From Dimorphilus gyrociliatus (Eukaryota; Animalia; Annelida), in contig CAJFCJ010000007.1 in assembly GCA_904063045.1 (NCBI GenBank), positions 1,332,510 to 1,396,509 on the forward strand: DNA of 64,000 nt, in the 5' to 3' direction. This document shows, one piece after another, positions 1-64,000 of this stretch (positions are counted from its first letter, which is position 1; the number at the start of each line of letters is the position of its first letter). Made by a program: the position numbers and the translations under genes. The notes under the pieces are model-generated. The model was not told the DNA's origin and ran no database searches. It saw only the letters and a program-made list of their open reading frames with translations.

Positions 1-2207
1 TTTTCCTTGGAGGAGGAAAGAAGAAATTAATTTTAAAAATATATTTTTAATATATGCATAATTACTAAGGGTTTTTAATTTTTGGCGGGGATATTTTGAT
101 TTTAAAAAATTTGTACTTACAATTGAATTCTTTGTTTATTAATAAGCTTTCTAATAATATAATATTCTATCGCCATTTTATTTCGTGGCTTAGAACCAAC
201 TAATAATCGCTTAACAGAGTACGTGTAACAACCAAATACGAAAGGATTAATACTAGTCACGTGATATCTTTTTTTTTTTAGTACATACATATTAATATAT
301 ATACCCATATATTATAAAAATCAAGCTACGAATGCATATAGTCAATGTCTGAGTGAGAGAAAAGTAACGGGTAAGAATATTTGCATGTTTCCAGTGTATG
401 GAATATTGAATGATTGACGAGAAAAGAGAGGAATATAAGATAAATATTAATATTATCACAATGGTTCTAATTGTACAATTAACAATAAATTTAAAAAAAA
501 AAAACGACATACAAATTAAAAAAGTTTATATTTTTGTTTACAAAAAACTAGGTCATTCAACTTACTGTAGATTAAAAAAAAATATATCTAAAAAACTTAT
601 TACATTCTTTCAAATATCTAATTAACTAACTGATTAATTAATTAGTCTATTAGTTAGTTGTGTGTGTGTGTTTTTTTTTCTTTTTAATTATTATCAACAG
701 TTCGTCTATTTTCTTTCTATTAGTTAAGAAAGTACTGTATATTATTTATTCACTTTGAAAAGAAAATGACTTGTTAAATATCATTAAATTTAATGATGAA
801 AAGAAATAAAAAGTAGTGAAAAATATTCATCGAAAGTTTACTTAAGTAAAAAACCTCTGTTACATGCGGTAGCATACATAGTATCAGTTTATTAATGTTA
901 ATTATTGACCTATATCTTGAATTAAATACATTAAATTTAATATTATTATCATAATTGATTTAATATGCATTGATAAAAAAATAATAAAGGAGGAAAGCAA
1001 ATATATACAGAATACAAATATGCTGTTTATACATTGTATACTATAGATAAATGGTAAATATATATATATATATAAATTTATACTGTACATATTATAGAAA
1101 ATAATTATTAATAATTAAGCCTATATTTCCAATAGGAAAGAAGAATTTTGTAAATATATTACAGTTATTTTTTTTATATACAAATATTATAATAAATTAA
1201 ATTTTTTCTTTTTTTTATAATAAGAAAAAAACAGTAAATAGAAATCAATTTGTAACAGCTGTTACTCTCCAAACTAGCTTCCTTGACTAATTATTAATAA
1301 CTTACTTTATCAATTTGTTTCATATGATTTGTTAAAGATACTAGAAATGATACAATTGGTATTTCAGGTTATTGTTTTATTTGTTTTACACTTTTTTTGT
1401 ATCAGAAAATCTTTCTTCTCACTTAAATTATCAAGTTTTAGAGACATTTTTTTATATATTTAAGAATTATTGATGTCATGTGTTATATTTTGTGTTTTCA
1501 TTAAAAATAATCTCTTCCTGTATTCTTAAAAAACATTTGTATTTAATTTTATATTTAGGTCAACAGAATGTTATATATTTTAGTACAGTTGGCCTTAGAA
1601 CAAAGATCGGTTTACTACATCAATTTTAGAGAGGAAAAAAATGGAAAGTTTAAAAAACTATTCCATTAGTTTCTAAACATGATAATAGTTTATTAAATAC
1701 TATTAATAAACATACTATATATCTATATACTGTATATAACAAAAAAGAAACAATCTCTATTCAGGTACGTATTAAAACTTATTGGAAAATATATTCAATT
1801 TTTTAGTTTTTAATTCTATAAATACAGAGAGTACTGCGTATTGTACAGTAGTATACTGTATAGAGTTTTTTATTGTATTGTTATTATATTTTTTATATCT
1901 AGTGTATTGTAAAAATTTATGTCATATCAGTATATACAATATATACAGTTTATAAATATAGTAAATATATATATATATAATATAGGCCGTATTTTGTTTA
2001 TGTACAGTAGGCTAATGTTTTTAAATAAACTGTTTTATTCATAATTATTATTATTATTATTATTATTGTTAAAGTTTAGAATTGAAAGAGGAATTTGAAT
2101 CTGGTAAAAATATATTTTATTCTCTCTTCTCCTTCTGTTCCTACTCTTCTCTCTCTCACTATTGCTTCGTCGTAAAGAAACGTAATGATGCGGTCAACGG
2201 TATAATT

Positions 2208-3470
2208 ATGGTTCGATATTCGGAAATCAATGACCTAAGGAGCAAGTTAAATCATTTTGTAATAAATACTTTATCTAATAGTAGTTTGACGGAGAGTGAA
2301 AAGAATAACAAATCCTGGGATCACCTTTTAAACTTTCTTAACGAATCTATTCAATTGGACTATTGGGAATATTTTGATATCCTTATTAATCATAATATGC
2401 TCTCTTATCTAAAGCAAATCTGTACTATGATACTCAAAAGTAAATTGCATAACAAGATGGATCTAATCAGAAAAATTTTATCAGTTCGAGGAAGATTAAC
2501 GAAGGGTAAAACCCTAATTCAACGGCTAATGAGGAGAATGTATCCAGGTTTAAATGATATTGAAAAGATAACCATACTAGTCGATATTGCGGAAGAATTG
2601 AAAAAAGATAAGAATTATTTAAATTTATCAACGGAAATATGGAATAATTTAAAAGAATGGTATAATTTTACTATTCATCACGCCTGGTATACGATATTAT
2701 TCAATTATCAATTTTTGGATATACTATTATATCATTTTACTGATATTTATGAAAATTTCTTTAAGAATATTTTAAACTACGCTGCATCAATACCATTCTT
2801 ACCTGAACCGCAAAGTTTACAAATCATATTTAATCATCCAACATTTAAGAATAATCAGAGTTGCCGCAATTTTATATTTGAATTCATATTTCATTTGAAT
2901 ATCTTTTATACGGCGGCAAATTTTACCTCTTGCCGTCAGGAAAAGCTAATTAACCTATTCAATATTGTACTTAATAACAGCGAAGAATTGAGTGGAATAT
3001 CTCAAAACCTTATTAATAATGCCTATCTATCGATGATTAGTCATTTAACAAGTATATCGAGTATTCTTTTGTATAGGAATTGCCATCAGTACAGTCGTTG
3101 TCATCCCGATAGTACAGACTTAAATCATGGTCAATTTATTGCGTCTCTTACTTATCATGGCTATACATTTGATTCTTTGAACATTCCAGATTCTTTTTAT
3201 AAACTTATCGATAAAAATGAATACTGTTATCGAATTTTTAATAGTCTATTAACTAATTCGGACGTCAGGCATTATCATCTTTTCACATTGAAAGCATTTG
3301 GCTATGGAACTATTGCATCTTTAAAATCTATAACTAGATATCAACTAAGAAAATCTTTAAAGCAACCATTTCAAGCTAATCTTGATAAATTTCTAAAAGA
3401 AAACAATTTACCCCATTCTATTCGAATTTTTTTAAAAATGGACGACGAAATTGACTTTAAAAGACTATAG
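2208..3470 (+). CDS. BC-box (SOCS/VHL-box-like) helical-repeat protein, paralogue 1 (420 aa, one large coding exon)
   Basis: First ATG of the 2082..3470 ORF is at 2208 (track start is TTG). C-terminus SLKSITRYQL...PFQANL...LPHSIRIFL fits a BC-box plus cullin-box layout. Shares ILKSKLHNK, IIFNHPTF and LTYHGYTF motifs with the neighbouring ORFs. Confidence 0.8.
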   Translation: MVRYSEINDLRSKLNHFVINTLSNSSLTESEKNNKSWDHLLNFLNESIQLDYWEYFDILINHNMLSYLKQICTMILKSKLHNKMDLIRKILSVRGRLTKGKTLIQRLMRRMYPGLNDIEKITILVDIAEELKKDKNYLNLSTEIWNNLKEWYNFTIHHAWYTILFNYQFLDILLYHFTDIYENFFKNILNYAASIPFLPEPQSLQIIFNHPTFKNNQSCRNFIFEFIFHLNIFYTAANFTSCRQEKLINLFNIVLNNSEELSGISQNLINNAYLSMISHLTSISSILLYRNCHQYSRCHPDSTDLNHGQFIASLTYHGYTFDSLNIPDSFYKLIDKNEYCYRIFNSLLTNSDVRHYHLFTLKAFGYGTIASLKSITRYQLRKSLKQPFQANLDKFLKENNLPHSIRIFLKMDDEIDFKRL

Positions 3471-3851
3471 GAAATATTTTTAAACATTTGTGCTAATTGT
3501 TTTTTTGGTTCTTATTTTTTTCTCTTCGTTTTTTTAATACAAAACCTCTTTAATTTATTATTATTATTATTATTTAATTTTTTTTTAAAAAAAAAAAATC
3601 GTTAATGTGTCTAAAAAAATTTGTGTTGGGTTTAAATAGTCCGTTAGTGAGTTGACACTACTCTCAATTGACTAACGATTGTTTTACATCTTTAGACACG
3701 TTGGCTCCTTCTTCAATGTTAACAATTTTGTATAAATATAGATTTGTTGATTAAAAGTTGTAAGTAACAATTAGTTATTAATTAATTAGAAAAAAGAATA
3801 AGGTGAAGAAGTGTGCAATATAACGTGTACTTTTTTTTTATAGATAGAATT

Positions 3852-5414
3852 ATGAACGAAATACTAGAATATATTAGATTGGAGGATATTGAATCACTTC
3901 GCAAGTGTTTAATTAGGGAAAAGGATAAAATACCTGATATAATTTTTATAAGATGCTTAAATACGGCGTTAAGTACTAAGAAATACGATACTTTTAAATC
4001 GTTATGCGTAGCCTACATCTGTAGGATTGTTGATATGGTACCGTATAATAACGAAGATGTATATACTGATGAAAGCTTTCCTCAAATTACCGGAGAAGAT
4101 ATTAAAAAACGTTTGAAATTATGGTTTAAACTCGTTAAAAGTAAAGTTAAGAAACAAATTGGATCAACCAATCAGGGAACGATTGAATCGAATATGATAA
4201 TATTTGATAATTTAAACGATACGATTGAATTATGTTTTGCTGATTTTTCGCCAATTAATATTTTACTATTAAAGAATGCAATTGAGGAAAATGATCGATT
4301 CAATTTCGATATTATAACAAATAGTAGAGACGTTTCAAAAACGATTTACTCGTTAAGCCTTGTGATTAAAAGTAATTTTGAAGATAGATATAAAATAGTT
4401 GTAAAAATGATAAGAAATGCTCCATTAACACTAAGTGTTGTTAGCGATATCTTAGCAATCGAGAAGCCATTTAGCGAATTATTCGATTTTCTAAAAGAAT
4501 ACGATCAGACAAAGAACTATTCGAATATCTTATGTAATAATTGTTTAAGAAATCCTCATAAAGAAATCTACGAAGCGGCAATTAAAAGTAAAATATTACC
4601 GTTTATAGAATATAACGCATGCTATTCGTTACTTGGAGATTGCGTATTCTTCGAGGATCTTTTAAAGGATTTCTCCGATATCTATGAATCATTATTCAAA
4701 AATATATATTGTTATAGAGAAGAGTTAATATTTTTACCAAGATCTCATACTTTAATTACAATTGCATGTCTTCGTAAAAGATTCAAGTATGAAAGAAATT
4801 TCTTCAAGTTAATATTCAATCTATTATTTGACGTTAATCAATTGAATCTCTCTGTAGACGTTCTTAGATTTGGTAAAAATTTTCAAGAGTTATTATATAT
4901 TATATTAGTTGTTAATGAATATTCATCGGTAATTAATCAAGATGATATTGATATTGCTTATAAATTTATATTTGGTAATGTTAAACGTTTAAGTAATTAT
5001 TGCTTTTATACAATTAACGAAATACTTGCAACGTTAATATGGTTTGGTCATAGAATTTATAAGATTGAATTGGATGATGAATCAATTGAATTAATGAAAA
5101 ATACTAAATATATGAATCATTTTTTAAATATTCTCCTTAAATTATCCAATCAGAAAGTGTATAATAAGTACTTTTTTAAAATTTATCGTAAATCTTATAT
5201 TCTATCCTTACAAGATTTAACAATGATTACAATTAAACATCAAATAAATAAGCCATTTAGATATAATCTACAACATCTTATTCAATCTTCCTATCTACCA
5301 CCATATTTCTATAATTTGTTAAGTCTTGAATGTCAATTTGAATGGATTCAATCAGTTAAGACAAAAATTTTCAAATTCTTTAAAAACTATCCCCACTTTA
5401 ATCTTCCATTCTGA
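3852..5414 (+). CDS. BC-box helical-repeat protein, paralogue 2
   Basis: ATG at 3852 follows a poly-T/AG acceptor ending at 3843. Ankyrin-like helix pairs (LNTALSTKKYDTFKSLC, LKNAIEENDRFNFDII), motif IKSNFEDR, C-terminal SLQDLTMITI...PFRYNL...LPPYFYNLL. Confidence 0.8.
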   Translation: MNEILEYIRLEDIESLRKCLIREKDKIPDIIFIRCLNTALSTKKYDTFKSLCVAYICRIVDMVPYNNEDVYTDESFPQITGEDIKKRLKLWFKLVKSKVKKQIGSTNQGTIESNMIIFDNLNDTIELCFADFSPINILLLKNAIEENDRFNFDIITNSRDVSKTIYSLSLVIKSNFEDRYKIVVKMIRNAPLTLSVVSDILAIEKPFSELFDFLKEYDQTKNYSNILCNNCLRNPHKEIYEAAIKSKILPFIEYNACYSLLGDCVFFEDLLKDFSDIYESLFKNIYCYREELIFLPRSHTLITIACLRKRFKYERNFFKLIFNLLFDVNQLNLSVDVLRFGKNFQELLYIILVVNEYSSVINQDDIDIAYKFIFGNVKRLSNYCFYTINEILATLIWFGHRIYKIELDDESIELMKNTKYMNHFLNILLKLSNQKVYNKYFFKIYRKSYILSLQDLTMITIKHQINKPFRYNLQHLIQSSYLPPYFYNLLSLECQFEWIQSVKTKIFKFFKNYPHFNLPF

Positions 5415-5939
5415 TTATTAAAAAGAAAAATCAATTAACAACAATAACAAACAAACAAACAAACAAATGAACACAAGTTGACAAACAAGAAAAGAAGATT
5501 TATTAATATTTTTTTGTTTATTCGTCTATTCCTTTTTTTAATTGATAATTAATAATAAATATTAATTAGATCATGAGTATCTTTATATGATACTGCATGT
5601 ATATTATATAATTAGCCTGAGTAGTAATAAACTAAAGAAATATGAGTGACTGTCAATAAAATTTGGTTTACTATTGTCAGCTTGAAACAATTTACCTTTT
5701 CTACAATTCGAAAAAGCAGGGAAGAGAGAGACATTTAATTTATTCTTCAAAAGGAATTATGCAACATCTACAACTAATCTATCGTAAAATAAAACTATTT
5801 TTCAATACTCCAATAGAGAAAATTGTTGCGGAGAAGGTACGAAAATAGTTCATTTACATTTCTTTTACCGTTTTATTATATATTATAATATATATTTATA
5901 TAAGTATAGGATGAATTCAAACCTGGTCCAATTGATGTT

Positions 5940-7487
5940 ATGAATGAAGATTATCCCTTAAATGACGCTCAGAAAGATGCTTTTAACAAGCTAAAGGCAA
6001 TTATCATGGAAGGAGATGATAACGCATTTAAACTAGCATTATTGAATAACGATCACGTTGATTATCATGTAATTGTAAAATGTATTCATACGTGTATTAG
6101 ATACGAAAAGGACGATACCCTTAAAAATTTGCTTACTAATTATATCCTTGATTTTTACGATATAACAAATCCTGAAGGGAAGAAACTATTGAATGCTCTA
6201 TATGATAAAACGGCAATATGTCTTATTGAAATGGATAAAGCATGCTTATTTAAATTTATACTTCAAAAACAAATTCATTATCTTCATTCAAATCGTGAAA
6301 TACCAATTTTCGATGACCTTTTATTTACAATACTTGAACTTGGAAGGGAAGAATGTCTAGAGATTCTTCTAGACAGTTCAGTTTTAAGAGATCACGAATC
6401 GGCTTTTGCTCAAGTTCTCAATAGTAAATTAAAGAATAAAAAGACAATATTTTTAAGGATGCTATCCCGAATTGTAAACGATGAATATTTAAATCTTGCA
6501 ATTATCAGAAATTGCCTCATACAAAAGGTTTATTTGGAAGATTTAAAAGAAGTTGTAACATTTATGGAACTATCGAATGAAGCTAGGAATATATTGTGTA
6601 GATATTCGTTAGTTAGTCATAATTTTTCATTCCTTAATTACGGATTGGAGAGTGGATTGTTCAAGCTGACAAAGGAGCACGTTCAATTTTCCATTGAATT
6701 TTCATTTTTGAAAGAAATATTAAATAGTCACGAAGAATTCTTTGAACGCCATATATGGCCATTTTTATTATGCCATTTAAAATCGGATCTATTGGATTGT
6801 CCATCTCAACTAATAGCAATTTTCAATCATAAAAAATTCAAAGATTGTCAATATTTTAGAAATACGACATTCCAATTGTTATTTCAAAATGGAAGACTTC
6901 CAGGATTTTATAGAAGGGAACGAAAACAATTTTGGAATTGGGTTTCATCATTTTGTGTACTAATCCATTATAGTGAAAATTACGGGGGATTATCTCAATA
7001 CGCTATAAATGATATGTTTGCATTTATATTTAATTATAAACCTGTAGGAAATTCTTTAGTAACCTTCTATGCAAGTTTAGTATCTTGTGTTTTGTGGTAC
7101 GGTTACTTGTTTACCGATATTAACGTATCGGTATTTTTCTATTGCCAGGTAAAATCGAATAATATCTATTCACGTTTAATATCCCTATTAATGGAAGCTA
7201 GTGGACAAAGGCACTTTAATCGTTTTACTAGAAAGAGAGATGGAGTAAATAGTATCATGCCATTAACTAATATGGCTAAATGGTCGATTAGACATAATCT
7301 TAAGAGACCGTTTCATTCGAATTTAAAGCAACTATTAAAGGGTCTACCACAAATTATGGAAAATATTATAAGTTTAAAAACGTCAATCGAAAATTTAGAT
7401 ATACCCTGGATGAGTTTTGCAATTGTTGATGATTGCGTAACAATTAATAAAGAAGGAATGAAATGTTCACAGATATTTTGTATTTAA
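5940..7487 (+). CDS. BC-box helical-repeat protein, paralogue 3 (possible in-frame upstream exon ending at 5836, acceptor 5909)
   Basis: 515-aa ORF with LNSKLKNK, WVSSFCVLIHYSENYGGLSQ, VLWYGYLF and C-terminal PLTNMAKWSI...PFHSNL...LPQIMENII. Confidence 0.82.
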   Translation: MNEDYPLNDAQKDAFNKLKAIIMEGDDNAFKLALLNNDHVDYHVIVKCIHTCIRYEKDDTLKNLLTNYILDFYDITNPEGKKLLNALYDKTAICLIEMDKACLFKFILQKQIHYLHSNREIPIFDDLLFTILELGREECLEILLDSSVLRDHESAFAQVLNSKLKNKKTIFLRMLSRIVNDEYLNLAIIRNCLIQKVYLEDLKEVVTFMELSNEARNILCRYSLVSHNFSFLNYGLESGLFKLTKEHVQFSIEFSFLKEILNSHEEFFERHIWPFLLCHLKSDLLDCPSQLIAIFNHKKFKDCQYFRNTTFQLLFQNGRLPGFYRRERKQFWNWVSSFCVLIHYSENYGGLSQYAINDMFAFIFNYKPVGNSLVTFYASLVSCVLWYGYLFTDINVSVFFYCQVKSNNIYSRLISLLMEASGQRHFNRFTRKRDGVNSIMPLTNMAKWSIRHNLKRPFHSNLKQLLKGLPQIMENIISLKTSIENLDIPWMSFAIVDDCVTINKEGMKCSQIFCI

Positions 7488-7783
7488 AACAAAAAGAAAG
7501 GAAGAAAAGAAAAGTTTTGGTTTTAAATATTTTTTTTTCAATAAATTAAGCATAGTTTCGGAATTTGGTAGTCAAATTTCATAGACTAACTTAGCAGCTG
7601 CGGGTAAAATAAGTCAGATGTCGCTACTAAACAATTTATATTTTCTGCGAAACTAACCTGCTTTTTTCCATATCCTTTTTTATTTACTTCTAAGTTTTAT
7701 CATATAAAATTTAACCAATTGCACAGTTTTCTATGTATAGTTAGGCTAGGAATAGGAAATAGTTACATATTGATTTATGATAT

Positions 7784-9370
7784 ATGACGGAGAAAGAGAA
7801 AATCGCTTTGGATTTGTTACAAGCAATTAGAGAAGAAGATATAAGATGTTTGCACGGAAGATTAGTTGCCTATTGTTCGGAGATCGACGGTGATCTACTA
7901 GAAAAATGTCTATATGAAGCATTGAGGCTTAATAAAGACGAATTTTTTATCTGTATAATAGTTCAATGGTTATGTAAATTGACTATTTATCAAGATTGGT
8001 TAATAGAGGAAAGTGTCTATGGCGAATACAGTCGTAAGGAACTAAGAGGATTTTACGATACTGTTGAGGGATGCTTACAAAATCACAATAACAAAGAACT
8101 TTTAGAATTTTGGAGAAAGTTAAAAACTATAAAAAAATGCGAAGATATATTTGGTTTGCTGTTTCAAAAAGTAATTCAGCAAGAGAATCGTGACTATTTC
8201 GACATATTTATGCGTTTAAAAATAATAAGAATGAACGAAGATACACCAGTTATGATATTAAAAAGTAAGTTTGATGATAAAATAAAAATCGCTAAATTAT
8301 TTTTTAAAAGTTACAATTGGAATGATGAAGATTCTTGGTTATATCTGATTTACGAAATAAATGATCCACCCAATTCTCAGAAACAACTTCGAATGCTAGC
8401 TAATTGTTTTGAAAAAAGGATAGATCTATACGATTTAAGAAAATTAATGGCTTGTCATAAAAAGACAACAAATCAATTTAGAAATTTTATCAAATTATTA
8501 TTGCCAAAACTAGATTTTGAATATTTTTTGGAGTTAATGAATCATAAAGTATTCGAATTTAACGAAACAGTTGCTTTGGCATCCCTCGAGTGTCAATGTA
8601 CATTTTTAAAGGAATTATTAAAACATTATGGTTCACTTTATCTTGAAGTAATAGAGAATATAAACCATGGATTATTCGGTACTAAACCAGAACCACTTTC
8701 ATACAATTTATATACAATATTTAAAGAAACTTTTAAAAGTCAGATGCATAAGAATATAGTTTTTGATTATTTCGTTACAAATATTATACCTTGTTATCAA
8801 AATGAACAAGAGCTTTCTTCAGGACCCGATTGCTGGTATTCTCTCTTCGTTCTTATTAGATTTAGTCAAGATGGTGCAATATTTTCCGAATTGATACGGA
8901 ATTACGTATATCTCTTTTTAAAGAAAAAGGCTGAAGATAGACTAAATTATCCAGTTTCCGAATCGAAAAGGATTACTACGTTTATTGCAACAATGATATG
9001 GCACGCTTTCTCAACTGATTATTTCCTATTTTTACACGATGAGACTAACGAATGCTTTGATTTTTTGAAAGAGCAAAATTTTCCATTCGAAATATTAATG
9101 TTAGCCAGTGATCAATCCTACTTTAATAAATTAGTTAAAATTCGTAAAGAAGCACGTCTAATGTCATTAAAAGAGATGGCAAGATGGACTTTAAGAAGAA
9201 ATATAAGAAAACCATTTCATGATAATCTAATGAAAATGATAAATGACTTGAAATTACCATTTTTAGTTGAAAAAATGCTTAACTTGCGAGAAATTATGCA
9301 AATTCATGGACTTTGTTGGAAACAATTCCAAGTTTCAAATGGTGAATTTGTTGTCTATGTTAAAATATAA
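7784..9370 (+). CDS. BC-box helical-repeat protein, paralogue 4
   Basis: 528-aa ORF with LYEALRLNKDEFFICII, ILKSKFDDKI and C-terminal SLKEMARWTL...PFHDNL...LPFLVEKML. Confidence 0.82.
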   Translation: MTEKEKIALDLLQAIREEDIRCLHGRLVAYCSEIDGDLLEKCLYEALRLNKDEFFICIIVQWLCKLTIYQDWLIEESVYGEYSRKELRGFYDTVEGCLQNHNNKELLEFWRKLKTIKKCEDIFGLLFQKVIQQENRDYFDIFMRLKIIRMNEDTPVMILKSKFDDKIKIAKLFFKSYNWNDEDSWLYLIYEINDPPNSQKQLRMLANCFEKRIDLYDLRKLMACHKKTTNQFRNFIKLLLPKLDFEYFLELMNHKVFEFNETVALASLECQCTFLKELLKHYGSLYLEVIENINHGLFGTKPEPLSYNLYTIFKETFKSQMHKNIVFDYFVTNIIPCYQNEQELSSGPDCWYSLFVLIRFSQDGAIFSELIRNYVYLFLKKKAEDRLNYPVSESKRITTFIATMIWHAFSTDYFLFLHDETNECFDFLKEQNFPFEILMLASDQSYFNKLVKIRKEARLMSLKEMARWTLRRNIRKPFHDNLMKMINDLKLPFLVEKMLNLREIMQIHGLCWKQFQVSNGEFVVYVKI

Positions 9371-10389
9371 TGTACTTTTACATTATCTATACTTTCTATT
9401 TTTAGTTGGCGATTTCTCTTTTACCTTCTTCGTGACTATTTACATAGACGTTTCTCTCTCTCTCTCTTCAAATCTTTTATCTTTCGCCTCTACTCTCTGT
9501 TTTGATGGAAGAATAAATAAATTATTTGAACGACACCATATATACTTTTACCTATTCGTGACGAGAATAACAAGGTTTTTCATCTAGATAAAAGAAACAT
9601 TAGAGATCTCATAAATTCTATGATTATGTCGTGGAAGAAGAAGGTCAAAGTTAATTTTATTTTGTACAATGAAGCGCTATCGTTAACCTTTCTGGTAACA
9701 AATCTCATTAAATAAAGATTTACCGTTTTCAATTAGGTGAGCTGTGTCCAACATAAGATATACAAGTATCTTCTTTAAAGGTTAACTTTGATAGTATTAT
9801 AGGAATTAGCGCCGACTGTGCAAAGAGAAATATAATATAAATCTACTGCAATATAGTATGAATAATTGCAGTATTGATAAAAAAAACAACTCGAATAAGT
9901 CTTTTTCAGCTAGGTTATTATAAAACAGCATAACAAATTAGTTTTAATTATATATCTTGTTAAAGACAATTAGTGATTGTTAACGCCATTTATAAGAAGA
10001 TATTTTTAGTGATTTTAGCATCTATTAGAAAAGTAGAGATGGTTTTGCCAGTAATCTAAACAGTGATGCGTCTACAATTATTATACTTGTCACGATAGTA
10101 TCTCCTGCAGTTGCACCACTGGATAACTCCCTTTGCTTATCAAAAAATCTAAATGGATAAGAAAGGCATAAGGAGGAAGAGAGAGAGCGCGCGAGGAAGA
10201 GAAGTAGATTGATTGTGTAGATACGAAAAAAAAAATGGGTCAAAAAAATAAAATACTTCATTAACTATTTTTATTTTTAATTTAAAGTTTTATACAGACA
10301 AGAATAAACGTTAAACTAAAAAGAAAACAAGAAATAAAAAGGTTTTACTTAACATTTTGACATTATTTGATATATTAATAAACAATAAT

Positions 10390-12216
10390 TCAAATATAGG
10401 ATAATCCAATAAATTCAGGAGATTTAGCAAATATATCGGAATCATTTTCAATACATAATTTATTGTTAATAATTTCAAAGTCAATTTTAGGGATATCAAC
10501 TCTTTCTACCTGTTTTGCCGGATTAATAAGATTTTCAACTGAGAAGGGAATATTACAAATTTTAACAAGGTTTTTCAAATTTTTTTGAAATGGCCTTTTT
10601 ATCTTCTCTCGGATTGTTCTTATAGCCATTGCTCGAAGGGTCATTAGACGGCATCTTCCGGTTGATTCTTTTAAAAGATAGTTGAAATTAAATTGTCCTG
10701 AAGTTTCAATTAGTAATTCCAACGTCTTCCCGTATATTTCATCCTCTTTTATTAAATCAAAGAAACGTCTTGGAAGCTCGAGAAACGTAAAAGTATAACC
10801 GTAATAGACCAATGTTGAGATTAACCTTGAGAAATACAACCTAAAACGTTCGTGTAAACATAGAGACGCCATCATTAGAGAGTTAAACGCGAAATCAATA
10901 ATTCGACGGGGAAATCCACCGAATTCTTCGGATTTATCCAACAACACGCAAAAGGAGTGGAGCCATTTTGGACTGTTTAACCTCTCATTTGGACGTAATA
11001 GAGATATAGATGCATGACGAAATAATAGTTCAAAAAATAGATTTCTATGAAATTGATTGCCACTAAATTGGGGATGTTGAGAGATAGCTAGCAGACTTGA
11101 CGATTCGGGAAGAATATTCTTCATCACGTGGCAAGATAAAATCGTAGTAAAGTACGACTTGTAAATGTCGGGGAAACGGCTTAACAGATAATCAAGAAAT
11201 TTACAAGGAAAACATATTGACTGCCTTGCATCTTCCTCAGAGAAATCTATTAAGCCGATGTCCAAGACATGCTGGAGTAAATCGTGTCGATCGCATCGCA
11301 TAACATAGTAACTAAGGTATTTTTTGTCCAATTTTTCCATTCTTAGTAGTTGTAGAGCTTGTTTGATGTCATTAATGCTAGCCTCGGTATTAAGACAAGC
11401 CATAACTATATGCTGGTTAAGTTGATCCTCATCTTCGAATCTTGATAACAATTCATCCATAAATTGAATTTTTCCTTCAAACTTACTATTCATAATGAGA
11501 GAGAATACCATATAATTTCTCTCCAGTCCAGTAAAATTTACCAAAATCTCAAAGCATTCCCTTCTATTCAACTGAGCAGCAATTCTTAAAAGCTTTTCGA
11601 CAAGGAATCTCTCTTTAAATAGTAAATTTTGCGTTCTTTCTTCCCAAATCTCTAGCATTTTTGGTCTATCAAATTCAATTATATCATGTCCTATATTTAT
11701 GTAAAATAATTTCAAGGACGATCGCAAAAAGTTAATCCCAGTTTTATGTAGATGAAATAAACATTCAATTACCAAAAATTCAAATACTTTAGGACGATTA
11801 TCTCTAATAGCCTCTTTTAAATATCTCTCAAAAATCAATTCGTCAACTAATCCTCCCTCAAAGACATTATCAAGCTGTACGAGAAAATAATCAATATTAT
11901 ATCTTAACTACACTAATCTCTCTCTCTCTCTCTCTCTATCTCTCTTCCTGTCATTCTCTTTTTCTCAACAAAAAAAAAAATAACTCAAGCACTCACATTG
12001 TTCCTTAATGACGGAAAGAGCATATCATCAGTTGGCACACTATCACGATTTCTCTGTTGTTTGTAATATTTTTACAAGTCATATCATTTAATGTATAATA
12101 ACAGTATCAAAGTTTATCTTATTGCAAAGTTCTACTTGATTTTAGAACATAAACAAACTTAATATAAGAAAAAAAAATCTTACAGTTGATCTTACGATGC
12201 TTGAAATTCCTCCCAT
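10390..12216 (-). CDS. BC-box helical-repeat protein, paralogue 5 (main exon 11874-10390; putative start microexon 12216-12196 or 12216-12184)
   Basis: The frame stays open upstream of the TTG track start with no ATG, and there is an acceptor ttattttctcgtacAG at 11875. Motifs IMNSKFEGKI, WLHSFCVLLDKSEEFGG, LVYYGYTF and TLRAMAIRTI...PFQKNL...IPFSVENLI. The microexon is inferred. Confidence 0.78.
11917..11937. repeat. (TC)n microsatellite
   Basis: Perfect dinucleotide run inside the predicted first intron of paralogue 5. Confidence 0.9.
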
Positions 12217-12250
12217 AATTATTACTCCTTAACAATATTATTAAAACCAA

Positions 12251-12340
12251 AGGAAGAGGAAGAAGATGATGATGAAGGAGATGAAGAAGAAGAAGAAGAA
12301 GAAGAAGAAGAAGAAGAAGGAGGAGGAGGAGAAGAAGATG
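12251..12340. repeat. Compound (GAA/GAT/GGA)n purine-rich trinucleotide tract
   Basis: About 90 nt of gaa/gat/gga triplets seen directly. Confidence 0.9.
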
Positions 12341-12355
12341 GTCAGAATATAAGCC

Positions 12356-12362
<7 letters not shown>

Positions 12363-12399
<37 letters not shown>
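12363..12399. repeat. (TA)n microsatellite
   Basis: Perfect TA run. Confidence 0.9.
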
Positions 12400-12403
<4 letters not shown>

Positions 12404-13348
12404 GTATGTTTTTCTTTTCCTTAAAACGTTCAACCATCAAACAAAACCAGTTTTCTAAACGAAATGATGATATAGAATGAACTTTTCTTTGATTCTCTTT
12501 TTTCTGTACATTATTGAATAGAGTACTTTCAACATTTAAGGTTAGGTATCCTTTTTTTTTGAAACTGAAAAAAAAAGAAACAATCACAACCATATTAAAA
12601 CATTAGAATTCTCTTATCCATCCCTTTCTTTTATGATAGTTTCTTATTGTCTCAAACAAACAAGATAAATACAATGTTAAGTTTAACATTTGAAATTAAT
12701 TTTAATATTAAAAAAGATTGTGTTTTTATTATTTTGGCGGGATAAAAAGTATATTTTAACCTTTAAAACTAATAGAAAAATAGGGAGAAAACACTCAAAC
12801 AAGAGAAATTTAATATGAACCAAATTAAATCCAATGATATAAAGTTTATAGAGCATAAATAAGGAATTAAAGTGAGTAATTGATTTCTTTTTTAGGTATA
12901 TTCTAAAAAAAAATTGTTTTTAACTAATGGACTCTCGATTTCAATTTAATTTGAGCTATTTATAAATTATTAGGGGCCATTACCCTTTCAGTAAGTAATA
13001 CCTTGACCTATATTCTAAAGTATTCTCTTCCTAATCTCCTAAAAGTTCTTGTATATATATAGACTAAATTATAAACGTATAAAATATTACAATTATAATA
13101 TACACCTTTCGCTAGTAAATATTATCATATAAATAATCTTTTCTCCTTGGAGAGATACCTCAAAAGTGCTTTTACGTTACTCTGATCAAAGTTGCATAAT
13201 CCTTTAAAAAACAAAGAAAAAGGAAGGTGCTAGTGCTTGTAAGTTATCATAAAATTAAAAAATAACTAGCTAATGAAGCATGCCTAAGTAGCTTCATTCA
13301 AAAATATTCTGTTACTTGATTTAATGATAAGCACTCAAAAGTACTAAT

Positions 13349-13349
<1 letters not shown>

Positions 13350-13379
<30 letters not shown>
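13350..13379. repeat. (AG)n microsatellite
   Basis: Perfect AG run of 30 nt. Confidence 0.9.
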
Positions 13380-13381
<2 letters not shown>

Positions 13382-16300
13382 ATGATACTCTCTTATTTTC
13401 CTATCATTCTATTCATATTACTTCACATCTTTTTTGACATGTGAATCAATAACTTACTTTTATATAAAAGTTTGCCAAAAATTAGATTGAAAATGTAAAA
13501 AGCTTGCCGTAAGTAGCTTTTTGCATTGATTTTTCTTCTTTTTTCCCTTTTAACTTACTTACTAAAGAAAATACACAAGGAATTTGTTATTGAAAAGATA
13601 ATTTCAATTATATCAATTAAAGTATATACTAAATGGCTTTCGCATTCAAAATATATTGGCGAAAATCGTGACGTTATAACGCTTCGGTACTAGTTTATAC
13701 GCCTAATTTATAGAAATGGTTTTCTTTGAGAAAGGGAGATGTGTTTTTTTTTTCTTCTTCTTCTTGCAGTACAAAATGGCCAAATAAAATTCCCGAACTG
13801 TATATATTCTACAGACAAAATTTTTACTGTTAATCAATACAACTCTTGTGGGTTGTTGTTTGTCATACCGACCAAACACACTATAATCGATTAGTGTTAT
13901 CAACAAATTGTACGGAAATACTGACAGATATCAGCTTTTTATCTCTTCCAGGGAAACTCAACAAATTTTATTTTTTAGACCATCTTTATGACAAACATTA
14001 CAGTTTATTGGTTATTTTAGGAGCCTATTACAAAGCTTCATTAGGCATCATGTTAAATTAAGTACAAAAAATCAGAATATACTATATATCGTGAAGGAAT
14101 ATTAGGTAATTATTACTGTAGATTGAAAATCCAGTGTCATGAAATTTTTCTAGGCCTAACAGCTTTCTTATAGGGTTAGAGTGAATGGAGTAAAGTGGTT
14201 AGTTGATAAAGGAATAGGCTAAAACGAGTAGTGTAGAATAGAAAAAGAACTCTTATTTTGGGACTGAAATTGTAAAGGAACTGTTTCTATTTATCTTTTC
14301 TTCCCTATTTTCCCGGAACAACTGATCAAAGAATTACATAGGATTAGATTCTAAAATGGATTTTACAAAGACGCCAGAAAGAGGAGAGTCAGCGAGGGGG
14401 GGAAGAGAAGAAGGGAAAGAGGAGAGAAGTGAGTTATCTTTTGAAAAGTGAAAAACATATTCCACGGTGTAAAGTTTAATAAGTATACCAATAATTAGTT
14501 TTAATACAAAAGATAACAATTATGGGTGGGTGTTGTAAAGCTCACAAATATATCAAATAACTCCTTAGACTATCCTCTTACAGCCCATTTGCCCTACCGC
14601 ACAGGAATAATGCAAAGAAAAATCATTTTAATGTACCTATATATCATACTAAGGAGAAAAAACGATTCCCAATTATCTTGGCTTGGGAATTCAGTATCGG
14701 GGACTAATAAAGAATCTTCTTTTTTTATAAAAAAAAAAACTAGTTTATTACTCTTTAAGGTAGCTGCTAAACCTGTAATCTTATCTCTCCTTCTTATACA
14801 TTTTAATTAATCAATTTACTGGATAAAATTACTTTGCAGATGTAAATTTCCAGCTAAATCTCTCATATAAACATGACATAAGACGATAGTAAATTTTTCT
14901 TATTCTACCATGAGCTTTCTTATTCATAGAGTTTGCACAGATCCCGGCAAAGGAATGAGTTTGTCACGTATATTTGTTCCTTGAGAGGAAATTGGTGAAA
15001 TTTGGAGCTATTAACTCTTTGGCAAAAATACTGTTAGAATATTAAAGAAGATATATAACTCTAGGCCTCGGGCAACAAAAAAAAAGCTTCGATTGGTAAA
15101 GGCTCTTTGAAGTTGTTGATGTTGGTCATAATACAATTTAGCAATTGGATAAGTGCGCTATTTTTGATATTCTTATTTACAATCTCTGTTATAATTGTTT
15201 GTTATCATCATCAAAAATACTTTTTTACCCTCATTTACCTAAATTTTTTATTATGTTTCATCTGATTCTCTTCCTTATTTACAAATTGATTAAATGTCTT
15301 GTTCGGTTGTTTGTTTGTTTGTTTGGTTTTTTTTTATTAAAAAAAAGTTCTCTTCTTTTTTTTATTCTTTACTTTTCTTCTACAAGAAAAAACTACTATT
15401 TCTCTTCCTTTTTCATAGACGTCGCGTTCGTCAGCTACGCAGTTAATCGTGCGTCGCCTGACAAACAACGACCTTCTATGCTCTTCTTCAATCGCTACTC
15501 ACACAGAGAGTAAAAGAAAAATAACTGAATAACTAAGATATTTCTTTTGAAAGTAAGATTGGCAAGAATAATCCAAAATTGTGGGAATTTTCACCTTTTC
15601 TACTCTATTATCATCATTATAAGGTACTGTAACAGTTTATTATCCTAATTAGCCTTATTGACACCCTCTGCTATGAAATTATTTAAGTTTTTATATGTTC
15701 GTTTCGTAGGCAAGAGTAACAATTTTTGTTTTCATTATATCGTTGTTTCTCTCCTCTCTCTCTCTCTCTCTCTCTTTCTTTTTTTCTTCTTTGAAAAATA
15801 TAGGAGGATTATCTTGTATGAATAATTCCAATATCAAACATATTTTATCTCTCTAATTCATTACGCCAGACTTGATTATATAGTCAATTTAAGAGAGGAA
15901 AGCAGGCGTATGAAAAGGCTGTCGTATCAAACTTATCAATAAATAGACCGTTTACTTTGATAATATAAATGTTCAATTGAACAAAAACATGTTTTATTAC
16001 AGAAATACACTTTAAATATCTAAACTATAGCAATAAATAACTTTTAACAAATTGATTTGTATTTATAAAACATTGTTAACAATCTATTTAATAATAAACA
16101 TTTCTTATAGTTATCATATTTAGTTTATTGACAAACATAAATAGATTTTAAACGTTCTTTCATCCAGTATTGATCCTATAATAGATCAATTTTGTTGTAA
16201 GAAAATTATAAATAGACAAGATAAAAATCAGATATTAAGTAAGTAGTATAAGTGACAGATAACAGTAGTTTAGGGAAGAAACATCTGAATATAATTTTTT

Positions 16301-17276
16301 TTATCTTTGCAAGTAAGATTAAGAAGAAACATAAGAGAAACTTTGCTTTAAACTATAAATAGATAGGCTGTTTTTTTTCCCTTATAAACCTATAGTAAAA
16401 TGTTGCAATACAAGCCAAAATCGTTACTAGAGGCAAAATTTTCATGATGCGTGTCTTTCCCTTTTTAGCCTTATTTAAATAAAAGAGAGTATTCCTCTAC
16501 AGCTTCATCAAATTGAGAGTATACGTTATTCATTTATATTACATTTTTTTAATCATAAATTACTTTCATTCCATCTAATGTCTCTCTCTCTCTCGTCTCT
16601 CTCTCTCTAAATGATGCTAAATCTATCCTGCATACAAATACAAAATTTTTGGAATGCATTATTCTCGTTCCAGGCTATTATTAAGGTTGGCTTGTTTGTT
16701 ACCATCGGGTCATTTATATGCATCATATTTTTTGTTGACACATGGAAATTATTGGATTTGATATATAGGCTTTTAATAACATTAGCTTGCATAAAATGTA
16801 ATCTTCAGGTCTGTTTAGGATAAATCTTTCGTATTAATTCTTGTATAATATAATAAATCTTTATCATGTTGCTCCTTGGGAAAATGTAAGAATTGAGATA
16901 ATATTGACAAAAACTATCAAGAAAAGGGTTAATAAACATTCAAATACAATTAACATAGACCTTAATAGGGCTAGACTGTATCGTTGAAAGCTCTCATCTT
17001 TACTTATTTAGGACATTGGTACTTTTCTTATTCATCCAGCCTTTTCCAGTCAAAACTAATTTACATATTGGGGAGAGAGGGGGTGTATATCACCGATTAT
17101 AAATAACAATTAGTGATGCAATTGCTACAAAACGTAAAAAAAAGTACTGTATTTACAATTGCTAAATGCAATAAACGTTAAGAAACAGCATAGTTATGTG
17201 ATTAGTTTCGTTAGATTGATTTGTTTTTTGTATAAAATAGCACTCTTCATTTTGAAAGTAATAGTAAATTACAAGT

Positions 17277-20200
17277 CTATACAAGTATCTCTTTTGGTCT
17301 TGGATCTAGTAGAGTATGTAGAGGAACTGGTGCAGTTAAAATTTCTTCTGTATTTCTTGGTAAATAACGTCCTTTATAATCTTTTGTCTGATTTCTTTTA
17401 CGATACCAAAGATAGAGCACTAAGAGTGCAATTAGAATTAGCAATAAAATTAAGGTTAAGGCAACAATAAGTCCTACAGATGTGGATGATTCAGCAATAG
17501 TAACATCGCATGTTTTTCCAGTCCAATTATTGGGGCAAGTACAGTTCCAATCACCCAATAGAGACAAACACGTTCCACCATTCTTACATGGTACACTATC
17601 GCAGAAGTCAATAAATGTTTGACATTGGACTCCAGTCATTTTTTCATTACAATTACATTTAAAAGAATTTGATAACACTACACACGTTGAACCAGATCCA
17701 CAGGGATTGGATGCGCATGGATTATTCGCATCTTTGCAATCTGTTCCAGTCCAAGACTTAGGGCAAATGCATTTAAAACTGCCAATGGAATTTAAACAAG
17801 TCCCTCCGTTCAAACACTTGGTTGATTCTAAGTTACATTCATCTATATCATTTTCACACAAACTGCCAGTCCATCCATCACCACAGGAGCATCTAAATGA
17901 TCCAATAGTATTTATACAAGTACCGCTATTTAGGCACGGACTTCTAGCGCATTCGTTAATATCCTCTTGGCAAGTTAAACCCTGATATCCACTGCCAGTA
18001 CAATCGCAATAATAAGATGGAGATATTCTGGAGCAATTACCGACGCATTCTCTTAGTTGGCAAGGTTCATCGTGCCAGCCACACGATTTAACTATGGACG
18101 AACAAGAGCATCTTCCCGTGTATAAACATTTACCCTTATTGTGACAAGGCTGAGTAAAGCAGGAATCTATGATTTCATTACAAAATTGACCTCCGTAACC
18201 GGGCAAACATTTACATGTATAATTTCCTAAACCATCAACGCACGTTGAACCGTTCTCGCATACTGATGTTAAGCAATCGTTAATATTCTCTTCGCATGTC
18301 TTCCCAGAATAGAAACTTGAACATTGACAACTATATTCAAATTCCTTTTGGGAAGGTATACATTTACCAGAATTTCGACATGGATTCGAAGGGCATCCTC
18401 TTCTGTCCATTTCACAGTGGACACCTTCATAGCCCCTTTGACAATTGCAAGAATATGAGTTTACACCTTCTATGCAATTTCCTCCATTTTTGCATATATT
18501 TGGTTTACAGTCAACAATATCTTGATTACAATCTTTTGCTGTCCAACCTGGCAGGCAGGAACACTGATAATTTTGTCCAATAGTTGTACAGGTTGCATTG
18601 TTTTGACAAGGAAATGATTTACAAACATCGGCTAACAGTTCGCATTGCTCACCTTTCCAGTCAGAGGTACAACTGCAAATAAAATCATTTCCTGATCTTG
18701 AGCAAGTGCCATTGTTTTTACATGGATTCTGTAAACATTTATCCTGTAATTCGCAAGTATCTCCGTACCAGGGTCCCTTACAATTGCATTTAAATGTCTT
18801 AGAATCGATATTTGAGCAAATAGCGCTATTCATACAGGGCTTGCTGGCGCATGGTAATAGTATTTCACACAGTTTTCCGTCTGTATTAATGGGACAGTCG
18901 CACACCCAAGTAGAGTTTACTGTTTTGCAAGTTCCATTATTGAAACAAGGTGATTCCAGGCAGGGATCTCTTTTCGATATACATTGATAAGTGCGCCATA
19001 TATTCACACAATCTTCATCTAGATTACAAGGCTTCGCCCTACAACTATCAGTTGATTCGCATCCCGTATTATATGGCCCATTTATTTGAGCTTTTATACC
19101 ATCTTGCTGATTATCTACAGAGAAAGGAATAATTTTTTCGCCAATTCGAAAATCTTGCAAACAACCAGAGAAGTGATTTGCGCTGGTTGCTTGGCTAATT
19201 TCCTCTCCTCCCAAAAATATTTGTAATTCTTCAAATCTATCCTTTTTCCAGATAACAATATTTTCTCCAAGAGTAATCACCTTATTATCTAAAGATAATT
19301 GAAAAGTAGAATTAACAAATTTCCAATCAACTTTATGCCAGCTTCCTCTTCCGTAGTTTCCTACGTCTTGCTGATAACTTAAACTATTAAAGTACACTTG
19401 AATATTTAATATTCCCGAGGAAGAAAAGAGTCTTAGATAATCTGGAGATTTGTTTCTTATTGGAAAAATCATGCTCAATAGAGTACCAGAGGAATTTAAC
19501 ATTCTAAAACTAACAGATCCATAATCATCAAACGAGAAGGTGGTTGCATTAACCGTGAATAATAAGTAGTTATTTACTCCATTAAAGGAAATCGGTAAAC
19601 TCTTGGTACAATTAATACCCGACCAACCAGCTCGACAAAAACATTTAGGATTCAACCACTCTATTTCGCATAAACCATTAGAGCAAGGTGAAGGGAAACA
19701 TGCTGAATCGCATGATCCTATGGGATTTGGCGGATCGTTTCCAAAATTGGAGCTATAATTACCATTAAGTGCAACATCTATTTCGTTATATTTTAAATTT
19801 TTTACGCAACCATTGATAGATTTTGTAATCAGTGGGGGATTTCTAGTTTTCCATATATTTGTGCTTGAATGAGAGTGGAGATCTCCTAAATAGATTGGCA
19901 TTTGAATTTGAAGATTACTAATACTGTACTTGACATCATCTAAGAATTTTTCACCATTATTTATTCTAACAGCCAGCTGATTTCTTGTTATTGTTAAATC
20001 AATTTTAATCCATCCAGTTTTAGTATCGTGAATAATCGTTGATACTAAATCTCCTCCTCGTGCTATTACGTGAATTCGTACAGTTTTATTATCGGGACAC
20101 GATATGGCTAAAGGCTCTGAGGTGAGAGTGTATAAAGCTAAGCCTTCGGTAATAGTCGAAACTTCCATACTCAATTTAGTAATTGCTGTAGAGCCAGGCA

Positions 20201-23200
20201 GAAAAATAAATTCACCATTCTTAAGGTTCGTTGAATATTTATTCTGACATGTTTTACCCCTATTTTAGGCGAAAAGGATTAAAATTTAATGTAAAACCAA
20301 ATAAGTGTAATGAAAAATTACCCGAATCCTTTCGAACATTTGCAACTGATCTCAGTCCAATTATCAATGCAAATTCCATCATTTTGACAATAATCATCAG
20401 TACATACAACCGGATTGGGACATCCAGGCTTCAGGTTTGACTCAGTAGAATTGGGCGGAATTAAGTTGAGGTTAATGCCATCTATTTTCAAATTCTGAAA
20501 TATATATATATATATATAGTCTTTGATTATATTAATGATAATAACTTACTGATAAACAACCCTTAAACTGATTCGAAGATCGTAAAATGCTTCTTATGTA
20601 AGCATCAATTGTTGGAAGTCCACCAACGTAAATATTATCAAATTTCCTCTCTACTTTGAAAGATTTACTCTGCTGGAAACAATGCGGACCGCCATTACAA
20701 GTTACTGGTTGAGTAGTTAAACTTATGGAATTCTCGTAAATTTTAACTGAACAATCGATATCCACAATCCCATTTAATTTGACAAGATTAATTTGAAGAC
20801 GAATCAATGCTTGATTAGAGGATAAAGAAACAATTATATATTCGTTGTATAACTCGATTATGATGTTTTGGTTTGATCCGAAGAGACCAAGAATAAAGCC
20901 ACTTAATACAGATGTCTTTAAATTAAACTCTATGGTTACTATAGGATTAATAGCTCTTTTTTTGCGAGTTTTATCAGGAAATTGCAAAATTGTGAACGAT
21001 TTCCCATCGAAAGTTGCTGTGGTGACAACTTCACAACGATTTCCACTTATTCCTTGAGGGCATTTACACGACCACGACTTACCCCTTTCCATACACTCGC
21101 CACCATTTAAACATGGTCCAGATGAGCACTCTGATATATTTAATTCGCAATTCGATCCAGTAAAACTAATTGAGCAATTACAACTATAACCATTCACTTG
21201 ATTAACGCAAGTACCATTATTGAAACAAGGCTGTGACTGACAGTTGTCAATTGGAATTGAGCAAGTAACACCGCTATAACCTTGAGGACATGTACATCTG
21301 AAAGAATTAACATAATCTGTGCAAGTTGCCCCATTAGCGCAAGGGTTAAAACTCTTGCATTCGTCTATGTCAATACTACAATTTTTTCCAGCAAATCCAG
21401 GAGGGCAGGAGCATTGATATCCTAAAATGAAAACAAGGATTAGTGAGACAATTTAACCTTAAAGGCTATAAACTGTACCTGTTATCAAGTTTTTACATGT
21501 AGCATTATTTTGGCAAGGATTATCAGAGCAATCCGTAACTCTCGTATCACAGTCTCGTCCTATATAATTGGGCAAGCAGGAACATTTATACGATCCATTT
21601 TCTTCAGTGCATGTCGAATTGTTTTTACAAGGTTGTAATTGACAAGGTCTTATTTGATTTTCACATCTATTTCCTGTATAAAAGCTACTGCATTCGCATT
21701 TAATCGTTGAAGATTCGTTTCTGCAAGTTCCATTATTATTACATGGATTCGGTTCGCAGGCGTTCGTTTGTTCCTCGCATCTCGAACCACTAAAACCAGT
21801 TTTACAGCGGCATAAAAATTGAGACCCAATTCTCTCTTCACATTGTCCATTGTTCAGGCAAGGATTAATAGCGCACTCCTTAATATCAATTTCGCAATTT
21901 TTTCCTGTCCAAAATGGATTGCAAATGCATTTGTAGTCACCCATTTCGTCAACACATAGACCTCCATTTTGACACGGTTTCGCAACGGAGCATTCGTCGA
22001 CATTTACAAGGCAAGTTCTACCAGCCCATCCTGACGCACATTGACAGCTAAAAGTCGAAGTAGTCTTTGAACATGTTCCATTATTATTGCATGGATTAAT
22101 ATCACAACCATTTGAGTCGAATTCACAATACTTCCCCGTCCATTTGGGTGGACATGTACAAGTGAATCCTCTCCTTCCGTCTGTCCACTCGTGGCAAGTA
22201 CCAGAGTTTTTGCACGGATTTGATCTACAATCGTATACATCTCCTTCACACCTTTCGCCGATAAAACCATCTTGACAAGAACACTTGAAACCAATTGAAA
22301 CTCTTGCATCACGAGTACAATTGCCTCCGTGTAAACATGGATTTGGGAAACAAACGTCTGTATCAATTTCGCACCTTAATCCTTCGAAAGGATAAACACA
22401 ACTGCATGAATATTTTTCATTTGTACTCGTGCAAGTACCGGAATTTAAACAAGGAGAAGAAGAACATTTATCGGCTAATTCGGAGCAATTTTTACCCGTT
22501 TTGCCTTCAGGACAATTACAACTATATCCGTTGACTTTATCGATGCATACTTGAAAAGGTAGACAGGGTTGAGATTTGCATTCGTCTTCGTCAATTTCAC
22601 ATAATGCACCTGAGAATCCGGATGGACATGTACAATTAAAAACTCCTATAGAAGGTTCTGTACAAGTTCCCCCATTCTTACAAGGAGTTGATGAACATTC
22701 ATTAAAGTCTATAAGACAATTTGTCCCTGAATAACCGGCTTTACAGCTACAATTGAAGGCATTAATTAAATTGTGGCAAGTTCCACCATTGTAGCAAGGA
22801 GAGGATGCGCATTCATCTATTTCATCTTCACAATTACTGTGTTGATATCCAGGTTTACATAGGCACTTATAACCGCCCTTTTGTTCTTCTAAACAAATTC
22901 CATTCTTACAAGGATTAAAAAATTTACATCTCCTTACAACAGCTTCGCATCTATCACCAATAAAACCATCTTTACATTTACAACTAAATGCATTTCGTTG
23001 ATTTGTACAAGTTCCCTCAAAGAAACAAGGATTAGAAGCACATTCGTCTAAGTCCTGTTCGCAATTTTTTCCTGTCCATCCGGAAGCGCATATACAACTG
23101 TAGCTGCCTGGTGTATTTTTACATTGAATATGATTTCTACAAGGCAACGAAATAGCACATTCGTCAATATCTACTTCACATCTGGAACCTGTCCATCCAG

Positions 23201-26200
23201 GTAGACAGGAACACTTAAAAGCTGCTAACTCGTTTTGGCATGTTCCACCATTCAAGCAAGGATTAGAAGCGCATTCGTTTACGTCCTCTGTACAAAATTT
23301 TCCCTTCCAACCCGATCTACATATGCAAGAAAATGAATTTAAACCATCTGCACATCTAGCTCCATTACGGCATTGTTGATTTCCGCCATTAATGAGACAG
23401 TCGTCGATACTCTCATTACACCTTTTACCCGTCCATCCGGTTTTGCAGTCACACTTGTAGACATTGGTTCCATGTGTACATGAACCACCATTGTAGCAAG
23501 GACTACTAGCACATTCATTTACATCAATAGAACAATCGTTTCCAGTCCATCCATCCTTACAACTACATTTGAATGAATTTGTTCCTTCAATGCACGTACC
23601 GTTATGTTGACAAGGTTGAGAATGACACTCTTTCACATCCTCGTCGCATTTTAATCCAGTCCAACCATCTACACATTTACAAGACCATTTATTTCCTCCA
23701 TTAATGCATGTTGAATTATTTAAACATGGATTAGATAGGCACTCATTATAGTCTTGATCACAATTTCTGGCTGTCCACCCTTTAACGATTACGTAATATA
23801 GGATCAACTTTCATAAAATTTATTTAACAACCAATCTAAATGTTACCTGGTTCACACGTACAAGAATATTGAGCAATTAGATTATTGCACGTCCCGTGTA
23901 CACAAGGTGCACTTGAGCACTCATTAATATCAACCGTACAGCGTTTCCCAGTCCATGCTGGAGAGCACTGACATTTAAATGAGTTAACTAGATCTGTACA
24001 TGTTCCAGAGTTAGCACATGGATTTGGTAGGCAGTCGTCTATATCAGTTTCGCATCTACTTCCTGTAAAACTAATTAGAGAAGAAACTCTTTAACTCTCG
24101 CTCGAAAATTTTACGGTATTAAGTTTTAGAAAACTCACCCTGGTTTACAAGAACAGGTAAAGGAATTCGTACCTTCTAAGCATTCGCCGTTTTTACCGCA
24201 AGGATTACTAAGGCATTCCTTCTTATCTTCGTCGCAATTCTTTCCAATCCAACCGTCGGTACATACACAGGTATATTTATTTGGTCCGTTTACACAAGTA
24301 CCTCCATTTTTACAAGGTTTCGTAAGGCACTCGTCAATATCCTCTTCGCAAGTGCGTCCTGTCCATCCAGGACTACATTCGCATGAAAATGCATTTTGAA
24401 GATTGTTACACTTAGAATTATGCTTGCAAGGTGTAGAGGCACATTCATTTACGTCAGTCTGACATCGGACACCTGTTTGAATGAATAATAATATTATTAA
24501 TAATAATAATATAAAAAACAACAATAACAAATAATAGGTAATTTGGAAAGCTTTATATGAGATGATGCTGTAACTAAAAGGATGTACAAACCATTAGGAA
24601 ATGATAGAAAAATTACGGAAAGAACAATTAACATTCTAGTAATGAAAGAACAGAAGTAACAGATCAGCGGCGTGTATTGAAATAGGCGATTAGCTACGGA
24701 AGGGATTAAAATCGATAAATGAAAGAAATTGATGTTTGCCTGATGTTGTTATGGCAGCTGCTTTGCTCTTAAAAAAAGAAACAAAAAGTGTTCCTACCTT
24801 GCCAACCGTTTGAGCATGAACAAGTGAAAGCGTTCACTAAATTTAAGCATGTTCCATTGTTGGAGCAAGGATTTGAAATGCATTCGTCAATTTCTGTTGA
24901 ACATTTCTGGCCAGTGAAGCCAGCAAAACAACTGCAGGAATAACTCCCTGGGGAGTTAATGCATTGTGAATTTTTTGAGCATGAAGTCGGTAATAGGCAC
25001 TCGTCTATAAATTTCCACAAACGAAAAGTAAATTATGATTATTCGGTTAGATTAAAACGCTCAAACCTTTATCAATTGTACAGTTTTTGCCAGACCACCC
25101 TTCTTTACAAGTACAAGATAGAGTACCGTCAATTTCAGAACATGTTCCATCGTTGTCGCAAGGATTGGGTAAACAAGGATCTCTCTTCGAGCAATTTTTA
25201 TCCGTATATCCGGTTAAACATTGGCACTTGTAGTCATTAATAAGATCCTGACATTTTCCTCCATTGAGACAGGGAGATGGAGAACAGTCATCAATATTCA
25301 AGCAACGTAATGGGTTAAAATTATCTACTCTCCTAAAACCACTAGAACATTCGCAAACAAAATTGCATGTTTGAGAAGGAGATTGGCACTTTGTTTGGCA
25401 AGATAAACTAGGCGAGCATTGTCCTGATTGTATCAAAGACGAAGATGAATAAAAAGCTTTTGACAAAAATAATTTAATTACCAAAAACAATTTCATTGGA
25501 CTGTTTAGTTTGTGTTTGCAAGTTAACAGTTGGGGCCGGTTCAATGATTTGATTATAAGTCACAAATTTTGGTGCTTCCTGACAACTAGGCAAAGCTGTT
25601 TTAGCTTCAATAGGAAGAGTTGAAGGAAGTTTTGAAGGGGGAGCTCCTCCAATGTGTAAAGAATTGGCGTTAAGGGTAAAAGCTGCTGTTTGGCTTCCTT
25701 TAAGAACACAACGCAGTTTATATTTTGAAATATAGACTTGCTGTAGAAGTAAAACTTACCATAAGTGACACGCAGTAGAAACCTAGCTGCTTCATCTGTT
25801 AATTCCGCTATGTTTCCAGTACGTACAATGCGAACTGACTTCCAATTTCCGTCGTTAAAGTCATTCCTGGATGTTAAACCAACAGCAGGTACACCTGTTC
25901 CTCTTGTGTTTAATGCAATAGCTATTCTTCCATTGGATAGGTAAATGGCCAAGTAAGCTGGCCCTTCCAATAAACCAATAAGTCCATCCGGAGCTTTCGT
26001 TCTGAACTTTACGGATAAAATAGTTCTCGTTGTTGTCTCTACAGGAACGTCTAATGTCGCGTACGATAGAGTTGATTTGATTGTTGCTATTGACGGTTTA
26101 ATGCATATATGCTTTGGACAGGGAGAGATAATAGCATTCTTTTCATCAGCATCGTCAATATTCAGGCTAATTGCCGATGTTGACAAACTAGTTAGACAAA

Positions 26201-26870
26201 CTATAGGAAAGGCTGTAAGTCTTTCAGTATATAAACGTAAATTACTGGCACTTTTATAGCCACCTGTAAAATATGTAACAAAACTGAATCAATAATGAAG
26301 ATAACATAATTAAATAAAGTTTAAGTGACAAACCTACTAAAACTAGACCATTCTGTAGTTTATTTACATCTAATCCCAGACCAATAGAAACTAAATATTC
26401 AACAGTAGCAACTTGACCATTTACGTTTGCTATTGTTCGTACTCTAGAGTCAAGATTGTATACATTGACAGTATTAGTTGTATTAGGTGAAAGATTCGCC
26501 TTTATTAATAATTCTATAACAGTATTTGAAGTCTTCCATTCCAAGTAAAAGTTGCCTAGAGAGGAAGTACGATATAGAATATACAGTTTGTATATAATAC
26601 GAGAAACGATGGTGTTGTCATAAAAAAAAGTATATCTTCTTTACCTGAAACAATTCCTGCAGCAAAAAAGAAATCTTCACCACCTTCAGTATATAATAGC
26701 AAGCCTCCTTGATCATTACAATAAACAAAGGAGAATGAAATACTTCTTTCTAATCCGCTTAGAGTCTTTCTATTCCACAAGGCATATGTGTGAGCATCTA
26801 TGAACCATTTGCACCGAGATACTTGAGTTAAATATGCTAAGAAAGAGAAGAGAAAAATGGTCTTATGCAT
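17277..26870 (-). CDS. Crumbs-like single-pass EGF/laminin-G receptor (multi-exon)
   Basis: Signal peptide [20 protein letters not shown] at 26870. LamG-like domains ([12 protein letters not shown]; [12 protein letters not shown]; [11 protein letters not shown]) and dozens of EGF/cbEGF repeats are joined by phase-compatible GT-AG introns (e.g. 26644-26556, 24797-24473). [26 protein letters not shown], then a 41-aa tail with [10 protein letters not shown] and C-terminal PRPKEILV resembling the Crumbs GxYxPxxxE and ERLI motifs. Internal exon boundaries were only partly traced. Confidence 0.75.
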
Positions 26871-28369
26871 AGCATAGGTAAATCCTGAATGACTGTTAAA
26901 CTGTATTTTTACTAATCAATTATAGCTTTAAGAGTTAAAATCATATTTAGTAATAAAAAATACAGCATCGATAGTTCATTGTAGCATTGTTTATGTATTC
27001 AGCATCTGCGCCCAAACTGAAACAGATGTTGCACGTGTTAGACGATTAAATAGAATATCATTATTGAATATTCAAATGTTCCCCTACTACATGCTGTAAT
27101 AGATTTACTATTTTCATTTAGAATTATTCAATGACCATCACTATTTGTTTATCTTTTGTAACAAGAAACAATAATAGTTGTTACTTGGAGAGACAATGAC
27201 TAATTGAAGAAAAGTATATTTAAGAGATAAGAGATGAGAAAATAGAATTACTATAACTCAATTACCATAAAAAGAAGTATGATAGATTATTATATAAAGC
27301 TTATATCATAGTTTGTTTGTTGATGTTGTTGTTGTTTTTGTTGTTTGTTCAATTTTTTATAATAAAAAAAAAGCAACTGAATAAAAAACTTATAAAATGA
27401 TAATTGATTTTTGCATTATTTGCATATAAATATTAAGCTTTATGCTATATGAATATATAAACGTATAAGTGTATAGTTCTTTATTTATACATATAATGCA
27501 TTTTAAGGGAGAAAAAATCAATCATAAAGTGATACATATGATAAAATCTGTAGAATGTACACTATTATGGTTTAAATGGTTCAAATATGTAGTAGAATGC
27601 AAAATACAATGATATAATTAAATTTTGTAATATTATATATAATATATATTTCTAAGCGTTTTAGTTAGGCATATGTATACTCATTACGTGTATATTCCAT
27701 AGTTATGGGTTGCGTTATTAAAGAGTTTTCTTTTATAAACATTAGCATAGTTATTCAAATTGAAGTATTAATTAATTGAAAAATCGTATTGAAAGAGATG
27801 AGAGAAAGAGTGTCTATGTACGTTTTCAGAGAGAGGCAGAGAGAGACAGGGGATAGAGATATTTTGTATAATTTATATATAAATGCATAGTATATGAAAA
27901 TTGCTCATAAAAGTCTAAAATGGTATTTTACAATGATTAAAATATGAATATTTTCATTTATAGTTATAAAATTATAATATAATTTATTTTACTGCTCTTT
28001 ATTCAGTTGTCTTATCCCGATATTTTCTTCTCTTTAAATGATCAATCAATAGAGAACTTTTTCGTATAGGTAATACAAAACTATGGATATATCTTTCTTA
28101 GATTGTTCTCTTCCTATATATGTTGGAAAATGGACTCTATTCTATTAAATCTAATAATTTTCTTGTTGGCTTAGAGGTATTAGTTTTCCAACGATAGGTG
28201 GCGCTTTTCTAAGCCCCCTGAAGCAAATTTTCTTTCTTCTAAACTTATAGCATGTTACGGTGGTAGCCCTCTTTCTGTGCCCTTAAAGCTGCTAAGTTCT
28301 CTCGCTAGATACCTCATCTATTTTATGTAAGTAACCAGTAATAAGAAAAAGGTGTGAATATGGACTTTA

Positions 28370-28372
<3 letters not shown>

Positions 28373-28430
<58 letters not shown>
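28373..28430. repeat. Compound (TC)n(TA)n microsatellite
   Basis: TC run 28373-28400 directly followed by TA run 28401-28430. Confidence 0.9.
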
Positions 28431-28433
<3 letters not shown>

Positions 28434-28887
28434 TATTCATGAATAAATATATCTTTTACAAGGATACTATCTGTCCAGAAGAGAGAGAAATGATTATTAT
28501 TAAAAACAGTACTGTGTATATCATGTATTTCCTATTTTGCATGCTTTTGTTTATATGCAGGATAGTGTATATATATAGAGTGTTTATGTAATTTTCAGAA
28601 TAGCTAGAGAAAAGCGTAAAGGAGCAAATTGAAAATTTACTTTCTACCTAATTACAAAATACTCGGTTGACCCTTGTAATTGATTTGTAAAGTGCTATAA
28701 TTAAGTACTTTTTAAAGTCCAAAAGAAAGATATTAATAATAAATGATCAATTTTATAGAAATTTATTAGTTTAATGAATTAACTATATATTCAATAGATT
28801 TGTTAGATTGATTAATTAATTAATAAATTAATCAATTACTATTTTATTTTATATTTTATTATTCTAAATAATGATGTTTTCTCATTC

Positions 28888-28890
<3 letters not shown>

Positions 28891-28926
<36 letters not shown>
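28891..28926. repeat. (CT)n microsatellite just upstream of the LRR gene start
   Basis: CT run seen directly; could act as a polypyrimidine or GAGA-type element. Confidence 0.85.
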
Positions 28927-28930
<4 letters not shown>

Positions 28931-28965
28931 AGCTCTTATTTATTAATTTTTGTTTGAACACAGAT

Positions 28966-31056
28966 ATGAGAAAATTAAACATTATCATCCTGCATATTTT
29001 TTGTACAACTTACGCAATTTTAAGACCTTCTTTGGAGAATTGCCCTACTAATTGTGATTGTAAAGAACGAATCTACAATTGTACATCAAGATTAATTCAT
29101 ATTATTCCAAAAGTTGATTTGGCTGTAAAAGTTTACTATTCTTATAACAGAATTCATGATTTACCCGAAAACTGGCTGGAAAATGCTACAAATTTAAAAT
29201 CTATTCATTTAGATAATAATCTATTGGAAACAATTAACCAACTATCATTTACTGGTGCGAATAAACTACAATTGTTGAACTTTTCATGTAATTCTATTGA
29301 AGAATTAATTATTCATTATTCATCTCCCATTCTAAAGCTTACTACTCTCGATTTATCGAGTAATCTATTAACTGTCATTCCACAAAATCTCTCCAGTTTC
29401 GCTCCTAACCTACAAACATTGGATTTATCATCAAACCTAATTAAAACAATCAATTTTGACATTTCATACAATATTATGAAATCATTAACATATTTGGATA
29501 TAAGCAACAATAATATCAAAGAAATAATGGGAAATGATGTAAAATATTTAGGCAATACCGTAATTAAAACATTAAAACTGGACAATTGCAATACAAATTC
29601 GATTCATCCAAACTTCCTTTCTACATTCTCCAACATCAAGTATTTACATATGAAAAACAACGAGCTAAACGAAGATGCTATGGAGAGAATGTTTCAAAAT
29701 GTATCTTTGAATAATAATCTTACATCTCTGCATATTCAGGGAATGAAGAAGAGCATAACTGTAACATACGAGATATTCAGACATATAAAGAATCTTGAGG
29801 TGTTGGATATGTCAAATGGAAATTTAATAGCAGTTGAACCTCAAATTTTTAAGACAATCCTCAAGATAAAAACGATAAATATGGCTAATAATAAACTATC
29901 AAGACTTAAAGGAATTGATTATCTAAGAAATCATTCATTATCATATCTCAATTTGCGAAGTAACAGAATTGAAGATTTATCTTACATCTCATTAAGGAGT
30001 CTTAAATATTTTGACCTTAGCTATAATAGGGTAAAGACTGTTCCTGCAAATTGGCTTACGGATAATAAGATGTTGAAAAAATTAAATCTTAGGAACAACA
30101 AGATTTCGAAGATAAGCGAAAAATCATTAAGAAGATCAAATATTGAATTTATCGATGTTTCACATAACAAGTTAAAAGTTTTGAATTCTTTCGGTGCCTC
30201 ATCAATAAAGCATATAGATTCTTCTTTTAATGAAATTAAATCTATTTCAATCGATCTCTGGAAAAATCTGGATTCTAGTTTACAAAAATTGAATCTATCC
30301 AATAATAATCTTGCTAAAATACCAAAATATGCAGCTGTTAACTTGAAAGAATTAGCTCAAGTTGACTTAAGTTATAATCCTATTGGAAAACATCTAGTTA
30401 AGACTGCTAATAGGAAAACAATATTGAATGTATTCAATTACGTTCAAGAGCTCTTAATGGACTCTTGTGAAATTGATATTATTCCGGATAGCGTTACGAA
30501 GAAATTCAACTTTTTAACAACACTTTCATTAAGTAATAACATTATCAGTAATCTTCAAGATTTGCATTTAAATAATTTAAAACATTTATTAAATTTAAAT
30601 CTAACTAAAAATCAATTAGAAAATGTTAATCCAAAAGATTTAAAAGATATAGCATTTTTGGAAAGTATAGACTTATCATTTAATCCTTGGAATTGCTTAT
30701 GCAATATTCAATCATTTATTAAATGGTTGAATAAGACGAGTGTTTCAATAGAATTTTATTCAAAGAATTCGCAAAGATATATTTGTCAACAACCTTATGA
30801 ACTTTATCGAATTCCTCTCAAGAACATCAATCTCAAAGAGTTGAATTGCGACGTAAAAAAATCCAAAACCATTATTAAAACGACAATAATATCAGTAATT
30901 TGTTTCGTATCTTTCTCTTTGTTTTTATTATTGGTTGTTAGATTTTGTAATATTGGTGAAAAAGTTCGTATTTTGCAAAGTAAATGGCAAATCAGATATC
31001 GTGAAGTTTCGTCATTAGATACACACGAAGTACATTGTGATTCCTCAACTGTTTAA
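28966..31056 (+). CDS. Single-pass leucine-rich-repeat receptor without a TIR domain
   Basis: ATG 28966, signal peptide, LRRNT (CPTNCDC), many LxxLxLxxNxL repeats, LRRCT (NPWNCLC...YICQQP), TM IISVICFVSFSLFLLLVV and a ~40-aa tail. Single coding exon. Confidence 0.88.
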   Translation: MRKLNIIILHIFCTTYAILRPSLENCPTNCDCKERIYNCTSRLIHIIPKVDLAVKVYYSYNRIHDLPENWLENATNLKSIHLDNNLLETINQLSFTGANKLQLLNFSCNSIEELIIHYSSPILKLTTLDLSSNLLTVIPQNLSSFAPNLQTLDLSSNLIKTINFDISYNIMKSLTYLDISNNNIKEIMGNDVKYLGNTVIKTLKLDNCNTNSIHPNFLSTFSNIKYLHMKNNELNEDAMERMFQNVSLNNNLTSLHIQGMKKSITVTYEIFRHIKNLEVLDMSNGNLIAVEPQIFKTILKIKTINMANNKLSRLKGIDYLRNHSLSYLNLRSNRIEDLSYISLRSLKYFDLSYNRVKTVPANWLTDNKMLKKLNLRNNKISKISEKSLRRSNIEFIDVSHNKLKVLNSFGASSIKHIDSSFNEIKSISIDLWKNLDSSLQKLNLSNNNLAKIPKYAAVNLKELAQVDLSYNPIGKHLVKTANRKTILNVFNYVQELLMDSCEIDIIPDSVTKKFNFLTTLSLSNNIISNLQDLHLNNLKHLLNLNLTKNQLENVNPKDLKDIAFLESIDLSFNPWNCLCNIQSFIKWLNKTSVSIEFYSKNSQRYICQQPYELYRIPLKNINLKELNCDVKKSKTIIKTTIISVICFVSFSLFLLLVVRFCNIGEKVRILQSKWQIRYREVSSLDTHEVHCDSSTV

Positions 31057-31748
31057 GATAGCTGCAGCCGATTTTATAGTTTTGCTTTTAAATGTTCTTT
31101 TTATACATATATGTCTATATAGAAACTAAATGATTGCACTTTGTTTATATTTTTATTGGACTCGATAATATCTTAGTAAGTCCCTCATTTCAAAATCAGA
31201 GGTATTATAGCATCAATGTCAATGAGGCAACGAGTTTTCATATCGGATATCAGTGAGAAAGAAAATCATGTATTGTTAGTTCTTTCTCACAGTATTCATA
31301 CATTTTTGCCAGGAAAAAGCATGTTCTTTTCCTTTGGTAAAAGACTCTTCATCCGCCAAAAGTTAATACAACAATTTTAAAAGATTTCAATACAAATAAA
31401 AGAAAGTTCCTTCGTTTTTGTTGCTTTCCTTAACGTAAAACTACACTTCTCCAATACACTACAATACCAAAACATATATTACTTTTCATAGAGATGCATG
31501 AAAAGGGGTCATATATTAATGATGAACTTTCGGTCTGTAACAGCAGCAGTAGAGTAAAAGTTAAAGATTAAATTAGAAACAGATTTAACTAAAAAGACGC
31601 TTTCTTTAGAACTATTCAAAAAACGATATATCAAACAATAGAAAACATACGATTTCTTTCAATGCAAGAATCTGCATTGTGTATTATTTCTTTTCCATAA
31701 ACAAATAAATGCTTAATAACAACTAACTAAAAAGTCCAACCTCCCATT

Positions 31749-34700
31749 TCATTTCCCATAGACAGGGAAGAGTTGCTTTAAAACAGTTGCTAACGTTTTA
31801 TTTTCTTCAGTGTTGGGATCGAGCACTTTTCTACAAATTGCGCACGTTTTAATGCCCACCTTAAAAGATCTTTTAATACAGTTCTGAAAAGTTTAATTCA
31901 ATTAAGTTTCTGTATAATTATTAAACTGGAATACAAACAGCGCAAAAATTATGAGAGCAATTGGAGGTTATAGGTGCGTATAGTAAATTTTGACAAATTA
32001 CGCATGTGAATACTGAGACGGCTTTTTCCAAAAATTTCTGCAATATTTTTTAGGCAAAAAAATTTTCATTAAAACGACAATATGAAATTTAAATATACTG
32101 ACAGATTTATCGCTAGATTGCTGTATGCATTCTTCCCACATGTGCCAGTTTGTTTTATCATTTTTCATATGTTCCAATATCTCTTCTGATATATAGGTCT
32201 TTTCAAGAGCTTCCTTAATTGTTGTCACTTTATTTTTAGCATTTTCCTTGTTATCTGTGTGATTACAAGTTTATCAATAGACGCGTTATAACTAAACATA
32301 TTTTCATGAAAAAAAACCTTGTGATTCCTCAATTTTCTCAATTTTAACTTTCTTACTTGGTGAATTATCAGTATTGATTGTTTGTGCAGTTTTCCTTTTC
32401 ATTATTCTTCTACCAGTCTTCTTTGGTATGGGCGCTTCAGCCCAATTCTCGTCCTCGTCTACTCATAGAAATAATTTTATAATTAGTACCTGTTCTATGC
32501 AAAAAATATAACATTCATTACCGGAACATGATATATCTGAAGCCGATTCGATAATTGCACTTTTTTTGGCATTTGTTCGTCTGGCTGGCCTTTTCCAGGT
32601 CGAAAATTTAAGAGATAAGCCAGTTGATTCTAAGAAAATTAATACAATTATCTTTTTAACAACCATTTTAAATAATAATATAGTATAAGAATAAATTACT
32701 TTCTTCATCATCATCATCATCAGAACAAATTTTAGAATCTCCATCAGTATTATCATCGCTTTCTGAAGTATCAATATAATTGAATTTCTTTTTTCTCTTT
32801 GAAGTTGTTTTAGTTTTTTCAGAGATATTGTAAGTCTCTCCTTTCTTCGAAGGACCACAATATGCTTCCCTATTTACTGGTCTAACCATCTTCAAACCTA
32901 GCTCTTTAATTCGTTTCTTTCCTTCTTCTGTCCACGGGGCTGGTTCAATGTCATCTCTTCTCAGCAAATACCTATAAATGATAAATCCTGACTTGCCAAC
33001 CTCCCTCCAATAGCTAACAACCTGAATAATTGGCATCATATATAACATATTCATGAAATTTCGATATATTCATACCTTATAAATTCCGTCATAACGATAG
33101 CCCTCTGTTGGTGCATATTTAGAGTGTTTACGAAGCTTAAAGGATCGACACACGCGCACAGGAAGTCCTTCACGCCATTTGTCACCGGCAGACGCTCCAT
33201 TTTCATTCACTTCTGCATTACAATTTCTTGCTAATGCAAGATTGTATGATTTGAGGGTTTGTTCACAAGTTTGTGCACCTAGCCTCTTATTTCCAGATTT
33301 TAAATCTTTCCCTCCACTTCCAGTATAATAAAATTCGTTTCCATGATCAATATCATCTTCATAACCGCCTGCTAAAACTATTGAGTAAGAGCCTTCTTTT
33401 CCCTTACCTAAAAATGAACGGATAAATTGTTAAAAAATTAACATTTTAATAATTATTGTTTAAATATACCAGATATCCCTCCCACTGGAGGCCTGTGTAC
33501 TCCCTCTTCCGAAGCCTGTAATCTATATTCCCAACATGAGCCAACTGGAATGCCAGGAATAGGACCAAAATGATTTTTGGGTACTATTGTGCACGTTTTT
33601 GATCTTCCAGCAGTAGCGAAACCTTTACCCCAGTCTCTGTTTGATTTGGATTTTAATGCAGCCGTATTTTGTCTTTTTGCAGAGGATTTTAACTTTTCCC
33701 CTTCCTGAACAATAGCTGAGGAATCGTTCTTACAGTGAGGACAGTACCTATTTTTTTAAAATTAATAACTAGTACAACATCACGATATAACAGATGGAAT
33801 TTAAGTACCAATAGTCATCCTCAGGAACTGATGTTATTGGACTATCCAAGCAATAAAAGTGGTATGAATCTCCACATTCATCACACATCACTTGAACATG
33901 TAGATCTTTCTTAGAACCACAAACGCAACAGTGGCAGGATTTACAATTATTTCTTGGATGATCAGAGCAAACATCACACTCAAATGTCCCGTCTATTTCG
34001 AGAGAAATAATAAATGGGTTACATAATAAATGAATATAATATAACTTACCGTAAAATGAAACCATATCCTCTGCATTTCCAAGATTGCACTGAAAGCCAG
34101 CTACTTCAGGTAGATAGAATATCATTTTAGAATTCAATTGAACCAGTTTAGGTAAGCTTAAAAATAAATAAAATAAAAAATAAGAACTTTTTTTAAAGAA
34201 GCAAATATATTAATAAATTAAATCAGAAAATACATTAATCTAAACAACACAATTAAAACAATAATATCTCAATAATACAAACTCTGCTGTGGTAGATAAA
34301 ACTTCAACGGTTATAACTTTCTTTTGGACCTTTTTGACAATACATTCCACATATCCATGATCAGTTGTTTTTTTAATATCTGCTAGTTGACATACTACAG
34401 GATCTTTTGGATTTAAACTGTTCACATCATACTTTCTTCTAGGATGAGGTTTCAGCAATTGACAATTCAAGTCGGAAAAGTTTTGTACATGTCTTTCACC
34501 CTTAGCTTTACAATTCTTTCCTCCATAACAGTCACTGCAATAGCTCTTGGCGTCGTAAATGTAATTATCATTAGGTCTTGGCTTAAATTCTTCTGGTATT
34601 TCAGAATAGCAGTAGTTAATATCAGAAGATTCTGCCTTTTTCACTCCGGTAATACGAACAGGATACCATATTCCTTTATTAGCAGCATTATATACAAGTA

Positions 34701-35368
34701 AATCTTCTATCTAAAATTTCAAGATACTTCATTTATACTTGTCTATTACATCATAAAGAAATTGTTGGATAAACTGTCTTAACTCACCCTATAAAACGGT
34801 TCAACCTCTTTACTATCTATTGCCTTAGTTTTTACGTTATCTTCAGTTTCTTTCTTCGGTACTATTTCTTGTTTACTATTATTATTTAAAATCCGGAAGT
34901 TGACAACGCTGCCCTCTTGAAGTTTGTATTCAACGACCATGTGATCATCGTGTAGCTGTACCCAAAATTAAATTAGTTTACATTTGACTAATAGAATTTC
35001 TAATCAAGAGTCACATCAATCTAGGAATTAAGAAAGAGTATGTGAATCAACATCTATGCTTTTAAGAATATTCTCGAAAGACTTATGGAAAGTATAACCT
35101 TAAAAAAAAACCTATTAAGTACGTCATTATAAATGTTGGACTTTTTCTTCCTTGATAGTATATAATTTATAAATTTATAAATGTACCCAAATAATTATAA
35201 AATCGCTCTTACCGCTTTTCCAGCGTAATACAGAGTGAACTTATTCGTTTTAAAAGCAGGAATACTTTTCAGCATCTTTTTAATATCCTTAATGGTACAC
35301 TTTTTGGAAACATTTGTAAGAGTATACTGTTCATCTGCTTGCGAGAAATTGCGAAACTTCAACAACAT
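31749..35368 (-). CDS. UHRF1: E3 ubiquitin ligase UHRF1 (UBL-TTD-PHD-SRA-RING)
   Basis: Exon 1 [10 protein letters not shown]...TLYYAGKA (UBL). PHD CHCCVCG...[53 protein letters not shown]...[37 protein letters not shown]...CAICR, ending LFPVYGK-stop at 31749. Confidence 0.95.
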
Positions 35369-35421
35369 TCTGAAGGGTGAGCGAGTTTGTCTCTAATGCC
35401 TTGGGCAACTATGACTATGTT

Positions 35422-35449
35422 AAAATGGCTACCTTCGCGCTTCGGAAGT
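35422..35449. promoter_or_regulatory. Putative UHRF1 proximal promoter motifs (YY1-like AAAATGGC, E2F-like TTCGCGC, ETS-like CGGAAGT)
   Basis: Three GC-rich motifs at 35422, 35434 and 35443, 54-81 nt upstream of the UHRF1 ATG. Factor assignments come from consensus resemblance only. Confidence 0.4.
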
Positions 35450-35591
35450 TGCCTCGTTTTGAGCTCTGCTTGCCGCCGAAAGTACTCATTACTCAGTTTT
35501 GTTAACAAAGTTGTTAAAGCATTTTCATTGGAAAGTGACAAGATAAAAAGTGAAATAACAATATAAATGAATTTCGTAAAGATTTTATTAA

Positions 35592-37254
35592 TCAAAAATA
35601 AGCTGCATTTCTGTATGAAGACAGAATAGCTAATGATTCGTAATATGGGGATTCGGTATTTAACTCCGACTCGTATACAACTTGATTATCAGTGATAAAA
35701 AAATTCACAGGTTGCAATTTAACAACTTCCATCTCTGTTTGTAGATTGATAATCTTTTCGAAATTGAGTGGGAGGTTGTACTTTTTTATCAACAACTTTA
35801 AATTATCTTGGAATGGTCTCTTAAGGGAAGTTCTGACAGCCCATCTGGCCATTCCTTTCAGAGACATAACGGTCGGTTGGCAATTAACATGTTTGAATAG
35901 TATATTATGATGAATTTGATTACAATTTTCCATAATTAAAGTATAAACTCTCTTTTGAATGCTATCCTCTACCATAACATTGAAAAATAAATCGGAAATG
36001 TCCAATTCGGTAAATGTGTATCCATACGAAATGAGAGTAACTATTAAAGTACCATAGAAAAATGCTAAAGAATGGGTAACGCCAGCGGTATTGTTTATCA
36101 AATATGAAAATAATACATTTACAACGTGCTGCGATAAACCAAACTTATTTTCACTACAATGTAACAAAACGCAGAATGACGATAACCACATTTGTCTTAT
36201 ATTCTTTGAAGGAAGACTACCTAAAAAGTCGTTTGTTTTTAAAATGAACGACTCAAATAGAATATTAATATAATCTTGACTTATTCCAATTTTAGGATGT
36301 TTAAATATAATAAGCATTTTCTCCCAACGATACATAATCCACGATGTATTTCTTTCATCAATTATTAATCTATTCAGATGAAGTTTGAACAGTTCACCAT
36401 ACCAGTCTAATAACTCTTGTAGGAAAGTACAATCGTAGAAGACTGTACCGTAGACATGCTCGCCGAGAAATTCAAAAAATTTACTCTCCATAGCGTATCT
36501 AAAGAATTCCATATGATCATTCATTAAAGTCGTATGACATAATTGACTTTTTGCTTTATCTCCCAGATTAATAAATGGTATAATAGATTTTAAGTCGTCC
36601 TTTTTAACTTTATGCATAATACAAGTTTTCAAAATGGGTAGTATGAGACATTCCTTATTTAGCAAATGAGAAATAGATTTTAGAAATAAATCAACCTTAT
36701 CTTCAAAATTACTAAGCAAAATAAGAGCGGCTGCTTCTCGATTCTTTGAAAATCTAATAAATTTTAATATAATAACAAAGCATTGTCTGTTATTTAAATT
36801 AATTGCCATTCTTAAATATCTATTAACATTTTCCAATTCTCTTCTATCCTTAGGAATTTTAATTGATATACGTAAAGTAACATCTAACCAATCAGGTTTA
36901 TCGTATTGAATTAAATAAGTAATAACATTATTCAATATATATTTAATTGATTTTAATTCTTCTTTCTCGTCTCTCGGATAAGGCCGACCAGCTAGTACTT
37001 TAAATCTAATGAGAAGCTCAAAAATTTCTTTCCTATCCTCTTTAACAGTTTGTAAAAGACCTTGAAGAAATTTTGAATCATTCAATTTCTTCAATTTCTT
37101 TAATAATAGCTTTTTAACTTGACAAATATCTCCTTCTTCAATAAATCGAAATAATTTTCTAGTAATATTAACAGACTCGCTACATTTATCCTTTAAATAT
37201 TTATAAAGTTTTTATTAAATTGGTACTTTATTTATTAAATTCATTTATTACCAT
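35592..37254 (-). CDS. BC-box helical-repeat protein, paralogue 6 (dispersed copy)
   Basis: The 500-aa ORF extends upstream in frame without an ATG. Likely start is ATG at 37254, then a 61-nt intron (37251-37191), then DKCSES. Motifs LLSNFEDKV, WLSSFCVLLHCSEN, LISYGYTF and SLKGMARWAV...PFQDNL...LPLNFEKII. Confidence 0.8.
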
Positions 37255-38000
37255 CTTTAATGTTGTTTCTTCTATTATTTCCTTATTTTTATTTCTGTTA
37301 GTCTTTACAGTTGAAAATATTTCAATTATTTAAGAATTTAACTTTTTTCCATTAACAGGGCCATCTTCAAAACATTAAAAAACACTTTTAATATATACAA
37401 ATTTCTATACTCTAGATATTTTATATAATAAATTTAAATACAACGATGATTAACTATTTTAAGTAGTGTAAACCCTTTTAAAATACTACCATTATTTACT
37501 TACATTTTAAGTAGAAAAGATGTTTTATATGATAGCTGGTCGGCAAGAGAAACCTCTTTGGCGGTGTTAAAGTATTCCTCTCTTTTTTGTTTTAATACTA
37601 TTATAATATTTTTTTAACTACTTAATTTAAGCATTTACTTATGGGGAGGGGTTTTTTTTGCGTTTTTCGTTATTATTTTAATACTTGAGTAGCTCTTCTT
37701 TGGTAGGTTACTGTTTTAAACTTAACTATTGAACAACTAGTTTTATCGTTTCTTTGCTTTGGAGTATACAGCAGATGTCGCTTTGGCGGTTGGACGTGAT
37801 GAAACTCGTTTCGTTCGAAATCCGAAGGCGATTATTGTTTCGTCCAGTGTTTAAAAATTATTGATTTATAAATTAAAGGATCTCGTACATAATCAGCATT
37901 TGGTTATTTAATTCGTTTGGGTTTATAATCGACAATATTCTTAAAGATTGTATGAACTGTGCCTGTTTTTGAGTGGATCGTTTTTTTCGCTCGTGCCGAA

Positions 38001-40007
38001 ATGTCCGACGTATCAAGTATGTGGGAAAAACTACAGAGACATGGCTCAAAGAAATATATTAGTGATTGTGAAGCGGAAATTCGTGAATTAATAAGGCAAG
38101 TTGACATAATGGTTGAGCACGAACGTCAAAAGTGGAATGCTGAGAAAACCAAATTAACCGCTAAGTGTTCCCAACTACAAAACGAATTAGAGCGTTCACT
38201 AAAGGAACTAACAGAATTTAAAAGATCATCTGCTGAAGTTGAAAGATCGAAACGGCAATTATCATACAGTTGCGAAAGGCAATTAGGATCGTTAAGAGCG
38301 GAAGTAGATACTATGAAAAAAGAGTACGATAAATTACATAGAAAGCACGAAAAGCATACAAAAGAAATGAAAAGAGAGGTAACCCGGCTTAAAACCGAAC
38401 TAGAAAGCAGTAAGAATGAAGTTAGTCGTCTCACAAATAAAACCTCAGATATGCGAACTCGTAATAAATCAATTGAAGAGGAAAAACAGAAGATGGAAAA
38501 CGAATTCCAAACTTTACTATCTGATAATAAAACTCTAAGAGACACGAGTGAGTTACTTCAAGGACAGATCGCAAACTATCAAAATGAATTGGAAAAGCGG
38601 AGGGAAATTATTGAAAAATCAGAATCAAACTTTAAGAATCAATTATGCCAGTTGGAAATTCAACTAGATGGAGCAAGGGACACAATCAATTGCCAAGAAG
38701 TTGAAATATCTAAACTAAGAACAATATTGGAAGATGCAAATGGACGTCAAAAGTCCACTAGCGATAATCAGGATAAAATTCTTATGGATCTGTACGAAAC
38801 CCAACAATCAAAACAGAAACTGCAGATAATAAAATTAGAATTGGAATCTGTACTTAAACTGAAAGATGAGCAACTTGTTAAGAACGATTATCATATTAAA
38901 CAGCTGGAGGAGAATATTCAAGAGCTTAGCTCAGCCGTAGAAGAGAAAGATAATTTGTTGCATAGCTTAAGGGAAAGTAACGAATCAGACGTATCATCTC
39001 AGATACATAGCTTACAAAATAAATTGAAAGCTTTGAAATCCGAAACCAAACAGAATAAGCTAAGAGAAAAAGAAGCGCAAGAAGAGCTATCTGCCGCTAA
39101 AAAACTAATTAATGATAAAAGTTTAGAATGCGATCAAATGAGAAGCAATATTAGAAAGCAATATGAACAAAGCCTTTATCTGACAAGAGAGAAATACGAG
39201 AATGAAATAAAGATTCTAGAAGATAAGATAACCTTGTTAACGGCAGATTTCGAAAGGGTTGAAAAGACAAATACATATTTATCTACTCAAGTTCAATTTT
39301 TCCAAGCGAGAAAGGAAGAAAGTGAAAGTGAACTGGAAAAGAGAACAAGAGAATTACAGAGTTTAGAAGAGGAGAAAATAATACCGTCCATAAAAGATGA
39401 AACTCAGGATAAACTTAAAGAGTTAAAGATTACCTACGAATCCAGCGTAACGTCCTTAGAGGAGCAGAATAGGACTCTGAGAACCAAAATAAGAGATTTA
39501 GAATCACAAATAAACGATTTACAAAATAGAGAAAATGAGGCAGAGCAAATTCTTGTTGCTAAAGAAGAAATGAATAAAAAGTTAGAATTGGTTAAGTTAC
39601 AAGATACGAAACATTTAGCAACAGTCGAAAAGTTAGCGGATGAACGAGTTGAACATTACAAACAACGTTATTTATCAAATTCTAAAGCTTACGAGGCAAC
39701 TATCGACTCCCTAAAAATGGAAGTAGCTTTGTACAAACACAAATTAGAACAACAAGAAACCGAAGCTAAGCGATTACACGAAGAAAATAGTGCCATGTCT
39801 TCGTTTCTAAACAAATATGAGGATCATATGCAATACGAGGCAACAAACAAATCTTGGTTCATGCCTGACGATGACGACGTATCTCTCTTGGAGGAGCAGG
39901 CCGTAGAATCCTTTATAGAAGATCACCGAAATCGTACTAAACAATTAGAGAACAAGTTGGATACTCATATACACGAATTAAAACAATCGCTAGATTACGA
40001 GTTATAA
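38001..40007 (+). CDS. CEP63: Centrosomal coiled-coil protein CEP63/DEUP1 family
   Basis: N-terminus SDCEAEIRELIRQVDIMVEHERQKW resembles the CEP63 segment [25 protein letters not shown], and C-terminal LENKLDTHIHELK resembles LERLDAHIEELK (recalled sequences). Long heptad coiled coil; intronless CDS. Confidence 0.8.
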   Translation: MSDVSSMWEKLQRHGSKKYISDCEAEIRELIRQVDIMVEHERQKWNAEKTKLTAKCSQLQNELERSLKELTEFKRSSAEVERSKRQLSYSCERQLGSLRAEVDTMKKEYDKLHRKHEKHTKEMKREVTRLKTELESSKNEVSRLTNKTSDMRTRNKSIEEEKQKMENEFQTLLSDNKTLRDTSELLQGQIANYQNELEKRREIIEKSESNFKNQLCQLEIQLDGARDTINCQEVEISKLRTILEDANGRQKSTSDNQDKILMDLYETQQSKQKLQIIKLELESVLKLKDEQLVKNDYHIKQLEENIQELSSAVEEKDNLLHSLRESNESDVSSQIHSLQNKLKALKSETKQNKLREKEAQEELSAAKKLINDKSLECDQMRSNIRKQYEQSLYLTREKYENEIKILEDKITLLTADFERVEKTNTYLSTQVQFFQARKEESESELEKRTRELQSLEEEKIIPSIKDETQDKLKELKITYESSVTSLEEQNRTLRTKIRDLESQINDLQNRENEAEQILVAKEEMNKKLELVKLQDTKHLATVEKLADERVEHYKQRYLSNSKAYEATIDSLKMEVALYKHKLEQQETEAKRLHEENSAMSSFLNKYEDHMQYEATNKSWFMPDDDDVSLLEEQAVESFIEDHRNRTKQLENKLDTHIHELKQSLDYEL

Positions 40008-40764
40008 AAACGTCTTTTAACCGTCCTATCTTTTTTTTCTGTCTTTTTACCGTCATTTTAATAAAATATCTTTTTTTAAGTTTGTCACAACAAAATCAGA
40101 GTAAATATTCTGTCTTAATTAGCTTTTCCTATTATTCCCTTCAATTATATTTATCCTCCTTTTCATAAAGATTGCAAGAAGAAAAAGTTTAATTACTTCA
40201 GTGTACAGTATCAATTGTAAAGAGATATCAAATAGCACTCTCAATAACTCAATTATAACTATCATTTAATAAAACTGAAACGATTAGGACTTTTCTTTGA
40301 TCGCTCGACTGCAAAGAGTTTATCAATGATTCTTTTATGATGTCTTTTACGATAAAGGCTCCTTCCGAGAAGAAAAATGTAACCTGCATAGTCTTTTATT
40401 AACATCATTTCATTTCTTATATGCAAGAGTAATAGTTGTTACAAGAGAAGAAATCTCCCTGTTTTCTTTATTTCTCTCTTATTTGTTAGTTTGTTTCTTC
40501 TTTCTATAGTTAAGAAATGACTCTAGCAAACAGATTGAATAATAAGGCAAAAAAGAGAAGTCATTATTGAAGTTTAGTTTAGTTGTTTGTCTGTATTGAA
40601 ATAAGGATCAAGTTAATAAAATGATAAAAGAAATACCCCTGCTTTGTAAAAAGACACAGAATAAAGTGTCTCTATTAGATGGATTCAATTGCTTCTTTAG
40701 TTAAACTAATGTTCCCTTTTCTCTTTATTGAGTTTAGATTTGTATTCTTTGAAAACCACTACAG

Positions 40765-41649
40765 TTAGGAGACAGTTGACACTACAGTGGGGGAAACGCT
40801 ATTTTTTCTTATACCCAACGCCTTTTTAAAGGCGATATTAAATTTAGTATTTATAAGTGCATAAACAAAAGGATTCATACAGCTGTTTGCGTGAGATAAC
40901 AGAATGGAGATTATTAATAGCTGAATGTAAACCTTACCAGTGAATAGTGTAACAGAGTTTAGTATATTAATTGGTAACCAACAAGATGCGAAAAGTAACA
41001 AGACAATAAAGATACGTTTTGCCGCTCTTGACTCTTTTTTCAGTGTAATAACAGACTTCTTATCACCCTTTGAACATTTTAATCTAACAACGTGAAACAT
41101 ATACCCATACACAATGAAGAGGAAAACTAGAGGAATTAAATAAAAACCAAAAAAGTTAAAGTAAACCATATAGTTCATATCAATAAGTAGAACGAATGCA
41201 CACGTTCCAGACCATCCAAGATTCCAACCGAAAAGTGGTACAAATCCAACAATAGCTCCAAATATCCATGAGCAAGCTATCAACAAACCAGCCGCCTTCG
41301 TTCCTATTTTTTGACGGTGAATAACGGGAAACTTTATAGCCAAGAATCTTTCTATTGCTATCGCTACTAGGCTAAAGATAGATATTTGAGTACATACAAC
41401 GATAGTTGAGTTCATTAGTAAGCAAGCATAATAATGTCTTGGTAAGCCATAATTATTAACAATAACACAAGGAATACCAATCATCCCAACGGCAAAATCG
41501 GCAGCTGCCAAAGATGCTATAAGGTAATTTGTTACCGTCTGAAGGGTTCTTTCTCTGTAGATGGCTAATACGACTAATCCATTACCAAAAATGGCTAAAA
41601 CCGCTATAAGGACCTCGGCCGCGATCTGTACCTTTCCCCAATCATCCAT
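40765..41649 (-). CDS. Adenosine receptor-like class A GPCR (294 aa, intronless CDS)
   Basis: Seven TMs with adenosine-receptor signatures: TM1 EVLIAVLAIFGN, TM3 TQISIFSLVAIAIERF, TM5 MNYMVYFNFF, TM6 CWLP, TM7 LSHANSCMNPFVY. Confidence 0.88.
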   Translation of the reverse strand: MDDWGKVQIAAEVLIAVLAIFGNGLVVLAIYRERTLQTVTNYLIASLAAADFAVGMIGIPCVIVNNYGLPRHYYACLLMNSTIVVCTQISIFSLVAIAIERFLAIKFPVIHRQKIGTKAAGLLIACSWIFGAIVGFVPLFGWNLGWSGTCAFVLLIDMNYMVYFNFFGFYLIPLVFLFIVYGYMFHVVRLKCSKGDKKSVITLKKESRAAKRIFIVLLLFASCWLPINILNSVTLFTGKVYIQLLIISILLSHANSCMNPFVYALINTKFNIAFKKALGIRKNSVSPTVVSTVS

Positions 41650-41856
41650 CAGAATCAACTGACAAAGTCAGTAAAAATTCAACAAGATGGCGCTGTTATA
41701 TTTAACTGATGAAAGTTCATTATCGTTTTATTAGACAAAGAAGATGATATCAAACATAAAATTTAACTAAAATTATGTTTCTTTTGTTTTTGTTATTTTG
41801 ATTGTCTCTTTCATCACTTTTCACAACTTGAAAGTAGATCAACGCACTGTGCGAAT

Positions 41857-44769
41857 TCATTTGGACCGACTGCAGACGTGATTATAGGCTTTAGCATGAG
41901 GCACATTATGTCCCTGAGTTCTGCATTCACTTCCGTACCAACAGTTTGGTCTTCTTGTTATATCGCCTATTTAAATATTCATATAGTTCATATAAAGTAA
42001 TAGATGACAACCGTTAAAATATTTAACAAACCATCTAATGCATTATGTGGTATTTTTAGGCGATATTCGTAAGCAAGCTGACGGAAAACTAGTAGACCAC
42101 ATTTGTAGCAGCAAGGCGAATCAGTTTTTATGGTTAGGCCATTCAAATGAAATGTGGTTCTTGACGCTTTTTTATTGGGGAGAGAGAAGATCATTTCAAT
42201 TTAAATATCGTTTATCTCAATTATTCTATCAATAAGATATACTTACGGCCGCATAAACTTCTGTTTAGAGTTAATACACCATTTCCAAGAATTTCCATTA
42301 ATTCCAACCATAGCTCTTCAACACTTTTATTCTCTTGTTCTAAATAATTTTTTAGTATGTTTGATTCAAATCCGTTATTTAATATGATTTTATCCAAAGC
42401 AGATGTTTGAAATTTTAAATCTTTCAACCTGCCTATACAACCGTTACAGCCTGCTTTCTTACATCCCCAATAGGCGTGGCAAAATGAATTATAACAAATA
42501 CTACCTATTGAAATCCGATAAAAGAGAGTATATTAGCATTATTAATAGACGATTATCATTGTTTCTAGCTTACAGGAAACAATAGGTTGAACGTCACTGC
42601 TTCGCTTAGGGAACAATTGCAAACAACATTGACACAGCGTGTGCACTTGGTCATTTGAACAAGAGAAGCTATCCTCTTCATCTTCATCACCTAATAAAAT
42701 ATTAAGTATATAATGTTTTACTTACAAATCATCTAATTATTATAATTTAAATCATTGAATATTCATAAATACTATTTAAGAGAACATGTATAGTTTATAT
42801 TAGCAAATTTTATATATATTTAGATTGTATATTTATGTACACCTGTATCTTTTAATTGTTCTTTCAGTAAGCTCTCGTCAATTGAAAATTCGGTAAGACT
42901 AGAGGCCAAGATTTTCAATCTTGTGCCAGAGTTCGGGTATTTACCTGTATATAATTTCATTCTTACTCTAAACTTATACAGTCTTTAAAGAAAAGCTAAA
43001 AAGAAACATAATATTTTATCAGCTTCTAAAGTTTACTTACTCTTAGAACAGCCAGGTACATCCATTAGGGAATCTGGTCTGGCTCCAGGGCACTGACGAC
43101 AACGGGAAGGTTTAAGTGCAGCGGGATAGTAACTAACACCGCTTGCTGCATGAGATTCTGGCAAAGCGTTGGTGTTGCTTGAAGAAGAAGAAGAACCCGA
43201 AGAATCTGGTGAAGCTGGTGATGGTACCTTCTCATCAGTCTGTTATTTATTTTAAGAGAGATTTTTCTTTTGAATTTGAACTAATGACTTATTTCAAAGC
43301 TTACGATAATTTTATCATTTCCAATTGTATTTAGACTATCTAAATGTTTCTTATCTTCATCACTTCTCTCCCGTTCTGTTGGAAAGTACGAAAATTATTT
43401 TTATAGAATTTACTCAACGGCTTTCCTCAGCAAATTTATTTAACGGTTGAAGAATCTTTTCTAACCTGGATGAGTTTTCAAGTACATTTCTATACAGTCT
43501 CTAAGAAAGTGAAAACGAGACGCTCGATTTATTGTTACTCTACATTGGGGACAAGTATTATTTCTCTCCAACCATAGACTTATACAACCTCCGCAGAAGA
43601 CGTGTAAACAAGGCATCACACTGCAAGTGTCACAAACACAATAAATATACAGTTTGATTTGAAATTTTTACAAGATTACCTTACACAATCGTATAATAAT
43701 TCTTGACATATAATACAACTCATAATATCCTCATCATTCTAAAAATTTACAAAGATGAAACGTTATTTTTAACTATATAAGTTGAATAAAAGCTAAAATA
43801 TTTAGGGTAATTTCACTTTTATATGCTGTATAGTCTTTTAGTCTGACATGAAATACTTTAAGAACAATGAGCTTACTTTGACTGTACTCTCTTTTACAGA
43901 TGAAGTCTGTTTTTCAATTTTACACGTACGCTTTTTTTCGTCTTTTCTGTCATCTGTAAAGTAACAAGTTATTTTTTTCCTTGGCCAAAGGGTAGTAAAA
44001 TACTAAAATTACCTTCGAAGCCAGTTTGACACTCAGCTTCATCAACGTTTTCAATCTTTTCGTTTATTTCTGCTGATGCTATGAAATACGATACGAAAGC
44101 CGTTTGTTAAAAATATCCAGGAAAATTACTTTATCTTACTTTTGTCATTATCTTTCACAACAATAATTTTATCCTTTTCTTCTGAAAGATCTTCGGCTTT
44201 GTCCAACTTCAGCTTTTTAGAGTGAGCGCTTTCACCTTCATTTTTCTCTTCCTCTTGCCCTTCGCCCACTTTAAAAGGACTATCTAAAGTACTGCTTCCC
44301 CTTTTTAAATTTTCATTTGGGAGGCGAACAACGAACGAAATCGATGCATTCATGGATATAACGTCTCCATTTTTCAATTCTATTGTCTCATCATGAGCTA
44401 ATCTCTTTCTGTTAACGAATGTTCCATTCCGACTGCAAAGCAGAAGAATTTTTCTAAAACTTGTTGCTTAAAAAATTGTATACAATATCTAGTTTCCTTT
44501 TAATATTCAATACCTCTTATCTGTTATGATGTATTTATTTTCCTTTTTCTTCAGTATGAACTGAACCCTTGACACAAACTTCACATTAGAGGGGAAAGCA
44601 TAACTATTATCTATAAGTGGACAAAATATGAACAAAGTAGTATTAAACTTTAAAAAAATGCCAATTTACTCTCTGATCGTCCTATGCTGAATTCATTTGT
44701 TGATAAGTCAACATCAATCGTATGACTTAAGTCCACGCCATTTATTGTACCTTTCAGCTGCAGTTCCAT
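41857..44769 (-). CDS. CHFR: E3 ubiquitin ligase CHFR (FHA-RING-Cys-rich-PBZ)
   Basis: FHA (FSIGRS...SRNGTFVN), RING CIICQELLYDC...PCLHVFCGGC...CPQCR, Cys-rich region TLCQCCLQLFP / FCHAYWGC / ESNILKNYL, and terminal PBZ RPNCWYGSECRTQ...HAKAYNHVC with stop at 41857. Confidence 0.93.
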
Positions 44770-45371
44770 GATGGTTTATGAACTAACTTCACTGATTGAA
44801 TAGTCAGCATAAAAATGAGAAATTTCGCAACTTGCTCGGACTTGACCAGAAAAATTTGGAAACATACAGCTTAGTATGAAGTAATAAACAGAGCTCCGGT
44901 TTATTTATAAAATCCATTTTTATCTTTGGAATTAGTAACCCAACAACCAGTTATTATTCCCGCTCGAATTCAAATATAGAGATCATGGTATATTCATATC
45001 AAGAAATTTATTTACAATTAAGAGTGGCAGTAGACAAACATCAATAATAAATATGCTTCTCATTGCATTCATCTCTCGCCCTGTTTCTTTTCAAGAGCAT
45101 TTATTTACATTTCGTTTGTCAGTTATCTTTGTCCCAGTTTAGACGTGTTTATATCACGTTTTTCACCAAGAAACTCCCTCTCTTTATTCTCAGAGTAAAT
45201 ATTAAAAAAAAATAAAGGTACAACCTTAAGATGTCTCTAGTTAATTAAAAAAAGTAACACTTTATTAATAAACAATACTCATATATTAATAGTTTATTTG
45301 TTATAAAAAAGAAATAAAAGCATAAAAACTGAATTTTAAAAACCATAGTTAAAACTACAGTACAAAAAAAA

Positions 45372-47908
45372 TTAACTAAAAATAAATTTCATAATCAAAA
45401 GACATAACAATGCAACGATTGAGTTTAAGTGAAATGTAGAAGAGGAAGCTGTAACACAATCAATTTCTTGAAGGCGTTCCATAGCTCGTACAAAAGCTGG
45501 TTTGAGATAGTCTTTATAATTTTGTCTCTCCGGTGGTACTAAAGCTAATCTAACAGTTGAATCTTCAAACATTAAATCTTTGTGATCAAGGAAGGAATCA
45601 AACATTTGAAAATCCTTATTTCTGTTTGGAAAATATTTTATCAACTTTATTATATAAAATACAATCTATTAAAAAAACTTACTCGTCACTAGCGAAAAAT
45701 TGCTGAGCATAGTTAAGTAGAGTCCAATAGATTTCCCTTTGTTTCGTAGTTTTAAAGGAAGCTGTAACAACGGCTGATGCTGGAATTTCTGTAAGATGGC
45801 AATCTTTCCAATTATCGATCGGTTTTCTTGTTCCTGAGTAAAGAAATAAAATTGTGAGATATTTTTGAAAAACTCGATAAAAGAATTCTATATACCATCT
45901 TTACATAAAAGTTCGTAGTCGTCCGATCTTCTATTTCTCGCCCATTCTGCTCTATTTCGTCCGTCTGTGTTCTCTCTAACAGTTGTATGCTTTATAAAAG
46001 CAACGTCTCCACCGAATTCGGTAAGACATCGAAAAGCCCCTGAGTTTCCGTAATATAATTCTCGATCATTTCTCAAGCATCTATCAAGACCACCGCTGGC
46101 ACATGCCTCGCACAGATTTATAGGATTCGTATTATCCGTGTTATATTGGCTATTTAAGACTCCCGGAGCGCAACTTTTTGAGAAGAATTCACCCATCGCC
46201 CTATACGCGTTACACTCTTCTACACGTATTTGACCGGTTTCAACTAATGTATCAATAGGAGATACCCAGCCAGCCGCAGTGTAGACAGCAGCATGGCAAG
46301 CTCGTCTTCCTTTCAAATTAAAAATCGTTAGATATGAACCTATTTTTCTAGCAACAGCAACAGCGTAATAAGGTGCTTCTTCGTAACCACTGTAATCTTC
46401 TCTAGCTATTGGTACAAGGCCATAGTATTTTCCCCCAACGTAAATATCCGCAGGATCGAGAGACATAAGATCAGCGTCGCCATCTCTCAGCTTGGCCATA
46501 CAATCTCTTCCATTCTCACCTAAGATGCAGTTAAAGTCAGGCTTTAAATTTTTCGCTGATAGGGCCATGATCATGCTTTCACATTTCTTCATCTCGAACG
46601 GCGAAATAACGCACCATCTTGTCTGCTTTACCGGGCAATCATTCAATCTCAAAAGAATATTTCTGTAATCTTTTCCAACCCAAGTATAATAAGAATCTTT
46701 ATCTTTGACATCTTCCAAAAGTTTTGTCTCATCCGAAAACAATAAATCTCTTCCTCCGTAAGTTCTGGATTCGAACAATTCAAATAAATTTTCATTTGCT
46801 CCATTTGGTTTGAAATCATCCGAGAGAGTTTGCAACAACTTTTTATACTCATTCCTCGTATCGGCGTCATTCACGGCTGATGTCATAACAATATGGGATT
46901 TAACAGTACCCCAATTACAATTTTCAAATTCATTCCAGCTTTTTCTTCCCTCTCCAACGCATAATAATTCAAAATCATTGGAGCTTGTCCCGTTACCAGT
47001 AGCCATAGTAATTGTTGTGTCTCTTACAAACGCGACATCTCCTCTTTTACTTGACATGCATTCGAATGCTCCATGGTAATTAGCGTACTTGTCATTGTCT
47101 GTACAATATGTTACTTTATTGCTTTCGTCGCAATTCTTACAAATAGATACAGGATTATTTCCAAACGGATTGTAAAATTTTGCAAGACCATTCGGTGCGC
47201 ACATTGGTCCAAAGAAGGCAGCTGCGGACTTAACAGGAACATTACATTCTTTAATTTCGAATTCAGAGTTAGTATCTTGTATCAAAGTTGAAATTGGGTG
47301 AACCCAGCCAACGGCATGCCCAACTCCCGGAGAGCATGCTTTTTTTCCCTTCAGAGTCTTGTACGTTATATCAGAATTGTCCTTTCGAACAACAGCTACA
47401 ACTTTTGATTCTCTTCCTTTCGGATCACCAGACGAATCGTAATTTTCGTTCATGAGTGGCATCATAGAAAAATATTCTCCAGCAGTGTAGCCCATTCCTT
47501 TCAAATAAATAAATTTGGATCAGATAGAGAGATCCCTAACAATTAAGATATTTGATATATACCTGCATCAAGAGTTACAAGATCAGCGTCATTCTGCCCG
47601 ATCATACTCATACAATCGAAGGATGTTGTCCCCCTAATACACTCCAGTTTTGGTAGTTTTGCATACTTGTCAACCAATGGGGCTCTGCTGATCACTTGAA
47701 CTAATTTATTACATTTTGCCTCTTCGGCATCACTTTTTACACACCATCTTGCCTCTATTTAAAAGGTATTATTTATAAGTTGTGAGATACTATTACTATT
47801 GAGTTTTAAATGAATTATAATTTTACTCTTACCTTTCCGTAAATCTACTACCTCACCATATAGAGAAGAGATTATCACAATAAGTAAAATTAATATATAT
47901 TTGTGCAT
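45372..47908 (-). CDS. Melanotransferrin-like bilobal transferrin with GPI-anchor signal
   Basis: Signal peptide from ATG 47908 and two transferrin lobes (ARWCV, TLDAG, GAFECM...GDVAFV; TRWCVIS, SLDPAD, YYAVAVARK, GAFRCL...GDVAFIKH). Hydrophobic C-terminus SIVALLCLLIMKFIFS. Confidence 0.9.
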
Positions 47909-48184
47909 TTTTCGTATCAAATTAAATTACATCTAACATATCCAAAATATCAGGTGAGATAATGAAATCTGTACCTGTCTGTAGTTTAAGATTGCAATCG
48001 TAAATAGTTTTTGGCTGCGACCTTCAAAAGTTTATGATTGCAATCTTAAACTGCAGACATCTACCAGTTTTCTTTTTAAAGTCTATATGATAAACAACTT
48101 TTTCGAATCGTTTTTGCCGGACAATCATTGAAAAATTATCTGGGAATTTTAAATTATTAAGCTATTTTTCTTCGTGAAAGGGAA

Positions 48185-48490
48185 ATGGATGATGAATATA
48201 AAGCAGCATTAAGAAGCTGTTGGGTAATTCTGATAAATAATCTTACAGTTACAACGGAACTTATAGGCTATTTTTATGAAAGTGGAGATTTTACCGTTAC
48301 TAATTTAGAAGAAATAATGAATGAAACTATATCAGCTAAACGAAATTCACTCTTTCTTCATAAGTTACAAATTCGCCCTAATTCAGCTTGGGAGGTTTTC
48401 CAAACTGCTTTAAAAGAAACTTGTCAAGAGCATTTAGCAGAAATGGTGCAAAAAAAGAGCCAGGAAATAAGAGCCACAAAAAGTTATTAA
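48185..48490 (+). CDS. CARD-only death-fold protein (101 aa)
   Basis: ATG in a good context (aaATGg). Six-helix CARD-like pattern ALRSCWVILINNL...LEEI...KRNSLFLHKL...AWEVFQTALKETCQEHLAEMV, with no other domain. Confidence 0.65.
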   Translation: MDDEYKAALRSCWVILINNLTVTTELIGYFYESGDFTVTNLEEIMNETISAKRNSLFLHKLQIRPNSAWEVFQTALKETCQEHLAEMVQKKSQEIRATKSY

Positions 48491-48766
48491 AGCTATAGTT
48501 CCATAGTCATCATAAATATGTGCTTTATAATTATTTATTTGTTGCCATTGCCTACAACCATTTGATCCATCGATGGAATACATGTTTGACATTAAATACA
48601 ATACTGCAATATTACAATTTATTTATGAAAGTAGCACCTGAAAGAGACTTTTAGAATATAATTCCTAGATTCGGTGATTTGTTTGTACATTAAAGTGCTA
48701 GATATAGGTTTTGTCAAAACCAGGTGCTGGTTTGGCAAAATAGGACAGCTCAGTCATTCTACAGAC

Positions 48767-50104
48767 ATGGCGTTATCAAGGCAATCAAACACTCTATATC
48801 TTGGTTGCAGACGTCTTTTTGCGGCATCCTTTATTACCAAAAAGACGTCAAGAAATACATCAACCTTTTCATATGTTCCAGACAATGTGCCAAGTAGTTA
48901 TGGTATGTAAAATCTTATTTACTTTTCAAATACTTTAATTATCGCTCATGATGTCAAGGACGGCTTTATAAACTAAAAATTATGTTATGATATAGGTGAA
49001 ACAACTAGAATGAATTTATTCGAATCAATCACCTCAGCACTGGACTGTGCACTAAAACGAGATCCTAGTGCTTGTGTGTTCGGCGAAGATGTCGGCTTTG
49101 GGGGTGTTTTCCGATGTACTGTTGGATTACAAGAAAAATATGGAGCTGATCGAGTGTTCAATACGCCACTTAGTGAACAAGGAATAGCTGGCTTTGCAAT
49201 TGGATTAGCTGTTGCTGGTGCAACTCCAATAGCAGAAATGCAGTTTGCAGATTATATCTTTCCCGCTTTTGATCAAATTGTTAATGAAGCCGCTAAATTT
49301 CGCTACCGATCAGGAAATTTGTTCGACTGCGGTAAGCTAACAATCAGAGCACCGTGTGGTGCCGTCGGTCATGGAGCTCTGTACCATTCCCAAAGCCCGG
49401 AAGCTTATTTTGCACATACTCCCGGTTTAAAAGTGGTCATACCAAGAGGGCCTTTTAACGCTAAAGGCTTATTGACAGCATGCATCAATGACCCAAATCC
49501 ATGTATTTTTTTTGAACCAAAAATCCTGTATAGATCTGCAATCGAAGAAGTGCCAGTAGGCGATTATAGTCTTCCTCTATCTCAAGCTGAGGTTTTAGTG
49601 GAAGGCTCTGATATAACTCTTGTTGGTTGGGGCACTCAAGTGCACGTTCTGAGAGAAGTCGTAAAGTTAGCTCAAGAGAAACTAAAAGTTAATTGCGAAT
49701 TAATTGATTTGAGAACAATTCTACCCTGGGACGAAGAAACAATAGCTAAATCTGTTGCTAAAACAGGTAGACTTCTTATAGCTCACGAAGCTCCCTTAAC
49801 AGGAGGTTTTGGAGCGGAAATTGCTGCTTCAATTCAAGTAAGTCTTATAACTCGTGCATATTATTAAGCGTCGTATGAAATGTATAGTTACAATCAATAG
49901 TAATAATAATTATCATATATACTGTATATTAATAAGATATTCTAATATTAACAGCAACAATGTTTCTTACATTTGGAAGCTCCTATCTTAAGGATTACCG
50001 GTTACGATACACCTTTCCCTCATATTTTTGAACCATTTTACATGCCGGATATATGGAGGTGCTTAGAAGGAGTTAAAAGTTTAATTAATTATAATTTCAA
50101 ATAA
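48767..50104 (+). CDS. BCKDHB: 2-oxoisovalerate dehydrogenase E1 beta subunit, mitochondrial
   Basis: Exons 48767-48902 (targeting peptide), 48996-49837 and 49955-50104. Motifs [50 protein letters not shown] and [12 protein letters not shown]. Confidence 0.96.
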
Positions 50105-50308
50105 ATTAGCGTCCTCTTTGAATTGAATGTGAAAGTGTTACTTCTGAATGGTTCGGAAAATTTTCAATAATAACTTGAAATATAGAAAGAATATAGAAAG
50201 AATGTTTTTCATGAAATATTATTATCGTTTTAAAAAGTTTTAACTTTAAATACCAACAAACATCTTTACTGAGAGTATCAATTGAGGTTTTGAATAACTC
50301 TTTTTGAA

Positions 50309-53300
50309 TCATGTATCGTCGTAATAATTTGCTTGAGGATCATAACCAGACGCGTGACCGTACTGCAAGATTGGAGACCTTTCCCTTACAATATTCATGG
50401 TATATTCTGTAAGATGAGGCGTTTGCAGACGTGTCGATCTACATGTTTTCTCTTGAAATAGATCCAGTTTTCTCAAAACAGTACTTGAAGGTTTTGTTCT
50501 TTGCGTCGACTCTTTATCTCCTTCACATGTACTTGGATCGTCTTCTCCACTATCATTCCAACTACCTTCTCTTTCATACTCTGCTATAGATTTTTCCTCT
50601 TCTTTTGTAATAGGAATAGGTTTATATTGATTTTTAATTTTGGTACAGTTTTTAGTTTTAATGGAACATAATATAAAAAGTAAAATAATCATGAATAAGA
50701 TCAAAGTTCCAACAAGTAGAAAAGCAGTCTTATTTGCTATAACAAAATATTCCTCTTTGTCTTTAGCGCCCAATAGCTTTGATTTTAAAAAAAGTAACGA
50801 TTCTTTACAATAAGGTTTTCTGTAACCTCTTTTACAACCTGCAGGACAATTTCCTGTTCTATGATCGCAAGCGGAATAGGCACACTTTCCACAAATATTT
50901 TGACAATCTTTTCCATATTTTCCAATTGGACATTTATCGAAACAAAATTCTCCATAGTATCCTTGAGAACAGCCTGTCTCACATTTGCCTGTGAAACGAT
51001 TACAACTTGATATATTTGAACAGTAGCCACACGCTAATTCGCAATTTATTCCATAAGATCCTATAGAACATGGCGTCCTGCAAAATCTACCTTTCCAGCC
51101 TGGCTGACAATTATTTGAACATTGTTTCGTTGAACACGATCCTTCACCTAGACAGTGACCACAAATTTCTTGCGAAACATTACAATAGTCGCCTGCAAAT
51201 CCAGTCCAGCATTTTCCAAGACATTTTCCATCGAAAATACTACAGGTATTTGGAAGGCAACGACCGCAATTTTGTTGACAATCTTTACCAAAATAACCAT
51301 CGGAGCAGCGTTCGTTGCACAATTGCCCTTTAAAACCTAAAAGACAGAGAGCGATTGGTAACAAACTGGATGATGAGGAACATTTCCATACCTGTTTTGC
51401 AACCATTTAGACACTTTCCACTATCATTGTCGCACGGTTTATTGCCGTCACAATGTCCACATTTTCTGCTACAATCTATACCCCATTTTCCTTTACAGTC
51501 TAATATAGCCGCGTTCTCTTTCGGATAATAGACACTCTCTGCGGTTGTAGTAGCTGGGATCGTTATACAATATCCACTGTGCTTCGAGCACGTTTTAAAT
51601 TTACAATTGGCGGCGCATTTGTATTCACATGCAAGTCCAAAGTAACCTCTTTTGCATTTTTCGCAAGTACCAGTTTTTTGATTACAAATACAAGTTAGTT
51701 TACAAATTTTATTACAGTTTTTCCCCCAACGTTGATGAGTGCAGGCTTGACATTTACCGGTTTTAGAGTTGCATTTCCTAACAAGAATAGAACGATGAAA
51801 AATATAAATAAAGATCACTTTACAAATGGAGATGGCTAGTGTATACTTGCAGTAGGGATGACATCGAGTCTCGCATGTTTTACCCCAAAAACCTTGTCTG
51901 CAAGTTGATTGGCTATCATTTAATTTACTTCTTTTTTCATCGACTTTACACAATCCGGTTGAAGAATCACAACCATAGCGACAAACACTTTTGCATTCAT
52001 ATTCGCAATTTGGTCCGTAATAGCCGATTAAACATGTTTGATTGCAATAAGGTCCCTGGAAGCCTACGGCACAACGATTTCCAGGACAATAGCCAGATTT
52101 CGAATCACAAATAGCTTCTCCGTCACAGTGACCACACTTATTTAGGCATGCTGAGCCCCAATAATTAGGCTGACAAACTATATCCGAAGCAGGTTGTTTA
52201 CAATAAACTCCTGAAAAGAGTCACCAATGAGGGCACGATTTGAAACATTTGGTTTGTTCTATTTATGTTGTTAGTTACCGACATATCCCGGTTGACAGAG
52301 TTCATTTGGACATTGTCCATTGTCAGGGTAACAAATTTTACCCTCAGCACATTTGTGATCCTTACACGATTTCTCTACAATATTTAAAAGAGGTAATTTA
52401 TAAAATGCACGCTAAGTACATATACTGCATTAACTGCATTCCAAGCCCCATGACCCCGGGTCACAAGTTCTGTTACAAGACGGAGTCAAATATCCTGATT
52501 TGCATCCCTCAAGACATGCTTTCGAGTAAATATCGCAAGAATCGGTTAATTTTCTATTTGAAATGTTTTTTAAATTTAAACCGTAATCTCTATAGAAAGG
52601 TAAAAAAACATTAGACTAACATTGGACTGCAATTCGGACTGCATTGGCATAAAGTTGAATTAAAACCGTCTGCGCAATCTTCAATTTTTAGCCTAAAAGC
52701 AGCAACCTAAGAAAATCGGTTAAACATATCTTTGAAAACATATTTTCAAATGTAAGTTTGTCTGCACTAAGGGAATTATTAATAAATTTCTAACTTATCC
52801 ATTTGGAAGGTAATAAATTTTTTAACGATAAAAAAAAAGCTCTAATCACGTGACTCTTCAAATAAATAGTTACCATATGATTTCTCTCCGGTCCAAAAAT
52901 CTTAACGAGTATACCTGCTCCCTTTGTTTTTGTATACACAGTTTGAACATCGTTTTTAAAATGACCGAATTCAAGAGAGAATTCATCTTGATATCTTTCA
53001 GTCTTTGGAAGCCACGAAACGAAACCATCTTCTCCGTACGAATAAGGTTCGTATAAATTTGACAAACTATCCTTAGATTGATGCGGATCTAAAATAAATT
53101 AGTATTTTCGAAAAACAATAAAAGCTTTTAATGGAATAAAAGGAGACAAACTAAAAGAAAGAGGTAGGGTATTTTTGTCAAAAGCTACAAGATTATTCCT
53201 ATGTAATACTTCTATTCTATAATTTTGTAGGGGATAAACTCCTTTCATCTATCGAAAATGATATTCATCAGAGATGCGTGTTTGTTTTATTTTAGTTTGT

Positions 53301-54180
53301 TTTAAGACAAATTAATTAATTTTCTATAATTACTTGTATCGTTACCGAAGAATATTTCCCTTTATTTACGATATTCACTCTGGGAGTCTTACGAGGCTTG
53401 CCTGTAAAGATATAGAGAAATGTATTAACCAAGGCTTTTTCTATATAATTTACAAATAATTGTTTCTATTGAAGAAATAGAAAAAAGAAAGTTACTAGCA
53501 ACAATAACTGTTGGTCCTCTTCTTATCATGGGAAATAGGTTTGGGCAATTTGAACTTTTCGCCATCTTAACTGATATGCTTATTGTACCAGAACAGACAG
53601 GTTGATAGTTAATTAAGGTAAAGTTGGCTTTTCGGCAACCTAGATATTTAGCGTCTTCTTTCGAACTTCCGCATATAGTTTTGTTTATATTCTGCATTTT
53701 TAAATAGTTTATATCCGAATCAGTTAAATAGGAAAGTTTGGCTTTGTTCCAGCATTTTAAAGCCAATTTTTGATTTTCTTTCGCCGCACCGTCCAGGATT
53801 TTTAGCCGAGACCGGAAAGTAGTGCACTTAGACGCTCTTAGATAGATGGTTATGAAGAAATTTAGTTCTTTAGTAACAGTTATGGAACGACTCGAATCGA
53901 TTGGACTGTTTGAGTTGTATGCTATAAACTCAATTCTATCTTTAGATAGTCTTTTATCATTTCCTCTTGGTTGTAGGACATTTTTAATTGATTTTATATG
54001 TCGCCTGTTAGTCTTATTAATCCATATATAATCCCTTGATACTAGTGAATTCTTTACATCTGATTTATGCTTGTAGAAAGCATCTTTCCACTCACTCTTC
54101 TCCATTAGACAGAATCTATGAAAGAGCACTATTCTAATAAATACACCACAGAGTACATTGATAAAGTTCAACGAAATCAT
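50309..54180 (-). CDS. MEGF10/Draper/SCARF-like multi-EGF single-pass receptor with an unrecognised N-terminal region (5-prime model uncertain)
   Basis: Repeated CxxxCGHC...CxxxxGxC..GC..GWxGxxC modules across exons ~52700-50800, TM AFLLVGTLILFMIILLFILC, and a Tyr-rich tail. The 251-aa ORF 54180-53425 and the 53065-52790 exon are joined on inferred splice sites. Confidence 0.6.
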
Positions 54181-54385
54181 CCGAATTCTTATTTGTTTAT
54201 TTACTTTTTTTTTGTTTATATTTAAAAAAAACTTTAAAAAATGTTTAAGTTAAAAACTATATACAAAATATAAATACGATATATTGTATATTTTTAGAAA
54301 ATGAAGGGGAGGGCGGGGGGTGGAGAGAAAGAGAAAATGGGAGAAGGGAGTAGAGAATCGATAAAGATCGTTATTCTCGGTAGGC

Positions 54386-55649
54386 CTATGGTACTTCAGG
54401 TGCTGTAGCTATTAAATTATCATCAAGATCATCTTCGTCATAATCCAATTCACAAATTCTCGTTGAATCCTCAATAAATTCCTCATTTTCAACTTGAAAA
54501 GTTTTAAAAATGTACAAAAGCGACGAAACGAATAACATTGAACCTGATTTTTTTTATTGATAAGGAAGATAAATGAATAAAAATTGTTAACTACTGTTTA
54601 GAATTAATATTACCGGGAATAGCTGTCAACCAAGCATGTCGAACTTTGACCATACAACCAATCCCCAGTAGTAAATAAAATAATCCCCTTTTCCAGTCGT
54701 CAAAATATAATAGCATAGCCCAACAATCCGAACAACGACGCTGTTCTCTTCTGAGGGAAAAAACTAGGATTTTTTACTATATAAGGCGTAAATGAATCAA
54801 GAGGAAAATATTTCATGATCTAACGATAAGGACGTCTAAAATGGCTTTAGTTATATTGTATCAAACGCCTATAAGCATCCTTCCCGTTTGATCAACGTTT
54901 TAGATAAGTAGAAACATGTCAAATATATACAAACCTTAAGAAAGATGTACAACAAAAGTCAATAACAAAAAAACTTTCCAATATCGTTACTATTAATGCG
55001 CTGCATCTAAAAATATATATACAGTATATATAAACCCGTTTCTTTATATTAGCATATTACGTAAGAAGAAAAGAGAGGAAGAGAAAAGGAAAGAGAAAAG
55101 ATTTTTTTCATATCTCAAAATTTTATATATCGTTATTTTACAATTAATATAAATGGTATAATCAGCAAAGGCTGTTCGATAATAACTTCCTGATTTATTT
55201 CCAGTTATAATCAATAATTGAAGCTACAACAATTGTATAAATTCAATTAAAATTTTACGCATGCGTATTATAGATATTCCAATAATTCTTTATTGTTAAT
55301 AAAGCATGATATTTTTAAAAATAAAATTACTTACAGCAGATAGTAGCCTAGAAGAAGATAGTATCCGTTATTAATTTGTTCTGCTCCAACGCCGTATAAA
55401 GCTATTTTTTTCGATTAATGAAGACAAGGGAGATGGAAAGGAAAAAAGAAAGAAAAAACGATAAGAAATAACAAGGAATTTGTATTAGGCCCTTACAAAT
55501 TTTTCTCTTGATAATGATGTTTATAGTAAATAAATATAAATAGATAATTCAAAATAAACTTTACCTATTGCTGTTAAAATTGTAAAAGTTCTATATATAT
55601 AACTGAAAATGTTACATAAGGTTGATTTACAAAATTTCATCAAACTCAT
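54386..55649 (-). CDS. TMEM72-like (Flower/Cg6151-P family) small multi-pass membrane protein
   Basis: Not in the ORF track because the exons are short. Spliced reading: MSLMKFCK...RTFTILTAI / ALYGVGAE...GYYLL / CSALIVTILE... / DDWKRGLFYLLLGIGC...AWLTAIP / GSMLFVSSLLYIF, then an acidic tail. Resembles the TMEM72 segments VLIGVGTE and VTIPGSMLIITGLAYFL as recalled. Confidence 0.7.
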
Positions 55650-56608
55650 ATTCTTCACTTGAAGAAAGAAATGAGTCTGCAGTACAGTTGGATACTTTTT
55701 TCATCGATAGATGGCGAAGAAGTTGTGAAATAGATGCAGAAATGATTTTTAACTATTTATTCAAAAAAAAAGATCTCTTTTAATCTATTTTCGTATTATA
55801 ATTCTTAAAAAATTATGAATATACAAAGTATCAAGTAAACATAGAGAAAATTAATAATACTTGTATATCTATTATACAAATAAATAAGACAAGAAAAGAA
55901 ATTACAAAAAACTTCACAAGAATGGAAACCTTGTTGGCAAAATTATAGAAATTGTATACATAGATAATAAAAAAAACATCTTTTCTTTCTAAACAGCTTA
56001 TCAAAAGAGGTTATGTTAGTAGAACGTCGAAAAAGATCTGATTCTTTTATTCTAGTATCGTATATCAAATGAGCCTAGTTGAAGGTTTCTTTGATATTTA
56101 TCGGTGATGTTTGTAATAGTCGGAAACATTCTAGTTGATTTTGCGTACAGTAGAGATTTTACTTTAAAAGATAAGGAAAAATATCCCCAAATAGCTTCCT
56201 CTTCCGATAGTATTGACAATTCTACGTCATCACGTAGTCTAAATACAAATTACGTAGTCTGAAAAGATTTATAGAAACAATATACAAAACACAGTATATA
56301 CAGTATATATACTTACCATAACTATCTATTATTTAGTATTCAATAGCATTACAATTTGTAGTATTACAAGTATTTATTCTTATAATTTTAGAATAAACAG
56401 TAGAAGAATAATGTATAAATAAATAACAGAAATAAATGACAAACATTTTATAAAACTGTAATAGTTTATATTATTTCATTGTCAAAGTTTGAAGTGTTAA
56501 GAAGATAGACTGTAGAGAATGAAAATAATAATATAAATATAATCTCTTAGGCTTTTCTTTAACAAGTTTTTCAACTGTTGAAATGGAAAATATATTATAA
56601 TTGTTTCC

Positions 56609-59600
56609 TTACGAAGGGCTATTTTCCTCATTCCAACAATGTAATGTTTGTAGCTTTTGAACAAGTTTCTAAATATTATAAATATAATAACAGTAATGTT
56701 AGAAAAAAACAAAAATATGTAATCTAACAAATATTTCCAACAAACCTCGTTCTTAACATTTGTAATGGAATTTTGAAGAATCCTTTGTAAGGTTGTTTTA
56801 TTGATAAAATTATGCCACAAAAGGCGTTTTAACAAGGCTTCGAAATTCTCCCAAGAAACCTAATAAAATAATAAAATTCACATTCGATTTAATAGAGACT
56901 GAATGAATGAAATGAAGGTGAAAGGAGGGAACGTATAGACTCAAACTTACTTCTATATCTAGAGTTTCTTCAAAGAGTAATACATTTTTCGGACTAAGTA
57001 TACCTTGAAGATATGAACTTCTACATTTTTTCAAATAGCTTCTACTCCATAAAAATATAAACAACATCTGTACTTCTTCACTCCAAGTATGAGGATAGCT
57101 AATGGCTATTAAAAAGCCAAAATATAAAGGGAATTTTATTTCATACTAAACAAAATATAACTTACCTAATTGTACAGCCAATTCTAAACTACACGACATA
57201 AGAGCTTTGTCCCAATCGACAATAAGTTCGTTCTAATAATATTATATTTATTTTCAAATTGTACTAAATACTATATCTTATTGAATAAAAATTTATTTTA
57301 CCTCATTTTCTTGTATAAGATAAATGGCTTGCGATATTGTTTGTTTAATTGAGTTTATATTCGGGCTTGTTGTTGAAATTACACTTAATTGTAACAAATC
57401 CAAAAAAGAATTAAGAACTTTAGATGGTAAGAAAAATCCATCATCAGCTTCATTAATTTTACAATTAAGATCATCAAGATTTTTTAAACTATCTTCTTCA
57501 ATCTTTGTTTCGTCCATTAAATTATGATTTTGCGGTTTAGATACAATTTTTTCATAATGAGAGCTTATTTCCTTGAATAGTGTATCTGATAATATATATA
57601 AAATATATAATTATCATGTAGGATAGTATTTTCAGTTAAGATACCTGAATTAACGTATTGTTCCATCCAAGTTTGAACTTTACTTATGGACATTCTCTTG
57701 CATATTCTACTTGCAACCACAATAATTTGATCATTTGTAGAATCGTGCAGTAAAGCCTTAAGAATGTTATAAGCCTGCTGATCTGTCAACCTAAATGATA
57801 CGAACGCAATTAATTTTTAGTAAAGAATCTCAATGGAAAAAAACAAAAATGCTTTTTACATTTCAGCCTTCTTCGACACGTTATGTTGGCAATCTCTAGA
57901 TAATTGTTGTGCTTTTTCCTGCATTTTCTTACTTAATCTTAAAGTTGATATTAATCTATCGTGATTGTCTTCTACAGCGCTATTTCTACCAAACTCGTAA
58001 CATTCTTTTAATATCTCCTCAAATTGACTTAATTTAAAAGTTTTTATAGTATTTGATGCTAATCTCTCCGCAACGAAGATTGTTGTTTTTTTCAACGATG
58101 CAGGTTGATTATTGAAAAAGCTATCTTCTAACTCATTCTAAAAAAGATTAATAAGAAACAATATTAAATAGTATAAAAGTTATGTTGAAGGAAACAAAAA
58201 ACCTGTAACGAGGTAGTTTCAAGACGTTTAACTTCAATACCAGTATTCTGATAAGATAATGGCGTTATTTTTCTATGTTTACCACGAGTATTACACGTTC
58301 CCTCAGAAAACGACAAGAGCAAAGCAGACAATTCGGCTTTCAATTTTTAATAAAACCAATTATTATTTCGTTGAGAATTGAGCTATACTAACCTATAAAT
58401 GGAAATGTTTGATGGAAGAAAGACACATTTAATCTTTTACCAGCGTATCGAGAAGATTTAATAACTATCTTGTCATTTCTTTTCTTTTCGCATAAATTCG
58501 AATAAAGCAAATGACGGGGAAAGAAAGGTTGCTGAAAGAACCACGATAAACATGTGACAATAAGAAATTTTTCCGAGTTTTTATCGTTTTTCAACTCTTT
58601 TATACATTCTCTAAATACAGCCAGAAGAAGAATGCATAGATCGATAGTATATTGTACTTTAAATGCATATACATCAGCCATAGCCAAATAGCTGAAATGA
58701 TAATAAAAAATTAACTCTTGAATAAACTATTAAATAACATTACTATTAACTTACGTTGTAATCCAAGTAACATTATATAATAGATTTCCTGTTGTGCATG
58801 ATGATTTTAATATTGTTTTTAAATTCAAGTGAGGAGGTGAAATGTTTGATCTCATTTTAAGAATTGAAGGTAAAACTTTATCGGGTATCGTAGAGCCAGA
58901 TAATGGGAAAAAATGAATAAATCCAATATATTTAGCCAATAATTGCGATGTTTGTAATAGTTTTCTAAGTACATGTATATCAGTACATTTTTCCGATTCT
59001 ATTGTGAACTATTTTAATAGAAAATGTAATTAGTTCACTAAAAATTGAAACAAGGGAATAAAGTACGCACTTCCTGAAGTTTTGAGCAAAGAAATAGCTC
59101 TAATTGATTATGGAATGCTGCGTGGCTACCGTAAATAATAAACTCTTTAAAGAATAGCTGGAAGCCTGGAAATGAGGGTGGGGGAGCAGGTCCATTAATC
59201 TTTGCCGGCTTGACTAATCTCTCTTGTAAACTATTATTTTAATATAAGTATCGTAATTAAAGAATAATATAAGAAAGATACAGAAATATAATTACCGTCT
59301 TAACTTTTCAACATTTGTCTTTAGATTTTCAGCTAGCATTTGTTGTTCATTGTCATTTTCGATATCCCCATCGCTCATCTAATCATAAAATTGCTTCATA
59401 ACAATAAAACATTGAATAGATTCCATTAAATTATTACTTGTAGTAATTGACAAACAAATAGTCTACAAAAATGATAACAGACGGTCGAATCGCTAAGTGA
59501 AGAAACTAATGTAAAAATGCGATTTCCCATTGCCGTTCCTACAGCCCAATCATTTCGAGTATGCTGATTCTTCCATTCTCGTAAAAACGAATAGAAGCTA

Positions 59601-61400
59601 TCTCTGTTCATACATAATAATAAAAAAAATAAGTACGCTCTTATACGAGAATATTGATTAATCACACCTATGATTTTTGAACAAGTGAAAATGTGAAGTA
59701 GTCGGGAAATTTTGTTGATTATCAGTATCAGCTTGAAATGCAACACTGAAGAAAGCTTTTTGTTCTGTAAGATTCATCTGAAATATATTATAAAATAAGG
59801 GTTGACCTCAAAGGAAAAAAAATCAATCTAATTAAACCTACCATGCCGGCGCATTTTTCACTAATACTCTGTAGAAGTTTGGAAAATTCTGGACTCGATT
59901 CAACTATTCGTTGATTTTTTGCCAAAAGATTTACGAATTGCTTATCATAAAATTCTAAAAAACTTTTTAAAAACGGAAATTAAAAGTGAAAAATAGAAAA
60001 AATAATAGAATTTTAAAATATCTTCTTTTTTTTTATTACAAATACCTATATATTTTTTTTAACGTTTCCAGAGCGAAGAATACACAATTATGACTGGAAT
60101 TGAAATAACATATTTCCCCTATAAAAAGAATTTTAAATTTACTAATAAAATGTAAATTTGCTTCATAAACTTACTTTTTCGGCTATTTGACACTTCATTT
60201 ACATGCTTTACAGTCAATAATTGTATTGTGAAATAAATTTCGGTCAGTATACTTGGGACTAAAAATTCTATGAAAAAAAAATAGGCTATAAATTCAATTT
60301 CATTCAAAGAATCGATTAATCTTTCTAACCTAATATAATTGCCGAATATAGATCTGAAAATCTCTCCAATATTTCTTTAAATGTAACCAATTTCAAATCA
60401 ATTACAACTGGAGTTTGTATATTTTTTTGAGTATCATTTTCAACCAACTTATCATCAGCTATATCAAAGCTACTAGAATTGTCTCGTTCGTTTTCTGTCA
60501 TAGAGGTATTGCTGCTTTTAAATGGTGTATTAAATGTACTACCGCTAATTGACGAAATATTTCCAACTTGTCCTGATGCTACAGGAGAGAATGACTTATT
60601 AGAAATGTTCCCACTAATCCAAAAATTAATTTTTTCTTTAACTTATTAAATACTAATATATAAACTAATACAATGAAAAAATGTTTATAATATTGGAATA
60701 TTGGGAACCATTGATTTAGAATTGGACTTAAATTGGCTTTAACTGGAGTAGGAATAATTCTGCGAGGATTTCGTGGAGTACTTGATTTTGGGCTTACAAA
60801 TTGTTTTGTAGGCGTTTTCATACTCAATCCATCATGATCCTGCGTCTGCTTATCAGTAAAAGTATTTTCTTCTTTGACCTTCGCTTGGTTTCCCTTTATT
60901 CTATTTTCTAGATTTAGGAAATCTCCTATCAACATTGTATTCTTTAAACCACTTCTCTTCCTTATTGTATACTTTGAGTTTTCGCCAAACTTTGATTCAC
61001 TGTCATTTGACGCTGCAACATCAGAAAATAACTTTCCTCTTCTTGCAGAAGGCTTCCTCGGTCTTATATCTTTATTATCAAGACTCCTAGTCGAATGTAT
61101 GAATGTTTTGGTTGGTTTAATCGGCGACGGATTGACAGATTCTAATGACTCTAAAGCTTTTGCCGTTTGATAACGCAGAAAGTCAAGGAAAATTTCTATG
61201 AATTCTCCCCTATTACTTTTTTCATTAATTTCTGGCACCTTTTCGAACTATAAACCCAAAAAACACAAAAACTAGTTTTAATTTGAAAAAAAGTAGAAAA
61301 CTAATCAACTTACAATTTGCTTATCACCACTCTTTAACCATTCTATAACAACATTAGCTGTTATATCACCAGCAATAAAGCAATCCAAAACTCGTAACAT
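56609..61400 (-). CDS. CDAN1: Codanin-1 (multi-exon; 3-prime end approximate)
   Basis: Exon 1 MLRVLDCFIAGDITANVVIEWLKS and exon 2 RGEFIEIFLDFLRYQT resemble the codanin-1 N-terminus. Internal fragments FLVPSILTEIYFTIQLL, AKYIGFIHFFP and DKLISYCPYLGE-like / LRKFYDK-like segments are consistent. Confidence 0.8.
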
Positions 61401-61938
61401 GGCAAATGAACGTAACTTGTTATTGTTTGAAATCGAGCACGATCATCTATTTAGTTTACAAAATAGACATATAATTAGTTATTTTATCAAAGAGACATTT
61501 CTTGAAAACTAATAATTATATTATTAATATAAATTGTCTATTGACTGCATTTGTATTACTTTTAGTTTGAAATAAATATAAAACGAAAACAATTAAAAAC
61601 AATGCAACTTACTATTTTTGATATTTTGTCGGTTATAGATTACAACACAAGTGTGATTTGTGCTATCAGAATAGACTTTATTATGTTCTTGCACTACTTC
61701 TCCTGTTAGTATGCTTAGTAAAATTTACTTTAAGCGTAAAGCCAAAATGTTAAGAAAATATCGACTTTCCGCCAATTCTGCTTTAGTTCACGAAAGTTCC
61801 GGAAGTGGAAGTCTGCAGGTTCAGTAATGGACCTCATTTTATGCGAACGTGAGGCGTTTTGGAACTGGTAACCACATAAATGTCTACCAGTTTAATTACT
61901 CGATTGATTGTGTGAGCGATATAGTGTTACCACGCGTT
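61401..61938. promoter_or_regulatory. Bidirectional CDAN1/DDX18 promoter region
   Basis: Head-to-head ATGs 539 nt apart; TTTCCGCC (E2F-like) near 61766 and CCGGAAGT (ETS-like) at 61799. Confidence 0.5.
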
Positions 61939-64000
61939 ATGCCTAAAAATTCGGCAATAGCAAAGAAAGGCGTTCAGAATAAGAAAGCGAAGAAGCGACA
62001 GTTGGAAGCTAAATCAAAAGAAAAGCATACTGAAGGTTAGATCACCTTGAAATTGTAAACTATATTTAAATCCGTGCTAAATCACATGTGTTCCCTTCTT
62101 CAGGTCCAAAGAAAGTAAAGCAGCCAAAGCTGTCAAGAGAAATTATAGAGAAACATGAGACCGATAGTGAAGAATCTGATATCGAACAAAGTCAGGATGA
62201 GGTTGACATAGATTCTGGTGACTCTTCAAAAGACCAAGAAAATGGTGATGTCAAACGTTCGTATATACAAAATTTACGCAGTATCATTGCTAAATCTTCC
62301 ATGTTACTTTAACAGTTCCTGGTAGCAGCGTAGCATTTTCGATTCTTACTGACAAATCATTTGTAAACTTAAAGGATGTTGTTTGTGAGGAAACATTAAA
62401 AGCTATAAAGGACATGGGATTCGAAAATATGACAGAAATTCAAGCTAAAACTATTCCACCTCTATTAGAGGGACAGTAAGTTGAATAGGTTTTATAATTT
62501 TCTGTTCTATAATAGCATCTCATTTTAGTGACTTGATGGGTGCCGCTAAAACGGGAAGTGGCAAAACGTTGGCATTCTTAATTCCAGCCGTAGAGCTATT
62601 GCATAAACTAAAATTTATGCCCAGAAACGGTTGGTTACTTTGGTTTAATTATATTAGTTTTTTATTTTGGTATTTTATAAGGCACTGGCGTTATCATTAT
62701 ATCGCCAACTAGAGAATTAGCTATGCAAATTTTTGGAGTTGTGAAGGAATTGATGAATCACCATCCTCATACGTACGGTTTGATAATGGGTGGAACCAAC
62801 AGACAAGAGGAAGCGAAAAAGATTGCTAAAGGCGTAAATCTTATAGTCGCCACCCCAGGAAGGTTGTTATTTCTATTTTTTTTAAATATTATTTAGAGTT
62901 GAGAATATTTTTTTTTCAGACTTCTGGATCATTTACAAAATACTAATCATTTTATGTATAAAAATTTGCAATGTTTGATTATCGATGAGGCTGATCGTAT
63001 TTTGGATATTGGTTTTGAAGAAGAAATGAAACAAATTGTTAAGTTATTACCCAGTAGGTTATCTAATTCTCTTAGTGAGCAAAATTTGTAATAATACTAA
63101 TCGTTGTAGAAAAAAGACAAACGATGCTGTTTTCTGCTACACAAACGCGTAAAACTGAGGATTTAGCAAGAATTTCTCTAAAGAAAGAACCATTATATAT
63201 TGGCGTTGACGACAGTAAAGAAACGGCTACAGTTGATGGTTTGGAACAGGTTTGTTAATGATACGAATTTGGATATGATTGCTAAGCATAATTGTTTACA
63301 GGGCTACGTTATATGTCCTACTGATAAGCGATTTCTATTGCTCTTTACTTTCCTTAAGAAGAATAAGAAAAAGAAAATTATGGTATTTTTAAGTTCTTGT
63401 ATGAGTGTTAAATTCTACAATGAACTATTGAACTATATTGATTTACCAGTTACTTGCATTCACGTAAGTAGTTATCGCTATTAGAAATCTAAATAAAAAG
63501 TTTTATCTCTCCTTCAGGGAAAACAAAAGCAGACCAAGAGAACTCATACTTTTTTCGAATTTTGCAACGCAAAGGAAGCAATTCTCCTCTGTACAGATGT
63601 TGCAGCCAGAGGATTGGATATCCCTATGGTTGATTGGATAATTCAATTTGACCCACCAGATGATCCTTCAGAATACATTCATCGAGTAGGCAGAACTGCC
63701 AGAGGTGAAGGTGGCAAAGGTCATGCTCTTTTAATTCTCCAACCAGAAGAAGTTGGCTTTCTTCGTTACTTGAAGAAAGCTAAAGTTCCTGTTAGTGAAT
63801 TTGAGTTTTCTTGGGCTAAAGTGTCTAACATTCAACCACAACTAGAAAAACTTATAGAAAAAAATTATTTTCTACACAAAAGCGCACAAGAAGCCTATAA
63901 GAGCTATGTTAGAGCATATGCTTCACACAGTTTGAAAAATATATTTGACATAAATGAGCTGGATCTACAGTTGGTAGCTAAGAGTTTTGGATTTAGTGTT
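61939..64000 (+). CDS. DDX18: DEAD-box RNA helicase DDX18/Has1 (partial, runs off the window)
   Basis: Q motif [78 protein letters not shown]. Confidence 0.96.

Follow-up and report, generated by a model that had tools for sequence, protein, structure and literature searches.

The tiny marine annelid Dimorphilus gyrociliatus carries a family of genes that probably encode ASB-like substrate receptors, restricted to Dimorphilus or the dinophilids, for an Elongin B/C-cullin-RING ubiquitin ligase. Five neighboring members (g1 to g5) and a sixth copy (g6) lie in the 64,000-nucleotide stretch of DNA analyzed here (the window). A sequence-only reading of this DNA had proposed candidate Elongin BC-cullin substrate receptors, and we found this proposal to be supported by homology of the C-terminal box to SOCS boxes, by an ASB-like predicted shape, and by a predicted interface between the BC box and Elongin C.

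Genes and locus

The five genes occupy positions 2208-12216 of the window, an end coordinate that agrees with the start codon of g5 (Table 1). All are intact open reading frames of 420-530 codons, at the positions where they were first placed, and the six ordered motifs originally noted in the proteins are all present as conserved columns of their alignment: LLxxAIxxxxRxCFxIL, ILKSKFxxK, IFxHxxF, SFCVLxxxSExxGG (clear in g3 and g5, weaker in g1, g2, and g4), WxGY, and a terminal box with the consensus SLxxMARxxIRxxIKxPFxxNLxxL...LP. Because ca. one in 12 random codons would be a stop at the local GC content of 26-32%, open frames of this length are not due to chance. The proteins align pairwise from end to end with 21-28% identity, and paralogs across a 20-member family alignment share 15-32%. 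The five genes are thus genuine members of one gene family, in which they represent old and very divergent copies.

Searching the genome with a profile of the five genes produced 21 matches, of which 17 are contiguous and form a tandem array at C7:1302538-1344359. The five genes are the distal end of this array, which reaches ca. 30 kb upstream of the window. Thus, the genes are indeed tandem copies, but they are not an isolated cluster of five, nor is the neighborhood the compact, single-copy one that had been described. The sixth copy, g6, corresponds to C7:1368185-1369669 in the profile search (E = 1.9e-85) and to L007 in our alignments; its ortholog, P0010, is 64% identical, and CEP63, GPCR, and UHRF1-like neighbors are common to both worms. 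A genome-wide count, which had been suggested as a check, gives at least 22 members, including dispersed copies outside the array, and the copies in a close relative are syntenic 1:1 orthologs.

RNA contigs, spliced forms among them, cover g3, g4, and g5. The expectation that each protein is encoded almost entirely by one large exon is backed by RNA for g5 only; the g3 and g4 contigs are unspliced across the coding sequence examined. The g5 contig joins two mini-exons (33 and 57 coding bases) to a single 1485-base exon, with splices at 11874/11997 and 12053/12184 that have CT..AC ends, i.e. GT-AG on the minus strand. The resulting N-terminus, MGGISSIVRST, resembles an N-myristoylation signal (Gly2, Ser6), for which the known consensus is MGxxxS/T, and the protein may therefore be N-myristoylated. 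The close relative's g5 ortholog has the same mini-exon upstream, encoding MGGIQSIFKSN and followed by GTAAG.

An RNA contig covers 7765-9341 of g4. The gene has an optional intron (9342-9405), the splicing of which would swap the last nine residues for a hydrophobic tail of ca. 60 amino acids; both forms are present, the unspliced at a depth of 68.8 and the spliced at 43.9. The protein is identical to public protein P0006, and its ortholog in the close relative (L086:3314-4921) is 74% identical. g3 corresponds to the public gene DgyrCDS5896 (551 aa), the model of which adds a short 5' exon within 5663-5848; its 1788-nt RNA contig spans 6300-7485 without a splice, and its ortholog (L086:5342-6823) is 76% identical. 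The shortest copy, g1, is without the first ca. 100 residues of the family alignment. Its syntenic ortholog (P0016/L086:8177-9457; 55% amino acid identity) starts at the same Met. The most divergent of the five is g2, whose terminal branch (1.68) is the longest in the tree and which has no ortholog on the close relative's syntenic contig; it appears to be unannotated, because no match, including a self-match, was obtained among public proteins.

Table 1. Genes, exons, and SOCS-like boxes of the family in the window
Feature	Position	Strand	Description	Basis
g1	2208..3470	+	420 aa, single coding exon	ORF, family alignments
g1 SOCS-like box	3300..3467	+	SLKSITRYQL, PFQANL, LPHS	C-terminal alignment
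g2	3852..5414	+	520 aa; frame open from 3813	ORF
g2 SOCS-like box	5187..5372	+	SLQDLTMITI, PFRYNL, LPPY	C-terminal alignment
g3 main exon	5940..7487	+	515 aa from internal Met	
g3 SOCS-like box and start of beta-hairpin tail	7242..7418	+	PLTNMAKWSI, PFHSNL, LPQI	C-terminal alignment
g4	7784..9370	+	528 aa	ORF, RNA
g4 SOCS-like box	9146..9328	+	SLKEMARWTL, PFHDNL, LPFL	C-terminal alignment
g5 third (main) coding exon	10390..11874	-	494 codons, 1485 bases	RNA
g5 second coding exon	11997..12053	-	19 codons	RNA joints
g5 first exon	12184..12241	-	ATG at 12214; encodes MGGISSIVRST	RNA
g5 SOCS-like box	10477..10659	-	TLRAMAIRTI, PFQKNL, IPFS	C-terminal alignment
g6	35595..37211	-	sixth copy in the window, outside the five-gene range; 539-codon open frame	

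Homology of the C-terminal box to SOCS boxes

As had been suggested, the C-terminal box is, judged by profile comparison, a divergent SOCS box. The family C-terminal profile was compared by hhalign with a reference alignment of 30 SOCS boxes from the D. gyrociliatus genome, each above the Pfam cut-off, which gave a match with a probability of 96.7% and P = 3.9e-10, in which 38 of 39 columns are in register. The full-length family profile matched through the same segment (94.1%, columns 458-499), whereas a negative control against an ankyrin alignment gave 0.07%.

The Pfam check proposed in the sequence-only reading gave a divided answer. Among the members, the one Pfam family found repeatedly (3 of 20, best E = 0.0011) is SOCS_box (PF07525), the module by which SOCS, ASB, SPSB, and WSB proteins bind Elongin BC/Cul5, but none of g1-g5 reaches its gathering cut-off of 23.5 bits: the best score is 12.6 bits for g4 (E = 0.17, residues 461-494), followed by 10.6 bits for g1 (E = 0.69, residues 412-452 of a 462-amino acid ORF read from a TTG at 2082), with no match in the others. 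The distant member L048, which aligns to the family over 339 columns (P = 1.3e-7), does pass with 24.7 bits. L009 is borderline, with 24.1 bits when the genome was scanned but 19.5 bits in hmmscan.

BC boxes follow the consensus (S/T/P)LxxxCxxx(V/L/I), in which A or S may replace the Cys. Family members fit this pattern, with the Leu invariant in all 20, A, T, S, C, or V at +4, and I, L, V, or T at +8. The consensus of the Cul5 box is LPxP. This signature has been lost in most of the family; its second Pro is absent in all of g1-g5 (LPHS, LPPY, LPQI, LPFL, and IPFS, respectively), and LPIP is found only in L048, whereas nearly all of the genome's canonical SOCS boxes keep the consensus LPLP. 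At least 90% of members retain the Pro of LP. Relative to the canonical SOCS profile, the family box has a four-residue insertion, and a nearly invariant PFxxNL insert lies between the BC box and the cullin-box position. In contrast to canonical SOCS boxes, which lie at the very end of their proteins, the family box is succeeded by 20-60 further residues that form a conserved tail.

Predicted fold and docking to Elongin C

In the AF2 model of g3 (pLDDT 86.3, pTM 0.75), the body of the protein is a two-helix solenoid, with helix pairs every ca. 30 residues between residues 124 and 263. The box is modeled as three helices (442-453, 458-465, and 471-477), after which comes a beta-hairpin (493-502). 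The same three helices near the C-terminus appear in the full-length and half models, and many members have the beta-hairpin tail after the box. In the ESM Atlas, the ASB3 cluster gives the best shape match, with a TM of 0.56 in both directions over 436 residues, and the next match is at 0.33; the ESM feature neighbors are the SOCS_box, ASB17, Ank, and ASB1 clusters. For the C-terminal half (pLDDT 90.5), the best match is ASB8 (VIA Z 7.2, rmsd 3.4, 144 aa), which is also the top match in Foldseek. ASB7 (Z 6.3) and ASB9 (Z 6.1) join it among the top seven of 48,161 chains, and each of the three is matched through its own C-terminus.

The fold matches in the PDB are modest (Z 6-11), a range in which helical repeats often match by arrangement alone. 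They include the TRPV3 ankyrin domain (Z 10.3), many other ankyrin proteins (Z 8-10), and Fem1B (Z 8.3), with PPR and TOG proteins scoring alike; for the N-terminal half, PPR and TOG proteins match as well as ankyrin proteins. Foldseek with the whole model returned nothing at E ≤ 1e-3. The description of the proteins as ankyrin-like may hold for shape, through the ASB3, ASB8, ASB7, and ASB9 matches, but is not borne out by the Pfam Ank-family models, which matched none of the 20 members at E ≤ 1. Similarly, hhalign of the 20-member alignment against 23 canonical Ank_2 segments of the genome gave a probability of 0.35%. The sole ankyrin link in sequence is indirect, running through the Ank_2-positive protein P0024 (E = 3.4e-4 in the library of 1.84 billion proteins; hhalign 89.5%).

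In the D. gyrociliatus genome, there are two genes for Elongin C and about five to six for cullins. When the g3 box was modeled with the worm's own Elongin C, the predicted complex scored 0.66, compared to 0.03 for the best of three controls, although the score may reflect memory of solved SOCS-box/Elongin C structures and Elongin C was entered as two exon pieces, unlike the proteins of the tool's calibration set. In that calibration, the mark is reached by 51 of 78 solved complexes and by two of 108 mismatched pairs. Three runs agree in at least 70% of contacts, with a partner pLDDT of at least 51. The predicted interface is formed by box residues 7-9, 11-13, and 15-16 and by the last helix of Elongin C, with contacts at the BC-box positions P7, L8, A12, and I16.

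Distribution, orthologs, and selection

An exhaustive HMMER search of 1.84 billion representatives found the family only in D. gyrociliatus and one close relative. It returned the worm's paralogs, the relative's orthologs, and four weak matches; no ASB from any other animal was found at E ≤ 0.001. The family is thus lineage-specific, as the sequence-only reading had supposed, and the search revealed neither orthology to a named ASB nor the 1:1 correspondence to known conserved ASB genes that would have argued against that view.

In a tree of the family, 15 of 20 members form 1:1 pairs with genes of the close relative, each with 100/100 support. Long stem branches and short tips in this tree indicate that the duplications are old and that the copies have since been retained stably. 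In every ortholog pair, pN (0.125-0.26) is far below the saturated pS (0.58-0.77), and the solenoid is as conserved between orthologs as the box. Neighboring genes have pN values of 0.07-0.10, i.e. family members evolve 1.3-3 times faster. The orthologs are under purifying selection along their whole length. Comparing divergence by domain, as had been recommended, therefore does not support the idea of a fast-diverging arms race at a variable substrate end.

A model for the family and its relation to known receptors

We suggest that residues 1 to ca. 435 form a solenoid with two helices per repeat and a period of ca. 30 residues. The solenoid, for which an origin in ankyrin repeats is probable, would bind the targets; it differs strongly between paralogs. 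The last ca. 45 residues before the short tail would make up a three-helix SOCS box. Helix 1 would be the BC box, (S/P/T)-L-x-x-M-(A/T/S/C)-R-x-x-(I/L/V), with its invariant Leu predicted to insert into the C-terminal helix pocket of Elongin C, and helix 3 would put the conserved LP at the place of the cullin box in canonical SOCS boxes. Such adaptors would hand target proteins to the ubiquitin ligase. Elongin BC binding, the cullin recruited (which may be Cul5 or Cul2), ubiquitylation activity, and target identity are the properties that we infer.

Vertebrate ASB1-18 combine ankyrin repeats with a SOCS box, and ASB9, ASB7, and ASB8 have been solved with Elongin B/C. The worm family has the same plan and size, with an N-terminal solenoid of two-helix repeats and then a three-helix SOCS box at the C-terminus; ASBs are its best structural matches, and its BC box is predicted to sit on Elongin C in the same way. 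It differs in having repeats unseen by the Pfam Ank models and no orthology to a named ASB, in the replacement of the BC-box Cys by Ala, Thr, or Ser, in the reduction of LPxP to LP, and in the PFxxNL insert and, in many members, the hairpin tail. The genome also contains ordinary ASB genes, the Ank and SOCS domains of which are canonical. With SOCS_box itself, the family shares profile homology over the whole module, the BC-box consensus, the LP position, and one distant member above the gathering score, whereas the scores of g1-g5 (10-13 bits or nothing, versus 23.5), the four-residue insertion, the absent second Pro, and the continuation past the box set it apart.

Receptors of the Cul2 type (FEM1, ZYG11/ZER1, and VHL-box proteins) likewise have both a BC box and a repeat domain. 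The published Cul2-box pattern is PhiPxxPhixxxPhi, which the family's LPxxPhixxxPhi fits as well, and Fem1B is among the structural matches; however, no sequence homology to these proteins was detected, and the C-terminal module aligns to SOCS boxes rather than to the VHL box. Like the F-box and BTB-MATH arrays of nematodes and plants, the family is a tandem array of many divergent receptors with one common ligase-docking module; unlike them, it consists of old copies with 1:1 orthologs under purifying selection, not of recently and rapidly diversifying ones.

Alternative explanations

The box might be a SOCS-derived cap that perhaps still binds Elongin BC but does not recruit a cullin. The loss of LPxP from g1-g5 and most of the family, while LPLP persists in nearly all canonical boxes of the same genome, is consistent with this, as is the alteration, by the PFxxNL insert and the beta-hairpin tail, of the region that would face the cullin; nor is the box especially conserved between orthologs. 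We nevertheless consider such a cap unlikely, given that the Pro of LP is retained in at least 90% of members, that the residues after LP also fit the Cul2-box pattern, and that the model retains the three-helix topology and L048 still has LPIP. Proteins of this kind could be non-degradative scaffolds, or decoys that sequester Elongin BC or targets. It is far more improbable that the SOCS resemblance is convergent and that these are helical-repeat proteins unrelated to cullin ligases. The sub-threshold Pfam scores of g1-g5, the empty whole-model Foldseek search, and the ease with which helical repeats give middling structural matches are all consistent with convergence. Against it stand the profile-profile match with its clean negative control, the one member above Pfam's own cut-off, the three ASB structures near the top of the ranking for the C-terminal half, and a predicted Elongin C interface that falls exactly on the BC-box positions.

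A further proposal addresses the purpose of the adaptors and could hold even if they are ligase receptors: the family could be a fast-evolving repertoire for surveillance of pathogens or selfish elements, like the F-box expansions of nematodes and plants. The few expanded families of D. gyrociliatus are mostly local duplicates with immune roles, although the ASB-like family is not named among them (PMC7854359). Extreme divergence of paralogs within a tandem array, some gene turnover, exemplified by g2, and the elevated pN relative to neighboring genes all point the same way. The predominance of stably kept 1:1 orthologs, the low pN in every pair, and a solenoid conserved like the box argue against rapid diversification, leaving surveillance a slim prospect.

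The reading that we favor remains that of ASB-like substrate receptors, and the family members look like an unusual branch of the known ASB-type adaptors, not a new kind. There is a small chance, on the other hand, that the loss of LPxP, the PFxxNL helix, and the hairpin after the box together constitute a re-wired docking module that uses another cullin or partner than the ASBs do, with at least one member, g5, perhaps anchored to membranes through N-myristoylation. Examples would be docking to Cul2 instead of Cul5, or to a new partner through the hairpin. If this were true, the family would be a ligase-receptor system that is specific to dinophilids and follows docking rules of its own.

A family of 21 genomic places, mostly in one array

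The five open frames proposed by the sequence-only reading are all present where it put them, and their products can be aligned end to end with 21-28% identity, every motif of its ordered, shared set forming a conserved column block in that alignment. At the base composition of this stretch (GC 21-39% across the window), roughly one codon in 12 is estimated to be a stop; frames of 420-530 codons in DNA this AT-rich are therefore not chance. Pseudogenes and chance open frames were rejected in view of the length of the frames, the RNA for g3-g5 and the conserved orthologues.

The genome-wide copy count that the reading had proposed, made with a five-gene profile, returned 21 places in the 78 Mb assembly. 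Of these, 17 form an array at C7:1302538-1344359, in head-to-tail or tail-to-tail orientation, with g1-g5 as its last five genes; the window itself spans C7:1332510-1396509. The remaining copies include those at C7:3.93 Mb and C6:4.27 Mb. Locus L048 at C3:2.77 Mb is a more distant member, which matches the family by hhalign across 339 columns (P 1.3e-7). The single-copy neighbourhood assumed by the reading is thus replaced by a 17-gene array, with the further copy g6 inside the window.

Family members and neighbours of g6 in the window
Feature	Position	Strand	Remarks
g1	2208-3470	+	open frame
g2	3852-5414	+	intact open frame, 520 codons, family member
g3	5940-7487	+	open frame; 100% identical to NCBI protein DgyrCDS5896
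g4	7784-9370	+	open frame
g5	10390-11874	-	main open frame, plus two 5' mini-exons
g5 coding exons	12214-12184 (from ATG), 12053-11997, 11874-10390	-	spliced RNA contigs
g6	~35595-37211	-	further family copy
UHRF1-like gene	~32.1-34.9 kb	-	PHD + SRA domains; g6 neighbour
CEP63-like gene	38001-40001	+	g6 neighbour
Rhodopsin-type GPCR	40768-41649	-	g6 neighbour
Transferrin-like exons	45.9-47.4 kb	-	g6 neighbour

Lineage restriction, old duplications and purifying selection

A HMMER search with a 20-member profile over 1.84 billion representative proteins gave 21 matches with E<=1e-30, beyond which significance drops sharply. Each of the 21 is identical to a D. gyrociliatus gene or shares 39-86% identity with one, the latter group coming from genomic contigs assembled from runs of a close relative (SRR23372216, SRR23372228 and SRR23372229), which agrees with the lineage specificity first proposed. 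A word-indexed protein search with the 20-member alignment returned g3 alone, a method uninformative on distant kin.

One contig of the relative carries orthologues of g5, g4, g3 and g1, together with that of the gene immediately preceding the window, in conserved order. The gene order around g6 (window 30500-47400) is also kept, with amino-acid identities of 54-94%. In a maximum-likelihood tree, 15 of the 20 worm genes pair 1:1 with the relative at support 100/100, and the 50% clustering of the library may conceal partners of the others. Long stems (0.7-3.0) and short tips mark the duplications as old.

Amino-acid identity between orthologues is 77% for g5, 75% for g4, 76% for g3, 56% for g1 and 64% for g6. 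Because synonymous sites are saturated (pS 0.58-0.77), we report pN and pS rather than a dN/dS ratio. With pN of 0.125-0.26, against 0.10 for the neighbouring CEP63 gene and 0.07 for the GPCR, and with pS far higher, the family evolves somewhat faster than its neighbours and is under clear purifying selection. The solenoid, the N-terminal helical body, is as conserved between orthologues as the box. The sequence-only reading had suggested comparing selection by domain and had likened the family to arms-race repertoires with a variable substrate end; run with pN and pS taken separately, that comparison does not support the analogy, and a rapidly diversifying surveillance repertoire does not fit the family as a whole, a statement that does not extend to individual sites.

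The C-terminal box resembles a SOCS box

SOCS_box is the only Pfam family that recurs among the 20 members; taken singly, the five window proteins all fall under its cut-off. We compared an alignment of the family boxes with 30 SOCS boxes from the same genome, each passing the Pfam cut-off. The two aligned by hhalign with 96.7% probability (P 3.9e-10) and 38 of 39 columns in register, placing BC box on BC box and LP on LPLP. The full-length family profile picked the same C-terminal segment when matched to SOCS boxes, and a control run against an ankyrin alignment gave nothing. The box of L048 passes the Pfam cut-off on its own (24.7 bits) and carries LPIP, and this member is a bridge between the family and canonical SOCS boxes. 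Its frame (1309-3087, minus strand, of G000:C3:2772398-2775496) encodes 590 aa and has the PFxxN motif as PPFKKNV. An AF2 model of g3 folds the box into three helices (442-453, 458-465 and 471-477), the known SOCS-box topology. Profile match and model together argue that the C-terminal box of the family is a SOCS box, as had been proposed.

Profile searches of PDB sequences with the five-protein and box alignments found no SOCS-box protein; their only match, the STAT2 N-terminus, is at chance level. Isolated Pfam matches (TetR_C_5-like, DUSP, AAA_22 and others) occurred once each below cut-off and were treated as noise. Two proteins from Logan contigs of public run assemblies, P0025 (198 aa) and P0023 (447 aa), are shorter or divergent and have a family-type box, P(F/Y)xxN(I/L) ... 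LP; P0023 groups with L020 in the tree.

The genome holds two Elongin C genes, at C7:4250133 and C9:2345401, which share a two-exon structure and whose products differ at a few residues. Docking of the 59-residue g3 box with one Elongin C, entered as two separate exon chains and so deviating from the calibration of complex prediction, scored 0.66 versus 0.03 for the best of three controls. Of 78 solved complexes, 51 attain the docking mark, as do 2 of 108 mismatched pairs. Between runs, contacts agree to at least 70%, with partner pLDDT of at least 51, and the confident contacts link P7, L8, A12 and I16 of the box, all BC-box positions, to the last helix of Elongin C and the preceding loop. 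Since SOCS-box/Elongin C complexes have already been solved, this result indicates a likeness and is no proof of the Elongin binding that the reading had anticipated.

The body is ankyrin-like in predicted shape

The g3 model (pLDDT 86.3, pTM 0.75) is all-helical, with helix pairs every ~30 residues. Pfam Ank models match none of the 20 members, nor does hhalign find a relationship to canonical Ank_2 segments. The best ESM Atlas shape match to g3 is an ASB3 cluster of near-equal length (TM 0.56 both ways, 436 residues; runner-up 0.33), and the C-terminal half, modelled by itself (pLDDT 90.5), is closest to ASB8, ASB7 and ASB9 (Z 7.2, 6.3 and 6.1), via their C-termini. In an exhaustive search, the family profile also matched a true ankyrin protein, P0024 (Ank_2 50 bits), with E 3.4e-4, and hhalign gives this match 89.5%. 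By ESM features, the neighbours are the SOCS_box, ASB17, Ank and ASB1 clusters, with low recognition; ASFV MGF360 and OspC neighbours score below 0.9 and are set aside as composition or ankyrin-like noise.

When compared with 48,161 PDB chains, the N-terminal half resembles many ankyrin domains, among them those of TRPV3 (Z 10.3), ankyrin-1 (Z 9.7) and Fem1B (Z 8.3), and PPR and TOG proteins equal the scores of the ankyrin domains, such Z values being common among helical repeats. Foldseek with the whole model found no PDB entry at E<=1e-3, just generic alpha-solenoids at TM 0.1-0.24. The ankyrin-like body of the sequence-only reading thus finds support in predicted shape, through the matches to ASB3 and ASB8/7/9, and none in Pfam Ank models, and we do not file the family as sequence-defined ankyrin proteins. 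We conclude that the proteins are predicted to work like ASBs, and they are probably descended from them.

Compared with canonical ASBs, the family replaces the BC-box Cys with Ala, Thr or Ser, lacks the second Pro of LPxP, and has a four-residue insertion that creates a PFxxNL helix, near-invariant across members, between BC box and cullin box. Many members also have a tail after the box, modelled as a beta-hairpin in g3. The genome has about five to six cullin genes, and the residues after LP are also compatible with the published Cul2-box pattern.

Transcripts and gene structure

Assembled contigs from the single public run containing this stretch derive from RNA, as their GT-AG joints indicate; contigs give no expression levels. 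They cross g3 (6300-7485) and g4 (7765-9341) unspliced. In searches and fold predictions, the g5 exons, like those of Elongin C, were entered one by one. An optional g4 intron (9342-9405) occurs in both spliced and unspliced forms, and its removal would trade the last 9 residues for a ~60-aa hydrophobic tail. Two GT-AG introns on the plus strand, 9342-9405 and 10239-10297 (region 9342-10298), show that the g4 transcript extends ~1 kb further, overlapping the convergent g5 at its 3' end.

The first exon of g5 (12184-12241, minus strand) encodes MGGISSIVRST, and the orthologue in the relative has MGGIQSIFKSN at the same place (L086:456-490). Because Gly2 and Ser6 fit the N-myristoylation consensus, this one member may be membrane-anchored.

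In the word-indexed protein search, g2 matched no public protein, itself included, so the published gene set apparently lacks it; exact-sequence look-up of g1 and g2 gave no record in a database that possibly excludes own-genome records. The syntenic contig of the relative lacks a g2 counterpart: either the relative lost the gene, or D. gyrociliatus recently gained it or has retained it.

Discussion

In silico evidence supports the core of the sequence-only reading, an ASB-like adaptor family. This lineage-restricted family is a strongly diverged form of the known ASB-type system and no new kind of system. The D. gyrociliatus genome is among the most streamlined of free-living animals, with very few expanded families (PMC7854359). 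The genome paper counts no more than nine expanded families, together with 45 species-specific orthogroups comprising 270 genes, and neither SOCS nor ankyrin occurs in its text or the supplements searched (PMC7854359). A full-text literature search found no account of such a family.

The family illustrates how far ankyrin-SOCS proteins can drift from what Pfam detects; a Pfam-based survey of gene families would overlook it. Its cullin-box region supplies natural variants for the study of cullin choice. This streamlined worm retains more than 20 old, very divergent ASB-like genes, mostly in one array and mostly conserved in its relative. This suggests that even a minimal worm needs a sizeable set of ubiquitin-ligase specificities private to its lineage.
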